Both the position numbers and the translations under genes were made by a program. Positions 1 through 64,000 of a stretch of DNA of 64,000 nt are shown here, one piece after another. The stretch is from Candidatus Doudnabacteria bacterium RIFCSPHIGHO2_02_FULL_42_25 (GTDB taxonomy: Bacteria; Patescibacteriota; Doudnabacteria; UBA920; O2-02-FULL-48-8). The notes under the pieces were generated by a model. That model ran no database searches, was not told the DNA's origin, and was given only the letters and a program-made list of their open reading frames with translations. The stretch covers positions 64,679-128,678 of the forward strand of contig MFEQ01000004.1 of the NCBI GenBank assembly GCA_001777665.1. The letters are read 5' to 3'. How positions within the stretch are numbered: the first letter of the stretch is position 1; every line of letters starts with the position of its first letter.

Positions 1-384
1 CGGCCCGGACTAAGCCCTCGAAAATTCGGCCATCAGATAAAACGACTCTGACTTGATTACTTTCTCGGATCGAATTGCGTGATGTGAAAATCAAGCCATC
101 AGAACTCATAATCGTTCCCAAACCTTGGAAAATGCTGTCATTATAAATCGAGACTGTGATGCCAGTGAGTTGTTTGCCCAGTTCGACTAAATTTACTCCT
201 TCATTTAACTGAACTTCAGTTGTCCGATTAATTATTATTGGCGAGGACGTAACCAGACGATTTAAAGTCTCCCAACGAGTTACCGAGGCCATCCAAGGAA
301 TAAAAAATCGGCCGAGCAGAATACTACCTAGAGCGCCCACAAAAAATGAGATCAAGATAATATTGAGAGCTTGTTTTTTATTCA
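1..384 (-). CDS. hypothetical membrane-anchored protein (C-terminus beyond window edge)
   Basis: ATG at 384 on minus strand, N-terminal hydrophobic helix (IILISFFVGALGSILLG), ORF runs off the window; no recognised motif. Confidence 0.3.
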
Positions 385-611
385 TAACGATAACCTTCCT
401 GTTTTAGCAGCTTTAGCTTCTGTTTGAGCCCTCCACGCGCGCTATATCCGCCCATACCATTATAGCCTACAACTCTGTGACACGGGATATATGGCGCATC
501 TTCGTTTCGGGCTAATGCATTCCCCACTGCTCTCGCGGCTTTCGGGTTACCAATCTTTCGGGCAACTTCCGAATACCTCATCACTTTACCAGGGGGAATA
601 GTTAGCGCCAC
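378..611 (-). CDS. MGMT-family protein (methylated-DNA-protein-cysteine methyltransferase DNA-binding domain only)
   Basis: 77 aa; IPCHRVV active-site cysteine signature of Ogt/Ada C-terminal domain; stand-alone C-domain. Confidence 0.7.
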   Translation of the reverse strand: MALTIPPGKVMRYSEVARKIGNPKAARAVGNALARNEDAPYIPCHRVVGYNGMGGYSARGGLKQKLKLLKQEGYRYE

Positions 612-658
612 TCGAAAAACTTTTTGCTGGAATGATGTATATTTATCCTAATTGATTG

Positions 659-1366
659 TCATCTTATCGGTCTCCACGGGGCTGTGCTCAAAGTTACGAT
701 AAGAACAATCGCTGCCAATGTTAGCTGCCAATAAACTTTCTGTCTCGTAAGCTTCCCGAAAAATGCTGAAAAAGAGAACAGCCACATGATATAAAAGAAA
801 ACAAATAGTATAACTCCTTGAACGAAAAAGTGCGTCGGCCAAAAACTTAAAGCCCAAGTCACTTCTGCTGTAACTACCGCAATCAAGAGGTGGAAATATT
901 TTTTCGACGGCAAACTAAATCCAGCAAATCCCTGGACTGCTAATAAATAACTAATAAGGAAACTGATCGGGACGATATACCAAACTTTGACATCGAAATA
1001 AAATTCAAAAGCAAACATGGACAGAAAAATCGCGAACACAGAAAGCAAATAAACGTTCTGGAGGAAATGACTTTCTTTGCCAAGCTTTAATTCAAGCAGA
1101 TAAAAAATAACCGAGATGCAGATCAAAAATAGGATTCGGATCGTTAAACTATTGATGATCACAAAAATACTTCCCGTCGCCATTAAATAAATCACCGGCA
1201 GCATCAAATGTGGCCAGGTGAAATTTAGTCTTTTAAAATTGATAGCTAGAGACGCAAAAATCAAAACGACCAGTGAAGCCACAAAAACATATAAATTGGC
1301 AGCGCTTCCTAAGAACACAAAAAACAATAAAATCGCCAATATTAAAGATGAGATTTTCGTGAACAT
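659..1366 (-). CDS. polytopic membrane protein, unknown function
   Basis: 235 aa, about 7 predicted hydrophobic helices, no motif recognised. Confidence 0.45.
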   Translation of the reverse strand: MFTKISSLILAILLFFVFLGSAANLYVFVASLVVLIFASLAINFKRLNFTWPHLMLPVIYLMATGSIFVIINSLTIRILFLICISVIFYLLELKLGKESHFLQNVYLLSVFAIFLSMFAFEFYFDVKVWYIVPISFLISYLLAVQGFAGFSLPSKKYFHLLIAVVTAEVTWALSFWPTHFFVQGVILFVFFYIMWLFSFSAFFGKLTRQKVYWQLTLAAIVLIVTLSTAPWRPIR

Positions 1367-1380
1367 GTACAGGTATTTTA

Positions 1381-2199
1381 TCAGTTTTTAGCTACTTTCC
1401 GCAAGATGAAAAAGCCACTGATAACAACCAAACAAAAAGCGATGATTTGGTCTACGCGAAAGTTGCCGACAAAGAAACTGTCTTCACGAATCCCCTCGAT
1501 GAAGAATCTGCCCAATGAATATAGAAAAAGGTAAGATAATCCGATAATTCCACTTTTAACTTTTCCTAAAAGCTTAAACAAAATCAAAAATATCGCTATG
1601 TCTAAAATGGCTTCGTATAAAAAAGCTGGATGATGGTATTGTCGATCTGCAGCGATGTACATTTTCCAAGGCAAATCTGTGACTAAGCCATAGGCTTCTT
1701 GGTTGACGAAATTCCCAAACCGACCGATTGCTTGTCCTAATGGCAAACTCAAAGCGATCAAATCAAACAAATGGAAAAAAGTATAAGCTTTTCGTCGGGC
1801 GTAAAAATATGTAAAAATTAAACAAGATAAAATCGCACCATAAATGGCCAGACCTCCGTGCCATATTTGATAAATCTCTGAAGGATTTTTCGAATAAAAA
1901 TCCCAGTTAAAAATGACTGTATAGACACGGGCTCCGAGTACTCCAATAATTACTAGCCAAAATGCATATTCATCTAAATTTTCCTTGCTGACTCCAAACT
2001 TCCACGAATTTTTTCTCGCAACTAAGTATGCACTAAAAATCGCTCCAGCCAAAATCAAACCGTACCAACGGATTTCGAGATTGCCCAAACTGATCACCGG
2101 GTTAATTACTATCTCACCGGCAAACGCTGGGATGAAAAAGAAAAAAACTGCGAGAGCAGCTAGGACTATGCCGGTTAAAATTAAAATATATTTTTTCAT
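1381..2199 (-). CDS. lgt: prolipoprotein diacylglyceryl transferase
   Basis: Perfect Lgt signature GRFGNFVNQEAYG, multi-TM topology, 272 aa. Confidence 0.85.
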   Translation of the reverse strand: MKKYILILTGIVLAALAVFFFFIPAFAGEIVINPVISLGNLEIRWYGLILAGAIFSAYLVARKNSWKFGVSKENLDEYAFWLVIIGVLGARVYTVIFNWDFYSKNPSEIYQIWHGGLAIYGAILSCLIFTYFYARRKAYTFFHLFDLIALSLPLGQAIGRFGNFVNQEAYGLVTDLPWKMYIAADRQYHHPAFLYEAILDIAIFLILFKLLGKVKSGIIGLSYLFLYSLGRFFIEGIREDSFFVGNFRVDQIIAFCLVVISGFFILRKVAKN

Positions 2200-2214
2200 G
2201 AATAGACGCGAGCC

Positions 2215-2793
2215 TTAAAATAACGCAGCTTGTCTGGCAATTGGTTTTCGCATCATCGGCTCGCTGAAACGCATCTGTAACTCCCTCATCTCAAAATAAT
2301 CCTTATACATACACTTCTCATATCGTAATATATAATCGTAGAGATCTTTGGTGATTCTGACATCATCTAGGCAATATTTTTTCAACTCTTCTATCTGTCC
2401 CAGTTTGTAAAATTTCAAAGCCTGCAATCCATCCCCGCTTTTCCCAACTCCCAAAGTAGATTGAGCTAAATTATCTAGCTTCAATCGACGCCCAAGTAAT
2501 TTTTCGATTTCCTCAAGGATGTCTAAGTAAGGAATGTCAGATAGTTGATAATTCAAATACGGTTGAAGGACTTGAAAATCGAAATTCTTGATATTAAAAC
2601 CGATCACCTGATCAGCTTCTGCGAGCATCTCACCTAACCGATAAAGTTGGTCTTCAGTAAAACATTGATATTTATTAGAAGGATAAGAGTAGACTCCAAC
2701 TACAGAAACTTTAAGTAAGTGATTTTTACCAAACCCCCCAACTTCTTCAAATGATTTTTGTGTCTCTAAATCGAGAACGATTTTGTTTAACAT
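2215..2793 (-). CDS. putative DEDD-type 3'-5' exonuclease (RNase H-like fold)
   Basis: N-terminal LDLET exo-I-like motif, about 190 aa; family assignment tentative. Confidence 0.4.
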   Translation of the reverse strand: MLNKIVLDLETQKSFEEVGGFGKNHLLKVSVVGVYSYPSNKYQCFTEDQLYRLGEMLAEADQVIGFNIKNFDFQVLQPYLNYQLSDIPYLDILEEIEKLLGRRLKLDNLAQSTLGVGKSGDGLQALKFYKLGQIEELKKYCLDDVRITKDLYDYILRYEKCMYKDYFEMRELQMRFSEPMMRKPIARQAALF

Positions 2794-2860
2794 ACATTAA
2801 GCATTATATCACAACCTGCTGCAATTTGGTCAATGCCAACAATTATGGTAAAATAATCAA

Positions 2861-4298
2861 TATGAATCGCACGCTTATTAAAGATACAATCAACAAAACC
2901 GAGCAGGAAGTTTTAATTAAAGGCTGGGTCAACATCAGAAGAGATCATGGCAAATTGATTTTTTTGGATATCCGGGACCGATCTGGTTTGATTCAAGCCG
3001 TGATCAATCCTAAGGTTTCTGCTGAAGCGCATGCGGTTGCCTCTGAAATCCGCAACGAATATGTAGTCGAGCTGATCGGAAAAATCAATCCACGCGGCGA
3101 AAAACAAATAAATCTAGACCTCGAAACTGGAAAGATCGAAATCGAAGTTACAGGGCTAAAGATAATCAACGGTGCCAAGCCACTCCCCTTTGATATTACT
3201 TCAGACACGAGAACGGTTTCCGAAGAAATACGTCTAAAATACAGGTATTTGGATTTGAGAAATGAGCGAATGAAAAAAAATCTCAAGCTAAGACATAATG
3301 TCATCCAATTCATCAGAAATTATTTGATGGGACTTGATTTCACGGAAATCCAAACACCAATCCTTACTAAATCAACACCTGAAGGAGCAAGAGATTACCT
3401 AGTACCATCGAGGATTTATCCTGGTAATTTTTTTGCATTGCCTCAATCTCCACAACAATACAAACAGTTGTTAATGGTTGGTGGAATAGAACGATACTTT
3501 CAGATAGCTCCGTGTTTTCGTGATGAAGACGCCAGAGCCGATCGAAGTCCGGGAGAATTTTATCAACTCGATCTTGAAATGTCTTTTGTCGAACAGGAAG
3601 ATATTTTAGAGTTGACTGAAAAATTGTTTACCGATTTGGTAAAAACTCTTACTCCAGAAAAACATATAACTTTTTCTCCTTGGCCAAGAATTACCCACAA
3701 AGAAGCAAAAGCGAAATTCGGAAATGACAAACCAGATATGCGTAAAGATAAAAATGATCCGAATGAATTGGCTTTTTGTTGGGTTTTAGATTTTCCTCTT
3801 TTCACTGAACAAACCGAAGAAGATTTCTTTCACGGAGCAGGAGATAAATGGGGGCCTTCGCATCACATGTTTACTGCTCCCAAATCGGAAGATATTCCAT
3901 TACTAGATACAGATCCAGGAAAAGCTAGAGGGTTACAACACGATTTGGCTTTGAATGGTGTGGAAATTGGCGGAGGTAGCATCCGTATTCATGATCCAAA
4001 AATTCAGGAAAAGATTTTTGATTTGATTGGATTTACTAAAAAGCAGAAACAACGATTCAATCACATGCTAGAAGCTTTTGAATATGGCGTTCCCCCTCAT
4101 GGTGGCATAGCTCCAGGAATAGATCGATTAGTTAGAATTTTAGCAGGGGAAGAAAAAATTAGTGAGGTCATCGCTTTTCCTCTCTCTGGATCAGTTCGCG
4201 ACCCTATGATGGGTTCCCCTTCCGACGTGTCAGACAAACAACTCAAAGAATTACACATCAAAGTGGATTTACCAAAGGAGAAAAAAATAGATATTTAA
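2861..4298 (+). CDS. aspS: aspartyl-tRNA synthetase, short archaeal/eukaryal-type (likely non-discriminating)
   Basis: OB-fold N-terminal domain, class II motifs (QSPQQYKQLLMVGGIERYFQIAPCFRDED, GGGSIRIHD), about 479 aa without GAD insertion; start moved to ATG 2861 (track ORF starts at 2751 inside the convergent neighbour). Confidence 0.85.
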
Positions 4299-4300
4299 TT

Positions 4301-4424
4301 CCCCCTCTTAGAATAAGAGGGGGTTAGGGGGGAGTTAGATCTCAAGCGTTAAACAGCAGCTTAATCCTTAAAGGATATAACCCCTCCTAGCCTCCCCTTA
4401 ATATAAGGGGAGGAACAACAGCAT
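4301..4424. mobile_element. MITE-like palindromic element (family 1: CCCCTCTTAGAATAAGAGGGG ... CTCCCCTTAATATAAGGGGAG); miniature of the DUF559 element at 33796-34251
   Basis: Both hairpin ends match the inverted ends flanking the DUF559 ORF; same 120 bp unit present in reverse orientation at 55135-55252. Confidence 0.7.
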
Positions 4425-4442
4425 ACACTCACCACCCTCAAT

Positions 4443-4511
4443 CCCATCTCGAACAGAGTGAGAGATCCCTCTTAAGAGCGATTTCTCGACTCGTTTCACT
4501 CGCTCGAAATG
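4443..4511. repeat. GC-rich hairpin repeat (family 2/3: CCCATCTCGAAC / GAGAGATCCCTC..GAGCGATTTCTC..CGAAATGG)
   Basis: Shares blocks with 56186-56240 and 62170-62193 and (reverse-complemented) 62604-62616. Confidence 0.6.
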
Positions 4512-4716
4512 GTTTACAAATTATATGCAATATCTTAAATCGGTCATAAATATTCTTTGGATCATAACTCTGATTATTGTAATAATTAATGATATCCAAA
4601 CACCAGGCACTGCACCTATACACTATTGGTATTTTTATGCTGCTTCAGTTATGATAATACTTAGGTTTATTGACGATAAATTTTATAAATCAAATAGTAA
4701 AAAATAACCGCTTTCC

Positions 4717-5190
4717 ATGGTTAATAAAATGATATCAAAACCTTTAGAAAAACTACTTAAAGCAAATAAAATCAAATACGAAATTGCGGAACACCGAAAA
4801 GTGTTCACGGCTATTGATGCTGCTGCAACGCAAGATTTAAAAACTGCTGAAGTCGCCAAAGCTGTACTTCTCAAGGGCAAAAACAATCTTTATTTGGCAG
4901 TTTTGCCTGCCGGTAACAACTGCGACTTTAAGGCGTTGAGTAAGCTTACCGCGGATAAAGTTTCCATGGCCAAGGAAAAAGATATTTCCAAAAATATCAA
5001 TGCCAAAATTGGTTTAATTCCCCCATTTGGTTCACTTTTCAAACTTCCCGTTTATCTGGATAAAAAATTACTGAAAAATAAAAAAATAAATTTACCAGCT
5101 GGATCATATACTGAATCTGTGGTTTTGAGTGTGAAAGATTATCAAAAACTGGAAAATCCGATTCTGGGAAACTTTAGTATCAAAAAATAA
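4717..5190 (+). CDS. YbaK/ProX-family aminoacyl-tRNA deacylase
   Basis: 157 aa, YbaK-like trans-editing domain pattern (GKNNLYLAVLPAGN...LIPPFG). Confidence 0.55.
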   Translation: MVNKMISKPLEKLLKANKIKYEIAEHRKVFTAIDAAATQDLKTAEVAKAVLLKGKNNLYLAVLPAGNNCDFKALSKLTADKVSMAKEKDISKNINAKIGLIPPFGSLFKLPVYLDKKLLKNKKINLPAGSYTESVVLSVKDYQKLENPILGNFSIKK

Positions 5191-5912
5191 TGGTCCAAAT
5201 CAAAACCGATCAATTTGAAGGGCCGCTCGATTTGCTTCTGACACTGATCGAAGAGCAAAAGCTCGATATATCCACTGTAGCATTAGCAAAAGTCACAGAA
5301 CAATTTTTGGATTATGTAAAAAATCTTCAGGTAAAAAATCCAATTAACTTAGCCGACTTTTTAGTCATCGCAGCCAAACTTTTAGTGATCAAATCCAAAT
5401 CGCTTTTACCAACTCTGGAATTGGGAGATGAAGAGGAAGAAGCGGCTTTTGATTTAACTGAAGCTTTGCTGCAATACAAAAAATACAAAGAGGTTGCGAG
5501 GCATTTCAGACGCATTGAACTTCGTCACACTCAATCCTGGACTAGAGATGTTGATTTCTCCGATCGAATCACTTTTGTCCCTGACCCGACCATCACTCCG
5601 CAAATCCTCTCCCAGAGCTTGCAAACACTGGCTATGGAACTGAAAGAGATTATCAAATTCCCTCGCCAAATAATGAAAGAGGTGGTGTCCATCTCTGAAA
5701 AAATCGCCCACATCCAGCAACTAATTTCGTCTCAAATTGAAACTTCGCTCGCTTCCCTCCTTAAAGAAAGTAAAAGCAAAACCGAAGTCATTGTAACTTT
5801 TCTAGCCCTGCTCGAACTGACCAAACAACGGATAATCCAGCTCGAACAAACTGAACATTTCGCCGACATCATTATTAAAAAACATCAGCTCCATGGACCC
5901 AGTCAAGCTTAA
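5190..5912 (+). CDS. scpA: segregation and condensation protein A
   Basis: N-terminal QFEGPLDLLLTLIEEQKLDI kleisin motif, followed directly by scpB. Confidence 0.8.
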   Translation: MVQIKTDQFEGPLDLLLTLIEEQKLDISTVALAKVTEQFLDYVKNLQVKNPINLADFLVIAAKLLVIKSKSLLPTLELGDEEEEAAFDLTEALLQYKKYKEVARHFRRIELRHTQSWTRDVDFSDRITFVPDPTITPQILSQSLQTLAMELKEIIKFPRQIMKEVVSISEKIAHIQQLISSQIETSLASLLKESKSKTEVIVTFLALLELTKQRIIQLEQTEHFADIIIKKHQLHGPSQA

Positions 5913-6450
5913 ATCCCAAATTCTCTCTATCCTCTTTGTGGCATCCAATCCAGTTTCCATCAAAGAAATTCAAGAATCTTTAGGGGTTAACGAAGACGAA
6001 ATAAAAATAGTCATTGAAGAACTTGTTGCAGCCAATCACAGTTCTGGCATTATTCTTTTGGCGCATAATAACAAATTACAACTGGCTTCCAATCCAGATA
6101 ATACGCAGGTTGTAAAAAAATTCTTGTCGCTGGAATTAAGAGAAAGATTAACTGATTCAGCTCTGGAAACTTTGGCCATCATTACCTACAAACAACCTGT
6201 CTCTAAAGCAGAGGTTGAAAACATTCGAGGGGTAAATTCCCAGTACATTTTGCGCCAACTGCTCATCCGAGGGTTGATTGAAAAAATCCCGTCCTCCTCT
6301 GACAAAAGGATGCAACTTTATAAAACTACTTTGGAATTCATGCAGCATTTGGGGATCAAGAGTCAGAACGAATTGCCAAACTTCGAAGAATTAACTAAAA
6401 ATATTACTCTTACCCCCCAAGCCCCACCCGAAGCCAAAATCGAGATTTAA
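5893..6450 (+). CDS. scpB: segregation and condensation protein B
   Basis: Two winged-helix ScpB repeats, overlaps scpA stop (operon). Confidence 0.75.
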   Translation: MDPVKLKSQILSILFVASNPVSIKEIQESLGVNEDEIKIVIEELVAANHSSGIILLAHNNKLQLASNPDNTQVVKKFLSLELRERLTDSALETLAIITYKQPVSKAEVENIRGVNSQYILRQLLIRGLIEKIPSSSDKRMQLYKTTLEFMQHLGIKSQNELPNFEELTKNITLTPQAPPEAKIEI

Positions 6451-7915
6451 TCGATTGGCGTTGGGGTTCCAGCATTTCGGTTCCTATCATTTCCAAAAAA
6501 ACTTTTAAAATATCAGGGTCAAAATGTGTTCCGGAAAGTGAAAGCATGTGCTCGATGGCTTCCTTATCATTCAAACTGCTCCTGTACGGTCGATCCGAAC
6601 GCATGGCATCCCAGACATCCGCAATTGCAAATATTCGAGCGCAAATAGGAATATCTTTACCTTTGAGCCCTCGCGGATAGCCTGTGCCGTCAAATTTTTC
6701 ATGATGGCAATAAGGGATGTCTTTAATGGTGTCCGAATATTCAAAACCTTCCAAAAATTGTGTCGCATATAAAGGGTGCTTCCGCATTATAATCCACTCC
6801 TCTTCAGAAAGCGGGCCTGGTTTATACAAAACATTGTCTGGAATTGCCATTTTTCCAATATCATGCAGCAGCGCTCCACGACGAATGTAAGCCTGCTCTC
6901 TTCTACTAACCCCCACTTTCTCTGCTAACTTCACGGTTAATTCTGCTACTCGCAGAGTATGCCCTTCTGTTTCTTTATCCCGAAGGTCCAAAGCTTTTGA
7001 CCATCCCTCCAGCGCATGTTCATACGCCTGCGAGAGTTTAATTTTACTTCGATTTCTTTCAGCAACAGTGGATGCCAGGAATAAAGTAGTTATCGCAATC
7101 ACGATCAAATACCCCAGAAGCATTACATGAGTATCTACAGGATAAGTTTTTACAAATGGACCAAAGCCTTGGTATGTAGCTATAATTGCAATCACGGCAA
7201 TTAAGAGAGTAGAATTTGCAGCTTCACGCTGGGTAAATCGAAGCCCGGCCCAGACTAAAAGCGGGATTAGCAAAAACCCCATGGGATGATTCTCTAGAAC
7301 ATTTCCATATACTAAATAACATACTGTAACAAGGCTGATAATAAATAATAATCTTTCTAAAGCTTGAACACCTCTGTAGATTTTTAATTTGGTATCTGCG
7401 ATCAAGAGCAGCGACGGAGTCAAAATAATTGCTGCCCCTAAATCACCGAGCCACCACCCAAACCACGCTTGCGAAGTCTGCGTCCAGGAATCAAAATCAC
7501 TGGTGGATAAAGCCAAAATTCCCACTGTGGCGCTCACAGCAGTGGCGATAACGCTAAAAAATACGAACATTTTAACGTTGACAGCCCGATCGTAAAAAAA
7601 TCTGCCGCCAGCGAATTTGTTAATTAAAAATGTTGCCAGCAAAGCTTCTGCTGCATTGCCAATTGCAATTATGGCTGATGATGTAATATCACCAGTGGTT
7701 GTAACGTTAACAATAAAAGCACCTATCAAAACGGCCGGCCAGAATTCAATGCCAAAGTATAACAAAGCAGCCAACGCAATTCCGGTCGGTGCCCAAACTG
7801 TGCTTATGCTGGGATTTATTTCAGCAAGCGATAATCCGAACTTACCAGCAGCGATGTAGATTAAAGAAAACAAAACAAAAATGGCACTCTGCTTCCAAGT
7901 AATTCTGTTTATCAT
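6410..7915 (-). CDS. membrane-bound HD-GYP domain protein (putative c-di-GMP phosphodiesterase/signal protein)
   Basis: N-terminal multi-TM sensor region; C-terminal HD domain with HHEKFDGTGYP (HD-GYP) motif. Confidence 0.75.
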   Translation of the reverse strand: MINRITWKQSAIFVLFSLIYIAAGKFGLSLAEINPSISTVWAPTGIALAALLYFGIEFWPAVLIGAFIVNVTTTGDITSSAIIAIGNAAEALLATFLINKFAGGRFFYDRAVNVKMFVFFSVIATAVSATVGILALSTSDFDSWTQTSQAWFGWWLGDLGAAIILTPSLLLIADTKLKIYRGVQALERLLFIISLVTVCYLVYGNVLENHPMGFLLIPLLVWAGLRFTQREAANSTLLIAVIAIIATYQGFGPFVKTYPVDTHVMLLGYLIVIAITTLFLASTVAERNRSKIKLSQAYEHALEGWSKALDLRDKETEGHTLRVAELTVKLAEKVGVSRREQAYIRRGALLHDIGKMAIPDNVLYKPGPLSEEEWIIMRKHPLYATQFLEGFEYSDTIKDIPYCHHEKFDGTGYPRGLKGKDIPICARIFAIADVWDAMRSDRPYRSSLNDKEAIEHMLSLSGTHFDPDILKVFLEMIGTEMLEPQRQSIKSRFWLRVGLGG

Positions 7916-7923
7916 AGACTATT

Positions 7924-8106
7924 TTAGTAGGCGAATTGTTCGCGCAATCGGAATAAATGGATATTGGCTACCTTCTCGATCGCAGTATCTTTGGAATTAA
8001 TAACTATCTGCTTCAGCCATTTTTCAAATTCTTTGAAGGCTTTTTTCGATTTAACCCTGGCGGCTTTATCTGCGATTTCATATAGGACTAGTAAGTTGAC
8101 TGACAT
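7924..8106 (-). CDS. small protein (60 aa), possible toxin-like partner
   Basis: Overlapping two-gene small-ORF module, basic/helical; no firm family. Confidence 0.3.
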   Translation of the reverse strand: MSVNLLVLYEIADKAARVKSKKAFKEFEKWLKQIVINSKDTAIEKVANIHLFRLREQFAY

Positions 8107-8257
8107 GGTGGTGTGTTTTCCTTTTAATTTTAATTTCTTGACCTAATTCCGCCCAATTTCTCCGAATATCCTCACTAAAAGTGCCGAAAAAATTGCGAAC
8201 TGCTTTTTCAGCTTCATTCTCTAGTGAAGCTATTTTGTTGGTTCTTGGTAGTTTCAT
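8078..8257 (-). CDS. small protein (59 aa), possible antitoxin-like partner
   Basis: ATG at 8257 preceded by GGTGAGGAGGAG SD; overlaps next small ORF by about 25 nt; below the 60-aa cut-off of the ORF track. Confidence 0.3.
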   Translation of the reverse strand: MKLPRTNKIASLENEAEKAVRNFFGTFSEDIRRNWAELGQEIKIKRKTHHHVSQLTSPI

Positions 8258-8333
8258 AACTCCTCCTCACCAAGAATGATATACCTAATCGCACCCCGAT
8301 CAAATTATGCAATTCGTACAAAAAAGTCCGAAT

Positions 8334-9566
8334 TTAGATTTGCTTTACCGTTGCTTTCTCCAAATATAGCACTTTGTTTAAAATTAGCGCAACTTTCAAT
8401 TCCATCGCATCATTAAATTTTCGTGGGTCCAGTCCTGTGACTTTTTTAATTTTATCCAGTCGATACAAAAGGGTGTTCCTGTGGATACTCAATTCCTTCG
8501 AAGTTTGAGTTAAGCTCATATTTCTATCAAAAAACTTTTCTAGTGTTTCGAGTAGATACTCTTCAGATAACAATTTCAGAAGTAATCGACGGACAAAATT
8601 ATCCTGCCACTTTCGGTTACCTCCAGCTAGTGTGGCTACCATTCCCAAATCATCTATATGATAGAGAATTTTGTTTTCCCCGATACTCAACCCTAAATTC
8701 AATGCACGTCTGGCTTCTTCGTATGCCAAAATCGCACCATCTTTGCCTCTGTAAAAACTTCCGATACTTATCAATAGACGATTATATCCATCTTTTTCGA
8801 ATTGTGAAGCAATTAGTTGATTTAATTCCTGGGCTCGATTGCGTATATTATCCACCATTTCTCGACCTTCCATGCTGTAAAGTTCGTCGAGCAGTACTAC
8901 AAACGTATCAGATCCAAAATAGGACACAGAACAACCCGATAATCTTCCGAAAAATTGACTGAAAGCTTGAAACAACTTTTTCTTATAATTGCTCAAGGCA
9001 GTTTGTTTTTCTTCCTCAGATGCAGTCGAATTTTCTCCAAATAGTGCTGACCAAAATCCTTCCACGGTTATAATTAAAACAACCTTATCGCGATTCAGGT
9101 TAATATCAAACAAATCAGCCTCTTCACGAACCTTACTATCTTCCACTGATAGTTTTCGGTGGAGCAGTCCAAACACAAAGTTATCTTTGATTTTATCTTT
9201 GTAGGGAAAATTATCAATAACCACATTCTGCTGAATCATGAGTTCGGCAGTGGTGCCGATGATGTTGCGATAGTGTTGGTATTCTTCCGAATTGTCTTCA
9301 ATAAATAAAGCTCCTGCGGTGTCCCCTCCATAATTAATAGGTATAGCTATGCCTTGGGCTAAGGTTGTTTTAGTTGCAGGCCCCGCTGTCTCGATTTCCT
9401 TGCTTGTATCGATAACTTTTTTGAGCTGCTCGTAATTCTTACCCGTTTCAGACAAATCAGTCGAGGCGAGGACATCCCCATTCACATCAGCTACAGTAAC
9501 TTTCTTTTTCAGGATGGAAGAAAGTTTATTCACTATACCTTCAGCTATAATTTCGTTAATTGTCAT
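8334..9566 (-). CDS. PucR/CdaR-family transcriptional regulator
   Basis: C-terminal PucR-type HTH (LTQTSKELSIHRNTLLYRLDKIKKVTGLDPR); start set to MTINEI with AAAGG SD. Confidence 0.7.
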   Translation of the reverse strand: MTINEIIAEGIVNKLSSILKKKVTVADVNGDVLASTDLSETGKNYEQLKKVIDTSKEIETAGPATKTTLAQGIAIPINYGGDTAGALFIEDNSEEYQHYRNIIGTTAELMIQQNVVIDNFPYKDKIKDNFVFGLLHRKLSVEDSKVREEADLFDINLNRDKVVLIITVEGFWSALFGENSTASEEEKQTALSNYKKKLFQAFSQFFGRLSGCSVSYFGSDTFVVLLDELYSMEGREMVDNIRNRAQELNQLIASQFEKDGYNRLLISIGSFYRGKDGAILAYEEARRALNLGLSIGENKILYHIDDLGMVATLAGGNRKWQDNFVRRLLLKLLSEEYLLETLEKFFDRNMSLTQTSKELSIHRNTLLYRLDKIKKVTGLDPRKFNDAMELKVALILNKVLYLEKATVKQI

Positions 9567-9748
9567 ATAGTTAAGCCTTTGTATGTATAAATATACAATC
9601 ATTATATAGAAAAGCAAGCGTCAGCATATAAAAAATGGCTAATTTTTGTGCATTAGTACAAAAATAGGCCCTTTTAACTAGTAGCAATTGTGCAAAAACT
9701 TTTTGCTTTTATACTTATCGACAAATTTAACTGGATAAGTGCATTTCC

Positions 9749-10744
9749 CTAATTGTTAAGTAATTCCTTCGCTTTGGCCCACATACCCCAATCATTATTG
9801 CGTTTGGCCATCCAATACCACCATTCGACCCCCCATAAATAGTTATCCACAAGCCCGACGCTTGAAGCGTAATCTATGTGCTCCTGGAAAATCTTTGGGT
9901 TCATCAGGGTTTTTTGGGTTTCGACATCAGTATTGAGCACACCAGAAAGCAACCAGGGTTCGGCCTGTAATTCAATTCCTACAATTGGAGTCTGGTGAAA
10001 TTTCTGCAAAAAACCAGCTCTGATTTTATAAAACCACGGCCCAATAGGATACTTATAATATCCAAGTTTATCATTATAAACCAACCGATACATGGTTACT
10101 CCTAAAATATCTGCTCCCGAACCCGCAGTATAATTCCAGTTACCTTGTTCACCGCTGTCAGTAAGTATGATCGGTCTGGAATCCAAACTTCTGAGTATCT
10201 CAATCTCTTTCCTCAAACTCTCACGAGTTTGCTTCGGGCAATCAATGCCAAATACAAAATAGGGTTCATTTTCAACTTGCCAGTATTTAATTGCTGAAAA
10301 GTTCCGAAAGTGTTCCACTGTTTTTTGAATCATGTTTAAAAGCGCTTGATCTTTTTTATCTTCATCTAAATTTTTATACCAATCTGGGTAATGGCACTCG
10401 GGCCAGCGCGGCTGTTTCTGCCCGATGACCAAAATCACCTCGACTCCACGATTGGAAGCTTCAGTTAACATCTCATCGATTAGTGCAAAGTCAAACTGTC
10501 CCTGATTTTTTTCAGTTTCGTTCCAATAAGTCATTAATCGGATTTTTTTTGGTTTCAAATCAGTAAGCATATCCAAATAGACCTGTTTCGAATCGAATCC
10601 CAGCGAGGCTGCCACGGTATGCGAAAAAGTTATGCCAAATTCAGGATTAGCAACCGGTTTAAATTGCAAATAAAAATAAAGAACTACACCTATCATTAGC
10701 CCGACAACAATTATTCCTAAACGAAAAGGAGATATAAGCCGCAT
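9749..10744 (-). CDS. membrane-anchored TIM-barrel glycoside hydrolase (GH5/GH42-like)
   Basis: N-terminal TM helix, WQVENEP catalytic-acid-like motif, GH clan-A pattern. Confidence 0.5.
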   Translation of the reverse strand: MRLISPFRLGIIVVGLMIGVVLYFYLQFKPVANPEFGITFSHTVAASLGFDSKQVYLDMLTDLKPKKIRLMTYWNETEKNQGQFDFALIDEMLTEASNRGVEVILVIGQKQPRWPECHYPDWYKNLDEDKKDQALLNMIQKTVEHFRNFSAIKYWQVENEPYFVFGIDCPKQTRESLRKEIEILRSLDSRPIILTDSGEQGNWNYTAGSGADILGVTMYRLVYNDKLGYYKYPIGPWFYKIRAGFLQKFHQTPIVGIELQAEPWLLSGVLNTDVETQKTLMNPKIFQEHIDYASSVGLVDNYLWGVEWWYWMAKRNNDWGMWAKAKELLNN

Positions 10745-11610
10745 GAAATAGTTCCAATTGCTATCAATTTCAAAGTTATTATTTCAGAAGAAATTTTTTC
10801 TTTCAAAACTTTCGGGAAATATAGCGAAAAAAAGCTTGTTAGTATCAACAAAAATACAAATTGTAAACCTTGCAATGCATTCACGACACTTACACTGCCC
10901 AATGATACTGCGTAATTTTGCAAAAAACCGCCAACAGTTCCAGTTGCCCGAGACGAATAATATAAAGCCACGTTTTTTACTCCAGCTTCTTTCGGGGCGC
11001 TAAAAATCGCCGACCGGTTTTTGGCTGACATCAAAATAAATGGGATCGGGAGTAGAAACCCGAGCCTGGTCCAGATCATACCTGAAATAAAGTTACTGTG
11101 ATCAAAAATATACTTAGTCAGTACCGAGGCGGTAGCGAAAAAGAAAGCCGCTGAAATCGCATTGAACAATGCTTTCAATGTCCAAACTCCGTGTTCTTTT
11201 TTTAAAGAGATCATTACTGCCCCCGCAACCAGGAATATAAATCCTATAGTTTGAAAAGTACTTAGACGTTCATTGAGCATAAAAAAGGCCATTCCAAAAG
11301 AAAATAAAGGCACAAATCCTCCTAAAATCGGCACAACCCTGGAAACCGAAGTTAAACTAATCGCCGCATATGTATGATATATAGCCCCGATAAATGCGGC
11401 CCCGGCAATAAGCGCAATAATGAATCCTTGAAGATTTAACATCTGTGCCCCAAACGGGAGAAGTAACAAGGAAAACGGCCCGGTGATGGCAGTGTAGAAT
11501 GCATAGGCAATTGGCGCCTTCACAACTTTTGAAACTAAAAATTTATCGGCGATCCCTGTGAAGGCCAGAAGAAAATACGCACCAGCTGCAATCAGAATCC
11601 AACTAACCAA
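10717..11610 (-). CDS. EamA/DMT-superfamily transporter
   Basis: 10-TM duplicated EamA-like topology, 297 aa. Confidence 0.55.
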   Translation of the reverse strand: MVSWILIAAGAYFLLAFTGIADKFLVSKVVKAPIAYAFYTAITGPFSLLLLPFGAQMLNLQGFIIALIAGAAFIGAIYHTYAAISLTSVSRVVPILGGFVPLFSFGMAFFMLNERLSTFQTIGFIFLVAGAVMISLKKEHGVWTLKALFNAISAAFFFATASVLTKYIFDHSNFISGMIWTRLGFLLPIPFILMSAKNRSAIFSAPKEAGVKNVALYYSSRATGTVGGFLQNYAVSLGSVSVVNALQGLQFVFLLILTSFFSLYFPKVLKEKISSEIITLKLIAIGTISCGLYLLFV

Positions 11611-12847
11611 TTTGCACCTCCTTCAAGACATCCGCGCTTTTTCTAATTTTTCGCGTTTGCGTCGCATAATCAATTTCCACTAATCCAAATCTCGGGCCAT
11701 ATCCCTCGGTCCACTCATAATTATCAGTCAGCGCCCAGTAACAATACCCTCGGACATCGGCTCCATCAGCGATGGCGTTTGCCACAGCTTGTAAACTATC
11801 TCGAATAAATTTTGGCCTTCGACTATCCACAGCATCTGCAATCCCGTTTTCTGTGACGTAAATTGGTTTTTTATACCACTTGAGATCCTTCAATAAGCGA
11901 TGTAATCCTTCCGGATATAAGACCCATCCCATATCCGATCTTTTATTCTGGTCAGTCAGCTTCATCTGTCCTTTATTAAAATTTTTATTCATTTCTTCGT
12001 AGCCCCGGCGCCAGCTCAATCTAACTTTGTTGTGAAAGTAATAATTAACCCCGATAAAATCCAATTGTTTCTGAATTTTCTCCAAGACATAATGATTGCT
12101 AATACTGTCAGCAAAATACGACAAAATTTTATCCAAAATATTATTTTTTCTATATGGTTGGTAGAATGAACTATTTTTAGCAATCCCAATTTTTGCTTTG
12201 GGTATAGTTCGTTTGATAGCTTTATATGCTGACTTATGTGCTGCAATTAAGTTTCTGATCACAATCCAAGTTTGGATTAAATTTTTTTTAAATGGCGGAT
12301 GCGATCCTTTTTGATGCGATAATCCGGCGTAGATTTCAGGTTCATTTAATGTAATCCAAAGATCGATGTCTTTTCCTAGATTCTGCGCCACAAACCAAGA
12401 ATAACGAGCAAAAGCTTCGACTCCAACATTTGTTTCAAACCCGCCTTTCGCAGCCAGCCACTGCGGCAAGGTCCAGTGCCAGAGAGTGACCATCCGAGTT
12501 AATCCATGATCTTTCATGGATTTTAAAACTTTTTTGTAATGCTCGATAGCGGCTGAATCCCACCGACCTTCTTCTGGTTCTATTCTCGCCCATTCAATCG
12601 AGATCCGCATGGCGTTCAAACCAATCTGTTCGGCTATGCCAAAATCTTCATCATATCTGTGGTAATGATCAGTAGCGATACCAGATTTAGGAACCTGTCC
12701 CAGTTGTTCCTCATGCCACCAATCCGAATTGATGTTGTTACCTTCCACCTGGTGTGCCGACAAGGCTGCTCCCAGCAAAAACCCTGTGGGGAAATGAATC
12801 TTTGTCTGCACTTTTTCCTTGGTTTTGATTTCAACTAATAACGCCAT
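11603..12847 (-). CDS. glycoside hydrolase family 1 beta-glucosidase
   Basis: GH1 N-terminal signature FLLGAALSAHQVEGNN, TLNEP acid/base, YVTENG nucleophile motif. Confidence 0.85.
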   Translation of the reverse strand: MALLVEIKTKEKVQTKIHFPTGFLLGAALSAHQVEGNNINSDWWHEEQLGQVPKSGIATDHYHRYDEDFGIAEQIGLNAMRISIEWARIEPEEGRWDSAAIEHYKKVLKSMKDHGLTRMVTLWHWTLPQWLAAKGGFETNVGVEAFARYSWFVAQNLGKDIDLWITLNEPEIYAGLSHQKGSHPPFKKNLIQTWIVIRNLIAAHKSAYKAIKRTIPKAKIGIAKNSSFYQPYRKNNILDKILSYFADSISNHYVLEKIQKQLDFIGVNYYFHNKVRLSWRRGYEEMNKNFNKGQMKLTDQNKRSDMGWVLYPEGLHRLLKDLKWYKKPIYVTENGIADAVDSRRPKFIRDSLQAVANAIADGADVRGYCYWALTDNYEWTEGYGPRFGLVEIDYATQTRKIRKSADVLKEVQIG

Positions 12848-12941
12848 ATTTCTTACATTATAGCAAGTTTTTATCTTATTTGCGTTTTATCAAATATGTA
12901 TTATATTAATGACGTAACCAATAAGTTGAAAGGACTAAGAA

Positions 12942-13919
12942 ATGAGAAGATATCTTGCTATAACCTTGGTTTTACTGGGTGTTTTCGTGTTCGTTCCACA
13001 GGCAGAAGCCCAAGGCTTGGTCTTAAGCCAATATTCTGTAAATGTGAATATGGGGCAGTCGCAAACGATAACAGTGACCACACCAGCTGGCCAAATTCCA
13101 AATTTAATCTCTCTGACCAATGGTACAGTGGCTTATGCTACCGTTAATAGCTATCAAATTACGATTTATGGACTCAACAACGGTAGTACGCAGATGACTT
13201 TTTGTACTTATGATAATTCTTGTGCTTCAGTAAGCGTTACAGTTGGTGGAGGTAATACAAATACTTATGGCCAGATTACATTTAGCCAAAATAATCCAAT
13301 CCTGACGGTGGGTCAATCGACGACTGTGAATATTTTTTCCAACATTAGCAATCCCAGTTACTACATCCAAAATAACACCAACTCGGGAATTGTATCCGCT
13401 TCACTCAATGGCTCTACACTATTCATCACAGCACTCAATACAGGTAGCACAAACGTAGTGATCTGTTCTAATAACATTAGCAGATGTGAAAGTGTATTCG
13501 TCATGGTCAGGACTTCGGGAAGTATTGCAGGGGCTTTAGTTTATAACAACGGCACACTGATCAATGACTACGGGACTATCTACATTACTTACAAGAATTC
13601 TAAAAGCGGCTTTACCTCGGCTCAAGCATTCACAAGCCTTGGCTACAAATGGGCAAATATCATTTCAGGCTCTACTGGCAATATTCCACATTCCGGTTAC
13701 AATATTTCTTCTGCTTCTGTAGCGCATCCTTGGGGATCCTGGATTAATAATGCCGGAACGATCTATTTCGTTCATGATTCTGGATTGATCCCAATCCCGA
13801 GCATGGGTATTTTCACCAGTAACGGTGGCGTGCTCAAAAGTGTCGTCGAAGCAAACAGCTACGACTTCAACAGACCAGTCCTGGCCCAAATGGACAACAA
13901 CGACTGGCGATTGAAATAA
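12942..13919 (+). CDS. secreted protein with tandem Ig-like (Big_2-like) repeats
   Basis: Signal peptide MRRYLAITLVLLGVFVFVPQAEA, three about 85-aa repeats. Confidence 0.5.
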   Translation: MRRYLAITLVLLGVFVFVPQAEAQGLVLSQYSVNVNMGQSQTITVTTPAGQIPNLISLTNGTVAYATVNSYQITIYGLNNGSTQMTFCTYDNSCASVSVTVGGGNTNTYGQITFSQNNPILTVGQSTTVNIFSNISNPSYYIQNNTNSGIVSASLNGSTLFITALNTGSTNVVICSNNISRCESVFVMVRTSGSIAGALVYNNGTLINDYGTIYITYKNSKSGFTSAQAFTSLGYKWANIISGSTGNIPHSGYNISSASVAHPWGSWINNAGTIYFVHDSGLIPIPSMGIFTSNGGVLKSVVEANSYDFNRPVLAQMDNNDWRLK

Positions 13920-14015
13920 ACTAAAATAAAAAGAACCGCTAGTTTTACCCAGCGGCGTGAATGTATGGTCGGCGCATACTGATTGTTTGCGCCGACCATT
14001 TCGTGAGGTCCTGTG

Positions 14016-14570
14016 CTACAGCAGGATATGGCAGGCGTCGACTTTGACCGACGACTCCGTGATCTCCTTCACCAGGAACAGGCCGTACTTGCCGGATTCC
14101 GTTGTCACGGCAAGGATCGTTCCCGGCGTCAGCGTCACGATCTGGTCGTTTCTCGAGATCGCGACACGAGCAACGCGTGCCAGCGCTGACCCATCCTTGA
14201 GCTCGCGGAGCTGTTGGAAGGTTTGCTCGGAAATACCCGCCGACGAAATCCATGTCTGGTTGAGCGCCCCGGCGACGACGCGGTCGTCCAGCAACTGGAG
14301 AGAAAGCAGCGCCTTGGGCGAGCAGACGCGCACGCCGTTGCCGAACACGAACGTCAGGTCAATCTCGTTGGCGTTCTGCTCCGCATCGTTGATCGGCCGG
14401 CTCTTGTTAGCCTTGCATTTCATCAGGTAGCACAAGGGCCTTTCACCGGTGAACTCGGCGCTGTAACGGTAAAACACCCCTCGCTCCGACGGAATCACCG
14501 GCTCTGACACCGGATTGGATAGATCTTGCGTTGACTGGTCTCTTGGCTCGACTTGCACGATACACCCTCC
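14016..14570 (-). CDS. hypothetical protein encoded in a GC-rich island
   Basis: GTG start near 14568 with AAGGAGGGTG SD; local GC about 55-58% against AT-rich surroundings; no family recognised. Confidence 0.4.
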   Translation of the reverse strand, partial: GGCIVQVEPRDQSTQDLSNPVSEPVIPSERGVFYRYSAEFTGERPLCYLMKCKANKSRPINDAEQNANEIDLTFVFGNGVRVCSPKALLSLQLLDDRVVAGALNQTWISSAGISEQTFQQLRELKDGSALARVARVAISRNDQIVTLTPGTILAVTTESGKYGLFLVKEITESSVKVDACHILL

Positions 14571-14691
14571 TTTGGGCTTCGCTGATTTACTGCGGTTAAA
14601 CTGAAAACTAGGGACACACTGAAGTGCCCCTAGTTTACCAAGTATCGGTAGGGCTTGCAACTAGCATATTTTAAACAATTTCGAATCCTAT

Positions 14692-14808
14692 TTAGTCCGC
14701 TGTGTGTTCGATTTTATCCCCAGCTTTTTTAAGGCCGTCTTTTACTTTTTCTTTCGTTTTCTCGTAGCCTTTCTCAATTTTTTCATCAAGATCACTAAAT
14801 GAACCCAT
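14692..14808 (-). CDS. small CsbD-like stress protein (38 aa)
   Basis: MGSFSDLDEKIEKGYEKTKEKVKDGLKKAGDKIEHTAD resembles CsbD/YjbJ-type small proteins; GAAAGGA SD; not in ORF track (<60 aa). Confidence 0.4.
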   Translation of the reverse strand: MGSFSDLDEKIEKGYEKTKEKVKDGLKKAGDKIEHTAD

Positions 14809-14818
14809 GGAATCCTTT

Positions 14819-14838
14819 CCTGCCTGCCGGCAGGCAGG
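14819..14838. repeat. perfect 20-bp palindrome CCTGCCTGCCGGCAGGCAGG (copy 1)
   Basis: Identical palindrome at 29607-29626 and 32015-32034; variant at 35660-35679. Confidence 0.9.
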
Positions 14839-14905
14839 CGTTAATGATGTAAAAGGATTCTATCATTTCAGGCAATTTAGAGAATTGGTATTTAGTCCAA
14901 TGTGA

Positions 14906-16339
14906 TTACCCAACCTCCAAAGAATCCAGAATTGCTTGATTGGTATCAGGAGTATACTTTTTAAGCGGCACTAGATTCTGTCCCCATGCTGTCATGATCG
15001 GATCTATAAATGCCCACATTGCCTTAACTTCAGCGGTTGATACAAACAAAGTTTGATCTCCAACTATACAATCCAGCAATAGTTTTTCGTATTCTTCGAC
15101 ATACTGCACTCGTTGAGCTGAATCACGCAAAATAAAATCAATCGTTCGTGACTCTTTTACCAAAGTAAGCCCGGGTTTCTTTGACCAAAACTCGATTGCA
15201 ATGCCTTCAGTAGGTTCCAGCGAAAAAGTAATCTTATTTTTATAATGTATTCCGCCTGGCGGGCAAAAGCATTCCTTGGGATGTGCGTAAGTGACTATTA
15301 TTTCCTTTCTCTGTTCGTGCATCCGTTTACCGCTTTCGAAAATAACTGGCACGTCTTTCCACCGAGGATCGGTAAGTGTGCCTTTAATCTTAAAATACGT
15401 CTCTGTATTAGAATTCGGGGGAACGAAGGCGATTGTCTGGTATCCCTCATACTGTGCTCGATAAGTTTGTGATTTTATTTCCTCCTGTGTCAAAAGCTTT
15501 AAATTGTTTAAAAGTTGGGCTCTTCTTAAATGGAGAGCGCTAGCTTGAAAGTCTAAAGGGTAATTCATTGTGATAAACGCCAGCATCTGCAACAGATGGT
15601 TTTGTCCCACATCTCTAAGCGCTCCCACACCATCATAAAAACTTCCTCTATGCTCCACTCCCAATGTCTCCCACAGTCTGATCTCGATTTTTTCTATAAA
15701 ATCCTTGTTCCAGGTCTTTTCAAAAATATCATTTGAAAACCGAAAGGTTAAAATATTTTGCACCATTTCTTTAGCCAGATAATGGTCAATCCTATAAATC
15801 TTGTTTTCTGCAAATAGATTTCCTAAAAGACTATCGAGTTTTTCAGCGGTCTCGGAATTTTTGCCAAATGGCTTCTCCACCAAAATTCTGGTTTCTACAT
15901 CTGTATTTTCGGGTCGGTCGCTTAGCCCCGAAAATTTCAACTGTTCGAAGATACTCTGATAAACATCCGGAGGCACGGCCAGATAGAACAGCCTGTTGGT
16001 TTTTGCTTGCCACGGCTCTTGGATTTTATCCAATAATTCTTTCAACGCTTCATACGATTCTTTTGATTCAAACAAACCGTGCTGGTACGAAAACAGTTTT
16101 GAAAATTCTTCAACCCTTTTTAGATCCGCATTTTGGATTTTGGCTCGGATCATTTCTGAGACAAAAGATTGAATGCTTTTGTCATCGAATGGTTTGCGCC
16201 CGAACCCCACGATCCGGAATTTTTCCGGAAGAGCATTTTTTAAATACAAGTTAAAAAGCGCTGGTGCTATTTTCTTTGCAGTTAAATCTCCAGTGATACC
16301 CAGGATTATTAAAATAGTTGGTGTGTGCTTGTCTGTCAT
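14906..16339 (-). CDS. zwf: glucose-6-phosphate 1-dehydrogenase
   Basis: Rossmann GITGDLTAKK, RIDHYLAKE (G6PD signature variant), EKPFG; start set to MTDKHTP (the track's 17 extra N-terminal codons run through the GC-rich hairpin leader). Confidence 0.85.
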   Translation of the reverse strand: MTDKHTPTILIILGITGDLTAKKIAPALFNLYLKNALPEKFRIVGFGRKPFDDKSIQSFVSEMIRAKIQNADLKRVEEFSKLFSYQHGLFESKESYEALKELLDKIQEPWQAKTNRLFYLAVPPDVYQSIFEQLKFSGLSDRPENTDVETRILVEKPFGKNSETAEKLDSLLGNLFAENKIYRIDHYLAKEMVQNILTFRFSNDIFEKTWNKDFIEKIEIRLWETLGVEHRGSFYDGVGALRDVGQNHLLQMLAFITMNYPLDFQASALHLRRAQLLNNLKLLTQEEIKSQTYRAQYEGYQTIAFVPPNSNTETYFKIKGTLTDPRWKDVPVIFESGKRMHEQRKEIIVTYAHPKECFCPPGGIHYKNKITFSLEPTEGIAIEFWSKKPGLTLVKESRTIDFILRDSAQRVQYVEEYEKLLLDCIVGDQTLFVSTAEVKAMWAFIDPIMTAWGQNLVPLKKYTPDTNQAILDSLEVG

Positions 16340-16342
16340 TAT

Positions 16343-16392
16343 TGGCAGCCCCACGGGGAATCGGACCCCGATTTGGTGGATGAGAACCACCT
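16343..16392. repeat. GC-rich triple-hairpin leader (CCCCACGGGG / CGGGGAATCGGACCCCG / GGTGGATGAGAACCACC)
   Basis: Seen directly; resembles the family-3 CCCCGGA..TCCGGGG hairpins. Confidence 0.6.
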
Positions 16393-16608
16393 GTCCTAAC
16401 CATTAGACGATAGGGCCTTGTTTAAACATAATTATAGTTTAATTGTTTTTAAAAATAAAGTCTCAAAGTTGACTCTATGTGTCGTCATCGACTACAGTAT
16501 ATGTAATTACAATGCTTGGTTTTACAGTGTAAAACTGATCCCTTCAGCCGGAAACTGCAGGATTGGGCGGCCGGAAACCGACACTAATCAAGCGTGTAAG
16601 GAGGGTTT

Positions 16609-17193
16609 ATGTTTTTCGGAAACAGCGGTCAGATTATCAGCATGTCTCATCACCTAACGCTTCCAGCGCAGTTCCGCCCTCAAAGACGTGAAGTGTTCTT
16701 CTGGTGGAGAATGCGCGTTCTCCTCCTATGGGGGATCATTGCTTTGAGTCTCGCAGGAATCTGGTGGTTCGGCCTAACAGGGCTGGAACCTGCCTTCGTA
16801 TTCACTGCAGCTTTTATGTATTCGTTGATCGATTGGCGGATATCAAAAGTTGTGGTTCTTCAACAGGCTGATCATCGTCTGGAACGATATAACCGGATGC
16901 TGAAATTGCTGGGTAACTGGAGTCCCGCTGGCTATGTCGACGCGAGGCAGACTGTAGACTATCCGACTGATCCCTGCAAATCAGCTGAATCCCTACTTTA
17001 CGAACTTGCTGCTGTGCGTCGGAATCTGGAAAAGGAGTGGGTCCAAACACCGTACGAAGAAAGAACGGAAGCTCACGACCACAATCTCTGGAGGTCACGA
17101 GAACGACTCAAAGAAGCGTACGACCTATTCCTCGAGTTCGGGCTCATTAAACCGACCGGTTACCAGAAATACTTCGATAAACCAGCGGCTTAG
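16609..17193 (+). CDS. hypothetical membrane protein in a GC-rich island
   Basis: TAAGGAGGG SD, GC about 50%, two TM helices; no family recognised. Confidence 0.4.
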   Translation: MFFGNSGQIISMSHHLTLPAQFRPQRREVFFWWRMRVLLLWGIIALSLAGIWWFGLTGLEPAFVFTAAFMYSLIDWRISKVVVLQQADHRLERYNRMLKLLGNWSPAGYVDARQTVDYPTDPCKSAESLLYELAAVRRNLEKEWVQTPYEERTEAHDHNLWRSRERLKEAYDLFLEFGLIKPTGYQKYFDKPAA

Positions 17194-17240
17194 TCACTAG
17201 CCGCTGTACCCGCCGACCGGTTCTCGGCGATTTTTTTAAA

Positions 17241-17276
17241 CAAAAAACCCGACCTTATGATCGGGCGTTTTTGTAT
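17241..17276. terminator. bidirectional rho-independent terminator (CCCGACC-TTATGA-TCGGG flanked by A/T runs)
   Basis: Hairpin with U-runs on both strands between convergent genes. Confidence 0.65.
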
Positions 17277-17295
17277 AACTTACTTGGAAGCAGAG

Positions 17296-17955
17296 TTATC
17301 TAAATAAATTTACGATTTTCGCGATCAGGACACCTGCTTGGGTTTTGAATTTCACCCATCCAGAATCACCGACTTGGACATCAGCCATAGTTTTCACTTC
17401 ACCATTGATTTTGACTTTCGTGTCGTCATTAACAGTCAAAGTTTGAGTGGTGTTAGTTAAACTATTCTTAATCGTAATGGAGTTATCAGTCTTCGCTGTA
17501 ACTTCGCCAAACGCCTTGGCTTTCCTGCGAGCTTGTTCTTCAGTTTTCTTATCGACATTGATGTGAACACTGGTCGCAGTGAGAGTAGTTCCACTAACTG
17601 TACCGATAGCAATTACTTTGTCTCCCACAGCGATATCAGCGAGTGTGGAAACTTTGTTGTTGCTGGTAAATTTCGTATCAGCATTTACATTAACTGTCGC
17701 CAAACTATTTACTAGATTTGGGACATTGGCTGTAGTTTTGGCTGTAATCACCAAACTTCCTGAAGTCTTCGATGAAACTGTGCCTAAAACTACAAACTTC
17801 GAATTATCAAGATTGGCATCTAAGAAATGGTCCAATCGAACTCCGAGTTTTGCTCCATGTCTGTTTTCGTTTTCGCCTCCATCATGTGCGAATGCTGGCA
17901 GTGCTACAGCAGCAACAACAGCCGCAATCGAAAAAGCAACTATATACTTTTTCAT
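17296..17955 (-). CDS. secreted repeat protein, unknown function
   Basis: Signal peptide, two internal repeats (VGDKVIAIGTVSG / VGDSGWVKFK). Confidence 0.45.
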   Translation of the reverse strand: MKKYIVAFSIAAVVAAVALPAFAHDGGENENRHGAKLGVRLDHFLDANLDNSKFVVLGTVSSKTSGSLVITAKTTANVPNLVNSLATVNVNADTKFTSNNKVSTLADIAVGDKVIAIGTVSGTTLTATSVHINVDKKTEEQARRKAKAFGEVTAKTDNSITIKNSLTNTTQTLTVNDDTKVKINGEVKTMADVQVGDSGWVKFKTQAGVLIAKIVNLFR

Positions 17956-18020
17956 GGGTTTTATTCCTTTCTTCCCTCAAATATATTGAACGAAGAAAGA
18001 AAGGTTGTGTTACCACACAT

Positions 18021-19280
18021 TTAAGCCCATTTTTCGCCTTGTCTTACCAATAATTCAGGGGCATGTTCTGGATCAGCCATGATTTCTTTGACGATCTTTT
18101 CCATGCGGGCTGACTGTGACCCTTTGACTAAAATAGTATCCCCTTCGATCAATGCATTTTGGATCGGCAGCCTCGCCATATCAGAATTTTCAAACATAAT
18201 TATTTTCCCTCCAAAGGATTTTTTCTTAAGCTCATTCGCAGTTAATTTAGTTTTCGGACCAACCAAAAAAACTAGATTAACTCCGGCTTCCACAATTTTC
18301 CCAGCAATTTCTCGGTGTCCCCAATCACTTTTAACTCCAAGTTCAGCCATATCTCCGATAGCTGCTAACTTCCGACCGATCGCAATGTTATTTAGGACAT
18401 CTAATGCTGCCTTTACCGAATCCGGTGCGGCATTATAGGTATCGTCAATAATTTTCGTATGCTTGATTCCATCCAATAAACGCAGTCGCCCTGGAGCTGA
18501 CTGATAGTTTTTTAGGGCTTCTGAAATTTGGACCATATTCATGTCCAGTTGTGAACCAACCCCGACTGCGGCCACTGCTGCATAAATCGCTGGCTTACCT
18601 AGGGCGTTTGGCAAAAAAAACGGAACGACATTGCCTTTATAGTGAACTTTAAAATTAGCGCCAATTGATCCTTCGGAGTTGATAATATGAAAATCAGATA
18701 TTAAAAGACTGGCTTGATAATCAAATCCGTAGCCAAGTATTTTTGCATTCGTTACTGATTTGGCTTCGAGTATTTTGGGATTATCAAAGTTAAGGACAGC
18801 CACCGATTCTTGGGTTAGTTTTTTGATCAAACTTAATTTCTCTTTGGCCAAAGATTCCGGATGGGCAAAAAATTCTAAATGTGAAATGCCGATATCAGTC
18901 AGCACCGCAACATCAATTTTGCCGAGTAACCTGACGAGATACGAAATGTCGCCTGGTCTGTCTGTTCCCAATTCCAAAACTAAAACTTTTGGATAATCAT
19001 TAGCAATTAATTTAAAAATTGCTTTAATAAAAATTATGGCCCACAAAACTATATTTCTACCACCGGTCTGTTCTCCGATAATCGTTAGTGGCACCCCGAT
19101 CTCATTGTTGTAATTATCAAAACTCGCCCTAGTCGAATACTTGGATCCCAGGACCGTGGCAATCGCCTCTTTGGTTGAGGTTTTTCCCACGCTACCCGTA
19201 ATAGCAACAACCCTTGGCTGATACCTAGCCAGGGTTAATTTCGCTAACGCTCTTAGAATAGTTTTTAGTGTATTACTCAT
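18021..19280 (-). CDS. murF: UDP-N-acetylmuramoyl-tripeptide--D-alanyl-D-alanine ligase
   Basis: Mur ligase P-loop VAITGSVGKTSTKE, dcw-cluster position. Confidence 0.85.
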   Translation of the reverse strand: MSNTLKTILRALAKLTLARYQPRVVAITGSVGKTSTKEAIATVLGSKYSTRASFDNYNNEIGVPLTIIGEQTGGRNIVLWAIIFIKAIFKLIANDYPKVLVLELGTDRPGDISYLVRLLGKIDVAVLTDIGISHLEFFAHPESLAKEKLSLIKKLTQESVAVLNFDNPKILEAKSVTNAKILGYGFDYQASLLISDFHIINSEGSIGANFKVHYKGNVVPFFLPNALGKPAIYAAVAAVGVGSQLDMNMVQISEALKNYQSAPGRLRLLDGIKHTKIIDDTYNAAPDSVKAALDVLNNIAIGRKLAAIGDMAELGVKSDWGHREIAGKIVEAGVNLVFLVGPKTKLTANELKKKSFGGKIIMFENSDMARLPIQNALIEGDTILVKGSQSARMEKIVKEIMADPEHAPELLVRQGEKWA

Positions 19281-21019
19281 TGTCTTGAGGGAGGGATCTG
19301 CATGTAGTTTAGGATAAAGCCGGCTATTTCACCAAACGCCGGGGCCGCAGTCGATTCAGCAAATTTCACACTGGTTGGATTATCTATACGGACTAGCATT
19401 AGGAACCGAGGGTCATCCACAGGACCAAATCCGATAAAAGATCCAATATTCGTGTTCGGATCATAGCCTGAACGATCTTTATAAGCAACCTGGGCTGTCC
19501 CTGTTTTCCCAGCAATATAATATCCAGACACCGCGGCTTTTTTGCCATGGCCACTCTCTACCACTTCGACCATCATGCCTGCGACCTGGACTGCGGTTTG
19601 GGTATCCAGGATCTGCTCTTCTGTGTCTGGCCTTGGTTCATCAATACTGCCGTCAGAATGCACTATTTTTCGCACAACGTACGGAGTCATCATTTTGCCA
19701 CCATTGGCGATGGCTGTAAATGCTTGGATCAATTGAATCGGAGTGACTGTAATCCCTTGACCATAAGACGCGGTGGCAAAGAAAATATCTCCTTTGCGCT
19801 TAAGATTGTCGAGATTTCCTTCAACTTGGCCGGATAAACCCAAATCAACTGATTTACCAAACCCAAACCTCTCCACATACTTTTTAAATTTGTCATTGCC
19901 AATTTGCTGTTGGGCGTACACCGCTCCGGTGTTTAACGATTCGGTCAAAACTTCAATCATATTTTGTTCACCACGAGGAGTTGGGTCAGAATTTTTAATT
20001 AACTTATCATCGATCTGTAATTCCCCTGCATCGACATATGTAGTTTGGGGTGTAACTTTTTTCTCATTGATCGCCGCAGCCATAGTAATTGGTTTAAATA
20101 TTGACCCTGGTTCATAGTCTCCGGAGAGCACCCGATTGTTGAACACTGACTGGTCCACGACCTTCCCGTAGTTGTTTAAATCAAAACCGGGTTCCGAAGC
20201 CATGGCTAATATCGCTCCAGTTTTGGGTTCCACTATCACAATCGATCCTGATGGCGCATCGTGTTCGGCTAAAGTTTTTTTAAGCACCTCTTCGGCTTTG
20301 AACTGAATAGTCCGATCTATGGTCAGATAGATATCATCGCCATCGACAGCAGGCACAAAGCTTCTGGAAGCCGTCGTAATCCACCGACCAGAAGGATCAG
20401 TGTCAGCGTCCAAAATACCAATACTTCCAGCTAACTCTTTTTGATATTTACCTTCTACCCCGTATTGTCCAACCCTGATGTCATCTTTGAAACCTAAAAA
20501 TCCGATAACCTGGCTGGCCAAATCTTTTTCTGGATAAAATCGGACATCTTCGGCCTGCAAATAAATACCTGGAAGATCCATAGCTTTCAGGGTTTTAGAA
20601 ACTTCATCATCCACCTGTTTTTTTATGATGGAAAAATTTCCACTGCCTGCCACTTTGTTTGCAACTTCAGTCAGATCCATCTCCAAGAGCTTGGCCAGCT
20701 TCGCTGCGGTATTCGGTTTATCTGTAACTTCTTTCGGCACGGCAAAAACCATATTTTTCGCAACATTCGTCGCCACTAAAACAGGAACACCATTATTGAT
20801 CGGACTAAAATATATTTCCCCGCGATTCGCATTGATTGCTTGCTGAATCCCATGCTGATTCTCAGCTAGCGCTTTGAAGTAATCCCCTCTCAGAATTTGT
20901 AAATTAAACACCCTAAAAATAATCAAGGCTACAAATAAAGTGATAAAGAGCAACAACAAAAAAATTCTTATAGTGTAAGAATTTTTGTTCGGCTTAGGAT
21001 AAGAGGTTATTGTGTTCAT
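19277..21019 (-). CDS. ftsI: penicillin-binding protein 2/3 transpeptidase
   Basis: N-terminal TM, SXXK (GSIFKP), SYGQG region, KTGTA motifs. Confidence 0.85.
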   Translation of the reverse strand: MNTITSYPKPNKNSYTIRIFLLLLFITLFVALIIFRVFNLQILRGDYFKALAENQHGIQQAINANRGEIYFSPINNGVPVLVATNVAKNMVFAVPKEVTDKPNTAAKLAKLLEMDLTEVANKVAGSGNFSIIKKQVDDEVSKTLKAMDLPGIYLQAEDVRFYPEKDLASQVIGFLGFKDDIRVGQYGVEGKYQKELAGSIGILDADTDPSGRWITTASRSFVPAVDGDDIYLTIDRTIQFKAEEVLKKTLAEHDAPSGSIVIVEPKTGAILAMASEPGFDLNNYGKVVDQSVFNNRVLSGDYEPGSIFKPITMAAAINEKKVTPQTTYVDAGELQIDDKLIKNSDPTPRGEQNMIEVLTESLNTGAVYAQQQIGNDKFKKYVERFGFGKSVDLGLSGQVEGNLDNLKRKGDIFFATASYGQGITVTPIQLIQAFTAIANGGKMMTPYVVRKIVHSDGSIDEPRPDTEEQILDTQTAVQVAGMMVEVVESGHGKKAAVSGYYIAGKTGTAQVAYKDRSGYDPNTNIGSFIGFGPVDDPRFLMLVRIDNPTSVKFAESTAAPAFGEIAGFILNYMQIPPSRQ

Positions 21020-21217
21020 CCCGTTAGAGACAGGGTCCGTTAGAAATCTTTATAACGGAGTTCTTGATTAAATTAATTATTATTCTATTAACAATCACTT
21101 GATAGGTCTTCTTAATTTCTAACGGACCCGTAAAATCACTAGTTCATCCAGTATATAATCTTTTATGTTCTAACTTAGTAATATAAACGCAAGATGTTTA
21201 GTTGTCTCTAACGGGAT
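21020..21217. other. structured intergenic element with nested inverted repeats (CCGTTAGAGACA / GGGTCCGTTAGAAAT)
   Basis: 12-mer 21020-21031 is the reverse complement of 21203-21214; 15-mer 21033-21047 is the reverse complement of 21113-21127. Confidence 0.5.
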
Positions 21218-21550
21218 TCATTTCAAAGCCACGTCTGAATCCTTAAGATAAGTGACATTACTTGCCGGAACAAAATTCAGGAGCTGCGCATCAGATTTGA
21301 TGCGATTGATAGATTGTAAATCGGAAACTTGTAATTGCAAGGCTTTTTGCTCTTTTTGTAAGTTGGTCAATTGTTGGTCCAATTTCCGGATCTCATAACC
21401 TTTAGTGCTCAACGCATTCACACTGTACAAATATACGAAACCGATTAAAAAAATAGCCGCGATAGTACTCAAATTTAAAATATAGGTCGAAACAAAAGAT
21501 CTAGATTTCTTTTTGCTAAAAACCGGAATCGCTAACGATAAATCACGCAT
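21218..21550 (-). CDS. ftsL: cell division protein FtsL-like
   Basis: Small bitopic protein with coiled-coil between rsmH and ftsI. Confidence 0.6.
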   Translation of the reverse strand: MRDLSLAIPVFSKKKSRSFVSTYILNLSTIAAIFLIGFVYLYSVNALSTKGYEIRKLDQQLTNLQKEQKALQLQVSDLQSINRIKSDAQLLNFVPASNVTYLKDSDVALK

Positions 21551-21575
21551 TTTTGCCGCCTGCCTTTTTCTTTTT

Positions 21576-21610
21576 ATCCAGCACCACTTTTTTCTAAAGT
21601 GGTGCTGGAT
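21576..21610. repeat. hairpin ATCCAGCACCACTTT / AAAGTGGTGCTGGAT between rsmH and ftsL
   Basis: Perfect 15-bp stem; related copy pair at 54357-54456. Confidence 0.7.
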
Positions 21611-22543
21611 TTAATTTTTTTCTAAAGCTCTTAATTTAGCTGGCTTACTTCTAGGATTCGCTTCAGTTTCCAAATCTGTCGCTTTGATTACTTTTCGAGT
21701 GAGAATTCTTACTGTCGAAGTTTTACCACAGACACAGGTCGGAAATTCAACAGGACAGATACAATCCTTGGCTTCGGAAACGAAGAATTCTTTAACAATT
21801 CGATCTTCAAGAGAATGGAAGGAAATAATTACCAGTCGTCCGCGTGGGGCTAGCGCTGACACCATCTTCGGTAAAGCAGATTTTAAATTCTCTAACTCAC
21901 GATTGACCTCGATCCGTATTGCCTGAAAAACTCGTCGGATATTATCATTGGCTTTAAATCGGATGGATGATGGGACGGCACTTTTGATAATTTCAACTAG
22001 CTGACTGGTGGTGGTAATTCTTTTTTCTTTACGCGCTGCTACTATTGCTGCGGCGATTCTGCCATTCAATCGTTCTTCGCCATAATTTTCAATTATATCT
22101 TCCAAATCTTTTGGCGAATATTGATTGACTACTGATTCCGCACTCGCCGTCTGCGACCGATCATAGCGCATATCCAGTGGTCCATCAGTGGCAAATGAAA
22201 AACCGCGTGACGAGTCTTCTAACTGTAGAGACGAAAAACCCAGATCCAGAAGAATACCGTCAACTTGATCCCAGCCCACTTGCTGTAAGATTTGATCAAT
22301 GTTTGCATAATTTCCCGAAACCAATTTGGTTTTTTGGCTCAACCCTCCTGCCGTAAGCTCTGCTTCGAGTTTACGTAAGGAGGCTTGATCCAAATCAATC
22401 CCCAATACTTCATTGGATTTGTTCCGAGAAAGAATTGCGCGCAGATGTCCGCCGCCGCCGACAGTGCCATCAACGAACTTCCCACCCTTATCCGCATTCA
22501 AATATTCTAATGTTTCATTTAAAAGAACTGGTATGTGCGCCAT
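21611..22543 (-). CDS. rsmH: 16S rRNA (cytosine1402-N4)-methyltransferase
   Basis: MAHIPVLLNETLEYL...DGTVGGGGH signature. Confidence 0.9.
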   Translation of the reverse strand: MAHIPVLLNETLEYLNADKGGKFVDGTVGGGGHLRAILSRNKSNEVLGIDLDQASLRKLEAELTAGGLSQKTKLVSGNYANIDQILQQVGWDQVDGILLDLGFSSLQLEDSSRGFSFATDGPLDMRYDRSQTASAESVVNQYSPKDLEDIIENYGEERLNGRIAAAIVAARKEKRITTTSQLVEIIKSAVPSSIRFKANDNIRRVFQAIRIEVNRELENLKSALPKMVSALAPRGRLVIISFHSLEDRIVKEFFVSEAKDCICPVEFPTCVCGKTSTVRILTRKVIKATDLETEANPRSKPAKLRALEKN

Positions 22544-22975
22544 TTAGACCCCAAGTTCTCCGAGTGCTTCTGCGATACTGGTACTTTCACTTTCAGTGGT
22601 TTTCTTGTATGCTTCCCAGGTTTGTGAATCCCAAATTTCAATTCGGTTATATAAACCTGCGACCACAACTTTTTTTCCGAGACTGGCAAACTTTCTCAAA
22701 TATTCTGGGATCATCATTCGTCCTTGCTTGTCTAATTCGGCATCATAAGCCCCGGCCAACATCAATCTGGCAAAAGCTCTGGAATTGGCTTTCGAAAGCG
22801 GTAAAGCTGCCAACTTCGTGGCAATTGCTTCCCATTCGCTTTTCGTGTAAAGGAACAAACTTCGATCTAGTCCCCTCGTTACTACGGCAGCTGCGGAAAG
22901 CTTGGATCGGAATTTAGCCGGAACCGCGATTCTTCCCTTCGCATCCATACTGATTGTATACTCGCCTATAAACAT
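22544..22975 (-). CDS. mraZ: transcriptional regulator MraZ
   Basis: Duplicated SpoVT/AbrB-like MraZ domains, MFIGEYTISMDAKGRIAVPAKFR. Confidence 0.85.
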   Translation of the reverse strand: MFIGEYTISMDAKGRIAVPAKFRSKLSAAAVVTRGLDRSLFLYTKSEWEAIATKLAALPLSKANSRAFARLMLAGAYDAELDKQGRMMIPEYLRKFASLGKKVVVAGLYNRIEIWDSQTWEAYKKTTESESTSIAEALGELGV

Positions 22976-22995
22976 TCTTGTGATCGCGAGTTTCC

Positions 22996-23070
22996 TACGA
23001 AATACGAATTGGTACGAAACTACGAACTGGGCTTAATTCTTTCGTATTTTCGTAGATTTTCGTAGTTCGG
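22996..23070. promoter_or_regulatory. TACGAA/TTCGTA iteron palindrome (copy 1) in mraZ 5' region
   Basis: 4 direct TACGAA repeats then 3-4 inverted TTCGTA repeats; same architecture at 31445-31524, 35119-35190, 61170-61264, 63134-63245. Confidence 0.7.
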
Positions 23071-23104
23071 AGAGAAAACTCCATTAATAGCTACAGGAAC
23101 CGAG

Positions 23105-23253
23105 TTTTCCACATTTCCCCACTTTTATCCACAATTCACCACTTACAAGTTAGTATAACCCACCCTAAACCACCCGTCAAAGCGGTTAAACATAACAAAA
23201 ATAGGCTTAAATAAGCCTATGAAGTTTCACGTTTCCACACAAAGTTTTCCACT
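23105..23253. promoter_or_regulatory. cluster of DnaA-box-like 9-mers (TTTTCCACA, TTATCCACA, GTTTCCACA, TTTTCCACT)
   Basis: One perfect TTATCCACA at 23125-23133 plus three one-mismatch boxes, all in one orientation. Confidence 0.4.
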
Positions 23254-23259
23254 AAAAAA

Positions 23260-23285
23260 CTGCCCCAAATAGTGGGCAGTTTATT
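23260..23285. terminator. bidirectional terminator hairpin CTGCCCC-AAATAGT-GGGCAG
   Basis: Stem-loop with A-run upstream and T-run downstream. Confidence 0.55.
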
Positions 23286-23574
23286 ATGCTAAGCAGCAGC
23301 TTCGTCTTTTTCTTCAGCCATATCTCCGCCTTCTGTTGGCATAGCTGGTGTTGCTGGTGTTGTGGCTTCATCATCCATGAACATGTGTTTGTAAGCTTTC
23401 TGTCCTTAGGACCATTAATAGCAGAAACATTATAACGTATTGCTGATACCTGGTCAACCCCTTAATGGCTCGGTATTATTTTGCAAAATTACCGGCCATA
23501 AAATTCTGCTGAATTTTTGGCCTACGCGCTCGGATCGTCATCCTGCGCGAGTTAATTTTACAAAAAATACCTCG

Positions 23575-23811
23575 CTAACCTCTTGATAAGAGGAATTTGA
23601 TAATACCGGAGACACTTTCCCAGACATTTTTTAAAATCGGTATCGAGGCTGGTAAAAGCACAACCAGGAGGATTAGATAAATAAATTCTCTCTTAATAAC
23701 CTTAAATACTCCGATCACGATCAGCACCGCCAGCGCTATCGAAACTATGCCGTGAAGGTTGGAAGGAAAATAACTAAGAAATTGGTTGTAGATTGAATAG
23801 ATTTGATCCAT
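23575..23811 (-). CDS. small membrane protein, unknown
   Basis: 78 aa, two TM helices. Confidence 0.4.
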   Translation of the reverse strand: MDQIYSIYNQFLSYFPSNLHGIVSIALAVLIVIGVFKVIKREFIYLILLVVLLPASIPILKNVWESVSGIIKFLLSRG

Positions 23812-24477
23812 TTATTTATAAATTAGCCTGGCTAATGGTTTACGTTGTTTGGTTTTATCTATCACTATTAGCGGATTGTTCTCGAGAATGTTTTTCACAA
23901 ACCGATCATTCAAAATCTTTCGGTATTCAAACTCTTGAATCGAAAAAATAGTGTAACTAATTTCTTGCTCGGCAAACTTCTCAGCGAGAGTGATAAAAGT
24001 ATTCAATCGTTTCGTCCCGATTTTACCGACAATCAAAATATCGGTTTCCAGTCTCGGCTTACCGACAAAGACTCCGGTTAAGGCAATCAGCTTCGCGCTT
24101 GTCAGTTTCGATGCAGCTTTGGCTAGATTGTCAGTCGGGATCTGTCTGACCTTTCGCAGCAGCGTGACTAATTCCGGATAGAGAGTAAAATGCTTGTTCA
24201 TCTGGTAGTATCGAACTTTATTTTTTGCAGTCATGTTTATGAACTCAATTTTATCAAGTTCACGGAGAGTCTGCTTTAGAATTTTAGAAGGAGCATTTGA
24301 ATTGACCCGAAGTTCGGTAAATGAAAAACTTCGCACCGGGTGTGCCAGAAATAAATTAATGACGTTGGTTTTGAGCCTGGATGATAATAGTTGGCTTAAC
24401 ATGAACCAAATATAGCATAAAATGATTATATTTGCTATACTAAACAACGTTATGGCCCGACTAGAAACACAAATCAA
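23812..24477 (-). CDS. hypothetical protein (possible winged-helix N-terminus)
   Basis: About 200 aa, no motif recognised. Confidence 0.35.
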   Translation of the reverse strand: MICVSSRAITLFSIANIIILCYIWFMLSQLLSSRLKTNVINLFLAHPVRSFSFTELRVNSNAPSKILKQTLRELDKIEFINMTAKNKVRYYQMNKHFTLYPELVTLLRKVRQIPTDNLAKAASKLTSAKLIALTGVFVGKPRLETDILIVGKIGTKRLNTFITLAEKFAEQEISYTIFSIQEFEYRKILNDRFVKNILENNPLIVIDKTKQRKPLARLIYK

Positions 24478-26347
24478 TCAAATTTATCTGATCAACCCCG
24501 AGTCGAAAAAGAACTCGTTAGTCCTCTACGAAGAACAACTTAATAATTCTCTACAGCTCTTTATCGTCGCTGAACTCTGGAACATGACACGCAAAACAGA
24601 GAGCAATGATTTAAAAAAAATCCTGGAAATTATTCTTGGTTCGTTTAAAGAAAACAAAAAGTTACCGGCAGAAACTTTATTCGAAACTTCACTCTCGCAA
24701 ATCAATCAGAATTTAGCCGACCTCGCTCACGAAGGGCGTAAATCTTGGGTCGGCAAATTTTCGTGTGTGATTTGCGCTCATGGCGGCGACAATAACATCT
24801 ATCTGGCCAACAACGGCCAAACCGCGGCGTGGTTAAAACGAAAATCGGAAATGATGGAGATCTTACCCGCAGAAAAGCGTGGAACTCACCCACTCAAAAC
24901 TTTCGTGAATTTTACACAGGGCAAACTCACTGACAAAGATAGTTTAATCCTGACCACTTCCAATATTTTCAATTACATTTCGTTTGGACTGTTTACAAAA
25001 ATCTTAGATCAAAAACCTTTAGACGAAGCCGGTCAGGAAATCACAAAAATTTTACAGGATGCCAAAGCTCCTGACATGGCTTTTTGCAGCTTTATGCTGC
25101 ACTTTGCAAAAGCTATGGAGATCTCACCGCTCTCTACGCCTGCGAAAGATATCTATGCCCCTCTGCCTGAAAACGAGGTAATAGAGGATAAAAAACCTAA
25201 ATTTAAATTAAAACTACCAGCTTTTTCTCTTCCGACTTTTTCTATTCGAAAACCAAATTTTGAATGGTTGCAAAAAATTAAAGGTTTTGGATATTTTAAA
25301 AACTTAAGTAAACCTGGAAAGTTTTTTGTTATTTGCTTCGGAATTTTTTTATTGCTGTTTTTGATTAACCTCAGCATCTACGCCAGTAAAATCCAAGACA
25401 AAAAAACCCAAGTCCAAATCACTCAACTTGTTGAAAAAATTAATCAGGATGTTTCCGCAGCTCAATCCGCTTTGATCTATAAAGATGAAAACCAAGCCAT
25501 CACTTATCTCAATCAAGCGATTGAGGATTACAACCAACTCCTGGCTTTAGATCCAATCAAAGCTCAAGAATTAGATCCAAAAATCGAGCAAGTCAAAACC
25601 GTCATCAATAAAATTAACATCATTGAGAACCCGACAGTTTTTTTGGATTTGAAACACAGTCCTCTCTTTATGTCCAAAACGCCGATTGGATTTTTGTTTG
25701 GCAATCAGGATTCCAATTCGCTTTCACGCTTTGATGAGACCCTTACTGACTATTTTCTCCTCAACAGTCTGACTGATCCGATTACTGCTATTGATCACAC
25801 TCAAACCACGGGCGTGATTGTTTTGGCTGGAAGTAAAATTTATCGGATAGATCCGATTCTCAAACAATTTGAACCAATTGTCAGTGTGGAAAATGGCGAT
25901 CTCACTACGATGCTGGTCGGGAACAGTGCTATCTACACCCTGGACAAAGCCAACGACCAGCTACTAAAAATTCTTTATACCAAGAGCTATCGCAAACAAA
26001 TCAGTGTCTCGGGTAACGTCCGCGATGCCCGCGATTTCGGGATTGATAAAGACATATATATTCTCTATGCAGATAAAATTACTAAATACGTTTCAGGTCA
26101 GCTTCAAGCTTTCCCACTTCCAAACATGTCCGATCCTCTAACTAACGGTGATAAAATTCAAGTGGCATCTAGTCTTTATATTTTGGAAGCAAATAAAAAA
26201 CGCGTACTAATTTTAAACAAGAATGGGACTTTAATAAATCAAATCTATTTCCCAACGACAAATGCGCCCACTGATTTCTATGTCGACGAAGCCTCGAGAA
26301 GTCTCTACCTCCTTGATGGAAATAAACTTTTCAAAGTGACAATCTAG
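24422..26347 (+). CDS. large membrane protein: cytoplasmic PP2C-like region, one TM, extracytoplasmic beta-rich domain
   Basis: 641 aa; LANNGQTAAWL resembles the PP2C VANVGDSRA motif (tentative); TM near residue 300. Confidence 0.4.
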   Translation: MIIFAILNNVMARLETQINQIYLINPESKKNSLVLYEEQLNNSLQLFIVAELWNMTRKTESNDLKKILEIILGSFKENKKLPAETLFETSLSQINQNLADLAHEGRKSWVGKFSCVICAHGGDNNIYLANNGQTAAWLKRKSEMMEILPAEKRGTHPLKTFVNFTQGKLTDKDSLILTTSNIFNYISFGLFTKILDQKPLDEAGQEITKILQDAKAPDMAFCSFMLHFAKAMEISPLSTPAKDIYAPLPENEVIEDKKPKFKLKLPAFSLPTFSIRKPNFEWLQKIKGFGYFKNLSKPGKFFVICFGIFLLLFLINLSIYASKIQDKKTQVQITQLVEKINQDVSAAQSALIYKDENQAITYLNQAIEDYNQLLALDPIKAQELDPKIEQVKTVINKINIIENPTVFLDLKHSPLFMSKTPIGFLFGNQDSNSLSRFDETLTDYFLLNSLTDPITAIDHTQTTGVIVLAGSKIYRIDPILKQFEPIVSVENGDLTTMLVGNSAIYTLDKANDQLLKILYTKSYRKQISVSGNVRDARDFGIDKDIYILYADKITKYVSGQLQAFPLPNMSDPLTNGDKIQVASSLYILEANKKRVLILNKNGTLINQIYFPTTNAPTDFYVDEASRSLYLLDGNKLFKVTI

Positions 26348-26421
26348 CAGTTACTCTCAAGCACAGAAATGTAGCGTGCCCATTTATGGGCTCGAGCTGA
26401 TAAATCAGCGCGCTACAAAAT

Positions 26422-26484
26422 CTACCCCGCCTAACCTCCAGCCCCCGGCGGCCGATGAGGGATGGAACATCTGTTCCAGGGGAG
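26422..26484. repeat. family-1-type end (CTACCCCGCCTAACCTCC...GGGGAGG) with expanded loop
   Basis: Shares CTACCCC(A/G)CCTAACCTCC with 34212-34229. Confidence 0.5.
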
Positions 26485-26553
26485 GAATTTTATAACCCAA
26501 ATAAAAAAGGCGGGTCCGGTGCAGAACCTGCCTGAAGCAAACCACAACGGCTA

Positions 26554-26835
26554 TTACGCCGTTTTTAGTTCAGGGTAAGCCCGAAGTCGGTCGCAGAGAG
26601 CCTGGAACTTATCCCGATCTACCGGAAGTTCCGGGTTCGGAGTGCCAACCGGCTCAACGTCGTTAACGACCCGACGGTACCAGGACAGGAAATCTCGAAT
26701 GATTGAGGTTTCCTTTGTATGACGGCTTGCGACGGGATAGGCCGTCATAAGCGCTTCACGGAGCGCGTAGCAATGCTTCAATGTCGGCTCCTCGATGTTG
26801 ACGACAAGCATTTCCTGCAATTCCTGTATGCTCAC
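26554..26835 (-). CDS. hypothetical small protein in a GC-rich island
   Basis: GTG start with GGGAGGAGGA SD; GC-rich; no family. Confidence 0.4.
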   Translation of the reverse strand: MSIQELQEMLVVNIEEPTLKHCYALREALMTAYPVASRHTKETSIIRDFLSWYRRVVNDVEPVGTPNPELPVDRDKFQALCDRLRAYPELKTA

Positions 26836-26890
26836 GAAAATCCTCCTCCCAGAGACGAGTTATTTTAACCTTTTATTAAAAACTGATCAA

Positions 26891-28582
26891 CTATTTAGGC
26901 TTAGTGGATTCCAAAGCCGACCGTCTGGATTCTAATTTTTGAAGATCTGTTCTCATTTTCTGAAGCTCTGTCTGGTTCTTGTTTAGAATGCTACGTTGAA
27001 TTTCCAATCTGTCATCTGCCCGGTAGGAATCACGCATGAGATTACTTCCTAAACCAAGTTTAATTCCTTCCTGTTTTTCTTTTAACGTCGCTAGTACTTG
27101 CTGCTCTTGCGGCAATTCTCGCCCGATGTTTTCAATTTTTTTAGTCAATATCTCTTGTTTTATCTTATCTTTTACCCCGCCGAAAAAACCTTTAGGTAGA
27201 TCCCGCAGTGTTATTTGAGTTTCAGATAATTCTTTTTGAAGTCGGACAATTTTTTCACCTTGCACTGTCACTGCACGACCTGCTTTGTCGTAGTCTAGAT
27301 TCTTTTGCAATATAACAACTTGTTCCTGAGTGCTGACTATCTCCCTTTCTATTTCATCTATTCTTACCACTAAGCCTTCAATTTTCTTCTGGATGTCCTT
27401 CAACTCTCTTTGACGATTAAACTCCCTATCTTCAACCAGAGCATCTTCTTTAATTCTTCCTACGGTTTCTGGATTAAATTTGAACCCTAGCGAGGTTTTC
27501 AACTCTTGCATCGGCATATTGGTATCTTTAATCGCCGCTTCCAATTTTGCTTTTTGTTCATCGGATAACTCCCAAGAATAAGGTAAATGAGGCATTCCCG
27601 CAGCACTAACGTCTTTTGACTCCCATTTCTCAACTCCTCCCCAACCTACTGCACCATTCCAAACTTGAACCTTAACTTGGTCTTTACCTCCTCCAATTAT
27701 AAGATTCAAGCTGCTATTTGCAGCTTTCACAGCTTCTTGTTCATGGTTATCTCCGGGTTGACTGTGGTTGGACGCAAAAGTTTCTTGAATTTTCTTTAAA
27801 ATACCTTCTTTGATTCGCTGTAAAAGTTCGGGATTAGATACGAGTTTCGATGCTGCTTCAGTCGAACCGAACTCTCTAAAATTTAAATCAAGATCATATT
27901 CAAAATCTCTTTTGTCAGACCATTCATTTCGATCTCTTCGACTTCTTTGAGTTCCAGTAATAATTTGAGAATAAATTCTTTCTACGAGTTTATTAATGTC
28001 AAACTGCATCTCAACTTCTTTTGCTTGAGCAGCAATTTCTCTTCGCTTAATCACATACTCTTGAAGAGCCGGAAAAATTTCTTCTTGTCGACGAACTTCA
28101 GGACTCAAGCCCATTATTTTTTCGGCTTCTGCTGTGGTTTGGTCTATCTTTTGTGTTTTTGATGCTACAAGTTCATTCGCTTCTTGGATTGCTTCTCTAG
28201 TTTGTGCAATCTTTTCGTCTATTTGTCTATCATCAACTCCAGCTTGTGTTTGCACTTGACGATACAAAGATTTTACCTCATCAGGAGTCTGCTCATCTGC
28301 TATCGCAGCATCAGCTTCCTTTTTACTTTCGAACACCTGTGTCTTTTGATTATTAAGCGCTCTTATATGTTGCCATTTTAGGTTACTCGCCGTATTGGTA
28401 TTAGATATATCCGAGTTAAGCGCTACCTGTTCTTCACGGTCAGCGTAAAGCTTATCCACTTGTGAAGTAACAGCGGCCTGTTTATCATCCGCGGCTTTTT
28501 GTTCTCGCTCTTGTTGGATAGAAGCCGCTTTATCGCGAGCTTGAGCTAAAAGTTCTTCCATGTTTGGTTGTGATTCGCTCAT
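26891..28582 (-). CDS. large coiled-coil protein, unknown function
   Basis: 563 aa, highly charged E/K/Q-rich heptad-like sequence, no TM. Confidence 0.5.
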   Translation of the reverse strand: MSESQPNMEELLAQARDKAASIQQEREQKAADDKQAAVTSQVDKLYADREEQVALNSDISNTNTASNLKWQHIRALNNQKTQVFESKKEADAAIADEQTPDEVKSLYRQVQTQAGVDDRQIDEKIAQTREAIQEANELVASKTQKIDQTTAEAEKIMGLSPEVRRQEEIFPALQEYVIKRREIAAQAKEVEMQFDINKLVERIYSQIITGTQRSRRDRNEWSDKRDFEYDLDLNFREFGSTEAASKLVSNPELLQRIKEGILKKIQETFASNHSQPGDNHEQEAVKAANSSLNLIIGGGKDQVKVQVWNGAVGWGGVEKWESKDVSAAGMPHLPYSWELSDEQKAKLEAAIKDTNMPMQELKTSLGFKFNPETVGRIKEDALVEDREFNRQRELKDIQKKIEGLVVRIDEIEREIVSTQEQVVILQKNLDYDKAGRAVTVQGEKIVRLQKELSETQITLRDLPKGFFGGVKDKIKQEILTKKIENIGRELPQEQQVLATLKEKQEGIKLGLGSNLMRDSYRADDRLEIQRSILNKNQTELQKMRTDLQKLESRRSALESTKPK

Positions 28583-28591
28583 AGATATTTA

Positions 28592-29173
28592 TTAATAATA
28601 GCCTTGGGAACTGCAAGTTCCCACGTATTGATTAACTTCTCCATTAAAAATCGCCAAACAGTAGGATTGGCCGGTTACGCCGTCTATGATTGTGCGCCAA
28701 GCTCCAGTCGCACTACCAGCTACCACAGGTGTTTCAATGGTTTTCACTACTTCTCTGTAAGGAATGAGGTTATATAGTGGCTCTTCCGTCATGAAATTAG
28801 GCACAGTTTCTGCTGATGGGAGTGGCCCGTGAGCCAAATTCGAATCGGATTGATCAAAAACGTCGGCAAATATCTGGTAAACAGACCCCCAAACAAAATA
28901 GATATCAGCATCCGCTTCCGAGTCCTCTAGAAACGCAATGGTGGCATCAGCTGATTGAGTATAAAAATTTTGGACTGTATCGTATATAAAAAATACTTCT
29001 TCAAACCAGGCTCGATCTCCGATTGTTTGTTGCCAACCGATATCGAGTCGCTGAACCATATCCTGCTGAACTGATGCAACTTCTGGATTTGAAAGTGGCA
29101 CAAACAGAAAAAACGCTGTCGAAACAACGATCGCCGCCAAACCATAATAAATTGGTTTTGCTTGCGCGTACAT
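28592..29173 (-). CDS. membrane-anchored protein, paralog family member 1
   Basis: N-terminal TM; shares D.V...FY.(Q/E)SA motif with next two genes. Confidence 0.45.
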   Translation of the reverse strand: MYAQAKPIYYGLAAIVVSTAFFLFVPLSNPEVASVQQDMVQRLDIGWQQTIGDRAWFEEVFFIYDTVQNFYTQSADATIAFLEDSEADADIYFVWGSVYQIFADVFDQSDSNLAHGPLPSAETVPNFMTEEPLYNLIPYREVVKTIETPVVAGSATGAWRTIIDGVTGQSYCLAIFNGEVNQYVGTCSSQGYY

Positions 29174-29185
29174 TTTTGTTTTTGT

Positions 29186-29593
29186 TTAAAACGTCGAAGC
29201 TCTAGCGAATGAAGACAAATCCAAAAGCGTAGTTAATTCTTCTGCTGCGCTTTCGTAAAAGCTATTCGTGTATTCAGTCAGCTGCAGAATTTGATCGAAA
29301 GGATTTTCTGGGAGTGATAACAGCTCTGTCATCGCCGTGGCTGATTCCTGATAAAAAGTATCGATTGTCTTTATCGCATCAACAACTGGCTGCATGACGA
29401 CGATTGTATCAGTGACTGCTTCAGAAATAGCTGAACTCATGTCCAGCATCGACAGCCCGCTTTGCCAATCTGCAATCTCTGCACTTCCCATCAAAAATCC
29501 TTCGAGCAGCAAAACGACTGCCAAGATGATCAGGAGGTATTGTGGCTCGTATTGTTTTGGTTTTTTTGATTTTGATTTTGATTTTTTTGTCAT
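29186..29593 (-). CDS. membrane-anchored protein, paralog family member 2
   Basis: K/S-rich N-terminus, TM, VVDAIKTIDTFYQESA motif. Confidence 0.45.
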   Translation of the reverse strand: MTKKSKSKSKKPKQYEPQYLLIILAVVLLLEGFLMGSAEIADWQSGLSMLDMSSAISEAVTDTIVVMQPVVDAIKTIDTFYQESATAMTELLSLPENPFDQILQLTEYTNSFYESAAEELTTLLDLSSFARASTF

Positions 29594-29606
29594 ATTTTTT
29601 GTTCTC

Positions 29607-29626
29607 CCTGCCTGCCGGCAGGCAGG
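29607..29626. repeat. perfect 20-bp palindrome CCTGCCTGCCGGCAGGCAGG (copy 2), intercistronic
   Basis: Abuts stop codon of upstream gene, 13 nt before next ATG. Confidence 0.9.
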
Positions 29627-30169
29627 TTAGTACGCCTCGACCTTGGCGAAATTATTCAAAAAATTAATATTTGGAGTTTCAAATTTATAAGGCATCTCCA
29701 ACTCCAATTCATAAGTTGGTTCGGTATCTATAGAACCAATCTCTATTATTGCTCCCAAAACCTTTCCTTGTGTATCGTATGAAATCTGTTGTTGCCCCTC
29801 ATAACCCGATCTCACCTGGTCAGTTAAATGATTAATCGCGAGTGAGTAAGCTTCTATTGTTGGTTCGAAATCCTCGAATGGAATTGTTGCAACTTCAGTG
29901 AAGGCCAGATAGAATTGTTCATAAAAATCATTTTGCGCATCCCAAACGAAGGTAACCGTATCGACAACTCCCTGGGCTTGCTGATTCATATCAAGAATCG
30001 TAACTGCCTGCGCTACATCAGACTGCATTTGAGGAGTGAGGCCGGTGAAAAAAACAATTCCAACCACTACCACACCGACAAATCCCCAGGCAACTAATGA
30101 AGTCTCAAACCAATTTAAATTTTGATAATCTGTTTTCATAATATGCTTTTTGTTTTTGAAGATAATCAA
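29627..30169 (-). CDS. membrane-anchored protein, paralog family member 3
   Basis: TM, VVDTVTFVWDAQNDFYEQF motif. Confidence 0.45.
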   Translation of the reverse strand: MIIFKNKKHIMKTDYQNLNWFETSLVAWGFVGVVVVGIVFFTGLTPQMQSDVAQAVTILDMNQQAQGVVDTVTFVWDAQNDFYEQFYLAFTEVATIPFEDFEPTIEAYSLAINHLTDQVRSGYEGQQQISYDTQGKVLGAIIEIGSIDTEPTYELELEMPYKFETPNINFLNNFAKVEAY

Positions 30170-30326
30170 AAAGATCGGACTTGGTGATTACCCAATCCCG
30201 TCCAATTTTACGCGCTCTGATTTTACCTTTACGCGCTAACAAATTTAAATAGTCCGCGCTGTAAGGACTTAAGCTCGATGCGTCCTTCAAGCTTAAAAGC
30301 TCAAGGTCCGATGCTTGGCTGTTCAT
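30105..30326 (-). CDS. HTH_17/excisionase(Xis)-like DNA-binding protein
   Basis: YSADYLNLLARKGKIRARKIGRDWVITKSDLFDYL matches MerR-like/Xis HTH pattern. Confidence 0.5.
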   Translation of the reverse strand: MNSQASDLELLSLKDASSLSPYSADYLNLLARKGKIRARKIGRDWVITKSDLFDYLQKQKAYYENRLSKFKLV

Positions 30327-30469
30327 TTATTTAATTTTCTTTTTGTTTTAGACCCTTTTTGTTTCGATCAGGATCGGCTAGCCGATACTATATCTACTTG
30401 TATTATAGCAAAAAATCGCTCTCTTGTCAACAATTCAGGCTAGTAATAAGTAAGGAGTAATTAGTAAAT

Positions 30470-30500
30470 AGAAAACTGCGGGGTTGGCCGCAGTTTCTTA
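30470..30500. terminator. rplL terminator hairpin AAAACTGCGG-GGTTGG-CCGCAGTTT
   Basis: Stem-loop with flanking A/T runs; near-identical hairpin at 33151-33168. Confidence 0.65.
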
Positions 30501-30521
30501 TTACTTTTTACTTATTACTAA

Positions 30522-30896
30522 TTACTTGAGCGTGACTTTCGCGCCAGCTTCTTCGAGTTTTTTCTTTAATTCTTCAGCTTCGGCTTTTGCGATATTTTCT
30601 TTAATCGCTTTAGGAGCAGCATCAACTAAGTCTTTCGCTTCTTTCAAACCCTTGCCAGTAGCTTCGCGTACGACTTTGATGACGTTGATCTTGTTGGCCC
30701 CGGCATCGGTAAGCTCAACTGTGAATTCAGTCTTTTCTTCTACAGCAGCAGCTCCACCTGCAGCCGGGCCTGCGGCCATCATCATCGGAGCCGCAGCAGA
30801 AACACCAAACTTTTCTTCCAAAATTTTCACCAATTCAGAAAGCTCGAGGGCCGTTAACTTTTCAATCTCTGAAACGATATTATCAAAATTTGCCAT
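30522..30896 (-). CDS. rplL: 50S ribosomal protein L7/L12
   Basis: Classic L12 N-terminal dimerisation and C-terminal domain sequence. Confidence 0.9.
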
Positions 30897-30910
30897 ATGT
30901 GTAATCCTTT

Positions 30911-31435
30911 CTAATTCGACCTTTTGTCCTTAATTGCGTTAAGTACGTTAAGAAGATTTCGAGTATTCCCGAAAAGTACAGTGACTAATCCCCTAGCCGG
31001 ACCCGCGATAACAGAAACTAATTGGCCTAAGAGTTGTTGTTTGGTTGGAAGTGTTGCAAGTCTGCTGACAACTGTTGCGTCAACTAATTCTGAATTGAAA
31101 ATTCCACCATCGAGAATCAACTGCGGATTTTCTTTTGTCATACCTTTGAGAACTCTTGCTGGAGTTGTTTCCTCTTCTTCTGAAACCGCAATCGCGACTG
31201 GTCCTGTATATTTCATTCCGTCAGTTTTAATTCCAAGTGCTTCCATCGCTTTCTTGAGTAGAGTAACTTTTACAACTTGGTACTGCACATTTTCTTTACG
31301 GAGATTTCTTCGTACGAGGTTCATTTGCTTCACAGTCATGCCACGGTATTCCGTGAATACAACACCTCGAGCTTTTTTCAAAAGCTCTGTGAGTGAAGCA
31401 AGTATTGATTCTTTCTCTTTCCTGGTTATAGCCAT
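30911..31435 (-). CDS. rplJ: 50S ribosomal protein L10
   Basis: L10 N-terminal pattern, precedes rplL. Confidence 0.9.
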
Positions 31436-31444
31436 AGTTATTAT

Positions 31445-31524
31445 CTACGAACTTACGAAATTTTTACGAAAGTACGAAGAGCTAATTTTTTTCGTATTTT
31501 CGTACTTGTTCGTACTTTCGTAGC
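31445..31524. promoter_or_regulatory. TACGAA/TTCGTA iteron palindrome (copy 2), immediate rplJ leader
   Basis: Ends 10 nt upstream of rplJ ATG. Confidence 0.7.
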
Positions 31525-31729
31525 CGTTAATTATATAAAATAAAAACTGTCAGATTCAAAGACAGTGATTGCTTGCCGATTTATCGGCTCTCATCTGCTT
31601 AGCGAATTAAGGCATATAGCCAGCTAAGGTCTTTGAATTAAGTTCTCACATAGTATAAATGATTTTCGGCATCAGGTCAAGAGCGCAACCTCGATAAAAA
31701 ATCGGGTCCCATATAGGAACCCGGCGGGT

Positions 31730-31936
31730 CTAGTACCAAGCAGCTCTTCGCTGAAGTGAACCGTAATTGATACGATCCAGCTCCGCGTCAGAGAGTCGCA
31801 GCGCTGGGCCGTGCTGAGCGTCTTTGAGATCGACTTTCTTGTTTTTGATCTCTTTTCGTCGCGCCCGTTCAAGAAGACGCTTGTGTCTTGCTCGCCCCCG
31901 GACTCGTTTCCTCCGTATTCGCCATTGTATACTCAT
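31730..31936 (-). CDS. small basic protein (68 aa) in a GC-rich patch
   Basis: R/K-rich, GC about 52%, own terminator 31690-31728; no family. Confidence 0.4.
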   Translation of the reverse strand: MSIQWRIRRKRVRGRARHKRLLERARRKEIKNKKVDLKDAQHGPALRLSDAELDRINYGSLQRRAAWY

Positions 31937-32014
31937 CTTCGCACCCCTGTGGATAACAGCTTAACATAAAAACCCCAGCTTTCGCCAGAGTCCCTTTTTA
32001 CTTATTACTTTTTA

Positions 32015-32034
32015 CCTGCCTGCCGGCAGGCAGG
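32015..32034. repeat. perfect 20-bp palindrome CCTGCCTGCCGGCAGGCAGG (copy 3)
   Basis: 7 nt after mltG stop; flanked by TTACTTATTAC motifs. Confidence 0.9.
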
Positions 32035-32041
32035 CTTATTA

Positions 32042-33130
32042 CTATCTCAAGTATTTCGCCCTATTCTCCCCATGCTCTTCCAGAGTCTTGGCAAAATATG
32101 CTGTTCCATCAGGTGAATTCAAGAAAAATAAATAATCAGAGTTCGCGGGATAAATTGCTGCTTTGATCGAATCAATTCCTGGATTGCCTATCGGTCCTGG
32201 TGGTAATCCACGATTAGCATAAGTGTTGTAGGGAGATTTAATTTTCGTATCTTCGATGGTTACAGACCGATCGGATTTCCCTGTCACATAATTTATCGTT
32301 GCATCTGATTCTAACGCCATACCAATTTCTAGTCGATTATAAAACACTGATGCGACCAGTTCTCTTTCGTTCTGCATAATTTCCAAATCTTCATCAGTAA
32401 GATTTTCTTTATTCCTTCCGACTTCCTTCTCTATGATAGAAGCTAAAATCAATATTTGTCCGAAATCATAATTTGTTTTCTCCGCATCTTCCACCATTTG
32501 ATCTGTAACCTTACTTTCAAAATTATTTAACATTTTACTAATCAAATCTTCTAGATGATTTTCTTTACTCAAGGTGTAAGTGTCCGGAAATAAAAATCCT
32601 TCGTAGTTAAATTTGTCACCCAAAATTTTAAATTCAAAATCAAAGTTGCCAGCCAAGGCATTATTAAATTCGGTTTCAGAACTGATGATATTTCTGTTAA
32701 CCAAATATTTTCCAATTTGTTTATTACTCCAGCCTTCGATCATGGTCACGTTCCGATTCTCACTCACAACTTTTCCGTGCGTCAGGATGTCGACAATTTC
32801 TGGAATTGCCATGTTGCTGTTTAACACATATTCGCCTGCCTGAATTTTTCCTCCAGCATTGTGAAGCTTAGTATAAATCAAAAAAATATATTTATTGCCT
32901 ATAACTTTTTCTTCCCATAGCAGCTGCCCGGTTTGTTTGGTCGAAAATCCTTTTTCTACAGTGATGTTTATTTCATGACTTTCGTCAGTAGCAGCGGCAT
33001 TAACTTTAGTTAGATAGTAAGTAACCATCACTAACCCTACTACAACAATCAATGCCAACAGCAGTAAAAGGCTTTTGCGCAGCCCTCGCTTTGGATCAAT
33101 TATTTGATATTCGTTCGGATTCATTTGCAT
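32042..33130 (-). CDS. mltG: endolytic murein transglycosylase MltG (YceG family)
   Basis: N-terminal TM, YceG-like domain, GLPPGPIGNPG motif. Confidence 0.8.
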   Translation of the reverse strand: MQMNPNEYQIIDPKRGLRKSLLLLLALIVVVGLVMVTYYLTKVNAAATDESHEINITVEKGFSTKQTGQLLWEEKVIGNKYIFLIYTKLHNAGGKIQAGEYVLNSNMAIPEIVDILTHGKVVSENRNVTMIEGWSNKQIGKYLVNRNIISSETEFNNALAGNFDFEFKILGDKFNYEGFLFPDTYTLSKENHLEDLISKMLNNFESKVTDQMVEDAEKTNYDFGQILILASIIEKEVGRNKENLTDEDLEIMQNERELVASVFYNRLEIGMALESDATINYVTGKSDRSVTIEDTKIKSPYNTYANRGLPPGPIGNPGIDSIKAAIYPANSDYLFFLNSPDGTAYFAKTLEEHGENRAKYLR

Positions 33131-33197
33131 AAAACTATTATAACATAAAAACTGCGGTTTCCGCCGCAGCTTCTGTTTACTGTTAACTGATTACTGT

Positions 33198-33677
33198 TTA
33201 CTGACTAAGAGTCAGCTTCTGATCCCGACTACCAAACAATTGGACTACCAAATTTGTGTTGTTGCGAGTGACTATGGCTAGGCCAACGTCAGAATAATAC
33301 GGAGACAAAATGTTTGCGCGGTGAGGTTCGGATTCCATCCAAGATTTTTCTAATTCCAAAGGATCAGAATAACCTTCTGCTAAGTTCTCACCGGCGTATG
33401 TGTAGTCATAACCCATGCTCGTGATCCAATGCCAGGGAGTCTCGCCATCAGGCGAAGTATGGGCAAAGTAATTGTCGGAGGACATGTCCTCGGCTTTAGC
33501 GAGTGCGGCCAAATTCAAAGTTGGATTCAGTGTTAGCTTCGAGAGACCGTGTAGAGAGCGGTCAGCATTTACCAAATCCAAAATAGCACGAGAAGTCAAC
33601 GGTTCTGACTTCATGCTCAAAGACATTGTTAGGGTTAAAAACCCCAATAAAAAACCAAACTTCAATTTGGAATTCAT
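33198..33677 (-). CDS. secreted CAP/SCP (PR-1-like) domain protein
   Basis: Signal peptide; HTSPDGETPWHWITSMGYDYTYAGENLAEG CAP motifs. Confidence 0.7.
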   Translation of the reverse strand: MNSKLKFGFLLGFLTLTMSLSMKSEPLTSRAILDLVNADRSLHGLSKLTLNPTLNLAALAKAEDMSSDNYFAHTSPDGETPWHWITSMGYDYTYAGENLAEGYSDPLELEKSWMESEPHRANILSPYYSDVGLAIVTRNNTNLVVQLFGSRDQKLTLSQ

Positions 33678-33795
33678 GTACCTAATATTCTTTTTTATTT
33701 TTGTTTCTTTAGTAAGACTCTCACCTTACATACATAGTATAGCAAATTTTCCGGATTTTGTAAATAGGTATGAGTAATTTCGCCCGCAGTTTTTC

Positions 33796-34251
33796 CCCTC
33801 CTAGAATAGGAGGGGCTAGGGGTGGTAGAACCTAAGGCAACTCACGAGAAATTTTTTCAATTACACCTTCAATACTTTCCCGAACCTCATCATTCGTAAA
33901 ACGAAGAAGTCGAATTTGATTAGATTCTAAAAAAACTTCTCTTCTCTTGTCATATTCGTTTCCTTTTGGATCTAGAAAATGTGAATCACCATCTACTTCA
34001 ATTCCTAACCTTAATTCATTACAATAAAAATCCAAAATATAATTACCAATTCCATATTGTCGTCTAAATTTATAACCTTTAAGGTTCTTACCTCTTAGAT
34101 AATACCAAAGAATCTGCTCTGCTTGAGGCATATTGTTCCTTAGTTGCTGTCTTCTGCTTTTATATTCTTTTTTGTTGTATAAATAATCCATACTTTATTC
34201 TACCTCACATTCTACCCCACCTAACCTCCCCTATTCTAGGGGAGGAACAAC
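33796..34251. mobile_element. small palindrome-ended element carrying a DUF559 nuclease gene (ends CCCCTCCTAGAATAGGAGGGG / CCTCCCCTATTCTAGGGGAGG)
   Basis: Inverted hairpin ends flank the ORF; MITE-like ORF-less derivatives at 4301-4424 and 55135-55252. Confidence 0.65.
33832..34191 (-). CDS. DUF559 (Vsr-like PD-(D/E)XK) endonuclease-domain protein
   Basis: LW..LR...GYKFRRQYGIGNYILDFYCNELRLGIEVDGDSH hallmark of DUF559. Confidence 0.8.
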   Translation of the reverse strand: MDYLYNKKEYKSRRQQLRNNMPQAEQILWYYLRGKNLKGYKFRRQYGIGNYILDFYCNELRLGIEVDGDSHFLDPKGNEYDKRREVFLESNQIRLLRFTNDEVRESIEGVIEKISRELP

Positions 34252-34317
34252 TGCAAGCTTTCGCAAAGGCGATTTCCGGGATGGTTAAAAAACGTTAATT
34301 AATTTTTCTTCAAAAAA

Positions 34318-34349
34318 ATCCACGGCTGAAAAATTGCCGCGGATTTTTA
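34318..34349. terminator. terminator hairpin ATCCACGGC-loop-GCCGCGGAT with T-run
   Basis: Downstream of membrane-protein gene 34378-35061. Confidence 0.6.
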
Positions 34350-34377
34350 TTTTTACGTTGTAGATCTACAACTTAAT

Positions 34378-35061
34378 TTAAGACTTGATGTCTCGTTCAA
34401 TTCGATCGAGCACTTTGCTCGCATGTTCTTTTCCACCCAGACCAAACGCCAGACCACCAGCGATCGCTAACATAGCGATGATACCAGTGAAGAGCGTTGT
34501 CACAAATCCTTCTGCAACTCTAAGTTGATCCAAAGTTGCAAGAACAGTGAAGATCATCACAGCCCAAGTCGTAACTGTTGCCAGAAGATCAGCAGAAACG
34601 AGTCCGGCAGCTTTGACGCTGTGGCGGACCAAGTTTCCCAAAAATCTCGCAAGCATCGTACCAACTAACAGAATCGCAGCGGCAGCGATGACGCTTGGAA
34701 TGTAAAGCAACACTTGATTCAAGAACGCTGAGATTTCTGTAAGATTCAAAATATCAGCTGCAGCGAGGAAGACAGCAATTAACAAAAACCACTTCACGAG
34801 CCAAGCTAGAGTGCCTGACACGCTCATCTTCATTCCAGTGCGGTTTGATATTTCATCCAATCCCAGTTTGTCTCCGATCTCGTCAACTTTTGCAGAATGC
34901 AAAACTTGTCTGATAAGTTTTGCCACAAAGGATGCAACTACCCAGCCAACGACCAGAATAATGACCGCGACTAAGAAGTTTGGCAAAAAATTTATGAAAC
35001 GTGCGTAGAGATTCTGTAACGAATCAGCTACAGTTTGAGAATAAGAATTGTAATCATTCAT
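34378..35061 (-). CDS. membrane protein, unknown (possibly a small mechanosensitive-channel-like protein)
   Basis: 227 aa, 4-5 TM helices; assignment weak. Confidence 0.4.
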   Translation of the reverse strand: MNDYNSYSQTVADSLQNLYARFINFLPNFLVAVIILVVGWVVASFVAKLIRQVLHSAKVDEIGDKLGLDEISNRTGMKMSVSGTLAWLVKWFLLIAVFLAAADILNLTEISAFLNQVLLYIPSVIAAAAILLVGTMLARFLGNLVRHSVKAAGLVSADLLATVTTWAVMIFTVLATLDQLRVAEGFVTTLFTGIIAMLAIAGGLAFGLGGKEHASKVLDRIERDIKS

Positions 35062-35118
35062 TTTACCAATTCACCCCCTCTCATCCCCTCCCACCCCCAT
35101 TCTCGACCTTTAAGATAT

Positions 35119-35190
35119 CTACGAACTACGAATTTTTACGAATATACGAACTGGGGTTAACCCTTTTCGTAAATTCGTGTTTGTTCGTAA
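35119..35190. promoter_or_regulatory. TACGAA/TTCGTA iteron palindrome (copy 3) with GGGTTAACCC core
   Basis: 58 nt upstream of 35061 start. Confidence 0.7.
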
Positions 35191-35346
35191 GTTGCCAGCA
35201 CAAAAAAAGCAAAGCCCGAAATTCAGGTTTTACTCGTTTTTTCGCACTACGGATTGTTGTTGGGTTTCCATCAAAAAATCGTATCTATCCACATTATACA
35301 ATATAAAGCCCCCGCTTGTCAACGGGGGCAATATATTTTTGGTTTT

Positions 35347-35631
35347 TTAGAGGATTGCGTCTTTAGCAGCCTTGGCTACTCTGAACTTTACTACAGTCTT
35401 AGCAGGGATTTTGATTTGTTCCCCGGTAGCTGGGTTGCGGCCCATGCGGGCATCGCGGTGCTTCTTTAGAAGCTTACCCAACCCTGGCAGGGTGAATTCA
35501 CCACTATTCTTAGCTTCTGCATACGCTAGATTAGCGACAGCATCTAAGAATTCTGCCACTTCTTTGCGGGTTTTGCCGGTTTTCTCGGCTAGGGCGTTGA
35601 GCACCTCTGACTTGGTCATTCCTTTGGCCAT
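35347..35631 (-). CDS. hup: DNA-binding protein HU
   Basis: GFGKF-like arm ...RMGRNPATGEQIKIPAK. Confidence 0.85.
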   Translation of the reverse strand: MAKGMTKSEVLNALAEKTGKTRKEVAEFLDAVANLAYAEAKNSGEFTLPGLGKLLKKHRDARMGRNPATGEQIKIPAKTVVKFRVAKAAKDAIL

Positions 35632-35659
35632 GAACGTACCTTTCTTAATAAATTATTAA

Positions 35660-35679
35660 CCTGCCTACCGTCAGGCAGG
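35660..35679. repeat. 20-bp palindrome variant CCTGCCTACCGTCAGGCAGG (copy 4)
   Basis: In hup 5' region, next to a GC-rich island. Confidence 0.8.
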
Positions 35680-35769
35680 CAATCTGAAAACCAGTATAGC
35701 AAATCCTTAACAAATACGCTAGTTGCGGTCAAGGAATAAAAAAAGACCGCGGGTTTTAGTGACCGACGG

Positions 35770-35994
35770 TCAGGTCTGGACAATGTCGCTGGCAGCAGCC
35801 TTGGCCTGTTGTTCGGCGTGCTTCCGAGCGTTCCTGCGTACGCCATTCTGCGCCCAATTGTGCAAAATGCGTTCGGCGAAGGAAAGTTTTCTGTATGGAT
35901 TGTGGCGAAGTTCAAAAAACCACAGCCCAGCGCACGCGAGACTTCCGCCGACGACGATTATCTTCAGCCACTGTTGCCATGTCAAGTCAGCCAT
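35770..35994 (-). CDS. small membrane protein, GC-rich island
   Basis: AGGAGGTAATCCCG-ATG SD; one TM. Confidence 0.4.
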   Translation of the reverse strand: MADLTWQQWLKIIVVGGSLACAGLWFFELRHNPYRKLSFAERILHNWAQNGVRRNARKHAEQQAKAAASDIVQT

Positions 35995-36006
35995 CGGGAT
36001 TACCTC

Positions 36007-36147
36007 CTAGACTGGAAGTTTGAGGTTTTCCAGAATGTTCTCGCCGTCTGGAACCTTGGCGAGTCGTTCATAGCAGTACACGAGGGCAAAAACGCCAAAG
36101 CAGACAGTGCCCACAGCCACAACGACACCTACAACAACAAGTGTGTG
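36007..36147 (-). CDS. small hydrophobic protein, GC-rich island
   Basis: Likely start MHTLVVVGVV at 36147 with GAAGGGGG SD; single TM. Confidence 0.3.
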   Translation of the reverse strand, partial: HTLVVVGVVVAVGTVCFGVFALVYCYERLAKVPDGENILENLKLPV

Positions 36148-36154
36148 CATGCCC

Positions 36155-36454
36155 CTAGCCCCCTTCGTAGTAGACGCAAGGTAAATCGGTAAATGACGCG
36201 CGCCCTGTCCTGAAGTACTGGAATTCACGGTAGGACTCGAGTCGGCATTCGGGAAGCAATCGCGCCGGAGAACGATGAATCGCGCTTATGACCTCGTCTT
36301 CGAGATCCATGAGAAAAACTACAAGCCCCATGCATTCAGCGCCAATCGTATCGATGATCGTGACCTGATCCGCACCTATTTGCGTCAGTTCGTTGAGAAG
36401 TCCCGCTTTCGCCAGCGGGATCGAAATCGCCAGCTTGAAGTGCGTGACTTCCAT
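36155..36454 (-). CDS. small protein with P-II-like/ferredoxin-like fold pattern, GC-rich island
   Basis: AGAGGG SD; beta-alpha-beta pattern MEVTHFKLAISIPLAKAGLLNEL; family uncertain. Confidence 0.35.
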   Translation of the reverse strand: MEVTHFKLAISIPLAKAGLLNELTQIGADQVTIIDTIGAECMGLVVFLMDLEDEVISAIHRSPARLLPECRLESYREFQYFRTGRASFTDLPCVYYEGG

Positions 36455-36569
36455 GTGTATACCCTCTTGAAAGTTGAATTCGATAGTAAATAGTGTAGCT
36501 CAATTCTAAGGTTTCAACAAGGACTCTTGATTATTTTGCTATTTTTTGCTATAGTAATTTGGCTTTTTG

Positions 36570-36645
36570 GCCGTTGTAGCTCAGCTGGTAGAGCAACTCC
36601 ATGGTAAGGAGTAGGTCCGCGGTTCAATTCCGCGCAACGGCTCCA
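36570..36645 (+). tRNA. tRNA-Thr (anticodon GGU)
   Basis: Cloverleaf folded by hand: acceptor GCCGTTG/CAACGGC, anticodon loop ATGGTAA, TTCAATT T-loop, discriminator U, CCA encoded. Confidence 0.8.
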
Positions 36646-36791
36646 CGAGTCAACTAACCCTTAGGCCTCCGCGTATCCGACATCGTCGAATCCGCTCCGG
36701 CCTTCGGGATTACTGCCTCTCTCAAAACAAAATGTTATAACTAAATCTTAAAGTACATTTTGTTTTGTATTAACTCAAAAGAAAGGGATTC

Positions 36792-36947
36792 ATGTCACAA
36801 GATAATTTAATCAATTTGGAATGCACAGTTTGCCATCGGATCAACTACCATTCCAGAAAAAATAAAAAGCTGAATACTAACCGATTGGTTATTATTAAAT
36901 TTTGTAAGTGGGACAAGAAACGCACGGAACACAAAGAAACTAAGTAG
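36792..36947 (+). CDS. rpmG: 50S ribosomal protein L33
   Basis: 51 aa, CTVC...YHSRKNKK...LVIIKFCKWDKKRTEHKE pattern of L33; AAAGGGA SD; missed by 60-aa ORF cut-off. Confidence 0.75.
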   Translation: MSQDNLINLECTVCHRINYHSRKNKKLNTNRLVIIKFCKWDKKRTEHKETK

Positions 36948-36970
36948 CTTTTCCCGCCAGAAGCGGGCAT

Positions 36971-37044
36971 GGGGGCTTAGTACAATGGTAGTATCTTCCT
37001 CTCCAAAAGGAAAGATGTGGGTTCGATTCCTACAGCCCCTGCCA
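36971..37044 (+). tRNA. tRNA-Trp (anticodon CCA)
   Basis: Acceptor GGGGGCT/AGCCCCT, anticodon loop CTCCAAA, GTTCGATTC T-arm, CCA encoded. Confidence 0.8.
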
Positions 37045-37078
37045 AAAAAGGCCTGACATATGTCAGGCCTTTTTTGAT
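37045..37078 (+). terminator. terminator AGGCCTGACA-TA-TGTCAGGCCT + T6
   Basis: Perfect 10-bp stem followed by TTTTTT. Confidence 0.8.
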
Positions 37079-37083
37079 TTAAT

Positions 37084-37815
37084 TTATTTAGTTCTCACTA
37101 TTGGCAGGGTGAAGAAAAAGGTCGTTCCCTTCCCTAGCTGCGATTCAAACCAAATTTTGCCGCCAGAGCCTTCGATAAAAGCTTTGGCTATGTATAGACC
37201 CAAACCAGTACCCACTGACTCAACTTTCGAAACATTACTACCCCGGAAAAACTTTTCAAAGACATCTCCCGCCTGATCTTTTGGTATCCCTATTCCTGAA
37301 TCTGTAACTGAACAGACCAACATTGTTCGGTCTTCATCTTTAAATCTTAAATCAATCTTAACCTTTCCGTTGTCAGGAGTGTAGCTTACCGCATTCGCTA
37401 TAATATTATGGATTGCCTGTTTAATCTTTATCGGTTCAGTGCGAACGACTGGAAATGGTTCTTGTTCGACGGTGAAGCTGACATTTAAATTCTTTTGCTT
37501 GATCTCTTGCGCTTTGTCCATTAGCAACTGACGGATAATCACGACCATGTCGGTTGGTTGGAGATAAAGTTTGGTATCCCCTGACTCAATTCTGGAGACC
37601 TCCAATAGATCATTGACCAGGGCAATCATTCGTTCATTCAATGCATAAATTTTGAAAATAAAATCTTTTTGCTTTTTATTTAAAGTTCCAGTGTTGGGTT
37701 TTTGGAGTAGCTCCAACATCCACTTCATCCCTGACAATGGAGTACGCAATTGGTGCGATGTTAAATTTGCAAAATCAGCATTAATGCTGTTAAAATCTCT
37801 ATTTTTAGGTGGCAT
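37084..37815 (-). CDS. cytoplasmic sensor histidine kinase (HisKA + HATPase_c)
   Basis: H-box SHQLRTPLSGM, N/G1/G2 boxes. Confidence 0.75.
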   Translation of the reverse strand: MPPKNRDFNSINADFANLTSHQLRTPLSGMKWMLELLQKPNTGTLNKKQKDFIFKIYALNERMIALVNDLLEVSRIESGDTKLYLQPTDMVVIIRQLLMDKAQEIKQKNLNVSFTVEQEPFPVVRTEPIKIKQAIHNIIANAVSYTPDNGKVKIDLRFKDEDRTMLVCSVTDSGIGIPKDQAGDVFEKFFRGSNVSKVESVGTGLGLYIAKAFIEGSGGKIWFESQLGKGTTFFFTLPIVRTK

Positions 37816-39553
37816 TAACTTTTTCCTTGGCTATTGGCAATACACAATAAAAAGTTGACCCCTTACTAACTTCCGAAAATACCCCGACGCTCCCCCCGTG
37901 GGCTTCAGCAATTCCTTTGGAAATAACTAGTCCTAAGCCCGTTCCTTTTTTCTCCGAATGCGCTGATTCTTCGAGTTGGGTAAATTTGTTAAATAATTTA
38001 GAGAGTTGCTCCTCTGCAATCCCCACCCCGCTATCTGTAACACCAAGGATTAGAACATCTTCTTCAAACGTTTTGTCTTTTATACCAGGCCAAATCATTC
38101 CGAGACTACTCACTTTATTTAGAAAACTCTCCCCTTTTTTTACTGTCAAAGCCGAGACTATAATTTTCCCTTCTTTCGTAAATTTAATCGCATTTGATAA
38201 GAAATTATTTAACACCTGGGCAATTTTGTTTTCATCCAAAGAAAAAGTGGCTACGCCTGGTTCGACTTTCGATTCGAGTGTTAAATGATTTTCTTCAGCG
38301 AGCGAAACAAATGATTGGATACGAACCTTAATTACTTCTGGAATATTGGTATCCCTTCGTAGTATTTGAAGTTTCCCTGACTCCAATTTTGCGACGTCCA
38401 GTAAGTCATTCACCAAATCCAACATCGATGAGGAATTCGAAACGATTAATTCGATAAATTCTTGATATTTTTTCTGTTCGTTCTTTATTTTATCTTCACG
38501 GAGTAAGTTGGCAATCGATCGGATTCCAGTTAGAGGACTCCGCAATTCGTGAACCATCATCGAGGTAAAATCTTCGCGCATTTTTTCTATAGATTTTTCT
38601 TTAGTGATATCGTGGAATAGTACGACTGCTCCTAGCGGTTCGTTGGCTGCGTCTTTGACTGGACTGACTAAGACACGCAAAACTTTTTCGTCCAATTTCA
38701 ATTGCTCTTCCACTTCTAATTTATCCTTTCGTAAGCTCTCCTCGATTTTTGTCCTTAAATCCATTTTCGACGATAGTTTTCCTAAAATATCAAAAATCGA
38801 TGGTTGAGCTTTATCGATCCCCAACATTTTTTGCGCAGTCGGGTTGATCACCAATAATCTATTCCTAGTATCCACCATCAAAACTCCATCGGCCATGGAT
38901 TCAACCATGGAATTGAGTTTCCCCTTTTCCAAATTCAAAATATTTTCTAACTTCGAAACCGCAGTTGATGCTTGGTGCATGATTGTATAGAGCAGCATCA
39001 TTTCTTCTTCTTTGTACAATCCTGGTTTGTGCGATGAAACATTGAGTAACCCGACTGGTCGATTATTAATCACTACTGGAATATTGAAAAAAGATTGAAT
39101 CGTGGTTTTATTGGTTTCATCAGTAATTGTGCCGGAAATGCTTTCATCGACTTCGCTTTCTTTAACCTCTCTGTTCAGCAGCGCGGTCAGAGCCGCCAAC
39201 ATGCGTGATTCCACATCTTCAATAAATTTTTTGTTCACAGACTCTTCGACAATACAGTGAAAAATAATACGACCTTCATCGCTTAAAATCAAATACGAAA
39301 CCGTGGAATAATCCAGTAATTTGCGAAGTGACCCCGTCACGACATCAACGATTTTTTGGACATTTAACGAATACCCGATTCTCTCCCCTAACTCTTTCAA
39401 AATCGAAACTTCGTACATGCGCCGTTGCATTTCGTGTTCTTTGCCCAGCAAATTTTTGCGCATCCGTTTGTTTTCAATCCAAACAAAAATAAAGACAATC
39501 ACACTATAGATTGCCAACATAATAAACAGCTGACTGTTATTTAGAGTAACCAT
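37805..39553 (-). CDS. membrane sensor histidine kinase with GAF/PAS-like sensor
   Basis: N-terminal TM, H-box HELRSPLTGI, HATPase_c. Confidence 0.8.
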   Translation of the reverse strand: MVTLNNSQLFIMLAIYSVIVFIFVWIENKRMRKNLLGKEHEMQRRMYEVSILKELGERIGYSLNVQKIVDVVTGSLRKLLDYSTVSYLILSDEGRIIFHCIVEESVNKKFIEDVESRMLAALTALLNREVKESEVDESISGTITDETNKTTIQSFFNIPVVINNRPVGLLNVSSHKPGLYKEEEMMLLYTIMHQASTAVSKLENILNLEKGKLNSMVESMADGVLMVDTRNRLLVINPTAQKMLGIDKAQPSIFDILGKLSSKMDLRTKIEESLRKDKLEVEEQLKLDEKVLRVLVSPVKDAANEPLGAVVLFHDITKEKSIEKMREDFTSMMVHELRSPLTGIRSIANLLREDKIKNEQKKYQEFIELIVSNSSSMLDLVNDLLDVAKLESGKLQILRRDTNIPEVIKVRIQSFVSLAEENHLTLESKVEPGVATFSLDENKIAQVLNNFLSNAIKFTKEGKIIVSALTVKKGESFLNKVSSLGMIWPGIKDKTFEEDVLILGVTDSGVGIAEEQLSKLFNKFTQLEESAHSEKKGTGLGLVISKGIAEAHGGSVGVFSEVSKGSTFYCVLPIAKEKVNAT

Positions 39554-39572
39554 TTTGTTTTGCTACTACTAC

Positions 39573-39878
39573 CTACTGTTTGTTAACTGATCCCAGTTTT
39601 GAAAACGCTATCCCGAGTAAAACTAAACTCACTAAAATAAGCAGGTCTTGAAAAACTGAAGCTGTCAGAGAATGCTCGACAATTTTAAATTTCAAAAGCA
39701 CGTTTTCGATAGAAGCCACGGCAACCAACATCGTCGCCACCCCTATCAGACGAACTGCTTTGCCGATAATTCCGCCATAGAGTTTGGTGCTCATCATTAA
39801 ATTATAAAACACACCTATGATAATTATGGCTATCAGTGATTGAATTAAAATATTAGCTGTGGAATTAAATTCGTACAT
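39573..39878 (-). CDS. small membrane protein, unknown
   Basis: 101 aa, 3 TM. Confidence 0.4.
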   Translation of the reverse strand: MYEFNSTANILIQSLIAIIIIGVFYNLMMSTKLYGGIIGKAVRLIGVATMLVAVASIENVLLKFKIVEHSLTASVFQDLLILVSLVLLGIAFSKLGSVNKQ

Positions 39879-40131
39879 TGATTTCAGGATATTTCAGCAG
39901 GACCGGATTAAGAATATTTTTGACGATCTGACCTGACAGAGTTACGTATTCATTAATTAAATTTTGTAAAACCTCTTGAGGATCACCATCAATGCTTTCA
40001 ACTTTTCCACCCGAGCTCAAATTTAAACCCTTCACGTTTCTCGCCTTTAATAAAACAATATCCGGTCCTAAAATAATAGTTTGTTTGGCGATAATTTCGT
40101 CGATTAAATTTTGATAATTTTGTGTTTCCAT
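39865..40131 (-). CDS. hypothetical protein
   Basis: 88 aa, in two-component operon. Confidence 0.35.
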   Translation of the reverse strand: METQNYQNLIDEIIAKQTIILGPDIVLLKARNVKGLNLSSGGKVESIDGDPQEVLQNLINEYVTLSGQIVKNILNPVLLKYPEINVRI

Positions 40132-40140
40132 TTTTTGGGA

Positions 40141-40545
40141 CTAGACTCCCGTAGCTTCAGCTTTATTTCGATCAAGAACAGTTTTGATTTTGCTAACTAA
40201 TTCTTCTAAGCGATAGTTGGCTTTGACTAGATAATCCATGGCTCCGAGGGAGAGTGCGTCCGAAACTTTGTCGTAATCTGATAAATTGGTCAGGATGACT
40301 ACTGGAATATTTTTTGTCTGGTCATTTTCTTTCAATTGCTTAAGTGCTCCGATACCATCCAGTTTCGGCATAACTAAATCCAGTAAAATTAAATCAGGCA
40401 TTTCGGAGGCAGCTTTGGCTACCCCTTCTTCACCATCTTTGGCCCCGACAGCGTCAAATCCCTCTTGTTTTAGCTCTTCTGCTAAAGCAGTAAGCAAAAT
40501 TTCTTCGTCTTCGACTATTAAAATCTTAGTTTTTTTCTCATCCAT
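40141..40545 (-). CDS. single-domain response regulator (CheY-like receiver)
   Basis: KILIVEDEE...LILLDLVMPKLDG receiver motifs. Confidence 0.8.
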   Translation of the reverse strand: MDEKKTKILIVEDEEILLTALAEELKQEGFDAVGAKDGEEGVAKAASEMPDLILLDLVMPKLDGIGALKQLKENDQTKNIPVVILTNLSDYDKVSDALSLGAMDYLVKANYRLEELVSKIKTVLDRNKAEATGV

Positions 40546-40665
40546 ATAGTTTTATTTCACTTCTTTTGTGGTTAAATAACTTGGCATTATTATAGCATAA
40601 ACGGTCAAGAATCACTAATCTTGAGTAATTCAGCTAAATTTGCTAAAATTTCCAGGTACAACTCT

Positions 40666-40740
40666 GCCGAGATAGCTCAGTGGTAGAGCAACGCTTTTGT
40701 AAAGCGAAGGTCGGAGGTTCGAATCCTCTTCTCGGCTCCA
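40666..40740 (+). tRNA. tRNA-Thr (anticodon UGU)
   Basis: Acceptor GCCGAGA/TCTCGGC, anticodon loop TTTGTAA, discriminator U, CCA encoded. Confidence 0.75.
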
Positions 40741-40869
40741 GAGAATTAGTATAGTTACAAACAAAAATAGGGGCGCAGCGAAGCGAGCACGATTTTTGTT
40801 TGAGAGGAGCAACAGAGGACCGTAGCACAATTGCGAGGCAATTTGCGAAGTGTCCGATAGTTGCGACGA

Positions 40870-40956
40870 GGGCAGGTAGCGAAGTGGTCAAACGCGGCTG
40901 ACTGTAAATCAGCTGGCCTTGCGCCTTCACAGGTTCGAATCCTGTCCTGCCCACCA
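40870..40956 (+). tRNA. tRNA-Tyr (anticodon GUA), long variable arm
   Basis: Acceptor GGGCAGG/CCTGCCC, anticodon loop CTGTAAA, 15-nt variable arm, CCA encoded. Confidence 0.8.
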
Positions 40957-40990
40957 GAAAAAAACCGATTAATTGATCGGTTTTTTTCTT
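40957..40990. terminator. bidirectional terminator AACCGATTAATTGATCGGTT flanked by A7/T7
   Basis: Seen directly. Confidence 0.75.
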
Positions 40991-41029
40991 TTTTCCTATA
41001 ACCACTCACAGAAAAACTGCTGTGGAATT

Positions 41030-41878
41030 TCAAATTCTCAACCGCATCAACTTTTCACGGGCGGATTTATTTGTAGGTTCGTGAGACAATATTTGCTCCA
41101 ATACTTCTTCGGCACGGACACTATTCTCTAGTTTGATGTAAGCATCTGCCAGCAGAGTCATGTAATGAATATTGAGCTTATCCAAGTCCAGTGCTTGTGA
41201 AATTGCTTTGACTGCTTTGGTGTAATCATCCAGAGCCTCAAAGCACAAACCCAAATTTATCCATCTCGTCGGAATTTTATTGTTGATGCTTAGCGCTTTC
41301 TCGTACGCAATCTTCGCTTTCTGATATTCCTTGAGTGAATAATGTGACAAGCCGAGGTTGCTATAGTAAATATCTTTTGTCGGATCAAGTTTAATCAGAT
41401 ATTCATAAATCTGGACCGCATCTGCAAAGTTTTTATTCTGCAGATACAATCGGCCGAGTGCCGCGTAAGCTTCTTTGTCATTCGGATTGCGTTTGATCGC
41501 TTCCAGATATAGATCTTCGGGATTTTGTGTAGCCGTAGGCTTAATCGACAGCTCTGCGGCTTCTGGAAGCCACGCTGGTTCTACTTCCGAAGATCGAATT
41601 CGAATTCGAAAAGCACTTTTAACTTTTTCGTATTGGTTATGAATTGATTTGGTTGTCGAAGGCGTTAGATCTTTAGCTTCGAGAATAAAATGCCAAACTT
41701 TTCTAACGATCGCATTGATTTTCTGTTTGACATAAGGCCAAAGCTCGTGGTGATGATGTTCTGTGTTCAGACGCATCCGCACATGTGGGCGAGAGTTGAG
41801 CTGTCCGATTTTTACCAAAAATAAACTTATCGCCACCAGTACTGCGATCGATAAAATTATGATTGCCGCGATGATCAT
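41030..41878 (-). CDS. TPR-repeat protein with N-terminal TM
   Basis: Several TPR units (AYAALGRLYLQNKNFADAVQIYEYLIKLDP...). Confidence 0.65.
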   Translation of the reverse strand: MIIAAIIILSIAVLVAISLFLVKIGQLNSRPHVRMRLNTEHHHHELWPYVKQKINAIVRKVWHFILEAKDLTPSTTKSIHNQYEKVKSAFRIRIRSSEVEPAWLPEAAELSIKPTATQNPEDLYLEAIKRNPNDKEAYAALGRLYLQNKNFADAVQIYEYLIKLDPTKDIYYSNLGLSHYSLKEYQKAKIAYEKALSINNKIPTRWINLGLCFEALDDYTKAVKAISQALDLDKLNIHYMTLLADAYIKLENSVRAEEVLEQILSHEPTNKSAREKLMRLRI

Positions 41879-42466
41879 TTATTCTGATCCAAGCATAAAG
41901 CGAGTAAACCTTCGAACTTGGATGTTCTCGCCTAATTTACTGACTGATTCCGCAATCAAATCCTTGATTTTCTTTTCAGGCTCGCGGACATAGGGTTGAT
42001 CGAGCAAACAAACCATTTCATAGTATTTTTCCAGTTTACCGGCAATTATCTGGTCCTGCATCGCCACTGGTTTATCTTTGATTTGCTCACGATAAATGTT
42101 CTTTTCATTATCAGCAACCGCTTCGGGAACTTGGTCCCGACTGACATAGATCGGGGCGGCTGCAGCGATATGAAGAGCGATTTCTTGGGCCAGAGCCTGG
42201 AAAGCTTCGTTGCGTGCGACAAAATCTGTCTCGCAATTAAGTTCAATCAACACGCCGACTTTACCACCAGCGTGAATATAAGAAGCAACAATTCCTTCTT
42301 TGGTTGTTCGCTCTGATTTTTTAGCCAGAGAAGCATGACCTTTTTTACGAAGCAGCGCGACTGCTTCATCAAAGTTGCCAGCTTCAAGGAGAGCTTTTTT
42401 GGCATCCATCATACCAGCGCCTGTGGCTTCTCTTAACTTTTTTACATCTTCAGTTGAAATTTGCAT
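41879..42466 (-). CDS. tsf: elongation factor Ts (short form)
   Basis: N-terminal UBA-like LREATGAGMMDAKKAL, follows rpsB. Confidence 0.85.
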   Translation of the reverse strand: MQISTEDVKKLREATGAGMMDAKKALLEAGNFDEAVALLRKKGHASLAKKSERTTKEGIVASYIHAGGKVGVLIELNCETDFVARNEAFQALAQEIALHIAAAAPIYVSRDQVPEAVADNEKNIYREQIKDKPVAMQDQIIAGKLEKYYEMVCLLDQPYVREPEKKIKDLIAESVSKLGENIQVRRFTRFMLGSE

Positions 42467-42558
42467 GTTAATTTTTAATTCTGAATTTTGTATTTCGAAT
42501 AAAATTATTAAATTCTAATTTCGAAATTGAATCAAAATTCTTAATTCTTAATTCAAAA

Positions 42559-43290
42559 TTACTTTGCTATTGCAGCGTCTTCGGTTTGAGTCATCACAGC
42601 CTGCTGCATTTTGCTTTTACCTTCATTAATCGCTTCTGCCATGATGTTGGCCATGAAGCTGATAACTTTTATCGCATCGTCATTTGATGGGATTATATAA
42701 TCAACTTTGGTTGGATCCGAATTGGTATCGACGAGTCCGATAACTTTGACTTTGGACAATCGAGCTTCAGTCACTGGAATGTGGTCGTGCTTGGTATCGA
42801 GAACGAAAATAGCTTCCGGTAATTTCTTCATTTCTTTGATTCCAGAGAAGAAGGTTTTCATTTTCTCAATTTCGCGGGCTGTCATCAACTGTTCTTTTTT
42901 CGTATATTTCTTGATCTCACCAGTCTCAATCATTTTTTCCAAACGTTCCATTTTCTTGATTGTTTTCTGGATTGTACGGAAGTTCGTAAATGTACCACCT
43001 AACCAGCGTTCTACGACGTAAGGCATACCGCATGATTCCGCAGCTTTACGCACTTCATCTTTTGCCTGTCGTTTCGTTCCCACAAACAAAACAGTACCGC
43101 CCTTGGATGCAACTTCTGTTGCGAAGTTTACTGCATCCGACAGTTTGTTTTTGGTTTTTTCCAAATCCAAAATGTGGATGTTGTTGCGCTGGGTGTAAAT
43201 GTATTGCGCCATTTTTGGATTCCACAAAGAAGTTTTGTGGCCAAAATGAACCCCAGCTTTAAGCATCTCCATTAGTTCAATGGACTTCAT
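42559..43290 (-). CDS. rpsB: 30S ribosomal protein S2
   Basis: MLKAGVHFGHKTSLWNPKM signature. Confidence 0.9.
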   Translation of the reverse strand: MKSIELMEMLKAGVHFGHKTSLWNPKMAQYIYTQRNNIHILDLEKTKNKLSDAVNFATEVASKGGTVLFVGTKRQAKDEVRKAAESCGMPYVVERWLGGTFTNFRTIQKTIKKMERLEKMIETGEIKKYTKKEQLMTAREIEKMKTFFSGIKEMKKLPEAIFVLDTKHDHIPVTEARLSKVKVIGLVDTNSDPTKVDYIIPSNDDAIKVISFMANIMAEAINEGKSKMQQAVMTQTEDAAIAK

Positions 43291-43332
43291 GTAATATAAT
43301 CCTTTCTTCGGCTACTTTCGTCATTTGAGTTT

Positions 43333-43378
43333 GGGACCCAGCCCCAGTTAGTTCCCGCTAACTTGGGGCTGGGCAGGA
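43333..43378. repeat. long GC-rich hairpin CCCAGCCCCAGTTAG-TTCCCG-CTAACTTGGGGCTGGG
   Basis: 15-bp stem with one bulge, in rpsB upstream region. Confidence 0.6.
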
Positions 43379-43569
43379 CCAAAACCATCAAAAAGTATGA
43401 ATATTAATTGCCCAAAGAGTTTAACATATATAGCTTGTCTTGGCAACCCGTCTGCTTTGGAAAAACCAATATTAAGCATTATATATACACATTAAAATTG
43501 CTACGTATTTTATACAAATGTACAAAATAGAGTACAAAAAAAGAAGCCTTCGAGATTGCCTCGTAGGCG

Positions 43570-43773
43570 TTAACGCTTCGTGTAGGGTACGATACATCCA
43601 ATCGCGCCCAACAACAGTGCTAGAAAGACCAATCCAAGGATTAAGATTGACCCTGCATCGCCCACATACGGAACGAGTTTCGCCTCAAGTGGCGAAACGC
43701 TTTGCGAAGGTCCAGTGAAGTAAAGAAGCACTCCGGCAAGTCCCAGTAAAGTCCAACCAATCGTTTTCCTCAT
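43570..43773 (-). CDS. small membrane protein (2 TM), unknown
   Basis: AGGAAGAGGAGA SD directly upstream. Confidence 0.45.
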   Translation of the reverse strand: MRKTIGWTLLGLAGVLLYFTGPSQSVSPLEAKLVPYVGDAGSILILGLVFLALLLGAIGCIVPYTKR

Positions 43774-43928
43774 GATCTCCTCTTCCTAATTTTCCGTTGA
43801 CTTCTTCTCTTCATCGACATCTGAATCCCGAAGACGAAAGAGAAGACGAATGCCGCTAGCAGTATAAAAATAGTCCAACTGTCCAACTCGTATCCCCCTT
43901 TCGATTTTACACCACATACTACCCTGTC

Positions 43929-43957
43929 TTGACGAACGTGTCAATCTATGCTAATAT
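43929..43957 (+). promoter_or_regulatory. sigma70-type promoter for rpmE (TTGACG -17- TGcTAATAT)
   Basis: Consensus -35, 17-nt spacer, extended -10; ATG 10 nt downstream. Confidence 0.6.
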
Positions 43958-43966
43958 TTCGGAGAT

Positions 43967-44215
43967 ATGAAGAACGAGATTCACCCACAATATTTCACAG
44001 CTGCTAAGGTTGTTTGTGCATGTGGCAACTCCTTTATTACGGGCTCTACCCAACAAGAGCTCCATGTTGAAATTTGTTACAACTGCCATCCTTTCTATAC
44101 TGGTAAACAAAACCTGATCGATACTTCAGGTACCATTGATAGATTCAAAAAACGTTCATCTAAAGCTGCTGAACTCAAGTCCAAACGGATTACGAAAAAA
44201 TTAGCTAAAGCTTAA
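43967..44215 (+). CDS. rpmE: 50S ribosomal protein L31
   Basis: MKNEIHPQY...CxxC...[12 protein letters not shown]. Confidence 0.9.
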
Positions 44216-44226
44216 CCACTCCAAAG

Positions 44227-44263
44227 ACACGCCATCTAAGAAACATCTTTAGGCGTGTTTTTA
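44227..44263 (+). terminator. rpmE terminator ACACGCC-loop-GGCGTGT + T5
   Basis: Seen directly. Confidence 0.6.
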
Positions 44264-44269
44264 AATTAT

Positions 44270-45340
44270 ATGGGACTGAATTACTCTGCAATCAAAAAAG
44301 AATACGAACAGATAAGTGAGAAGCTCTCTCAAACTACTGATTCGCAAGAACTGGCTAAACTTGGCAAACGCCAGCGAGAACTTTTGCCTATGGTTACAGA
44401 TATCGAAAAATTGGAGAACGTAGAGAGAGAAATTCTTGAACACGAAAAAATGATTGCAGATAAATCTGAATTAGCCGAAGTGGCCGCGACTGAACTCCCC
44501 GCGCTCAAATCCGAACAAGAAAAGCTTTTGGAACAGCTCAAAATCGCGATGTTACCGAAAGATCCTTATGATGAGAAAAATATTATTATTGAAATTAGAG
44601 CGGGAGCTGGTGGTGACGAGTCTGGCTTGTTTGCTGCAGAACTATTTCGTATGTACTCCAAATACGCAGAAAAGCTTGGATACAAAGTTCACATTCTTAC
44701 CACGAATCGCACATCCATTGGCGGCTACAAAGAAGTAATTTTTGAAATTGTTGGTCCGCCAACTGGCGGAGGTGCTTATTCCAAATTCAAATACGAGTCA
44801 GGAGTACACCGGGTACAAAGAGTCCCTGAAACTGAAAAATCAGGACGTGTGCATACTTCCACTGTGACCGTCGCGGTCATGCCGGAAATTGAAGAAGTTG
44901 ATTTTAAAATCGATCCAAAAGACTTAAAATTTGAAGCGACCACCTCTTCTGGTCATGGGGGTCAATCCGTAAACACTACCTATTCTGCTGCGAGAATCAC
45001 CCACATCCCCACCGGGATCATGGTCATCATTCAAGACGAACGGTCTTTATCCCAAAACAAAGAAAAAGCCATGAATGTTATGCGCGCGCGGTTGCTGGCC
45101 ATCGAAGAAGAGCGAAAGCGGAAAGAGTTAAGCGATAAACGTAAATCCCAAATCGGTACGGGCGATCGTTCTGAAAAAATCCGAACATATAATTTTCCTC
45201 AAGATCGAATTACAGATCATCGAATCAATACGAATTGGAATCAAATCGGTTTGATTATGGATGGCAACATGGGGCAAATCACAGACGCCATGATCGCCGA
45301 AGATCAAAAAAGACAACTGGAGAAAGCGTCGAGCGTTTAA
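44270..45340 (+). CDS. prfA: peptide chain release factor 1
   Basis: GGQ motif [20 protein letters not shown]; RF1-type RVQRVPET(PxT)-region; start set to ATG 44270 (the track's GTG 44255 lies inside the rpmE terminator). Confidence 0.85.
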
Positions 45341-45408
45341 CGTCAGTGCCGCGCGTATCGGTTAACGTCTGACGATACGCGTTGCGCAGACGAATAACCC
45401 TAACCGTC

Positions 45409-46248
45409 ATGACCATTCACCAACTTATAAATTTAGGAATCAAAAAACTCAACAAAACCTCCCCATCAGCAGCCCTCGATTCGGAGGTTCTTTTGTCTTA
45501 TGTGTTGAAAAAACCGAAAGAGTACCTAGTTGTCCATATGGGCAACTACGTCAGTCCGAAACAGGAAAAAAGATTTTTAACATTTATCAATCGCAGGTTA
45601 CTCGGCTGGCCCGTGGCTTATCTGACGAAGTCTAAAGAATTTTATAAACTCAATCTCTACGTCGACAAGCATGTGCTGATCCCCCGCCCCGAGACTGAAG
45701 GACTTGTAGAATTAGTCCTGAATTACCTAAAAGTACGATCGGACCAAATAGGTAAAATTAACATTTTAGATATTGGGACGGGCTCTGGAAATATTATCAT
45801 CTCCCTCGCTAAAAAACTCGGGACCAAGCACAATTACTTCGCCTCCGACATTTCACCAAAAGCTATCGCTGTGGCTAAGAAAAATGCTAAGCGCCAGAAA
45901 GTCAAAATCAAATTTGTGGATGGCAATTTACTCGAACCGTGGGGCAAACAGCATTTTGATTTAATCGTGGCCAATCTTCCCTACCTAGCAAAGCTCGTGG
46001 ATCCATCGACAAAGTTTGAACCGAGAGGCGCTTTGGTCGCTGCGAAAAAAGGGCTAAAACTCTATGAGGAATTATTCAAGCAAATCTACAACCTACAACC
46101 TAAATCCTACAACCTCTTTTTGGAAATCGGCCACGACCAGGCACCAGCAATAAAAAAACTGGCCAAAAAATTCTGGCCAGTTTCGAAAACGAAAATATAT
46201 AAGGATTTATTTGGACGACAGCGCTACGCGGTGATTACTCTTCTTTAG
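45409..46248 (+). CDS. prmC: release factor glutamine methyltransferase PrmC/HemK
   Basis: SAM motif LDIGTGSGNI, (N)LPY substrate motif, follows prfA. Confidence 0.75.
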   Translation: MTIHQLINLGIKKLNKTSPSAALDSEVLLSYVLKKPKEYLVVHMGNYVSPKQEKRFLTFINRRLLGWPVAYLTKSKEFYKLNLYVDKHVLIPRPETEGLVELVLNYLKVRSDQIGKINILDIGTGSGNIIISLAKKLGTKHNYFASDISPKAIAVAKKNAKRQKVKIKFVDGNLLEPWGKQHFDLIVANLPYLAKLVDPSTKFEPRGALVAAKKGLKLYEELFKQIYNLQPKSYNLFLEIGHDQAPAIKKLAKKFWPVSKTKIYKDLFGRQRYAVITLL

Positions 46249-46927
46249 TTTTCTTATCCTCTGTGGCAGGTACCGCGGCATCATCAGTAACTCCAGGTTC
46301 GGGTTTAATCACACCTTCCACAGCTGTGACGTCTTCCACAACTTTTTCTTCCAAAGACTTCATTTCTTCTTCAGTTCGAGGTTTAGCGACATTGGCTATC
46401 ACTTCTTCTGGAGATGCTGAGATTGTAACTTTATCACCGACATTCAAACTGGAGACGCGAATCGCATCTTCAAATGTATTCAGTGAAGAAATATCAATTT
46501 CAAAGGCTTGAGGGATATCCCCTGGCAAACATTCCACCTCGACTTCAGAAAGATTTTTCACCAGAGTTCCACCCAAATTCTTTACTGCTGGAGATTCACC
46601 ACTAAAGTGAATAGGAACGTGAACTTTAACTTTTTCCGCCATGTTTACGGCATAGAAATCAACGTGAATTGGTTTACCTTTCAAATAATGGTTCTGAACT
46701 TCATGAATTAACACGGGTCGGGTCTGGCCATCTACCACTAAATTGACGATTGTAGATTCACCGGCTTTTCGAAAAGCCATGGCAAACTCACGTTCAGAGA
46801 TTTCAATTTGTGTCGTATCTACTTTGTGACCATACAAAACAGCTGGCAGTTTTCCTGCATTGCGTAGATTCTTTACTCGTTTGCCAGAAACTTCACGCTT
46901 CGTGGCGATAATTGAAATATTTTGCAT
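46235..46927 (-). CDS. rplY: 50S ribosomal protein L25/general stress protein Ctc
   Basis: L25 N-domain plus acidic C-terminal extension. Confidence 0.8.
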   Translation of the reverse strand: MQNISIIATKREVSGKRVKNLRNAGKLPAVLYGHKVDTTQIEISEREFAMAFRKAGESTIVNLVVDGQTRPVLIHEVQNHYLKGKPIHVDFYAVNMAEKVKVHVPIHFSGESPAVKNLGGTLVKNLSEVEVECLPGDIPQAFEIDISSLNTFEDAIRVSSLNVGDKVTISASPEEVIANVAKPRTEEEMKSLEEKVVEDVTAVEGVIKPEPGVTDDAAVPATEDKKTKEE

Positions 46928-46978
46928 AAATTAAAATAGCTGTCATATCCTAACACTTTTGTGTGCCTAAGTCAACAG

Positions 46979-47338
46979 CTATTTTCGTAAGGCTGATTTG
47001 AAGTCACCATCAAAAGTTCGAAGGAACTCATGAGTAGCCAAGACTTCATCAGATGTAATGGGTTCACGATTTTTGAATTTGCTGGTATCTTGGCTGGTTA
47101 GATCAGTGACCATACCGATAGAAAAAATTTCTGGACCATCGATGGCGATTGAAAACACAACGGAACTTTTACATCGCTCGCAATCCGTATGCACTAGTAA
47201 ACTTCGGCTATTAACCGGTTTATCCTCACCCGAATCAATAACCTTGGTCTGGTCAGCGTTATATTTTTGTCCACATACAGGACACTTTAGTATATATGCC
47301 AACCACTGGAGAATTTTGTTGTAATCAAACTTGGCCAT
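46979..47338 (-). CDS. zinc-ribbon protein, unknown
   Basis: CPVCGQ...CERCKS motifs. Confidence 0.4.
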   Translation of the reverse strand: MAKFDYNKILQWLAYILKCPVCGQKYNADQTKVIDSGEDKPVNSRSLLVHTDCERCKSSVVFSIAIDGPEIFSIGMVTDLTSQDTSKFKNREPITSDEVLATHEFLRTFDGDFKSALRK

Positions 47339-47396
47339 ATCTTCTTTGTCTAACTATATTTTAAAACTCTAGAATGCAGTCGTCAATCAACAGTCA

Positions 47397-48521
47397 TTAC
47401 TGGCTGAATCTAAGGGCTTTTTGGCGAGCGATTATGCTCTGTACTAATCCTAAAGCAAAAAGACTAGTCAAAAGCGAACTGCCGCCATAACTCACAAACG
47501 GTAGTGGAATTCCTGTTACAGGCGCAAGTTTAATATTCATGCCGATGTTAATCACCATTTGGGATAAAAACATTATCAACACACCGAGTGACAAATACAT
47601 GCCGAAGTTATCCCGGGCATGTTTCGTCGCTTGAACCAATCGATAAAAAATAACACCAAACATTCCCAAGACAAACATACTGCCCAAAAATCCCAGTTCT
47701 TCAGCTATCGCGGCAAAAATAAAATCAGTTTGCCGAGCTGGTAAAAAATTTAGTTGCGATTGATATCCTCTGCCTACGCCCCGTCCCGTTATTTCTCCAG
47801 AACCGACGGCAATTTCTGACTGAATAACATTGTAACCCGTCCCCAGCGGATCGCTTTCTGGATTGAAGAAAGTATGAATTCGATCCTTCTGATAATCTTG
47901 AAGGACAAAAAACCAGCTTAATGAGGCTGCGACCAAAAATGCTGCAAATAAAATCATCAGGTGACGTTTGTTAACATTACTGGCGAGGAGCATTCCCAGC
48001 CAAATGAGAAAGATAACAATCGAAGAGCCCAAGTCTGGTTCTATAAAAATTAGCACTGCTGGAATACCTGCGTAAATCGCAAACATTGCGACATAACGGA
48101 AATCTTTTATTCGCTCAAGGTTTCGATCCAAAAACTTCGCCATGACGATGACCATCCCTAGTTTCGCGAATTCGCTCGGTTGGATCAAAAAAAATCCAAC
48201 GTCAAACCAACGAGTCGAGCCCTGAATGGTTTCCCCAAATAGCCAAACTGATATCAAACTTAGCACAACTCCTAAGTAAACAACCCAGCTGGCGTTTTTC
48301 AGTTTACGATAATCAAAAAACGCCAGAGCAAAAAGACCGACATAACCAGCAATTGCAAATGCTAATTGTCTCCACATGAGATTAGAGGCATCTTCCAGAG
48401 TTGTCGAATAAATCATAAGCAAACCCAAAACAAGCAGCAAAGTGCTGCTTGTGGCGATATATACATCGAAGTAACGAAAATTATTTAACCAATTACGCAT
48501 GAGTTTACTCATCTCGTCCAT
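47397..48521 (-). CDS. SEDS-family peptidoglycan glycosyltransferase (RodA/FtsW)
   Basis: 10-TM, FDVGFFLIQPSEFAKLGMVI motif. Confidence 0.8.
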   Translation of the reverse strand: MDEMSKLMRNWLNNFRYFDVYIATSSTLLLVLGLLMIYSTTLEDASNLMWRQLAFAIAGYVGLFALAFFDYRKLKNASWVVYLGVVLSLISVWLFGETIQGSTRWFDVGFFLIQPSEFAKLGMVIVMAKFLDRNLERIKDFRYVAMFAIYAGIPAVLIFIEPDLGSSIVIFLIWLGMLLASNVNKRHLMILFAAFLVAASLSWFFVLQDYQKDRIHTFFNPESDPLGTGYNVIQSEIAVGSGEITGRGVGRGYQSQLNFLPARQTDFIFAAIAEELGFLGSMFVLGMFGVIFYRLVQATKHARDNFGMYLSLGVLIMFLSQMVINIGMNIKLAPVTGIPLPFVSYGGSSLLTSLFALGLVQSIIARQKALRFSQ

Positions 48522-49329
48522 CTATGGGCGACGATTCCGGCGGCAAGCCAAAAATTTCTCGATCAAAAACATTAACTTCATAGGAAATTTCTGCTCTGAC
48601 TACACCCTGCAGCCTGGATGGCCAAGAATATTGAAAAGTTCTGGTCTCGTTCGATACAAGGTCGTTAATAATGGTCGAACCCACACCCAGCACCTGATTA
48701 TTATTACCGTAGAGAATAACAGGTAGGTCTACTCGCTTTAACGTATAAGGACTATTGTTTTTTACTCCAGCGTAGACAATCGTCCCACTTGCGGGATGCG
48801 TAATTTCAGTTCGTTGGATATCTAGGTCGACATTAATTTCAGGGGCATGAGAAAACTTCGTTTCACCTAGTCGAAATACAATTTCTTGCGGTGTTTGTTC
48901 ATGCGTGAAGCGAGAGAACACAATTATTTTATCCGAGCTGGGAAGAATAAAAGTCGACCCGTCAACTCTGGTCAAAACAGTGCCTCCGACAGTTTTAAAT
49001 TCTGCCGTGTATTCTTGGCGCCTGACCCCCCATTCGTATTCTATATTCCTTATCTTAACATACCCTGCATAAGTATTCGGCGCAAGTGTAAAAATTTTTG
49101 ATTCTAAAACTTCCAGCGGCTGCTTATCCTCATCGCTGTAAATTACCTGTGGCTCACGATGGGTCTGCATCATGATCGATATAAACCCAAATTTCAATAA
49201 ATAGTAAGCGGGAACCATGGCAACTATTGTTATCCCCAAGGCATACCAAACTTTCGTACCAACTGCTTGGGTTTTCTCTTGAGCCATGAGAACTACTTCC
49301 TGAATTCGTTCGTTATCATTTAAAGCCAT
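48505..49329 (-). CDS. membrane-anchored protein, unknown (upstream of rodA)
   Basis: N-terminal TM, beta-rich extracytoplasmic region. Confidence 0.4.
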   Translation of the reverse strand: MALNDNERIQEVVLMAQEKTQAVGTKVWYALGITIVAMVPAYYLLKFGFISIMMQTHREPQVIYSDEDKQPLEVLESKIFTLAPNTYAGYVKIRNIEYEWGVRRQEYTAEFKTVGGTVLTRVDGSTFILPSSDKIIVFSRFTHEQTPQEIVFRLGETKFSHAPEINVDLDIQRTEITHPASGTIVYAGVKNNSPYTLKRVDLPVILYGNNNQVLGVGSTIINDLVSNETRTFQYSWPSRLQGVVRAEISYEVNVFDREIFGLPPESSPIDGRDE

Positions 49330-49383
49330 TTGATTTGAGTTTTTCTATTAAGCAAATTATATCATTTTTCATACCCATAGTCA

Positions 49384-49452
49384 CCCATCCCAGACGCCAC
49401 GAAGGGCGATCCGGGATCCACTTTATTGGACCCCGGATCAAGTCCGGGGTGG
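49384..49452. repeat. GC-rich hairpin repeat family 3 (ATCCCAGA..TCCGGGAT / ACCCCGGATCAAGTCCGGGGT)
   Basis: Two hairpins; the second is identical at 56330-56353. Confidence 0.7.
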
Positions 49453-49484
49453 TTTTTGCTCTCTGGCTTGGCTATAATGCAAAC

Positions 49485-52400
49485 ATGGCTAAAAAGTTTA
49501 CGCATTTACATGTTCATTCGCATTATTCCCTACTCGATGGCCTTTCAAAAATCGATGCGCTAGTTAATCGCGCGAAAGAACTGGGTATGGAAGCCCTGTC
49601 TCTGACTGATCATGGTGTCATGTATGGCATAATTGAATTTTATAATGCCTGCCTGGATGCTGGAATTAAACCGATAGTCGGAATCGAAGCCTATATCGCC
49701 CCTAGAACGCTCCAGGACAAAGAAGGTAAAATCGATTCTGATTATTTTCATTTAACTCTGCTGGCCAAAAATGATGCGGGCTATAAAAATTTGCTGAAAC
49801 TGACAACTATCGCTCACATTGACGGTTTTTACTACAAACCGCGGATTGATTTGGAAACTTTAAAGCAGCATTCGGAAGGTTTGATTTGTCTTTCCGGTTG
49901 TATGCGGGGAGAACTTTCCCGAGCTGTCATGAACAAATCCGAGACAGAAATTCAATCTGTTTTAAAAAAACATTTAGATATTTTTGGCCCGGATAATTAT
50001 TACATCGAGATTCAGCGAAATGGTAAAGGCTCAAACACCCAAGACGAGCGAGACAAAGAAAAACAAACGCAGAAACTGATCACTCTTGCGAAAAAAGAAA
50101 ATTTAAAACTAGTGGCGACAGCGGATTGTCATTATTTATACCCGGAAGATAGTGAAGCCCAGGATGTCTTGATTTGTATTGGAACCGGCAAAACCATCAA
50201 TGATCCAGATCGGCTGGACATGCGGGGCTGGGATCTGTCATTAAAATCTGAAGAAGAAATGCTAGAGCATTTCCAGGATATTCCCGAAGCTGTTTTGAAT
50301 ACTGTGGAAGTCGCTGAAAAATGTGATTTAAAACTCCTTCTCAATCAGCGATACTTTCCACAAGTCGAACTTCCGGCTGGCAAAACCTCTGCCGAACATT
50401 TACGAGACCTGACTTATGCGAAAGCAATTCCTTTCTATAGTAAAGATGGAGTCATTCCTGAAGAAATTCAAAAACGCATCGACTACGAACTCGATATTAT
50501 TATCAAAAAAGGTTTTGATACTTATTTTTTGATGGTAGCTGATGTCGTCGAAGGCGCTCATAAAATTGGGGCGATTACAAATACCAGGGGGAGTGCTGCT
50601 GGTAGTATTGTCGGTCGTATTTTAGGAATTACTAATGTCGACCCTTTATATTATGAACTGCCTTTTGAGCGATTTTTAACGGAACACAGACCGACTCCTC
50701 CTGATATTGATTTGGATATTGCTGACAATCATCGCGATGAGGCTATTGAATACATCACGAAAAGATACGGCCAAGATAAAGTTGCCCAAATCATTACGTT
50801 TGGAACGATGATGGCCAGGGCTGCTATCCGCGATGTCGGTCGTGCTCTAGGTGTTCCATACAGTAAATGTGATCAGATCGCCAAAATGATTCCTTTCGGG
50901 AAACAAGGATTCCACATGACGCTAGACAAAGCCGTGGATATTAACCCTGATTTGAAAGCAGCCTACGATAAAGACCCAGAAACGAAAAGAATTTTAGACA
51001 TTGCCAAAAGATTAGAAGGATGCGCCAGACACGCATCAGTCCATGCTGCGGGAATTGTTATCACACCTACGGCTTTGACTGACTATATTCCTCTACAATT
51101 TGAACCCGATGGCAATCGTACTATTACTCAATACGACATGTACGCTTTGGATTTGAATGCCAATGCCAAAGCAATTGGTGTGGTCAAATTGGATCTTTTG
51201 GGAATTCGCAACCTTTCTATTTTGGAAGCTGCGGTGCGGATAGCGCAGAAGCGCCATGATGTCACGATAGATATTTATAATCTCCCCCACCCGGATAAAA
51301 AAACTTTTAAACTACTTTCTGAAGGTCATACTTTTGGCGTGTTCCAAATGGGATCATCAGGCATGACTCGTTATCTGATGGAACTCCGGCCGAACAGTAT
51401 TTTCGATATCATGGCCATGATTGCCCTTTATCGACCAGGGCCGATGCAATTTATCCCCGACTATATCAAACGCAAACATAATCCACGACTGGTCAGTTAC
51501 ATGGATCCAGCACTCGAGAAAATTTTACATCGAACTTACGGAATTTTGGTTTATCAGGACGATCTCCTGACGATTGCTCATGATTTGGCCGGCTATTCGT
51601 GGGAAGAAGTTGATAAATTCCGTAAAGCTGTCGGTAAAAAAATTCCCGCCGAAATGGCCAAGCAAAAAGAAAAATTTATCAACGGTTGTATGCAAACTGT
51701 GAATTGGAGCAAAGATAAAGCTGCTGAAATTTGGGCTTGGATTGAGCCCTTCGCTGCATATGGTTTCAATAAATCACACTCCGCTTCCTACTGTGTCGTC
51801 AGTTATCAAACCGCTTACATGAAAGCCAACTATACTGTGGAATTTATGGCTGCTCTCATGACCGCTGAATCCGGCGATCTTCCCACAATATCCGAAGCTG
51901 TGGAAGAATGTAAAAAATTAAATATTGAAGTACTTCCTCCTGATGTCAATGAAAGTTTGGCCAATTTTACTGTAGTAGATGAGAGTCACATTCGGTTCGG
52001 ATTGTCTGCAATTAAAAATTTGGGTTCTGATGTGGTTGGGATTATTATTGAACAACGGAAACAATCTGGAAAATTCACCTCGATTGAAGACTTCGTCAAA
52101 AGAATTCAGACCCGCAATTTCAACAAAAAATCCTGGGAAGCCTTGGCCAAATCAGGAGCCTTGGATTCATTGGGCGAACGCAATCAATTATTAGCCAATA
52201 CTGAAGTTCTCCTAGAATTTGCCCGAAGCTTTGGGAAAACCGAAAACCAAGCATCTTTGTTCGGGGCTGAACTCATGCCTGCATCTGCACTCAAGCTTCG
52301 CGAAGTGGAAGCCGCGACCAAAAAAGAAATGCTTGGCTGGGAAAAAGAATTACTCGGCCTCTATGTCAGCGCTCACCCGATGGAAGAATATGTAGAACAA

Positions 52401-52916
52401 CTGAAAAAAATCGCCAAACCGATCAAAGAAGTGATAGAAAATAAAATCGCGAATACTACTATCGGTGGCATCGTAACTAGAGTTCAGAAAATCTTGACCA
52501 GAAAAGGCGAACAGATGGCATTCATCGATTTGGAAGATTTGGGAGGCCTCATCGAACTCGTTGTCTTCCCCGGGATCTATAACAAACACAATGACCTTTT
52601 AGTCGAAGGTAAAATTGTGCTGGCCACTGGAAAACTTTCTGACAAAGATGGAGAGCCTAAATTCCTAGTGGATGATATGCGAGAATTTGGACAGCAATCA
52701 ATTCCACAAGAACCACAGTCTGTGACTATCAAAATCCCAGAAGCTGCGACTGATGAATTATTTGCCCAACTAAAAACACTTTTTGAATCTGCTCCAGGTG
52801 ACATGAGCGTAAATCTCATGATCCGAGAGCAAAAAGTCAAAACACCTTTTCGAATCAACCTTGACGATGAGCTTAAGGTTAAAATCAAGGCACTGCTCGG
52901 GAACAATTTGCAATAA
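49485..52916 (+). CDS. dnaE: DNA polymerase III alpha subunit
   Basis: PHP HLHVHSHYSLLDG, polymerase core, OB-fold; TATAAT at 49473-49478; start MAKKF (the track's N-terminal extension translates the hairpin repeat). Confidence 0.9.
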   Translation: MAKKFTHLHVHSHYSLLDGLSKIDALVNRAKELGMEALSLTDHGVMYGIIEFYNACLDAGIKPIVGIEAYIAPRTLQDKEGKIDSDYFHLTLLAKNDAGYKNLLKLTTIAHIDGFYYKPRIDLETLKQHSEGLICLSGCMRGELSRAVMNKSETEIQSVLKKHLDIFGPDNYYIEIQRNGKGSNTQDERDKEKQTQKLITLAKKENLKLVATADCHYLYPEDSEAQDVLICIGTGKTINDPDRLDMRGWDLSLKSEEEMLEHFQDIPEAVLNTVEVAEKCDLKLLLNQRYFPQVELPAGKTSAEHLRDLTYAKAIPFYSKDGVIPEEIQKRIDYELDIIIKKGFDTYFLMVADVVEGAHKIGAITNTRGSAAGSIVGRILGITNVDPLYYELPFERFLTEHRPTPPDIDLDIADNHRDEAIEYITKRYGQDKVAQIITFGTMMARAAIRDVGRALGVPYSKCDQIAKMIPFGKQGFHMTLDKAVDINPDLKAAYDKDPETKRILDIAKRLEGCARHASVHAAGIVITPTALTDYIPLQFEPDGNRTITQYDMYALDLNANAKAIGVVKLDLLGIRNLSILEAAVRIAQKRHDVTIDIYNLPHPDKKTFKLLSEGHTFGVFQMGSSGMTRYLMELRPNSIFDIMAMIALYRPGPMQFIPDYIKRKHNPRLVSYMDPALEKILHRTYGILVYQDDLLTIAHDLAGYSWEEVDKFRKAVGKKIPAEMAKQKEKFINGCMQTVNWSKDKAAEIWAWIEPFAAYGFNKSHSASYCVVSYQTAYMKANYTVEFMAALMTAESGDLPTISEAVEECKKLNIEVLPPDVNESLANFTVVDESHIRFGLSAIKNLGSDVVGIIIEQRKQSGKFTSIEDFVKRIQTRNFNKKSWEALAKSGALDSLGERNQLLANTEVLLEFARSFGKTENQASLFGAELMPASALKLREVEAATKKEMLGWEKELLGLYVSAHPMEEYVEQLKKIAKPIKEVIENKIANTTIGGIVTRVQKILTRKGEQMAFIDLEDLGGLIELVVFPGIYNKHNDLLVEGKIVLATGKLSDKDGEPKFLVDDMREFGQQSIPQEPQSVTIKIPEAATDELFAQLKTLFESAPGDMSVNLMIREQKVKTPFRINLDDELKVKIKALLGNNLQ

Positions 52917-52944
52917 CCAATCTGAAGTCCTATAATAATCTTAA

Positions 52945-53110
52945 GTTTTTGAAAGCGATGCTTGTCCGCCGTAGCCTTGGCGGAGGCGGAAAACGGCTAC
53001 CAACCGTGGAGCTTTCTCGAGAACTTGCCTCGTTATGCAAGAAATGAAGATAAAGTTTTGGGTGGAAACGTCCTCCTGGACCCCAAGCATCAGTGCTTGG
53101 ATTTTTTATT
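52945..53110 (+). promoter_or_regulatory. candidate T-box (Thr) leader upstream of thrS
   Basis: TATAAT at 52931-52936, T-box-like GGGTGGAAACG at 53060-53070, terminator CCAAGCA-TCAGT-GCTTGG + ATTTTTTATT, ACC in CTACCAACC upstream. Confidence 0.35.
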
Positions 53111-53123
53111 AACCTATATAACT

Positions 53124-54356
53124 ATGAGCGAACAAGAACACGATCACAAAATTTTAGGACCGAAACTCGACCTGTTTACCTTTTCAGATGCAGTAGGCAA
53201 AGGGTTGCCGCTGTTTACAGCCAAAGGTGCCACAGTTCGACGGGAATTGGAACGCTTTATAGTCGATGAAGAAATCAAACGCGGCTACCAACACGTTATA
53301 ACTCCCGACATCGCAAAGCTGGATCTCTACCGTAAATCCGGACATTATCCGCATTACAAAGATTCCATGTACGCCCCGATCAAAGTCGAAGATGAAGAGT
53401 TTATGCTACGCCCTATGACCTGTCCTCACCACTTTGAACTTTATCTTCGCAAACCGGTAAGCTACCGAGAGCTTCCTATGAGGATCGCGGAGGTGGCAAA
53501 ACTTTATCGCTTTGAGCAATCTGGTGAGCTTATGGGTTTGCAGCGCGTTCGTAGTTTTTGTTTGTCTGATGCACATATTATTTGCGCGAGCGAAGAACAA
53601 GCTACTGATGAAGCTTCTCAAGCTCTAGATTTGATTGAATACGTAACGGGAGTGCTTGGTTTAACTCATGGGAAAGACTATTGGTACAGACTTTCTCTGG
53701 GTGATCGAAGTAACAAAGAAAAATATTATAAAAATGACGCGGCTTGGGAAAAGGGTGAGGAGTTGCTTCGACAAATGCTTCAAAAACGAGGTCAAAAATT
53801 TGATGAAGCTAAAGACGAGGCGGCTTTCTACGGTCCGAAAATCGATGTCCAGATGAGAAACGCAAATGGTAAAGAAGATACCGCTTTTACAGTCCAGTAC
53901 GACTTCTGCATGCCTGATCGATTTGATCTAACTTACGTAGGTCCAGACGGCGAATCGAAACGAGCATTTGTAGTTCACCGCTCCTCCATTGGCGCGATTG
54001 AACGAATCATGGCATTTTTGATTGAACGGTATGCCGGCGCTTTTCCGGTTTGGCTGTCCCCTATACAAGCCAAAATCCTGCCGATCTCGGATAAGCTAAA
54101 TAAATATGCTCAAGAGTTAACTCTAGAGTTAAAAAAACATGATATCCGGGTAGAACTTGATGATCGATCAGAATCAGTGGGCAAAAAAATCCGTGACGCG
54201 GAAATGGAAAAAGTTCCTTATATGCTAATCATCGGTGAAAAAGAAGCTAAAGCAAAAACTGTTTCTATCCGTGGCCGCAATCAAAGGGATCTGGGAACTA
54301 TGAAACTCGAGAACTTTATCAAAAAGATTTCAGACGAGATCGCAAACCGAGCATAA
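53124..54356 (+). CDS. thrS: threonyl-tRNA synthetase (catalytic + anticodon-binding core only)
   Basis: Class II motifs (CPHHFELYL, HRSSIGAIERI), about 410 aa without N-terminal TGS/editing domains. Confidence 0.85.
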   Translation: MSEQEHDHKILGPKLDLFTFSDAVGKGLPLFTAKGATVRRELERFIVDEEIKRGYQHVITPDIAKLDLYRKSGHYPHYKDSMYAPIKVEDEEFMLRPMTCPHHFELYLRKPVSYRELPMRIAEVAKLYRFEQSGELMGLQRVRSFCLSDAHIICASEEQATDEASQALDLIEYVTGVLGLTHGKDYWYRLSLGDRSNKEKYYKNDAAWEKGEELLRQMLQKRGQKFDEAKDEAAFYGPKIDVQMRNANGKEDTAFTVQYDFCMPDRFDLTYVGPDGESKRAFVVHRSSIGAIERIMAFLIERYAGAFPVWLSPIQAKILPISDKLNKYAQELTLELKKHDIRVELDDRSESVGKKIRDAEMEKVPYMLIIGEKEAKAKTVSIRGRNQRDLGTMKLENFIKKISDEIANRA

Positions 54357-54456
54357 ATCCAGCACCAGTTTTGACTGGTGTAGGTATGTGGAAAATTTTT
54401 AATAATTAAAAAGACGAAGTATTATCTCTATCCTAACAAAAAAACTGGTGCTGGAT
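54357..54456. repeat. inverted 16-bp pair ATCCAGCACCAGTTTT ... AAAACTGGTGCTGGAT enclosing about 70 bp
   Basis: Related to hairpin 21576-21610. Confidence 0.7.
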
Positions 54457-54480
54457 AAAAAAAGCGCCTTCCCTAAGGGG

Positions 54481-54936
54481 TCAGCGCGGCTTGGTCGCGA
54501 TCAACTTCGCAGGATCATGCATGCGAGTGAACGTTCCAACGAACAGTTCAGAAAGCGGTTTCCCTCTATCTACTCGTTGCATTTCTTCTTCTAGTCTTTC
54601 GTAGCCCTCCTTCATGATTGCCTCGTGAGCTGCACTGTCCTCACCATTGTGACTCTGGGCTTTCTCGATCTCTCGTTTGATCTCAAAAACAAGCTCTTGT
54701 CTCCGCACATCCATTGTCTGAATAACACGACCACCGCCCAGCTTAACTTTCGCTAACGCTAGGTAGACGGCACGAATATGCTGACCCATTGGATCAGTAG
54801 ATCTCGGGTCAAAGCGCGGTACCTGGATCAGGCCCGATAACCCGTCACTCATTTCCTGCGACGCCAAGTACCAGCCGTTGCCCTCCGCTTGTTCATACGT
54901 TAACTTGATGATCTTACGGTCACTGCTGTTAACCAA
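54481..54936 (-). CDS. hypothetical protein in a GC-rich island
   Basis: TTG start with GAGGTGA SD; GC about 52%; no family. Confidence 0.4.
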   Translation of the reverse strand: MVNSSDRKIIKLTYEQAEGNGWYLASQEMSDGLSGLIQVPRFDPRSTDPMGQHIRAVYLALAKVKLGGGRVIQTMDVRRQELVFEIKREIEKAQSHNGEDSAAHEAIMKEGYERLEEEMQRVDRGKPLSELFVGTFTRMHDPAKLIATKPR

Positions 54937-55134
54937 GGGTTCACCTCAATTCAATCATAACAAATTAAATCCTGTGGATAACACAACGATGCCAAAAATT
55001 GAAAATAACCTCAAAGCAGAGCGCCGAGAAGTCAAAAAACGCCCCCGAATGAAAGTCCACGGAGCCTCTTTGAAACGGCCATCTAAATTTGCGGGTCTAA
55101 AAATTGTAAAGAAGAAAAGTTAACTTGATGTTGC

Positions 55135-55252
55135 CAGCAGTTGTTCCTCCCCTTAATATAAGGGGAGCTAGGAGGGGTTATCCTTAAGCGTTAAGCTGCT
55201 GTTTAACTCTTGGAATCAACTCCCCCTAACCCCCTCTTATTCTAAGAGGGGG
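55135..55252. mobile_element. MITE-like palindromic element (family 1), reverse-orientation copy of 4301-4424
   Basis: Near-identical block order in reverse complement. Confidence 0.7.
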
Positions 55253-55268
55253 AATTTACAGCAAACTT

Positions 55269-56201
55269 ATGTCTAACAAACTAATAGTAATTTTAGGCCC
55301 TACCACCTCGGGGAAATCATCACTCGCTATCAATCTCGCCCAAAAATTCAATGGCGAGATTATTTCTGCTGACTCCAGGCAAGTCTACAAAGGCATGGAT
55401 ATCGGCACTGGTAAAGTTACTAAAGCAGAACAAAAACTAATCAAACATTATCTTCTCGACGTCTCCTCCCCAAAAAAGCAATTCACTGTTTCGGATTTTA
55501 AGCGTCTTCTAATTTCAGCGATCGCTCAAATTAGAGGAAAAGACAAATTGCCTTTCTTAGTTGGTGGCTCGCCTTTTTATATTTATGCGGCCATAGATAA
55601 TCTACAAATTCCAGAAGTCACACCCAATCAAAAACTACGTAATCAACTACGTAGAAAAACTACTACCCAACTTTTTGCCATGCTTAAAAAACTTGACCCA
55701 GTTCGAGCAAAAAATATTGATAAAAATAATCCTCGGAGATTGATAAGAGCTATTGAAATAGTAAAAGCGACGGGAAAGCCGGTACCACCCCCACCTAACC
55801 TCCCCCTGGCAGGGGGAGGTGCCTTGATCATTGGGATCAAGAAGTCTCGTAAACAGCTCTACAAGCTTATCGATCAACGACTTGAGCAAAGACTCAATCA
55901 AGGAATGGTTAATGAAGTCAAAAAACTTCTGAAACAAAAAATCAGCCACAAACGGCTGCAAGAAATGGGATTAGAGTATCGCTTTATTTCTCTTTATCTG
56001 CAAGATCATCTCACCTATGAGCAAATGGTTGAACAATTGAAAAGCGCTATTCACAAATTCAGCAAACGCCAAATGACTTGGTTCCAAACCGACAAACGTA
56101 TCAAATGGATCTCTTCAGAAAAACAAGCAGAACGACTAATTAAGGACTATATAAAACCATCTCGACCCCGGACTACGATCCGGGGGAGAGATCCCTCCTG
56201 A
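55269..56201 (+). CDS. miaA: tRNA dimethylallyltransferase
   Basis: P-loop GPTTSGKSSLAINLA, DSRQVYKGMDIGT; carries two in-frame palindromic insertions (55789-55819 and 56166-56201). Confidence 0.85.
   Translation: MSNKLIVILGPTTSGKSSLAINLAQKFNGEIISADSRQVYKGMDIGTGKVTKAEQKLIKHYLLDVSSPKKQFTVSDFKRLLISAIAQIRGKDKLPFLVGGSPFYIYAAIDNLQIPEVTPNQKLRNQLRRKTTTQLFAMLKKLDPVRAKNIDKNNPRRLIRAIEIVKATGKPVPPPPNLPLAGGGALIIGIKKSRKQLYKLIDQRLEQRLNQGMVNEVKKLLKQKISHKRLQEMGLEYRFISLYLQDHLTYEQMVEQLKSAIHKFSKRQMTWFQTDKRIKWISSEKQAERLIKDYIKPSRPRTTIRGRDPS
55789..55819. repeat. family-1 hairpin CCCCACCTAACCTCCCCC-TGGCA-GGGGGAGG inserted in-frame in miaA
   Basis: Shares 17-mer CCCCACCTAACCTCCCC with element end 34215-34231; translated as PPPNLPLAGGGA. 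Confidence 0.7.
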
Positions 56202-56366
56202 GAGCGATTTCTCACTAATCGTTCGAAATGGGTAATCCCATCCCGGACGCTACAAGCGAAGCGCGGGCGATCCGGGATCCACTACACTAATTAATATCAA
56301 ATGATTCTTATTTGAAATGGACCCCGGATCGGCTTGATCGCCGGAGAGACGATCAAGTCCGGGGTG
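56166..56366. repeat. composite GC-rich hairpin repeat (family 2/3) overlapping the miaA 3' end
   Basis: CCCCGGA-CTACGA-TCCGGGG encodes the last miaA codons; GAGAGATCCCTC block; ATCCCGGA..TCCGGGAT; ACCCCGGATC..GATCAAGTCCGGGGT. Confidence 0.7.
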
Positions 56367-56706
56367 GATTATTTACAAAAATTCTTTCTACTGCTTTTGC
56401 TGAAATGAATCCAAGTATAATAAATAGCACTAAATCTAACCCTAGCGCTAAATAATTTTTTCTAATTATAGTGTCTTCACAATATGTTTTTTTAGTCACG
56501 TAAGATCCATTGGAAAACTCGAACGGCCAACCTATGGGACGTTGTAATCCAACGCCTACAGGATTACAGAGGGTGTACAGGTCACTCTTTCTTATCTGTC
56601 TTTCATTTTGCCCTAACGCTATCTGATAAGATTTGTCTCCGAATCGCATAGATAGAAATCCGAACAATAAAAGAGATAAAATTATACAAATAATCTTTAT
56701 TATCAT
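56353..56706 (-). CDS. small membrane protein, unknown
   Basis: 117 aa, 2 TM. Confidence 0.35.
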   Translation of the reverse strand: MIIKIICIILSLLLFGFLSMRFGDKSYQIALGQNERQIRKSDLYTLCNPVGVGLQRPIGWPFEFSNGSYVTKKTYCEDTIIRKNYLALGLDLVLFIILGFISAKAVERIFVNNPPRT

Positions 56707-56996
56707 TAAGTTCTTTTTATAGCTAACTTCCCAATAATTAATGCCGACACAAGAAAAACAGCTATATTAATTCCAAAGGAAATTATATTAATATAATCCA
56801 CTCCGCACATCGAATTATAGTAAAAATCAAAAGGCCAACCGTAGTAAACCCCACCAATCGCAGCACACGTAGGACCATAGAGCTCCTCTAAATAAAGAGT
56901 TCCAAATTGGAGATGGAATCTTATCGGAATTAACTGAATAAACGTAAAGGCTAAGATTAGTATTACTATAACAAATAATACTCGTAAACTCTTCAT
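56706..56996 (-). CDS. small membrane protein, unknown
   Basis: 96 aa, 2 TM. Confidence 0.35.
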   Translation of the reverse strand: MKSLRVLFVIVILILAFTFIQLIPIRFHLQFGTLYLEELYGPTCAAIGGVYYGWPFDFYYNSMCGVDYINIISFGINIAVFLVSALIIGKLAIKRT

Positions 56997-58441
56997 AATC
57001 CCAACTCTTTCTTTACCAAATCATTCAAGATTTGAGGGTTGCCTTTACCTTTGAGTTCTTTCATGGCTTGACCGACTAAGAAGCCAAGTGCTCTCTCGTT
57101 TTTCTTGGCATCTTCAACACCCTTAGGATTTGCAGCAACTACTTTCTTCACTACTTCTAGCAGTTCGCCTTGATCTGATACTTGATGTAATCCTAACTGA
57201 TCCAAAATATTCGATGGGTCCTCACCAGACTCAAACATATTTGCAAACACATCTTTAGCCGCCAGATTGGAAACTTTTCCGTCCAAAATAAGCTTCATCA
57301 ATTCTGCAAAATTTTCTTCAGTAACTTTTGATTCTTCTGGAAAGATTTTCTTTTCGTTGATTGCCGCAAGAAAGGGACCTAGGATCCAACTCGCTACCAT
57401 GGATCCTTTCTTGTCAGTTGAGCCAGTCCATTCTGCTAATTCTGACATGACATGCTCAAAGTACTCTGATAATTCTTTATACGAAACCAAGGTTTGGGCA
57501 TCCTTATCGACTAAAGCATATTCTTTCATCAATCTTTCTTTACGGACTTTCGGTAGCTCTGGTAATTCTTTTTGTAAATCTGCTAACCAAGTTTTAGTGA
57601 AATGTAGAACAGGTAAATCCGGTTCAGGGAAATACCGATAATCTTGTGATTCTTCTTTTGATCTCTGCGAAACAGTAATTCCTTTGTCATCTATCCAGCC
57701 ACGGGTTTCTGAAGGAAGTTTTTCGCCAGTTTCCAGAGCTTGTGTCTGACGCTTGATTTCAAATTCAATCGCGTTGGCTACAGCGCGAAACGAATTCATG
57801 TTTTTGACTTCGACTTTGTACGGCGGCAGTCCACTCTCGCCTACTTTACGCAAACTAATATTCGCATCACAACGGAGATGGCCTTTTTCCATATCAGCAT
57901 CAGATACACCTAGATAGCGCATGATATTTTGCAATTCCTGCAAATACTGCTTGGCTTCTTCTGATGATCGAATATCTGGCTCTGAAACTATCTCTAATAA
58001 AGGCGTTCCGGCTCGGTTATAGTCAACGAGGCTAAAACCTTTGCCATGCATAAGTTTGCCAGCATCCTCTTCCAAATGCGCTCGAGTGATTCCGATTGTC
58101 CGCGTCTGTCCGTTTACTGTCAGTTCCATTTGTCCGCGTCCGTTTATCGGCATATCAAATTGGGAGATCTGATAACCTTTGGGTAAATCAGGATAAAAAT
58201 AGTTCTTTCGGTCAAATTTTGAATATTCAGCAACTTGACAATTCAAAGCCAGCCCGACCAAAACGGACTTTCTCACAGCTTCTTTGTTGATGACCGGTAG
58301 AGTTCCTGGCTGGCCAGTACAAACTTCGCAGATGTGAACGTTCGGTTTGGAACTTTCAGCATTCCTACTGGAACAGAACATCTTGCTATTCGTCTTTAAC
58401 TGGACATGGACTTCCAGACCAATGATCGGTTCGTATTTCAT
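56993..58441 (-). CDS. gatB: Asp/Glu-tRNA amidotransferase subunit B
   Basis: MKYEPIIGLEVHVQL N-terminus. Confidence 0.9.
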   Translation of the reverse strand: MKYEPIIGLEVHVQLKTNSKMFCSSRNAESSKPNVHICEVCTGQPGTLPVINKEAVRKSVLVGLALNCQVAEYSKFDRKNYFYPDLPKGYQISQFDMPINGRGQMELTVNGQTRTIGITRAHLEEDAGKLMHGKGFSLVDYNRAGTPLLEIVSEPDIRSSEEAKQYLQELQNIMRYLGVSDADMEKGHLRCDANISLRKVGESGLPPYKVEVKNMNSFRAVANAIEFEIKRQTQALETGEKLPSETRGWIDDKGITVSQRSKEESQDYRYFPEPDLPVLHFTKTWLADLQKELPELPKVRKERLMKEYALVDKDAQTLVSYKELSEYFEHVMSELAEWTGSTDKKGSMVASWILGPFLAAINEKKIFPEESKVTEENFAELMKLILDGKVSNLAAKDVFANMFESGEDPSNILDQLGLHQVSDQGELLEVVKKVVAANPKGVEDAKKNERALGFLVGQAMKELKGKGNPQILNDLVKKELGL

Positions 58442-58836
58442 TTCTTGTTCAAACCGTTCAGTGAATCAAGATTAAAGTTCACTAAATCAGGATTAATTTG
58501 GTTCAAAAGGATATAAGCTGTAAACAAAATAACTATCCCGATCAAAGCTCCGGTAATGTATTCTTTTCCTTTTGCTGCCTGTTCGGCGTTACCAGAAGAA
58601 GTCATATAATAATACCCGCCAACCACGATCATCAATAATGCCAAAAGTACGGCAACTCCCAATGACCAGACATAAATTTGGTTAACACATCGAGGCAATG
58701 TCGATGCCGCACCGCCAGTTTGGGTTTTAATTCCTGCTAACGAACAAGGATTTCCCGGGGCAGTTGTCTGGGCTAAAGCAACAGTTGGTAAAAGCACTAA
58801 CACTAAAAGCAAAATAGCTAAATATTTTTTTATCAT
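58438..58836 (-). CDS. small secreted two-TM protein with VirB2/TrbC-pilin-like topology
   Basis: Signal peptide, then two hydrophobic segments; 132 aa; inserted between gatA and gatB. Confidence 0.35.
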   Translation of the reverse strand: MIKKYLAILLLVLVLLPTVALAQTTAPGNPCSLAGIKTQTGGAASTLPRCVNQIYVWSLGVAVLLALLMIVVGGYYYMTSSGNAEQAAKGKEYITGALIGIVILFTAYILLNQINPDLVNFNLDSLNGLNKK

Positions 58837-60284
58837 AGGTTTGGTTTTAATTTTAAATTTAATGATTTTTCCAAAGCATGACCGGCTTGGAATAATTTTT
58901 CCTCTGCAAAATGGTTGGCAATTAGCTGTACTCCGACTGGTAATCCGCTCTTTGTTAAACCACCTGGGACGGACATCGCAGGCACTCCAGCAAGATTAAT
59001 AGGGCCCGTAAACACATCTTCCAAATACATAGATACCGGATCTTTTTTCTCATCTATTTTAAATGCTGGTTTTGGTGAAACTGGCGTTAACAGTAAATCA
59101 AATTTATCGAATGCCGATTTAAAATCTTGTTGGACCAATGATTCAATTTGTTTGGCTTTTTTGTAATATGCATCATAATATCCGGCAGACGAAGCATAAG
59201 TCCCGATCATAATTCTTCTTTTGACCTCGGCTCCCAATCCTTGGGACCTGGAATTATAATAAACTTCTTCCAAAGTTTTTCCAGGCACTGATAACCCATA
59301 ACGGATTCCGTCATACCTGGAAAGATTGGCAGAAATTTCTACTGGTGCAATGATATAATACGCCGGAACTGAATATGGAACATTCGGCAAACTGACTTCT
59401 GATACTTCAGCTCCCAGTGCTTCTACTTGTTTGATTGCATTCTCAACTATCGCTCTAACCTCTGGATCAATACCTTCTACAAAAAATTCTTTTGGGATAC
59501 CGATTTTCATGCCCTTTAAATCTTCGGATAGTGCTGCTGAATAATCCGGAACAAGTTTAGGTAAACTCGTACTGTCTTTGACGTCTTGTCCGACAATCAT
59601 TTGCAGAGCCAACGCTGCGTCTTCTACTGTTCTCGTAAATACTCCGATCTGGTCCATCGATGAACACATGGCTATCAAACCAAATCTGGATACTCGGCCA
59701 TAGGTCGGTTTCATACCTACGACACCACAAAACGATGCTGGCTGTCGGATCGAACCAAATGTATCGGATCCAATACTAAAAATTACTTCGCCAGAGGCAA
59801 CCGATGCAGCAGAACCTCCAGAAGATCCACCTGGCACCCTAGACAAATCGTATGGATTTTTGGTCGGGCCATAAGCAGAATATAGAGTCGATGCTCCCAT
59901 GGCGAATTCATCCAAATTCGTTTTCCCCATCATCACAGGAGAAACTTTTTTTAATTTTTCAATAACTGTCGCGTCATATGGTGCGACATAATTTTCCAAA
60001 ATTTTTGAAGCTGCTGTAGCTTTCATGCCTTTGACTAAAATACAATCTTTCACCGAATAAGGAATCCCAGTTAACGCAAAATTTTCATTGTCAGCAATGA
60101 TCATTCGGTCGACTTCATCCGCTTGCTCCATCGCCTCTTTTTCCGCTACATACAAAAAAGCATGAACTTTATCATCCACTTCTTTGATTCGTTCCAAAGA
60201 CATCTCTGCCAGTTCTTTCGCAGAAACTTCTTTTTTCGCAATCAACTCTGATGCAGATTTAATTGTAAGGTCTGTAAAATTCAT
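58833..60284 (-). CDS. gatA: Asp/Glu-tRNA amidotransferase subunit A
   Basis: Amidase signature GGSSGGSAASVASG. Confidence 0.9.
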   Translation of the reverse strand: MNFTDLTIKSASELIAKKEVSAKELAEMSLERIKEVDDKVHAFLYVAEKEAMEQADEVDRMIIADNENFALTGIPYSVKDCILVKGMKATAASKILENYVAPYDATVIEKLKKVSPVMMGKTNLDEFAMGASTLYSAYGPTKNPYDLSRVPGGSSGGSAASVASGEVIFSIGSDTFGSIRQPASFCGVVGMKPTYGRVSRFGLIAMCSSMDQIGVFTRTVEDAALALQMIVGQDVKDSTSLPKLVPDYSAALSEDLKGMKIGIPKEFFVEGIDPEVRAIVENAIKQVEALGAEVSEVSLPNVPYSVPAYYIIAPVEISANLSRYDGIRYGLSVPGKTLEEVYYNSRSQGLGAEVKRRIMIGTYASSAGYYDAYYKKAKQIESLVQQDFKSAFDKFDLLLTPVSPKPAFKIDEKKDPVSMYLEDVFTGPINLAGVPAMSVPGGLTKSGLPVGVQLIANHFAEEKLFQAGHALEKSLNLKLKPNL

Positions 60285-60565
60285 TCCAGTATACTTTTAA
60301 CTTTAATATAATCATCATGACGTGAAGGCACTTGATCTAAAAATAATTTCGGATCAGCGCTCTCGATTGCGACATCGTCTCGCATTAAATTCAATGCATC
60401 TTTATCATACTCTTCCCCTAGCACTTTACTTTGAATTGCTTTGAGCTGATCCACGTAATCCAAAATGGCTGACAATTCAGTTTGTAGTTTTTGTTTCTCT
60501 TCTTCTTCGAAGGAAAGTCTGGCTAATTTGGCGATACGATTGACTTCGTCGAGGGAAATAGACAT
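60281..60565 (-). CDS. gatC: Asp/Glu-tRNA amidotransferase subunit C
   Basis: 94 aa, first gene of gatCAB. Confidence 0.8.
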   Translation of the reverse strand: MSISLDEVNRIAKLARLSFEEEEKQKLQTELSAILDYVDQLKAIQSKVLGEEYDKDALNLMRDDVAIESADPKLFLDQVPSRHDDYIKVKSILE

Positions 60566-60591
60566 AATATTAGTAATTAATTATAACATAT

Positions 60592-61167
60592 ATGCTCATT
60601 TTTTGGATAGTTCTCGGTTTACTGGTACTTGGGTTTATAGGTATTTACAACAGTTTAATCCATTCCCGCAACAGAGTGGATGAAGCTTGGTCAGATATTG
60701 AAGTTCAGCTCAAACGTAGATATGACTTGATCCCGAACTTAGTCAATACGGTCAAAGGTTACGCACAGCATGAACAAGGGACTCTGACGAAAGTCACTGA
60801 AGCGAGAGCCAAAGCTACGGCTATTACCATGGATCCGACCAAGCTCAACGTGGAACAGATGGCCAAATTCCAAGCTGCGCAGGGTGAATTGTCTCAAGCG
60901 ATCGGCCGACTCTTTGCACTGTCCGAACAGTATCCAGATTTGAAAGCCAATCAAAATTTCATGCAGTTACAGTCTGATCTAACTGACACGGAAGATAAAA
61001 TTCAGGCATCCAGACGTTTCTACAATGGTAATGTCCGCGACTTCAATACTAAACTGCAAACATTCCCAACCAACTTGTTTGCTAGTATGCTTGGGTTTAC
61101 TGCCAGAGCCTTCTTCGATATCGATGAAAAAGGTGTGATCGGCCAAACTCCAAACGTTCAGTTCTAA
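60592..61167 (+). CDS. lemA: LemA-family protein
   Basis: N-terminal TM, LemA pattern. Confidence 0.8.
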   Translation: MLIFWIVLGLLVLGFIGIYNSLIHSRNRVDEAWSDIEVQLKRRYDLIPNLVNTVKGYAQHEQGTLTKVTEARAKATAITMDPTKLNVEQMAKFQAAQGELSQAIGRLFALSEQYPDLKANQNFMQLQSDLTDTEDKIQASRRFYNGNVRDFNTKLQTFPTNLFASMLGFTARAFFDIDEKGVIGQTPNVQF

Positions 61168-61169
61168 GC

Positions 61170-61264
61170 CTACGAAAGTACGAATTCTCGAATTACGAAC
61201 TGTTCGCCCGCCTGCCATGACGGCATGTCGGGCAGGTAGTTTCGCAATTTCGTATTTCGTAGAA
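61170..61264. promoter_or_regulatory. TACGAA/TTCGTA iteron palindrome (copy 4) with core CGCCCGCCTGCC..GGGCAGG, abutting htpX ATG
   Basis: Core is the reverse complement of the core in copy 5 (63151-63192). Confidence 0.7.
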
Positions 61265-61269
61265 ATACC

Positions 61270-62154
61270 ATGATCTACACCGAGATCTCGAAAAACAAAC
61301 GTAATACAGCATTGCTAATAACTTTTTTCCTAGTCCTCATAGTCGGGCTTGGATATGTCTTTTCGCTTTATGTGGATGAACCCCTACTGCTGCCAATTGC
61401 TGTCGGGTTCTCCATCCTTATGAGTTTCTTTAGCTATTATTTTTCTGACACAATAGTGCTCAAAATGTCGCATGCGAAAGAAATAAAACGAATTGATGAT
61501 CAAGAGCTTTATCGATCAGTTGAAAACTTAGCGATTACCGCAGGATTGCCCACGCCGAAAATTTACTTAATCGAAGATACCGCACCCAACGCATTTGCGA
61601 CAGGCCGAGACCCGAAACATGCAGTGGTCGCCATTACTACTGGGCTTCGCCAAAAGTTAACCAAGCAGGAACTGGATGGGGTCATGGCTCATGAGCTATC
61701 CCACATTGGCAACTATGACATCCGCCTCACCACAATTATTGTCGTCTTAGTTGGAGTCGTGACATTGCTGGCTGATTGGATGCTCCGGATATCATTTCAT
61801 GGTCGAAGACGAGAAGGTGGCGGTTTGATTATGCTCATCGGATTGGTCTTAGCACTTCTCTCACCTATTGCTGCCACGATTATCCAATTGGCTATTTCCA
61901 GAAAACGAGAATACCTGGCTGATGCTTCAGGAGCTCTACTCACTCGATATCCCAAAGGATTAGCGGATGCGCTTCGAAAAATATCCCATGATCATGAGCC
62001 TCTGGAAGTGGCCAACAAAGCGACAGCGCATCTCTACATCGTCAATCCACTCAAAGAACATTTAGACCAAAAAGATCGGATCGGTCGGTTTGCTTCACTC
62101 TTCCAGACCCATCCCCCACTCCAGGACCGCATCGAGCGTCTAGAAAAGATGTAA
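61270..62154 (+). CDS. htpX: M48 zinc metalloprotease HtpX
   Basis: HELSHIGNYD zinc-binding motif, 4 TM. Confidence 0.85.
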   Translation: MIYTEISKNKRNTALLITFFLVLIVGLGYVFSLYVDEPLLLPIAVGFSILMSFFSYYFSDTIVLKMSHAKEIKRIDDQELYRSVENLAITAGLPTPKIYLIEDTAPNAFATGRDPKHAVVAITTGLRQKLTKQELDGVMAHELSHIGNYDIRLTTIIVVLVGVVTLLADWMLRISFHGRRREGGGLIMLIGLVLALLSPIAATIIQLAISRKREYLADASGALLTRYPKGLADALRKISHDHEPLEVANKATAHLYIVNPLKEHLDQKDRIGRFASLFQTHPPLQDRIERLEKM

Positions 62155-62169
62155 CCATATTGACCTAAC

Positions 62170-62193
62170 CCATCCCGAACTTGATCCGGGATC
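62170..62193. repeat. family-3 hairpin CCCATCCCGAACTTGATCCGGGAT
   Basis: Left flank of GC-rich ppnP-like gene. Confidence 0.6.
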
Positions 62194-62233
62194 TTTTTCA
62201 TGCTAAAATCCTCCTACTGAATCAGGAGGAAAC

Positions 62234-62512
62234 GTGCTTACACATCGCATTCACGAAAACCGCAGAGGCTTAGGTAACGCCCAGAGTCTGTACTTCCAAG
62301 ACTCCTCGGATCGGTTCAGCGTCGGAATCGTTGCCCCAGGACGATACCCTTTCAAGAAGCAACCTGCTCAGAGCATAAAGGTCGTCCGCGGCGCGCTTGA
62401 AATCAACGGCATCAACTTCACACCTGAATCTGGTCCCTGCATTATTGAAGGGGGTCAGAACGCAACTGTAGTTGCGACTCAACCGTCGGCCTACATCTGC
62501 GAAGGCGACTAA
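62234..62512 (+). CDS. PpnP/YaiE-like (DUF1255) pyrimidine/purine nucleoside phosphorylase, GC-rich
   Basis: Alignable by eye to E. coli YaiE (YF..SVG..G.Y.F...GAL....EAG..F.VP...T.YLC); GTG start; SD AGGAGGA sits inside hairpin TCCTCCT-loop-AGGAGGA. Confidence 0.5.
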   Translation: MLTHRIHENRRGLGNAQSLYFQDSSDRFSVGIVAPGRYPFKKQPAQSIKVVRGALEINGINFTPESGPCIIEGGQNATVVATQPSAYICEGD

Positions 62513-62603
62513 TAATCGCCTGAACTTCAATTTACAGAGCCTGACTCGTTCGGCTCTTTCTTTTTTTAAAACATTAGCGAAAAATCACTTCTTAAGGCTC
62601 TGA

Positions 62604-62678
62604 AGAGGGATCTCTCCCCCGGATCGGAGTCCGGGGTCGAGATGGTTACCTATTTGGTCCGATCGTACAAATAGGTAA
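62604..62678. repeat. family-2/3 repeat (GAGGGATCTCTCCCCCGGATCGGAGTCCGGGG) plus hairpin TTACCTATTTG/CAAATAGGTAA
   Basis: Right flank of ppnP-like gene, abuts recX stop. Confidence 0.6.
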
Positions 62679-62679
62679 T

Positions 62680-63105
62680 TCAGCAAAAATCCTGAAGAAT
62701 TGTTCTGATCACATCATTTCGAAAACCCTTACTCGACAGTCGTTGGGCAATTTTTGGTTTCGGTAAATTTCCTGATTTGTTTAAAACCTTTTTGGCGAGT
62801 TCTAACTCGAGTTCAAAAGTTAAATTTGCTTTCAGTGCTGCTTCCGCTTCATTGCTTGCAATCCCCCGCTGCATTAACTTACTCTTAAGGCCATAGAAGC
62901 CATAAGTTTTATTTCTAAGTAATTCGTCCAAATAGAGTTGGACAAACCGATCATTGTCGATAAGGTTTTCTTCCTGTAATTTCTGAATTACACCCTCAAC
63001 TTCCTCACGACTAAAACCTCTCATCAACAGCTTTTTGGTTAATTCGCCTGAATGATGAGGCCTGATTTTCAACAGTTTTATGGCTTTATCGTAAACGCTT
63101 GACAT
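62680..63105 (-). CDS. recX: RecA regulator RecX
   Basis: Three-helix-repeat RecX pattern. Confidence 0.65.
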   Translation of the reverse strand: MSSVYDKAIKLLKIRPHHSGELTKKLLMRGFSREEVEGVIQKLQEENLIDNDRFVQLYLDELLRNKTYGFYGLKSKLMQRGIASNEAEAALKANLTFELELELAKKVLNKSGNLPKPKIAQRLSSKGFRNDVIRTILQDFC

Positions 63106-63133
63106 ATCTGCTATAATATTAGTATAGTACTGC

Positions 63134-63245
63134 CTACGAAAGTACGAAAGGATTACCTGCCCGACATGCCAGTCATGGCAGGCGGGCGAAAATACGAAAG
63201 GTTTTCACACATGTTCGTATTTCGAACAAATTCGTAGTTCGTAGA
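63134..63245. promoter_or_regulatory. TACGAA/TTCGTA iteron palindrome (copy 5) in the recX/clpC divergent region
   Basis: Inverted copy of 61170-61264 including the GC-rich core. Confidence 0.7.
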
Positions 63246-63284
63246 AGAATTTTAACCATTTGCTTTAGGCATCAAAATTCAAAT

Positions 63285-64000
63285 ATGAACCACTTTTCAT
63301 TCATTTTAGAACGATTATCGTCCAGAGCCAAGAACGCTTTGATCACTTCACAGCGAATTTCTGAAGATTTGCATCATGACCACATCGGCACGGAGCATTT
63401 ACTTTATGGAATCGTCGAAGAAAAAGCGTCTTTCGCTGCGGAAATTTTACTTAAAAACAAAGTCACTCCAGAAACCGTAAAGAATGAGATAATCCACATG
63501 AATCAAACTCATGTTTCTGATAAATGGCAGCCAAAATTGTCCAACAATCTTCGTGAAGTCATAGAGAAAGCTGCCATTATCGCTAGCCGCTATCAATACC
63601 AATTTATCGGCACGGAACATTTTCTCTACGGCATTACAGATATGGACAGCGATGAAGCCAAAGGTATGCTTCTAGGAATGAAAGTTTCTGTCACTGAACT
63701 TCGAAAAAATCTGCTCTCTATTTTTGAAAATGTTTCTCGCTTCCCTGACTTACTCAATGTCGATGAGCAGCCAGAACTCGCTATGCCTACAGAAAAAAAT
63801 TCCAAAACGCCGGCGCTCGATTATTTCACTACTGATCTTTCTAAAAAAGCACATAAAGGAAAAATCGATCCTGTGATCGGACGCAAAAGCGAAATCGAAC
63901 GGTTGATTTCCATTCTGAATCGACGCACAAAAAATAATCCGGTTTTGATTGGCGAACCAGGAGTCGGTAAAACTGCAATTGTAGAAGGTCTAGCCCTCGC
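63285..64000 (+). CDS. Clp ATPase (ClpC/ClpB-like), 5' partial
   Basis: Double Clp_N repeat then Walker [16 protein letters not shown]; continues beyond window. Confidence 0.85.

Follow-up and report, generated by a model that had tools for sequence, protein, structure and literature searches.

Five palindromic elements between genes

The window, i.e., the whole stretch of 64,000 nucleotides of Doudnabacteria DNA that was analysed, harbors five elements (E1 to E5), all of which reside in transcribed non-coding gaps (leaders or intercistronic regions) and adjoin protein-coding genes. Pfam assigned the products of the neighbouring genes to MraZ, L10, an MS-channel-type membrane protein, LemA, HtpX (M48) and RecX, and the gene following E5 was recognized as ClpC-like by synteny and tblastn.

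The hexamer TACGAA occurs 77 times on both strands of the window, while 31.9 +/- 5.9 matches were expected, and none of 100 shuffles attained this number. The excess is accounted for by the five clusters, which hold 32 of the 77 matches. For the ordered pattern TACGAAN{1,2}TACGAAN{3,6}TACGAA, four matches were obtained against 0.00 expected. These counts, together with reading of the sequence, confirmed the original prediction that the window contains five TACGAA/TTCGTA palindromes of one architecture: approximately four TACGAA(W) units are followed by a short core and by inverted TTCGTA hexamers (Table 1). The hexamers start at distances of 7-11 nt, as had been claimed, and are followed by A or T. 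The lengths of the elements, put at about 80-120 bp before, were determined to be 70-109 bp. The cores between the arms comprise 12-15 nt. E4 and E5 deviate in two respects. Each of these two elements contains a GC-rich insert of ~31-33 nt, TACCTGCCCGACATGCC(A)GTCATGGCAGGCGGG, which interrupts a hexamer and which had been counted as core. Degenerate hexamers were detected in E4 (CTCGAA, TTCGCA) and in E5 (TTCGAA). The most regular of the five copies is E2.

Table 1. Positions and composition of the elements, counted from the first nucleotide of the window
Feature	Position	Strand	Composition
E1	22996-23071
E1 left arm	22996-23026		TACGAA a TACGAA ttgg TACGAA ac TACGAA (sequence reading)
E1 core	23027-23040		14 nt
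E1 right arm	23041-23071		TTCGTA tt TTCGTA gatt TTCGTA g TTCGGA (three TTCGTA plus TTCGGA)
E2	31446-31522		Four TACGAA (31446-31478), 12-nt core, four TTCGTA (31491-31522)
E3	35120-35189		Four TACGAA (35120-35150), core CTGGGGTTAACCCTT, TTCGTA aa TTCGTG tttg TTCGTA
E4	61171-61261		Left arm TACGAA, TACGAA, CTCGAA, TACGAA (subtype spacers 2/2/1); right arm TTCGC/A split by insert, then TTCGCA, TTCGTA, TTCGTA
E4 nested GC-rich mini-palindrome	61208-61238	-	In innermost right-arm hexamer; reverse complement TACCTGCCCGACATGCCGTCATGGCAGGCGG
E5	63135-63243		Left arm with third hexamer split by insert; right arm TTCGTA t TTCGAA caaa TTCGTA g TTCGTA
E5 nested GC-rich insert, second copy	63154-63186	+	One extra A; in third left-arm hexamer (GAT/insert/CGAA)

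The elements were also expected to form long palindromes able to fold, which agrees with the RNAfold predictions. Interrupted hairpins with z-scores of -3.1 to -6.8 were predicted for E1-E5, consisting of two ~14-bp helices on either side of a 4-5 x 4-5 internal loop. A masking of start codons by these structures, which had been proposed as well, is not borne out, since 8-58 nt separate the predicted stems from the ATGs. Searching the whole window against Rfam at gathering thresholds retrieved only five tRNAs and nothing at E1-E5.

E1 is located in the 5' leader of mraZ, 80-100 nt downstream of the sequence TTGACG-17-TATACT; 20 nt separate its end from the ATG (22975, minus strand). Between this promoter and E1, four GTGG motifs follow each other in an exact 10-nt period (23142-23109). 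MraZ operators consist of direct repeats with a period of ~10 nt upstream of mraZ, and we take the four motifs to be real MraZ boxes. MraZ had been named as a candidate for binding the TACGAA hexamers, a suggestion that is not supported in view of this separate array of canonical appearance and of the hexamer spacing of 7/10/8. DnaA boxes beside E1 (TTATCCACA) were considered and rejected, the sequence being better read as the GTGG array of 10-nt period on the mraZ strand.

E2 ends 10 nt before the ATG of rplJ (31435, minus strand), exactly as predicted, and a TTGAAT-18-TATAAT sequence (31559-31530, minus strand) is situated 7 nt upstream of it. Thus, E2 fills nearly the whole predicted rplJ leader. 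The MS-channel-like gene (34378-35061, minus strand) has E3 in its leader; a perfect TTGACA-18-TATAAT (35322-35293) precedes the element by ~100 nt. A gene for HU adjoins this element. E4 is intercistronic and has no promoter; it begins 3 nt past the lemA stop codon (61167) and ends 8 nt, not 6 nt as formerly given, before the ATG of htpX (61270). E5 was found in the 5' leader of the clpC-like gene within the divergent recX/clpC gap, ~6 nt after TTGACA..TATAGT. The predicted placement in operon leaders therefore applied to E1, E2, E3 (at a distance of 58 nt from the ATG) and E5 and had to be abandoned for E4. Sigma-70-like promoters immediately precede E2 and E5, those of E1 and E3 are 80-100 nt away on the upstream side, and across the five elements there is no fixed position relative to the promoter.

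It had further been noted that the downstream genes lack a Shine-Dalgarno (SD) sequence before their ATGs. Most of the 65 called ORFs are devoid of an SD sequence and several possess a TATAAT 4-9 nt before the ATG; the missing SD is therefore a genome-wide trait and not a property of E1-E5. Moreover, the gene following E3 does not fit the statement, because a strong purine/SD-like run, GGGAGGGGATGAGAGGGGGTGA, lies between this element and the ATG. Two further candidates were rejected. A LexA/SOS box, considered on account of the recX neighbour and of the resemblance of CGAAC to the Cheo box, differs from the Erill-lab motifs and does not fit the architecture. TIGR-Tas arrays, considered as they are present in CPR, would require guides for which spacers of 1-6 nt are too short.

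Occurrence in related and distant genomes

A search with HtpX of the window yielded 15 loci, and five genomes showed the syntenic order gatA-gatC-lemA-htpX-recX-clpC with 70-80% protein identity. At the lemA/htpX junction, which is occupied by E4 in the window, L127 (TAATG) and L129 (TAAaATG) were empty. Other hairpins were found there in L125 and L126 (a palindrome built of CAATTG-like units), L128 (TTGCAA/TTACGG units) and L133 (TCGCT units). The gatC/gatA junction, empty in the window (ATGA overlap), carries a TACGAA element of the E4 subtype in L126, while L127-L129 each contain another hairpin. The L126 copy is almost identical to E4 and has the same degenerate hexamers without the GC-rich insert; a single subtype thus resides at different junctions in two related genomes. 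Compensatory changes were looked for in the degenerate hexamers of this subtype and none were found. In the recX/clpC leader, which harbors E5 in the window, the relatives lack this element, and the promoter-like block in front of E5 is conserved in five relatives. The two comparisons of empty and filled junctions disclosed at most 1-3 nt of ambiguous target-site duplication, the relatives being diverged by 20-30%. From the sporadic presence at orthologous junctions we concluded that the elements are insertions that turn over rapidly, and not conserved operators; the regulatory placement originally assumed is not conserved in the five syntenic genomes, an outcome that the original prediction had itself named as refuting. 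Within the species, E1 was identical in five of five assemblies and hence gave no sign of ongoing movement.

Scanning one genome per species for arms of four hexamers resulted in at least 119 loci. According to the record titles, the matches listed comprised ~85 CPR/Patescibacteria, 13 Bacteroidota-named MAGs and two Omnitrophota, and the others bore automatic or generic names; the non-CPR carriers may include binning errors. Carriers within the CPR are, among others, Nomura-, Moran-, Uhr-, Magasanik-, Doudna-, Falkow-, Sung-, Terry-, Taylor-, Nealson-, Portnoy- and Staskawiczbacteria, Harrisonbacteria and Saccharibacteria. The pattern was absent from viral DNA (0 matches in 2.9 million viral contigs searched for phage carriage). 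No description of TACGAA repeats of this kind in CPR was found in the literature searched.

From 172 arms the consensus C-TACGAAw-(1-2)-TACGAAw-(3-6, mostly 4-5)-TACGAAw-(2)-TACGAAw was derived. The spacing 1/4/2 was observed in 76 and the spacing 1/5/2 in 42 of these arms. A C precedes the arm in 61% and a G follows the hexamer in 0-2%, the spacers being otherwise free. The arm has a length of 31 nt, the cores range from 0 to 80 nt, and about half of the arms are solo. Copies with common spacers and cores, representing genome-specific subfamilies, occurred in L005, L029 and L049. In 26 distinct full palindromes, the inner, outer and middle spacers were able to pair in 71%, 63% and 34%, respectively (chance 37%), and the length of the middle spacer often differed between the two arms.

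The genes around the elements were co-directional in 83%, divergent in 12% and convergent in 5%, compared with 76%, 12% and 12% for all gaps. In approximately half of the cases the outer end of the arm follows a stop codon by 1-7 nt or precedes a start codon by 5-15 nt. At the at least 119 loci, arms abutted 3' ends of genes as frequently as 5' ends (75 vs 67). The neighbouring genes perform varied housekeeping functions: they encode ribosomal proteins (S3/L16, L4, L1, L17), RpoA, EF-G, EF-Ts, GroEL, DnaK, MreB, ATP synthase, TIM, FBPase, RuvA/RuvB and pilus proteins. Some junctions recurred between genomes (rpsC/rplP three times, mreB four times, rpsG/fusA three times, pilT/pilC twice), which is commoner than random insertion predicts and could reflect site preference, old vertical inheritance or a benefit for the host.

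A GxxExxY gene enclosed by the arms

To seek a coding partner of the arms, 804 ORFs from the at least 119 loci listed were clustered. No recurrent transposase family emerged from these neighbouring ORFs, be it near or between distant arm pairs. In three genomes (L071, L083, L093), a small ORF was identified that is enclosed precisely by a TACGAA arm and a TTCGTA arm. These cassettes are situated at the rpsG/fusA junction in L071 and L093 and between pilT- and pilC-like genes in L083, where a frameshift and a stop codon have turned the enclosed gene into a pseudogene. L083 and L093 possess both long and short forms. To remove the selection bias introduced by the DNA pattern, homologues were collected by a protein search, which gave 145 matches (49-83% identity among the matches listed). 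Four of the homologues were then chosen by the size of the contig alone. They are located at pilT/pilC (L139), at secD/secF (L140), upstream of an S1-domain gene (L144) and at rpsG/fusA (L146-151). All four are bordered by four to five TACGAA on the left and three to four TTCGTA on the right with unchanged spacing. Altogether, the arms flank this GxxExxY clade in seven of the seven genomes examined. At common junctions the identity of the nucleases was only slightly higher: the pilT/pilC pair shared 70% and two of the rpsG/fusA copies 66%.

The cassettes follow one layout. The stop codon of the upstream host gene is followed by 1-14 nt, the arm [C-TACGAAw x4], 1-25 nt and the ATG of a nuclease gene of ~130 codons; thereafter come the arm [TTCGTA x3-4], 5-12 nt and the start codon of the downstream host gene. 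All copies point in the same direction as the host gene in front of them. A second GxxExxY clade has arms of four CGCTGA and three to four TCAGCG with an 11-12-nt period (L083, L152, L153), and a mixed form with additional TACGCGGA units is present in L155/157; of the further genomes examined, three of three had such arms, the mixed form included. A third copy, in L010, is bounded by ACACAGAA units. In addition, three PF05635 (S23p, four-helix bundle) ORFs in protein-coding operons were enclosed by arms of TGTTCTA, TTCTTA or ATGTAT units. Since the units differ between the nuclease clades and the PF05635 ORFs, the sequence of the arm unit goes with the enclosed protein.

The protein enclosed by the TACGAA arms belongs to PF13366 (PDDEXK_3; 1e-24) and TIGR04256 (GxxExxY; 1e-25), with scores of 87-90 bits (Pfam cut-off 22) and 90-92 bits (NCBIfam cut-off 35). 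In 43 aligned homologues, the PD-(D/E)XK catalytic set, made up of E36 (the E of GxxExxY), D74, E84 and K86, shows no variation. A search by sequence retrieved no solved structure. An AlphaFold2 model (pLDDT 92.5) exhibited the alpha-beta-beta-beta-alpha-beta core fold, and its best PDB matches in Foldseek were Cas4 SSO0001 (E 2e-5), lambda-type exonucleases, tRNA splicing endonucleases, Hjc and I-Bth0305I. The family is large: the profile search yielded 14,657 clusters (50% identity) at E <= 1e-3 and 3,998 at 1e-10. In a catalogue from 2012, GxxExxY/PF13366 is listed as "Unknown" (PMC3424549). Apart from this entry, the literature searched for the function of the family disclosed incidental mentions and no functional study.

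Origin and spread of the elements

These data indicate that E1-E5 are probably miniature, ORF-less members of the GxxExxY-cassette repeat family and not host operators. They are part of a dispersed, insertion-polymorphic family, the arms of which are the terminal inverted repeats of the cassette in many CPR genomes. Sequence and spacing of the hexamer are conserved across many CPR lineages, the arm co-varies with the nuclease clade, and the enclosed ORF decays in place, as L083 shows. The window itself (64 kb) contains neither a GxxExxY gene nor a remnant of it, and we assume that a master copy of the cassette exists in this Doudnabacteria genome. The junctions that recur between genomes, the invariance of E1 within the species and the want of a clear target-site duplication also speak against this explanation, as does the 7/10/8 spacing of TACGAA, by which the sites do not share one face of the B-DNA helix.

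The idea of iterated sites for a protein, put forward in the original prediction, remains plausible; what does not stand is their attribution to a global regulator or nucleoid protein of the host. All units of an element are the same (8/8), yet they differ between the nuclease families, and for this reason a host factor is unlikely to read the hexamers. The nuclease is the putative reader, because it is the only product encoded by the element. The hexamer arrays may be the recognition sites of the element's own nuclease, a suggestion to which we give slightly less than even weight. The nuclease would then mobilise full and miniature copies by a presumed transposition mechanism; to our knowledge, no transposition chemistry has been reported for PF13366. 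The elements would be confined to transcribed gaps and depend on read-through by the host; therefore, the paired arms would form a long stem in the mRNA. In analogy to the intervening sequences (IVS) of rRNA, we tentatively suggest that this stem could be cut by RNase III. Cleavage would leave the flanking cistrons as separate mRNAs with short leaders. Since an SD-poor organism with short leaders could still translate the separated mRNAs, the insertion might be nearly neutral, and any effect on the expression of mraZ, rplJ, htpX or clpC would be a by-product.

An opposite order of events appears unlikely to us. The short palindromes could be primary, and the GxxExxY gene could invade them in the manner of a homing endonuclease gene by cutting the centre of the palindrome and being copied into the loop, E1-E5 being uninvaded targets. 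In agreement with this, paired arms without an ORF outnumber those with an ORF by ~20 to 1 (62 vs 3), ORF-less subtypes turn up alone at new sites, the ORF always lies exactly at the loop position, and PD-(D/E)XK homing endonucleases exist, one of which (I-Bth0305I) is among the fold matches. However, arms of 31 nt are very short for recombinational homing, the L083 pseudogene shows that short forms arise as the ORF decays at its site, and the spread of the short palindromes is left unexplained.

A selection of the hairpins by the host is distinctly unlikely. They might act in the mRNA as processing sites, as 5' or 3' stabilisers or as translational couplers, with the nuclease as incidental cargo. 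Their exclusive residence in transcribed gaps, the enrichment beside highly expressed genes (ribosomal proteins, EF-G, GroEL, DnaK, MreB, ATP synthase), the recurrent junctions, the stable predicted folds and the location of stop and start codons at the base of the stem would fit such a function. It is at variance with the same junctions of close relatives, which lack the elements or carry unrelated hairpins, and with the solo arms, about half of the total, which are unable to form a hairpin. Furthermore, structure alone would permit compensatory drift, whereas the hexamer is fixed across many CPR lineages and differs by nuclease clade.

We regard it as very improbable that the hexamers are half-sites of a global regulator or nucleoid protein (MraZ, HU or AbrB-like) which co-regulates division, ribosome and proteostasis operons. 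The regularity of the arrays, the position of E2 and E5 just downstream of predicted promoters and the HU gene beside E3 might suggest such a regulon. But orthologous promoters and junctions in the syntenic relatives are free of the sites, the 3' ends of genes are as frequently involved as the 5' ends, and E4 as well as most copies elsewhere are intercistronic without a promoter. The neighbouring genes, being diverse and functionally unrelated, do not form a coherent regulon, the GTGG array already fits an MraZ operator, and related cassette families have quite different units. Bidirectional intrinsic terminators or attenuators are hardly credible: the hairpins and a hit of the terminator scan within inner E2 are outweighed by AT-rich, interrupted stems without a following T-run, by the depletion of convergent pairs (5% vs 12%) and by copies within ribosomal-protein operons and between translationally coupled genes.

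Thus, the cassette family provides the preferred explanation, and several known systems resemble it in part. MITEs that are co-transcribed with host genes include the Correia/NEMIS elements of Neisseria, the ERIC/IRU sequences of enterobacteria and the RUP and BOX elements of pneumococci. Like them, E1-E5 are short, non-coding, bounded by terminal inverted repeats, dispersed in transcribed intergenic sites and able to form hairpins, with genome-specific subfamilies, presence/absence polymorphism and a longer coding form that shares the termini (7/7 GxxExxY genes). Unlike in MITEs, this longer partner encodes no DDE transposase (PF13366/TIGR04256 only), and the TACGAA arm spans many CPR lineages and some Bacteroidota-named MAGs instead of one genus. 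REP/BIME sequences (20-40 nt) with their RAYT proteins (Y1 HUH) are likewise extragenic palindromes with a dedicated small nuclease-type gene, which is thought to recognise and spread them. Yet, the TACGAA arms are headed by C-TACGAA and lack the GTAG/GTGG head, and their partner is a PD-(D/E)XK protein inside the repeat pair, whereas RAYT is a single flanked domesticated gene. The homing endonucleases I-Ssp6803I and I-Bth0305I, of the free-standing or intron-borne type, are small PD-(D/E)XK nucleases in selfish inserts too, but they address a single specific site of the host, and inverted arms as well as miniature derivatives are lacking. Operator and iteron arrays (MraZ boxes, Fur hexamer arrays, plasmid iterons) are similar in that short units with fixed spacing are plausibly bound by one subunit each. 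In contrast to these, the TACGAA arrays are neither conserved with a gene nor anchored to a promoter, are palindromic overall, and their likely binder is encoded by the element.

Another parallel in design is the IVS of bacterial 23S/16S rRNA, which exists with or without an S23p ORF (PF05635); around this ORF, a ~28-bp terminal stem is cleaved in its middle (PMC4990558). In CPR, too, rRNA genes have been reported to carry IVS-type inserts and S23p inserts (PMC11270868). Both kinds of element are selfish inserts in transcribed, highly expressed regions, with inverted repeats that enclose a loop or a small ORF; the IVS ORF has a poor ribosome binding site and undergoes reductive evolution, and the distribution of IVS is sporadic and horizontal (PMC4990558). 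E1-E5 differ in that they reside between protein-coding genes or in mRNA leaders and not in rRNA helices, the TACGAA partner is a PD-(D/E)XK protein and not a four-helix bundle, and the TACGAA arms consist of four iterated hexamers.

As a broader and rather speculative proposal, GxxExxY proteins might be the mobility nucleases of an undescribed class of cassettes, each clade reading its own arrays of four units. Cassettes and miniatures would colonise stop/start junctions, and their arms would allow excision from the transcript, as an mRNA counterpart of the rRNA IVS; S23p/PF05635 would follow the same design. MITE-like repeats are already known, as are IVS whose ORF has been suggested to promote mobility. 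Measured against the literature searched, three features are new: a PD-(D/E)XK GxxExxY gene is paired with clade-specific arrays of four iterated units, the insertions reside at stop/start junctions of core operons, and the design extends broadly across the CPR.

As regulation, the elements would be ordinary, and it is the cassette that carries the interest. The insertion history replaces a tempting division/ribosome/chaperone regulon, which matters for the inference of regulation from motifs in CPR. It offers a concrete, testable role for GxxExxY/PF13366 and links this family with S23p by one design, a small ORF between inverted unit arrays. If the nucleases do recognise the arrays, they would represent compact, programmable-looking modules for the recognition of DNA (or RNA). 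In that case, they would also reveal a new way for selfish DNA to stay silent in essential operons of very small genomes. Many GxxExxY homologues were found on contigs of 1-3 kb, and the repeats probably break metagenome assemblies.

Sequences upstream of clpC and mraZ and translation starts

The DNA region upstream of mraZ contains an array of GTGG motifs, which is located between a promoter-like sequence directly upstream of it (TTGACG-17-TATACT, 23180-23152) and E1, the TACGAA/TTCGTA palindrome of the mraZ leader, on the downstream side. This array probably represents the true MraZ operator. Read on the plus strand, it resembles DnaA boxes (TTATCCACA). The block upstream of clpC is kept in five relatives, with orthologous sites in L126-L129. 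It may allow two overlapping readings as a promoter or, alternatively, represent a site bound by a regulator, perhaps CtsR-like. In the whole window, a Shine-Dalgarno sequence is missing from most genes. Because several genes (e.g., 32042-33130, 60281-60565 and 60592-61167) exhibit TATAAT 4-9 nt upstream of the ATG, the data suggest that leaderless or very short-leader mRNAs are frequent.

Features identified in the window and in loci of other genomes
Feature	Location	Position	Remarks
GTGG x4 (putative MraZ operator)	window	23109-23142	minus strand; exact 10-nt period
CTTGAC-N6-TGGTATAAT-N7-gTATAGT	window	63098-63130	upstream of clpC
GC-rich mini-palindromes	window	61208-61238 / 63154-63186	31-33 nt; within one hexamer of E4 / of E5
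(T)AGTAA x4, middle part, TTACT x4	window	30438-30528	palindrome with non-TACGAA unit
CCTGCCTGCCGGCAGGCAGG hairpins	window	32015-32035 and about 29596-29615	
~125-nt repeat	window	4297-4422 and 55137-55256	inverted pair with 89% identity
Whole TACGAA arms in tandem direct arrays	L022; L021	7050-7364; 5304-5522	Bacteroidota-named MAGs
GxxExxY gene between two nested unit sets	L155/L157	1100-1720	

Nested inserts and unusual arrangements of the units

The GC-rich inserts of E4, the element between lemA and htpX, and of E5 in the clpC-like leader have an identical orientation relative to the arm and both end with ...GGCGGGCGAA. The copy of the E4 subtype (degenerate hexamers) at the gatC/gatA junction of L126 does not contain the insert, which is possibly a second-order mobile hairpin using the hexamer as target. 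The TACGAA unit also occurs in another arrangement, as the L022/L021 arrays (six arms, 41-nt period; 15 hexamers, single orientation) are devoid of an inverted partner. At the L155/L157 locus, the nuclease-family gene is enclosed by outer CGCTGA and inner TACGCGGA units, and a direct copy is situated downstream; possibly, one cassette was inserted within another, or the locus is a hybrid.

Other small palindromes

The palindrome at rplL is designed like the TACGAA elements, with a different unit sequence. Its middle part, a GC hairpin followed by a T-run, resembles the rplL terminator. The final unit of the palindrome shares nucleotides with the stop codon of rplL. At the lemA/htpX, gatC/gatA and recX/clpC junctions (L125-L133), each related genome harbors a separate hairpin family, the types being CAATTG units, TCGCT/GCGA units, TTTCTAACGGGAT repeats, and ATCCCGGA and CCCTCCCC hairpins. 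Small palindromes seem to use stop/start junctions as a general landing site in these genomes. A further small palindrome of wide occurrence is the CCTGCCTGCCGGCAGGCAGG hairpin, which was also found upstream of fusA in L109, an unrelated Saccharibacteria-named MAG. The ~125-nt repeat, which holds the hairpins CCCCCTC...GAGGGGG and CTCCCCTT...AAGGGGAG, lies with one copy after gene 2751-4298 and with the other before gene 55269-56201.

Follow-up and report, generated by a model that had tools for sequence, protein, structure and literature searches.

A regulator gene and a trio of remotely paralogous membrane-protein genes conserved in Doudnabacteria, followed by a variable gene slot

We analysed a 64,000-nucleotide stretch of DNA from Candidatus Doudnabacteria (the window), in which ORF calling places six co-directional genes on the minus strand, immediately 3' of rplJ–rplL (Table 1). 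In order, they encode a small DNA-binding protein (HTH), three single-pass membrane proteins (P1, P2 and P3, together the trio), a soluble coiled-coil protein (CC) and the small protein orf93, with successive intergenic gaps of −35 (an overlap), 33, 12, 9 and 55 nt. T-run hairpins after rplL are also found in related loci. The promoter upstream of HTH matches all 12 of 12 consensus positions and is present in 10 of 10 related loci, including both of those that lack the HTH gene, with one or two bases changed in L020 and L026; a promoter scan found no comparable match within the operon. Co-direction, short gaps, a promoter 5' and a terminator 3' (26528..26513) mark the genes as a predicted operon, with the caveat that orf93 has an additional promoter-like site. 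A preliminary description of this DNA had proposed a single operon of all six genes, of which the co-direction and the overlapping or close ends stand, whereas the membership of orf93 is doubtful in view of its own promoter-like site, strong ribosome-binding site and terminator.

Table 1 Features of the locus and of one related gene elsewhere, with positions in the window
Feature	Position	Strand	Remarks
rplL intrinsic terminator	30472..30497	-	10-bp stem then T-run; divides ribosomal-protein genes from HTH–trio operon
Operon promoter	30402..30430	-	TTGACA, 17 nt, TATAAT; TGC (extended -10) directly 5' of TATAAT
Leader motif AGATATAGTATCGGCTAGCCGAT	30373..30395	-	Holds 14-bp palindrome ATCGGCTAGCCGAT; begins ~6 nt past -10 box
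HTH, HTH_17 (MerR/excisionase-type) DNA-binding protein, 73 aa	30105..30326	-	Pfam PF12728; overlaps P1 start by 35 nt
P1, single-pass membrane protein, 170 aa	29627..30139	-	TM helix ~residues 16–34; FYxQFY motif
Perfect 20-bp palindrome CCTGCCTGCCGGCAGGCAGG	29607..29626	.	P1–P2 spacer; belongs to a dispersed REP-like repeat
P2, single-pass membrane protein, 135 aa	29186..29593	-	Lys-rich N-terminal tail, one TM helix, two copies of FYxxA(S/A) helical motif
P3, single-pass membrane protein, 193 aa	28592..29173	-	TM helix, three helices, invariant NFMTEEPLYNxxPY, small C-terminal beta-sheet
CC, soluble highly charged protein, 563 aa	26891..28582	-	Long helices about a small conserved alpha/beta hub, ~residues 228–364
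Promoter-like site of orf93	26862..26890	-	TTGATC, 17 nt, TAAAAT; 9/12 consensus match
orf93, GC-rich small gene, 93 aa	26554..26835	-	GTG start; strong GGGAGGAGGA ribosome-binding site
Terminator-like hairpin and T-run	26503..26528	-	3' of orf93; GACC(C/G)GCCTTTTTTATTTG conserved in L028
Conserved GC-rich element AAAATTCCTCCCCT...GGAGGTTAGGCGGGG	26423..26490	-	Past the terminator
Secreted VirB2-like pilin, 132 aa	58438..58836	-	Outside the operon, nested between gatA and gatB; PF18895 E=1.5e-11

Searches of Pfam, PHROGs, NCBIfam, PADLOC and PDB sequences matched none of the six genes to a pilus, secretion, toxin–antitoxin or defence family (PADLOC returned zero matches for all six, and neither Pfam nor NCBIfam yielded a defence or toxin–antitoxin component), in agreement with the preliminary description, and the sole known-family match among them is that of HTH. 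This protein aligns with positions 1–50 of the 51 in the PF12728 profile at 35.3 bits (Pfam gathering score 27; E=1.4e-8), which bears out the HTH_17-like first gene overlapping the next one that had been described; its orthologue in L029 reaches 41.3 bits against the same profile, and orthologues occur in 9 of the 11 lineages in which that position is visible. HTH also matches PHROG excisionase families (phrog_1840, E=6.9e-7), and scores 19.4 bits with the TIGR01764 'excise' model, under its curated cut-off of 28.8 bits. An integrase was not called within 10 kb; rplJ/rplL, yceG and the division cluster neighbour the operon in the window as they do in every syntenic locus. The probable role of HTH is to regulate transcription, not to serve as an excisionase.

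The leader motif is a candidate operator for this regulator. It is conserved in all eight aligned loci that bear the HTH gene, is missing from both of those that lack it (L023 and L025) and is present a single time in the window, where chance predicts 0 occurrences. The co-occurrence of gene and motif is not independent evidence of an operator, because a single deletion could explain their joint loss in L023 and L025, and the motif could instead work in the mRNA. The longer palindrome lies between the first and second paralogues, and not between the second and third as first reported. Three exact copies are present in the window (the others at 14819 and 32015), with a 2-mismatch copy at 35660, and the flanks of the copies are unrelated to one another; it folds as an 8-bp hairpin inside a −16.6 kcal/mol structure, with no T-run after it. 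It is a generic dispersed repeat, not an operon-specific element.

P1, P2 and P3 each carry a single strongly hydrophobic 19-residue segment, past which all three are acidic (net charge −19, −9 and −17, respectively). Conservation of the N-terminus MKTDYQN places the start of P1 at the ATG (30139) instead of the TTG (30169). P2 and P3 fit an orientation with the N-terminus inside the cell, and the charge distribution of P1 leaves its orientation ambiguous. By pairwise BLAST, P1 and P2 match with E=0.001, P1 and P3 with E=0.076, and P2 and P3 not significantly; profile–profile comparison with hhalign, based on 10–12 orthologues each, links P1 to P2 (88.7% probability, E=2.6e-6) and P2 to P3 (95.9%, E=5.8e-9), with P1 linked to P3 only via P2. 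FYxQ and VAGAS-type motifs are common to the trio. At the level of sequence profiles the three are remote paralogues, so that the three single-TM paralogues of the preliminary description stand as to the anchors and the profile-level relationship, whereas pairwise BLAST similarity is weak.

The 10 homologues of P3 are all unnamed or hypothetical proteins, and both named organisms among them are Doudnabacteria. Their alignment holds two invariant cysteines in the C-terminal beta-sheet region of P3, the structure model of which is of low confidence (pLDDT 51). A type IV prepilin would show a glycine ahead of the cleavage site and a glutamate at +5; the N-termini of the trio lack the G-F-T-L-x-E pattern, and none of the three matches PF07963 (N_methyl), a profile that did find a true pilin in L007 used as positive control (E=6.7e-9).

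With 33% charged residues, a net charge of −10 and neither a TM segment nor a signal peptide found, CC is the long, highly charged protein that had been described. The filament-like shape attributed to it fares less well: in the AlphaFold2 model (pLDDT 83.7), helices of ~90 residues with short breaks between them, and then shorter helices, surround a small hub, which we read as folded-back arms and not as one long filament-forming rod. A set of 1.84 billion proteins contains only 14 representatives of the family. Fold searches returned generic coiled-coil matches only, with nothing below E=0.03 in Foldseek, and no phage or viral match was found.

At 53.5% GC (GC1/GC2/GC3 of 0.63/0.38/0.60), compared to 41% for the window, orf93 is the GC-rich final ORF that had been reported; the GC content of the other five genes is genome-typical. 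It has no family match and no viral match, and the only lineage sharing it is the nearest relative, L028 (38% identity over 39 aa, E=5e-8), where the promoter-like stretch and the GTCTCT..GGAGGAG ribosome-binding site are conserved without a CC gene upstream. The hairpin after orf93 is the probable transcription end, and the GC-rich element past it, for which there is no Rfam match, has both ends conserved in L028, forming a 9-bp hairpin there. We regard orf93 as a small cassette apart from the other genes, with expression signals of its own.

The conservation and neighbourhood check that the preliminary description had proposed for the trio shows HTH and P1–P2–P3 to be co-conserved across Doudnabacteria, the three membrane proteins being found side by side in each of the 12 informative lineages. 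In the sequences searched, the cluster was found only in Doudnabacteria, and every lineage seen has it in the same place, between rplL and the division cluster. What follows P3 varies: among 14 lineages, this slot holds CC in 4, a VirB2-like gene in 5, an orf93-like gene in 2, other, unrelated secreted genes in 2 (L021 and L022) and nothing in 3, counts that sum to 16 as CC shares the slot with a VirB2-like gene in L029 and with orf93 in the window. In L020, an extra gene for a 606-aa secreted protein is inserted 5' of HTH.

CC is missing from L028, the trio stands without it in 10 of the 14 lineages, and CC homologues occur in four unrelated contexts that lack the trio and have no consistent neighbours, so the joint module with the trio that had been suggested is not obligatory. 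In trio-bearing loci CC sits close to its neighbours, 9 nt from P3 in the window and 8 nt in L015, and in L029 its stop codon overlaps the VirB2-like gene 3' of it by 4 nt; no terminator lies between CC and these neighbours. On a crude neighbour-joining tree of P3, a short protein, the CC-bearing lineages are scattered over both main branches, and the divergence of CC is similar to that of P3 (33–36% compared to 36–38% identity). Vertical inheritance of CC with losses fits this scattered placement and P3-like divergence.

The VirB2-like gene comes right after the trio in L009, L010, L013 and L024 and after CC in L029, and the two-helix pilin module of PF18895 makes up its end or its entirety in these five lineages. 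None of the six window genes matches PF18895 or PF04956 at the Pfam gathering score, and no gene for VirB4, VirB6 or a coupling protein lies near the operon. Elsewhere in the window, the pilin between gatA and gatB closely resembles the relatives' post-trio anchors (E=9.4e-49 with a local HMM of these). VirB2-like pilins occur widely across Patescibacteria, Doudnabacteria among them, and a preprint that describes them refers to a pilin array that is essential in one cultivated species (bioRxiv 10.1101/2025.01.22.634366).

We tentatively favour, as the most likely reading, an autoregulated, Doudnabacteria-specific cell-envelope complex with optional accessory genes, whose function we infer from these patterns. 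HTH would repress its own promoter through the conserved palindromic site that starts at about the transcription start. The trio, presumably the product of ancient duplication, would consist of N-terminal anchors, each with an acidic helical region that would lie outside the cell, and the three paralogues may join in a mixed complex at the outer side of the cell membrane. CC would be an optional, soluble and presumably cytoplasmic protein, with its small hub between long helical regions, and a second optional gene would supply a secreted, beta-rich protein with a VirB2-like pilin hairpin as its membrane anchor. Both accessories look ancestral and repeatedly lost; the window's lineage would have retained CC but lost the VirB2-anchored protein, and it carries the unrelated orf93. 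The common theme may be the cell envelope or surface, possibly with a tie to these bacteria's VirB2-like pilin systems. Of the envelope or surface module first suggested, the co-conserved HTH and trio remain, with a role made plausible by the apparent orientation of P2 and P3, the acidic regions, the P3 cysteines and the VirB2-like neighbours, whereas CC and orf93 are not obligatory parts. A doubtful, more far-reaching proposal is that HTH, P1–P3, CC and the VirB2-anchored secreted protein form one previously unrecognised cell-surface apparatus specific to Doudnabacteria. If so, the trio would be its platform, CC its cytoplasmic scaffold and the pilin-anchored protein its displayed part, perhaps for host-cell contact, with lineages retaining different subsets of an ancestral set.

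The foremost alternative, which we consider possible if somewhat unlikely, limits the functional unit to HTH and the trio and takes the region after P3 for a tolerated insertion site 3' of a strongly expressed operon, with unrelated passengers as contents. It would account for the varied slot with its unrelated secreted genes, the inconsistent neighbours of CC homologues elsewhere, the expression signals of orf93 and the insertion upstream of HTH in L020. However, CC follows P3 or overlaps the VirB2-like gene with no intervening terminator, and its presence on both main branches of the P3 tree, at P3-like divergence, suggests long co-residence, not recent insertion.

An accessory module of cell division or the cell wall, with the trio akin to FtsL, DivIC or FtsQ and CC a cytoplasmic scaffold of the EzrA or DivIVA type, seems improbable to us. 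The locus is ~3.6 kb from an mraZ–rsmH–ftsL/divIC–ftsI–murE cluster in conserved order, and small helical single-pass proteins with a ~560-aa coiled coil fit such an architecture. Yet P1, P2, P3 and CC have no Pfam match to DivIC, FtsL, FtsB, FtsQ, EzrA or DivIVA, the division cluster has a separate DivIC/FtsL-like gene (21218..21550, E=3.7e-5), two conserved genes on other strands intervene, CC is dispensable in most lineages and its fold matches are generic.

Still less probable is a membrane-stress system like Psp or Lia, in which small membrane proteins under HTH control recruit CC as a cytoplasmic scaffold. The gene set (regulator, small single-pass proteins, soluble coiled coil) parallels pspABC and liaIH, and P2 has a polybasic, presumably cytoplasmic tail that is conserved, and CC is acidic, but lineages without CC conserve this tail to the same degree. 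Moreover, Pfam and NCBIfam gave no match to PspA/IM30, PspB, PspC or LiaI/LiaF, many unrelated coiled coils match CC at least as well as ESCRT-III-like proteins do, and most of the mass of P1–P3 lies past the anchor, where we would place it outside the cell. A mobile-element or prophage remnant with HTH as a true excisionase is largely refuted and very improbable: the phrog_1840 match, and the GC-rich orf93 and downstream spacer that suggest foreign DNA, are outweighed by the fixed position of the locus, the lack of any integrase, recombinase or attachment-site repeat, the TIGR01764 score, the genome-typical GC of the other five genes and the lack of phage or viral matches for CC and orf93.

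Set beside known systems, the envelope complex that we favour shares single elements with several. Like many small HTH_17 proteins, of the MerR-superfamily 'excisionase-type' domain, its putative regulator is encoded first in an operon and adjoins a palindromic site; unlike an excisionase, it comes without a recombinase partner or mobile-element context. CC matches HP0958/CT398, a soluble chemoreceptor, IpaB, LegC3, SMC arms and EnvC over 100–220 residues at 7–15% identity, proteins of unrelated functions, and its conserved hub motifs have no match in antiparallel coiled-coil hairpin proteins or elsewhere. In contrast to the scaffolds of Psp and Lia operons, it exceeds PspA more than twofold in size, and its two helical regions flank a central hub. 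The likeness to the VirB2-like pilins of Patescibacteria lies in the module carried by relatives' slot genes and in the window's own close 132-aa copy, whereas the relatives' module is not free-standing and is instead fused behind a secreted domain of ~450 to 700 aa.

Between window positions 26554 and 30326, ORF calling recovered six minus-strand genes, which encode a 73-aa HTH_17 protein (HTH), three single-pass membrane proteins (P1, P2 and P3, together the trio), a 563-aa coiled-coil protein (CC) and a 93-aa GC-rich product (orf93), all annotated in databases as hypothetical or merely as 'helix-turn-helix domain-containing'. The gaps between consecutive genes, from HTH through P1, P2, P3 and CC to orf93, are -35, 33, 12, 9 and 55 nt, and rplJ and rplL lie upstream of HTH. 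We place the P1 start at the ATG at 30139 and not at the TTG at 30169, as the N-terminus MKTDYQN is conserved.

Genes and transcription signals of the trio operon, in order of transcription (window positions).
Feature	Coordinates	Strand	Details
Intrinsic terminator after rplL	30497..30472	-	
Promoter	30430..30402	-	perfect TTGACA-17-TATAAT, TGC extended -10
Leader motif (window copy of CAGATAYAGTATNGGYTAGCCNAT)	30395..30373	-	with perfect palindrome ATCGGCTAGCCGAT
HTH	30326..30105	-	73 aa
P1	30139..29627	-	170 aa
P2	29593..29186	-	135 aa
P3	29173..28592	-	193 aa
CC	28582..26891	-	563 aa
orf93	26835..26554	-	GTG start
Terminator-like hairpin and T-run after orf93	26528..26513	-	

In most bacteria rpoB-rpoC follow rplL; here rplJ-rplL (30522..31435) precede the trio operon instead, and a scan of 10 large ORFs in the window turned up no RNA polymerase subunit, the 1193-aa ORF being dnaE. 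Ribosome-binding sites are rare window-wide (12 of 47 genes, by a lax criterion), and the TATAAT boxes found only 5-10 nt ahead of the start codon in several genes, for example 2215..2793, 11603..12847 and 32042..33130, suggest that leaderless mRNAs are frequent.

By exact sequence match, the window belongs to Candidatus Doudnabacteria of the Rifle aquifer (GCA_001780145.1). The gene cluster is genuine, well defined and conserved, and is confined to this one candidate lineage. Protein look-ups and collection scans yielded 17 distinct P3-bearing lineages, which we mapped by tblastn and ORF calls. P1, P2 and P3 are adjacent, in the same order and directly after rplL in all 12 lineages with sufficient contig reach, and HTH stands ahead of them in 9 of 11, the exceptions being lineages L023 and L025. 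Each trio protein has a single, strongly hydrophobic segment near its N-terminus, in line with the one TM helix of the preliminary description, followed by an acidic remainder (net charge -19 in P1, -9 in P2 and -17 in P3). Their proposed paralogy held at the level of profiles built from 10-12 orthologs, which link P1 with P2 (E=2.6e-6, 88.7% probability) and P2 with P3 (E=5.8e-9, 95.9% probability), with P1 and P3 joined through P2 only; pairwise BLAST gave it weak support. The module common to the three is a transmembrane helix plus a helical hairpin bearing FYxQ(S/A)A, a motif present twice in P2, and a VAGAS-type motif occurs at the C-terminal end of all three families. For P3, AlphaFold2 gave a model too poor (pLDDT 51) for a fold search.

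The promoter is retained in all 10 aligned loci, and CAGATAYAGTATNGGYTAGCCNAT follows it directly in all eight aligned loci that carry HTH; this leader motif occurs once in the window against 0 expected by chance. HTH itself is, as proposed, an HTH_17 DNA-binding protein (PF12728; 35.3 bits in Pfam, cut-off 27). We read the leader motif as a candidate operator for HTH; as it starts at about the transcription start, binding there would lead to self-repression. A role in the mRNA instead is possible. Leader and HTH gene are both missing from L023 and L025, a co-occurrence that is not independent proof of an operator, since a single deletion could explain the joint loss.

The position after P3, which we call the slot, is visible in 14 lineages and varies in content (counts by gene kind sum to 16, since L029 and the window hold two kinds each). 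It holds CC in the window, L006, L015 and L029-31; a protein with the VirB2-like two-helix pilin module (PF18895, T4SS_pilin) in L009, L010, L013, L024 and L029; an orf93 homolog in the window and L028; other small secreted proteins in L021 and L022; and nothing in L011, L014 and L020. The VirB2-like genes encode secreted proteins of 556-786 aa that carry a pilin hairpin at the C-terminus in L009, L010 and L013, a 135-aa pilin in L024, and in L029 a 638-aa secreted protein with a VirB2-like pilin anchor that directly follows CC, overlapping its stop codon by 4 nt. On a crude neighbour-joining tree of P3, lineages with CC occur on each of the two main branches, and two sister pairs differ in content: CC is present in the window and absent from L028, and L029 has both CC and the VirB2-like gene while L014 has neither. 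CC has diverged about as far as P3 (33-36% versus 36-38% identity). The simplest reading of these comparisons is that the ancestor already had CC and the VirB2-anchored protein as accessory genes, which were then lost repeatedly. As the P3 tree is crude, a slot that merely tolerates insertion stays a live alternative, though a less likely one than the mechanism we propose below.

VirB2-like pilins are widespread in Patescibacteria, Doudnabacteria included, and the preprint describing them refers to a pilin array that is essential in one cultivated patescibacterium (bioRxiv 10.1101/2025.01.22.634366). The window has a pilin of this kind away from the operon, a 132-aa secreted protein (58438..58836, minus strand; PF18895 E=1.5e-11) that closely resembles the anchors of the secreted proteins which relatives carry after the trio (E=9.4e-49 with a local HMM). 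Its gene is nested between gatA (58833..60284) and gatB (56993..58441) with a 4-nt overlap at each end, an unusual setting for a pilin. L020 carries an extra 606-aa secreted protein with InlB B-repeat/Flg_new and Ig-like domains between rplL and the HTH gene (2613..4433), a further sign of surface-protein genes gathering round the trio operon.

CC, described beforehand as highly charged and free of a membrane segment, indeed lacks any hydrophobic segment, and 33% of its residues are charged; since it has neither signal peptide nor transmembrane segment, it is probably cytoplasmic. The family is rare, with 14 members among 1.84 billion representative proteins searched in full with an HMM, and a second large-database search with a 15-sequence profile, in which coiled-coil words saturated the candidate list, returned only three already known proteins. 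Conserved motifs include ELLAQARxK and KIYADREEQ in the N-terminal part, TxKEAAExLGY and GxVKDKxxQ, and the stretch QKxxIxxAIxNPxxPxxxLKxxLGxKYxPExLxxIQEDALKEN from the hub to the next long helix. An AlphaFold2 model from 15 sequences (pLDDT 83.7, pTM 0.50) has helices at 8-95, 101-157, 161-193, 196-213, 371-460, 473-514 and 520-558 and, at about 228-364, a small alpha/beta hub. The arrangement of helices and the hairpin-type matches lead us to infer two helical arms folded back round the hub; weak Foldseek matches include helical regions of TcA-type toxin subunits. Members outside the Doudnabacteria-type synteny lie in four unrelated contexts (L007, L016, L017 and L018) with no neighbour in common, for example beside a type IV pilin (L007) or a membrane protein (L016). 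In L017 (1297..9519), outside Doudnabacteria, a 595-aa homolog is the immediate upstream neighbour of a 2098-aa toxin-like protein of the SpvB/RHS (YD-shell) kind, beyond which come two small ORFs. One 133-aa protein of the representative library, P0017, equals the first 115 residues of the window CC bar one substitution and then diverges; it is a frameshifted variant from the population or else an artefact of assembly.

The sixth gene is GC-rich, as first noted (53.5% GC and 60% at third positions, against 41% for the window), and we regard it as real on account of its three-base periodicity (GC1/GC2/GC3 0.63/0.38/0.60) and a strong ribosome-binding site, GGGAGGAGGA, of a type rare in the genome. 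These features and a protein-level homolog led us to reject a non-coding RNA. Permissive Rfam scans of 26250..26950 gave no credible match. The sole detectable homolog of orf93 comes from the nearest relative, L028, whose P3 is 64% identical; it lies directly after P3 with no CC gene between and matches at 38% identity over 39 residues (E=5e-8). Relative to L028 the flanks are more conserved than the ORF, comprising a promoter-like site, a GTCTCT..GGAGGAG leader, the terminator GACCSGCCTTTTTTATTTG and a CCTCCCC...GGAGG hairpin. Because this homolog occurs without CC and the flanks are conserved, orf93 is better seen as a self-contained small cassette than as the integral operon member first supposed. 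The strain copies L001-L005, with ≤2 base differences over 6.2 kb, are uninformative on its selection.

The 20-bp perfect palindrome CCTGCCTGCCGGCAGGCAGG, initially placed between P2 and P3, actually lies between P1 and P2 (29607..29626). It recurs exactly at 14819..14838 and 32015..32034 and with 2 mismatches at 35660..35679, all with unrelated flanks, so that it is a dispersed intergenic REP-like repeat and was rejected as an operon-specific regulatory site. The copies at 14819, 29607 and 32015 closely follow minus-strand stop codons; those at 14819, 32015 and 35660 are in or beside GC-rich islands. Where the window has this repeat, four other lineages have a P1-P2 spacer hairpin with a GGTCGA-type loop (L009 7484..7521, L013 6297..6350, after L020 5423, and L026), whose stems differ in sequence and keep their pairing, and five have no hairpin; within the operon such a hairpin may serve for stability or attenuation. 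The islands (13801..14650, 16501..17200, 31651..32050, 35551..36500, 54551..54950 and 62101..62550) reach 62% GC against 41% for the window; their ORFs, which overlap on opposite strands at 13957..14660, have no family matches, and permissive Rfam scans of the first and fourth found nothing credible.

Scans of all six proteins against Pfam, PHROGs, NCBIfam and PADLOC returned HTH_17 only, and PDB sequence searches with profiles of CC, P3, P2 and P1 gave nothing meaningful. By membership tests none of the six is a pilin, VirB2-like, division, defence or toxin-antitoxin component, and type IV pilins were rejected for the trio. An accessory module for cell division is improbable, with a separate DivIC-like gene already at 21218..21550, and a Psp/Lia-like stress system is highly improbable. 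A mobile-element remnant is barely credible: HTH scores below the cut-off of the TIGR01764 excisionase model and has no recombinase partner, which led us to reject a prophage or excisionase origin, and neither a phage match for CC nor a viral match for orf93 was found. Beside the operon, in every locus reaching that far, lies a divergent pair, a 196-aa protein (23812..24402, minus strand) matching the PADLOC candidate defence model PDC-M05A (E=8.8e-20) and a 641-aa membrane protein with no family matches (24422..26347, plus strand).

The analysis shows the layout of the cluster, its regulatory motifs, the co-conservation and paralogy, and the association with VirB2-like proteins in relatives. 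In the mechanism we propose, HTH would repress its own promoter, P1, P2 and P3 would join in a mixed assembly, each spanning the membrane once with its helical region outside the cell, CC would be a cytoplasmic scaffold, and the module would have an envelope or surface role; we hold this combination tentatively, at a little short of an even chance.

Patescibacteria are believed to rely on other cells, and to our knowledge a role is known for few of their surface proteins. We define here two orphan protein families, the trio and CC, and a strongly promoted, probably self-regulated operon found in Doudnabacteria only, with a repeated physical link to VirB2-like pilin-anchored proteins, a class that includes the reportedly essential pilin array. 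Should the trio prove to be a platform on which such surface proteins are assembled or anchored, it would add a new and testable component to the envelope of these bacteria; if not, there is still a clear account of a conserved cluster particular to one lineage. Set against known systems, and by exclusion, with no new mechanism demonstrated, the module falls outside every known kind.

Follow-up and report, generated by a model that had tools for sequence, protein, structure and literature searches.

The 64,000-nucleotide window analysed here, the whole of the DNA stretch under study, carries a single DUF559 gene, on the minus strand at 33832-34191. Its 119-aa product is a YcjD-family protein of the Vsr-like PD-(D/E)XK class, with matches in both Pfam and PDB. 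It covers positions 3-108 of the 109-position Pfam DUF559 model (PF04480; E = 1.9e-32) and scores 111.8 bits against a cut-off of 20.6, which places it in the family, and it also matches the structural-genomics protein PDB 3HRL (E = 7e-18). The family profile itself matches 3HRL at E = 9e-26 and, weakly, the group I intron homing endonuclease I-Bth0305I (3R3P; E = 0.0019). Residues D54, E65, D67 and H71 occupy invariant columns across 31 homologues of the window protein and probably form the active site of the predicted nuclease. The family comprises about 22,000 clusters at 50% identity, and we know of no biochemical activity for any of its members. Published classifications place DUF559 in one class with Vsr, and I-Bth0305I is grouped there as well (PMC1189080, PMC3424549). 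DUF559 and MTES_1575 are the only Pfam matches of the element that carries the gene; neither an HUH/Y1 (RAYT) transposase nor a transposase of any other known catalytic class is found in it by Pfam, and by this measure it is not an autonomous insertion sequence (IS). No second ORF fits inside the 469-bp element, no intron or intein context surrounds the gene, and the exact protein was found in one genomic context only, so that there is no strain-level second locus. A phage vector for the element was considered, and is unsupported because the viral contigs and phage records searched hold no close relative of the gene.

The element as a whole spans about 469 bp on the minus strand (33786-34254). 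The original prediction had placed the gene between inverted end motifs, which the Pfam match and the sequence confirm; the inverted repeat that it described is present, but is longer than noted, being a 52-nt imperfect terminal repeat whose arms (33786-33837 and 34203-34254) are 79% complementary and contain an outer GCAGTTKTT. The outer terminal 9-mer at 33786-33794, GCAGTTTTT, lies at the 3′ side in gene orientation and matches GCAGTTGTT / GCTGTTGTT at other ends. It is followed by end module D (33795-33828, plus strand), made up of the hairpin CCCCTCCTA-GAA-TAGGAGGGG (33795-33815), the linker CTA (33816-33818), a mirror G-box GGGGTGG (33819-33825) and TAG; the complete left motif thus reads CCCCTCCTAGAATAGGAGGGG-CTA-GGGGTGG-TAG and stops 3 nt from the stop codon of the ORF. 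End module U (34212-34245, minus strand) consists of CTA, the C-box CCCCACC (34215-34221), the linker TAA (34222-34224) and the hairpin CCTCCCCTA-TTC-TAGGGGAGG (34225-34245), giving the right motif CTA-CCCCACC-TAA-CCTCCCCTATTCTAGGGGAGG. On the sense strand of the gene module U reads hairpin-TTA-GGTGGGG-TAG and is separated from the ATG by 20 nt. The outer 9-mer on this side, AACAACTGC (34246-34254), is the reverse complement of GCAGTTGTT and conforms to AACAACWGC in all three copies.

Read in gene orientation, the 5′ part of the element is therefore outer GCAGTTGTT, hairpin CCTCCCCTA-GAA-TAGGGGAGG, linker TTA, G-box GGTGGGG, TAG, 20 nt and the ATG, while the 3′ part runs from the TAG of the ORF through GGTT, CTA, C-box CCACCCC, linker TAG and hairpin CCCCTCCTA-TTC-TAGGAGGGG to outer AAAAACTGC. 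The two ends differ in type (G4AG2 with G2TG4 versus G2AG4 with G4TG2), and the stems in the window measure 7-10 nt, with the sequences CCTCCCC(TA) and CCCCTCC(TA). Both end hairpins are predicted to be stable by folding. Apart from tRNAs, Rfam gave no match in the window at gathering thresholds.

The 64 kb contain seven perfect C-arm/G-arm hairpins, all of them within four sites, namely the element, two ORF-less paired-end mini elements and a solo end inside miaA. The 21-mer with up to three mismatches is expected 0.00 times (100 shuffles), and hairpin-plus-mirror modules were found 0 times in 20 shuffles of the window, which excludes chance. Mini element 1 (4297-4422, plus strand; 126 bp) begins at the lysS stop codon and comprises a hairpin (4301-4323), linker and G-box (4324-4334), a spacer (4335-4380), C-box and linker (4381-4390), a second hairpin (4391-4413) and the outer sequence AACAACAGC (4414-4422); it folds as three hairpins (z = -6.3 versus shuffles). 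Mini element 2 (55137-55262, minus strand; 126 bp; z = -4.1) is inverted relative to the first and has a small conserved ORF on one side and the start codon of miaA on the other. The two are 87% identical, the spacer of about 45 nt included, and since the spacer is common to both, the mini element itself has been copied. Short, ORF-less, present in more than one copy and bounded by terminal inverted repeats that match those of a gene-bearing element, they have the features of MITEs, and the original proposal of ORF-less pairs in opposite orientations with MITE-like behaviour holds. As to its further suggestion, that they derive from the nuclease element, their ends match those of that element, while the spacer, aligned to the ORF, gave spurious short blocks and no recognisable derivation. 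Mini and full elements do resemble each other over about 13 nt just inward of the C-box. The solo end module (55788-55819, minus strand), absent from the earlier prediction, lies in frame in the hypervariable linker of MiaA, where it encodes PPPPNLPLAGGG; it consists of the C-box CCCCCACC, TAA and the hairpin CCTCCCCC-TGGCA-GGGGGAGG. Beyond the element ends, the two ORF-less pairs and this one solo end, the 64 kb contain no such motifs.

Comparison with related genomes shows both kinds of unit to be absent from orthologous sites. More than ten metagenomic Doudnabacteria relatives keep the gene order HU, MS channel, CAP, YceG, with MS channels 71-80% identical; their MS-to-CAP spacer, 125-460 bp long, includes a terminator as well as the promoter of CAP (TGCTATAAT), and neither DUF559 nor a C/G hairpin was found in it in any of these relatives. 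The corresponding spacer in the window measures about 700 bp because the element is present. At the position of mini element 2, a relative with a 76% identical MiaA (L171) has the stop codon of the small conserved ORF overlapping the miaA ATG, an empty site that gives the insertion polymorphism expected of a MITE, and two others (L169 and L170) carry an unrelated insert of about 140 bp with terminal inverted repeats at the same site. Near-identical units also occur in unrelated contexts in Nostoc species, where segments of 530-590 bp are 95-97% identical, similarity ends with the modules, and the surrounding ±5 kb have nothing else in common. Nostoc also has a unit of roughly 95 bp with outward-facing boxes, which resembles a junction at which two ends are joined. 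A target-site duplication was sought as a flush direct repeat and none was found, AACTT and GCGAAA lying near the ends and not at them. These comparisons support the original view that the gene and its inverted ends form a discrete inserted unit.

Gene and modules are associated across this DUF559 subfamily in general and not just at a single locus. The tally covered 81 DUF559 loci, namely the source contig and 80 loci from 80 GTDB species whose proteins are 48-63% identical. These species represent Patescibacteria, Saccharibacteria, many cyanobacteria, Nitrospirota, Nitrospinota, Gammaproteobacteria (Vibrio among them), Bacteroidota, Ignavibacteria and further groups. Within 130 bp of the ORF, perfect C/G hairpins were present on both sides at 57/81 loci, on one side at 20/81 and on neither at 4/81, against both sides in 1/388 control ORFs from the same loci. 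Nearly all loci share one layout, with hairpin and G-box upstream and C-box and hairpin downstream, and the hairpin-to-hairpin span is 401-564 bp (median 475). All 52 convergent end pairs spaced 300-800 bp apart enclose DUF559 (52/52), and a further 19 convergent pairs in the fetched loci are spaced 30-160 bp. Convergent pairs lacking DUF559, considered as a sign of alternative cargo, enclose ordinary genes (peptidase-like, CHAT-like and others) and were taken for adjacent ends belonging to different elements. DUF559 loci contain 3.7 modules per 10 kb and CPR loci not selected for DUF559 contain 0.14-0.29, a difference of about 15-25 times. Whether the other modules of a locus resemble those beside its own DUF559 gene was also compared, a comparison confounded by genome relatedness.

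The modules also overlap the coding sequence in a recurrent manner. At 51 of 68 loci the ORF stops in or at the C-box, which accounts for the PPLxPPxxGGE C-terminal tails of the homologues; tails such as LPPLAPPILGGE are the downstream module read through, and in the window the same peptide is encoded in frame beyond the ORF stop codon. AGGAGG is a frequent part of the G-box, immediately before the start codon. Among more distant DUF559 genes (40-47% identity), those on Deinococcus and Picosynechococcus plasmids have the same modules and that of Neisseria gonorrhoeae has decayed ones. A gene that lies between inverted repeat units, which in turn are dispersed as inverted doublets, has the layout of a REPtron. 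The alternative foreseen in the original prediction, that the hairpins are just widespread REP-like sequences, is accurate in that the motif is widespread and also solitary; the link to the gene is not refuted by this.

In each end module a C-arm/G-arm hairpin is followed, after a linker of 3 nt, by a G-box in mirror order to the G-arm. This box has no complement nearby and does not repeat the arm directly, but spells the G-arm in reverse. Among 210 informative ends, a strict 7/7 mirror match was found in 116, versus 11 for the direct-repeat alternative, and the mirror score averages 6.70, compared with 5.89 ± 0.04 when pairings are permuted. In unique ends with a single non-G marker, scored by the mirrored distance from the 3-nt linker, the marker stood at the mirrored position in 55 of 65 (9.3 expected), with five different marker positions represented. 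The box base facing the A of the stem was A (32), T (22) or C (1). On a strand that folds back antiparallel to the purine arm, A or T facing A and G facing G are what a purine-motif triple helix requires, and such mirror covariation cannot arise from Watson-Crick structures in RNA or DNA. Within one element the two ends mostly belong to different types, and each is consistent in itself. Treating the ends as true inverted repeats that pair across the ORF as long-range RNA was also tried; the G-box and C-box then show two mismatches in 10, and this poor pairing, together with heptads mirrored between the ends, led to that model being dropped for mirror symmetry within each end.

Intrastrand triplex-forming sequences of class II are defined by a pyrimidine stem, a loop of 1-6 nt, a complementary purine stem, a second loop of 1-6 nt and a second purine stem that is antiparallel and mirrors the first, with stems of 6-15 nt and at most one mismatch (ITxF; PMC4666352). 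All six paired-end modules of the window were called as G/C-rich class II motifs under this definition and the miaA copy was checked by eye, so that by sequence definition the modules are predicted triplex formers. The ends are thus not the plain palindromic hairpins originally described, but a known repeat, named BoxC, then PIT element, then TM or TMECO (Holder et al., 2015, NAR; PMC4666352), and in reading them as triplexes the analysis rediscovers it. The strict TMECO pattern, CCCTCNCCC-N3-6-GGGNGAGGG-N3-GGGNGAGGG, has 23 copies in E. coli K-12 (PMC4666352) and does not match the modules of the window. In that study 262 proteobacterial genomes had 3610 copies between them, Microcystis, Anabaena and Nostoc had G/C-rich motifs by the hundred, and K-12 contained five inverted TM pairs, always one type A with one type B (PMC4666352). 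An E. coli TMECO oligonucleotide forms a stable single-strand triplex by CD and NMR; no triplex was seen in double-stranded DNA in vitro, and DMS footprinting detected none in vivo (PMC4666352). TM loci show raised rearrangement and are hotspots of small rearrangements, and no mobility function was found near the motif (PMC4666352). The window modules themselves lie at the ends of a gene-bearing unit that is absent from relatives. Earlier descriptions of the repeat are reportedly those of Bachellier in the 1990s and of Hoyne and Maher in 2000.

In E. coli the DUF559 gene is ycjD, 43.5% identical in its product to the window protein and located between sapF and fabI; in the supplement of Holder et al. 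it is mentioned only as the neighbour of TMECO 9 (PMC4666352). Strain KE47 has a perfect TMECO that overlaps, on the opposite strand, the 3′ end of ycjD (the product of which terminates in ...LNRLSPSPQPSP), so that the downstream module is placed as in the Doudnabacteria element, and a second perfect TMECO follows about 170 bp beyond the first. K-12 has kept the second copy, and the first is degraded. The gene occupies this locus in 5286 of 5426 E. coli genomes, a fixation that looks like vertical inheritance or decay and not activity. No paper linking the gene to the repeat was found in the searchable literature, from which subscription journals mostly fall out of scope; the repeat (BoxC/PIT/TM) and the family (DUF559) were already known, and it is their connection that appears to be new here.

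The anatomy of the element, the mirror covariation, the cross-phylum linkage, the insertion polymorphism and the dispersal of ORF-less pairs and solo ends are best accommodated by a compact mobile unit of about 470 bp with MITE-like derivatives, in which DUF559 is the candidate structure-specific nuclease, a reading to which we assign a probability of roughly 55%. When a module becomes single-stranded, its G-box would fold back antiparallel on the purine arm of the hairpin as G*G:C, A*A:T or T*A:T triples. DUF559, as the putative nicking or cutting enzyme of the element, would recognise the folded end on DNA that is transiently single-stranded during replication, repair or entry as incoming single strands, and would cut at or near the outer boundary, leaving host replication or repair to finish the movement. 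ORF-less pairs may be mobilised in trans, as MITEs or REPINs are, and solo modules may be relics or one-ended products. A hydrolytic PD-(D/E)XK nuclease is incapable of strand transfer alone, and we know of no transposon that relies on such a nuclease alone. The points that count against this explanation are strand joining, the absent target duplication, the fixation of ycjD, the unrelated mini spacer, and the negative results for the triplex in duplex DNA and in vivo.

The repeats may instead be spread by errors of host replication or repair, or by an unlinked enzyme, in a REPIN-RAYT-like relationship without transposition by DUF559, which would then be a host nuclease for triplex-stalled forks or for repeat control, linked to the modules through regulation by them or through their accumulation around the gene. 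The fixed locus of ycjD agrees with this, and so do the excess of modules, of which a genome has dozens to hundreds, over its one or few DUF559 genes, the status of TM sites as rearrangement hotspots (PMC4666352), and the frequent AGGAGG within the G-box. Passive accumulation would, however, not be expected to produce a strict two-sided inverted layout across phyla with the stop codon inside a module, nor does it explain why gene and ends move in Nostoc as one sharply bounded unit that is missing from the syntenic site of related Doudnabacteria, and we consider this account unlikely.

We regard as improbable the variant in which DUF559 is a free-standing homing endonuclease that targets an ORF-less pair or empty allele, the gene being copied in by recombinational repair with the modules of about 45 bp as homology and the modules spreading by other means. 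The profile match to I-Bth0305I and the shared classification with Vsr and that enzyme are in keeping with it, as are the ORF-less pairs with the same two end types in the same genome and the 13 or so nucleotides shared inside the C-box side. It does not account for how mini and solo modules spread, the mini spacer has outside those nucleotides no relation to what lies beside the ORF, homology arms of about 45 bp are short, and the gene has no intron or intein context. The original interpretation, which favoured homing-endonuclease-like selfish cargo, is in sum partly supported, the discrete inserted unit, the MITE-like pairs and the flanking across the subfamily being borne out; that DUF559 moves the ends, or acts in a homing-endonuclease-like way, is inferred from the linkage and from the weak I-Bth0305I match. 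Expression signals at a housekeeping repair gene (terminators, insulators or mRNA-stabilising stem-loops, the other copies being REP-like terminators) would fit stable, intergenic hairpins at gene ends, but this reading is largely excluded and very improbable, as no T-run follows the hairpins and a scan for intrinsic terminators did not call them, one copy lies in frame inside miaA, the whole unit is missing from relatives, Watson-Crick structure does not explain the G-box mirror covariation, purine-motif triplexes do not form in RNA, and PIT elements had no promoter or terminator activity according to the work of Maher as cited there (PMC4666352).

A broader proposal, which we put forward tentatively, is that DUF559/YcjD proteins are dedicated enzymes of unrecognised pan-bacterial selfish elements whose ends are read as intrastrand triplexes, with the BoxC/PIT/TM repeats as their non-autonomous progeny. 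If so, no autonomous mobile element known in bacteria would be smaller than the unit of about 470 bp, its ends would be marked by a triple helix and not by sequence or a hairpin, and this would be the first natural case of a mobile-element nuclease with a DNA triplex for its substrate structure. The same would account for the odd PPLxPPxxGGE-type tails and inserts of many predicted proteins. Two orphans are joined in this way, the BoxC/PIT/TM repeats, present in hundreds of genomes, associated with genome instability and unexplained since the 1990s, and DUF559, and if the nuclease acts on the modules both become accessible to simple biochemistry and E. coli genetics.

Among known systems, BoxC/PIT/TM repeats share with the window modules the order of C-stem, loop of 3-6 nt, G-stem, second loop of 3 nt (often TTA) and mirror second G-stem, and are likewise dispersed, mostly intergenic, strain-variable, and single or in inverted pairs of two types. 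They differ in that the stems of the window (CCTCCCC and CCCCTCC, 7-10 nt) fall outside the strict CCCTCNCCC pattern, and in that the window modules are the ends of a DUF559-bearing unit in a Patescibacterium, whereas the published work reports no associated gene. Vsr, I-Bth0305I (Vsr-like EDxHD; 3R3P) and 3HRL belong to the same fold family by sequence profile and published classification. Vsr nicks one strand beside a distorted site and I-Bth0305I belongs to a selfish element; the DUF559 element, unlike the former, has no Dcm partner or T:G context and, unlike the latter, does not lie inside an intron or intein.

MITEs and their parent IS elements resemble the present units in their terminal inverted repeats, in ORF-less copies of less than 150 bp that carry the ends of a gene-bearing copy, and in filled and empty sites, and the IS200/IS605 group also in its distinct left and right ends, very small size and hairpin ends read on single-stranded DNA. 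The DUF559 element differs from these in having no DDE, HUH, serine or tyrosine transposase and no identified target-site duplication. At about 470 bp it is, to our knowledge, below the size of any known autonomous IS. The REP/REPIN-RAYT systems (REPtrons) likewise combine a small nuclease-type gene between inverted copies of a structured repeat with dispersal of that repeat as inverted doublets and singlets, also inside genes, and the repeat is presumably read on single-stranded DNA. RAYTs are HUH/Y1 transposases that act through a covalent intermediate, whereas DUF559 is a Vsr-like PD-(D/E)XK protein and would act hydrolytically; their repeat is a simple GTAG-tagged hairpin and not a triplex module; and they are typically single-copy and vertically inherited, in contrast to a DUF559 unit that relatives lack and that occurs in unrelated contexts in Nostoc. 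With these differences, the REPIN-RAYT system is, by analogy of arrangement and presumed function, the closest functional counterpart of the element.

In the Doudnabacteria loci L169 and L170, the region upstream of miaA carries an insert of ~140 bp (locus positions 2860–3000) with the terminal inverted repeats CTGTCTTTGCGAG...CTCGCAAAGACA. It lies at the site occupied in the window by mini element 2, an ORF-less pair of ends to which it is unrelated; small elements seem to have a hotspot here. The neighbouring threonyl-tRNA synthetase ORF of the window (region 52962–54936) encodes 464 aa and has no tRNA_SAD domain; the enzymes of relatives are 582–594 aa long and possess this domain. An additional ORF of 151 aa (54481–54936, reverse strand), which had no Pfam match and is missing from relatives L169–L171, separates thrS from the small ORF that precedes miaA.

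Within miaA itself, the linker that extends from ...TGKPVP to ...LI(I/L)GIKK (55770–55840 in the window, codons ~170–190) is hypervariable among Doudnabacteria. Peptides characteristic of translated palindromic repeats are found here, differing by genome: PPPNLPLAGGG in the window, and PRKRESS and HPEFISGSQDQIPKQVRND elsewhere. This loop seems to offer small repeats a permissive landing site. The MiaA of the window also bears a 14-aa C-terminal extension, the coding DNA of which (56155–56201) belongs to a second dispersed repeat family with the layout AACCATCTCGACCCCGGACTMCGATCCGGGGGAGAGATCCCTCYTNAGAGC...GATTTCTC...CGAAATGG. Members of this family are located at 56155–56250 and, on the reverse strand, at 62575–62650, with a partial copy at 4440–4520. 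Two of the copies show 94% complementarity over 51 nt, and one directly adjoins mini element 1, the other ORF-less pair of ends in the window. The sequence beside the full DUF559 element (34247–34300) bears a weak resemblance to the same family.

Two further repeats are intergenic. The perfect palindrome CCTGCCTGCCGGCAGGCAGG recurs in the window at 14816–14839, 29604–29627, 32012–32035 and 35657–35680, and is also present in the MS-CAP spacer of relative L087. Three intergenic regions (22995–23073, 35118–35166 and 63199–63245) contain clusters of the short repeat TACGAA / TTCGTA, which runs in either direction there.

In the Nostoc loci (L021–L069), the DUF559 ORF is flanked by two direct copies of a ~95-bp unit (locus positions ~4840–4965 and ~5367–5490), which is itself bordered by a longer inverted repeat, CTACGGTGTACACRCAAGT. 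Each unit is a pair of modules whose boxes point outward, in the order C-box, hairpin A, spacer, hairpin B, G-box, as would be expected of joined element ends. Some predicted proteins of 260–377 aa (P0241, P0254 and P0277) contain two or three DUF559 stretches, and may represent tandem elements read through their modules. Locus L067 contains two DUF559 genes ~1 kb apart.

Across E. coli, the region of ycjD, the DUF559 gene of this species, had some match in 5286 of 5426 genomes and was at least 80% covered in only 3377 of the 5426. The 291 bp downstream of ycjD had a median of 16 matching places per genome in this collection. The E. coli form of the triplex module, TMECO, has been counted at 1 to 29 per strain (Holder et al., PMC4666352).
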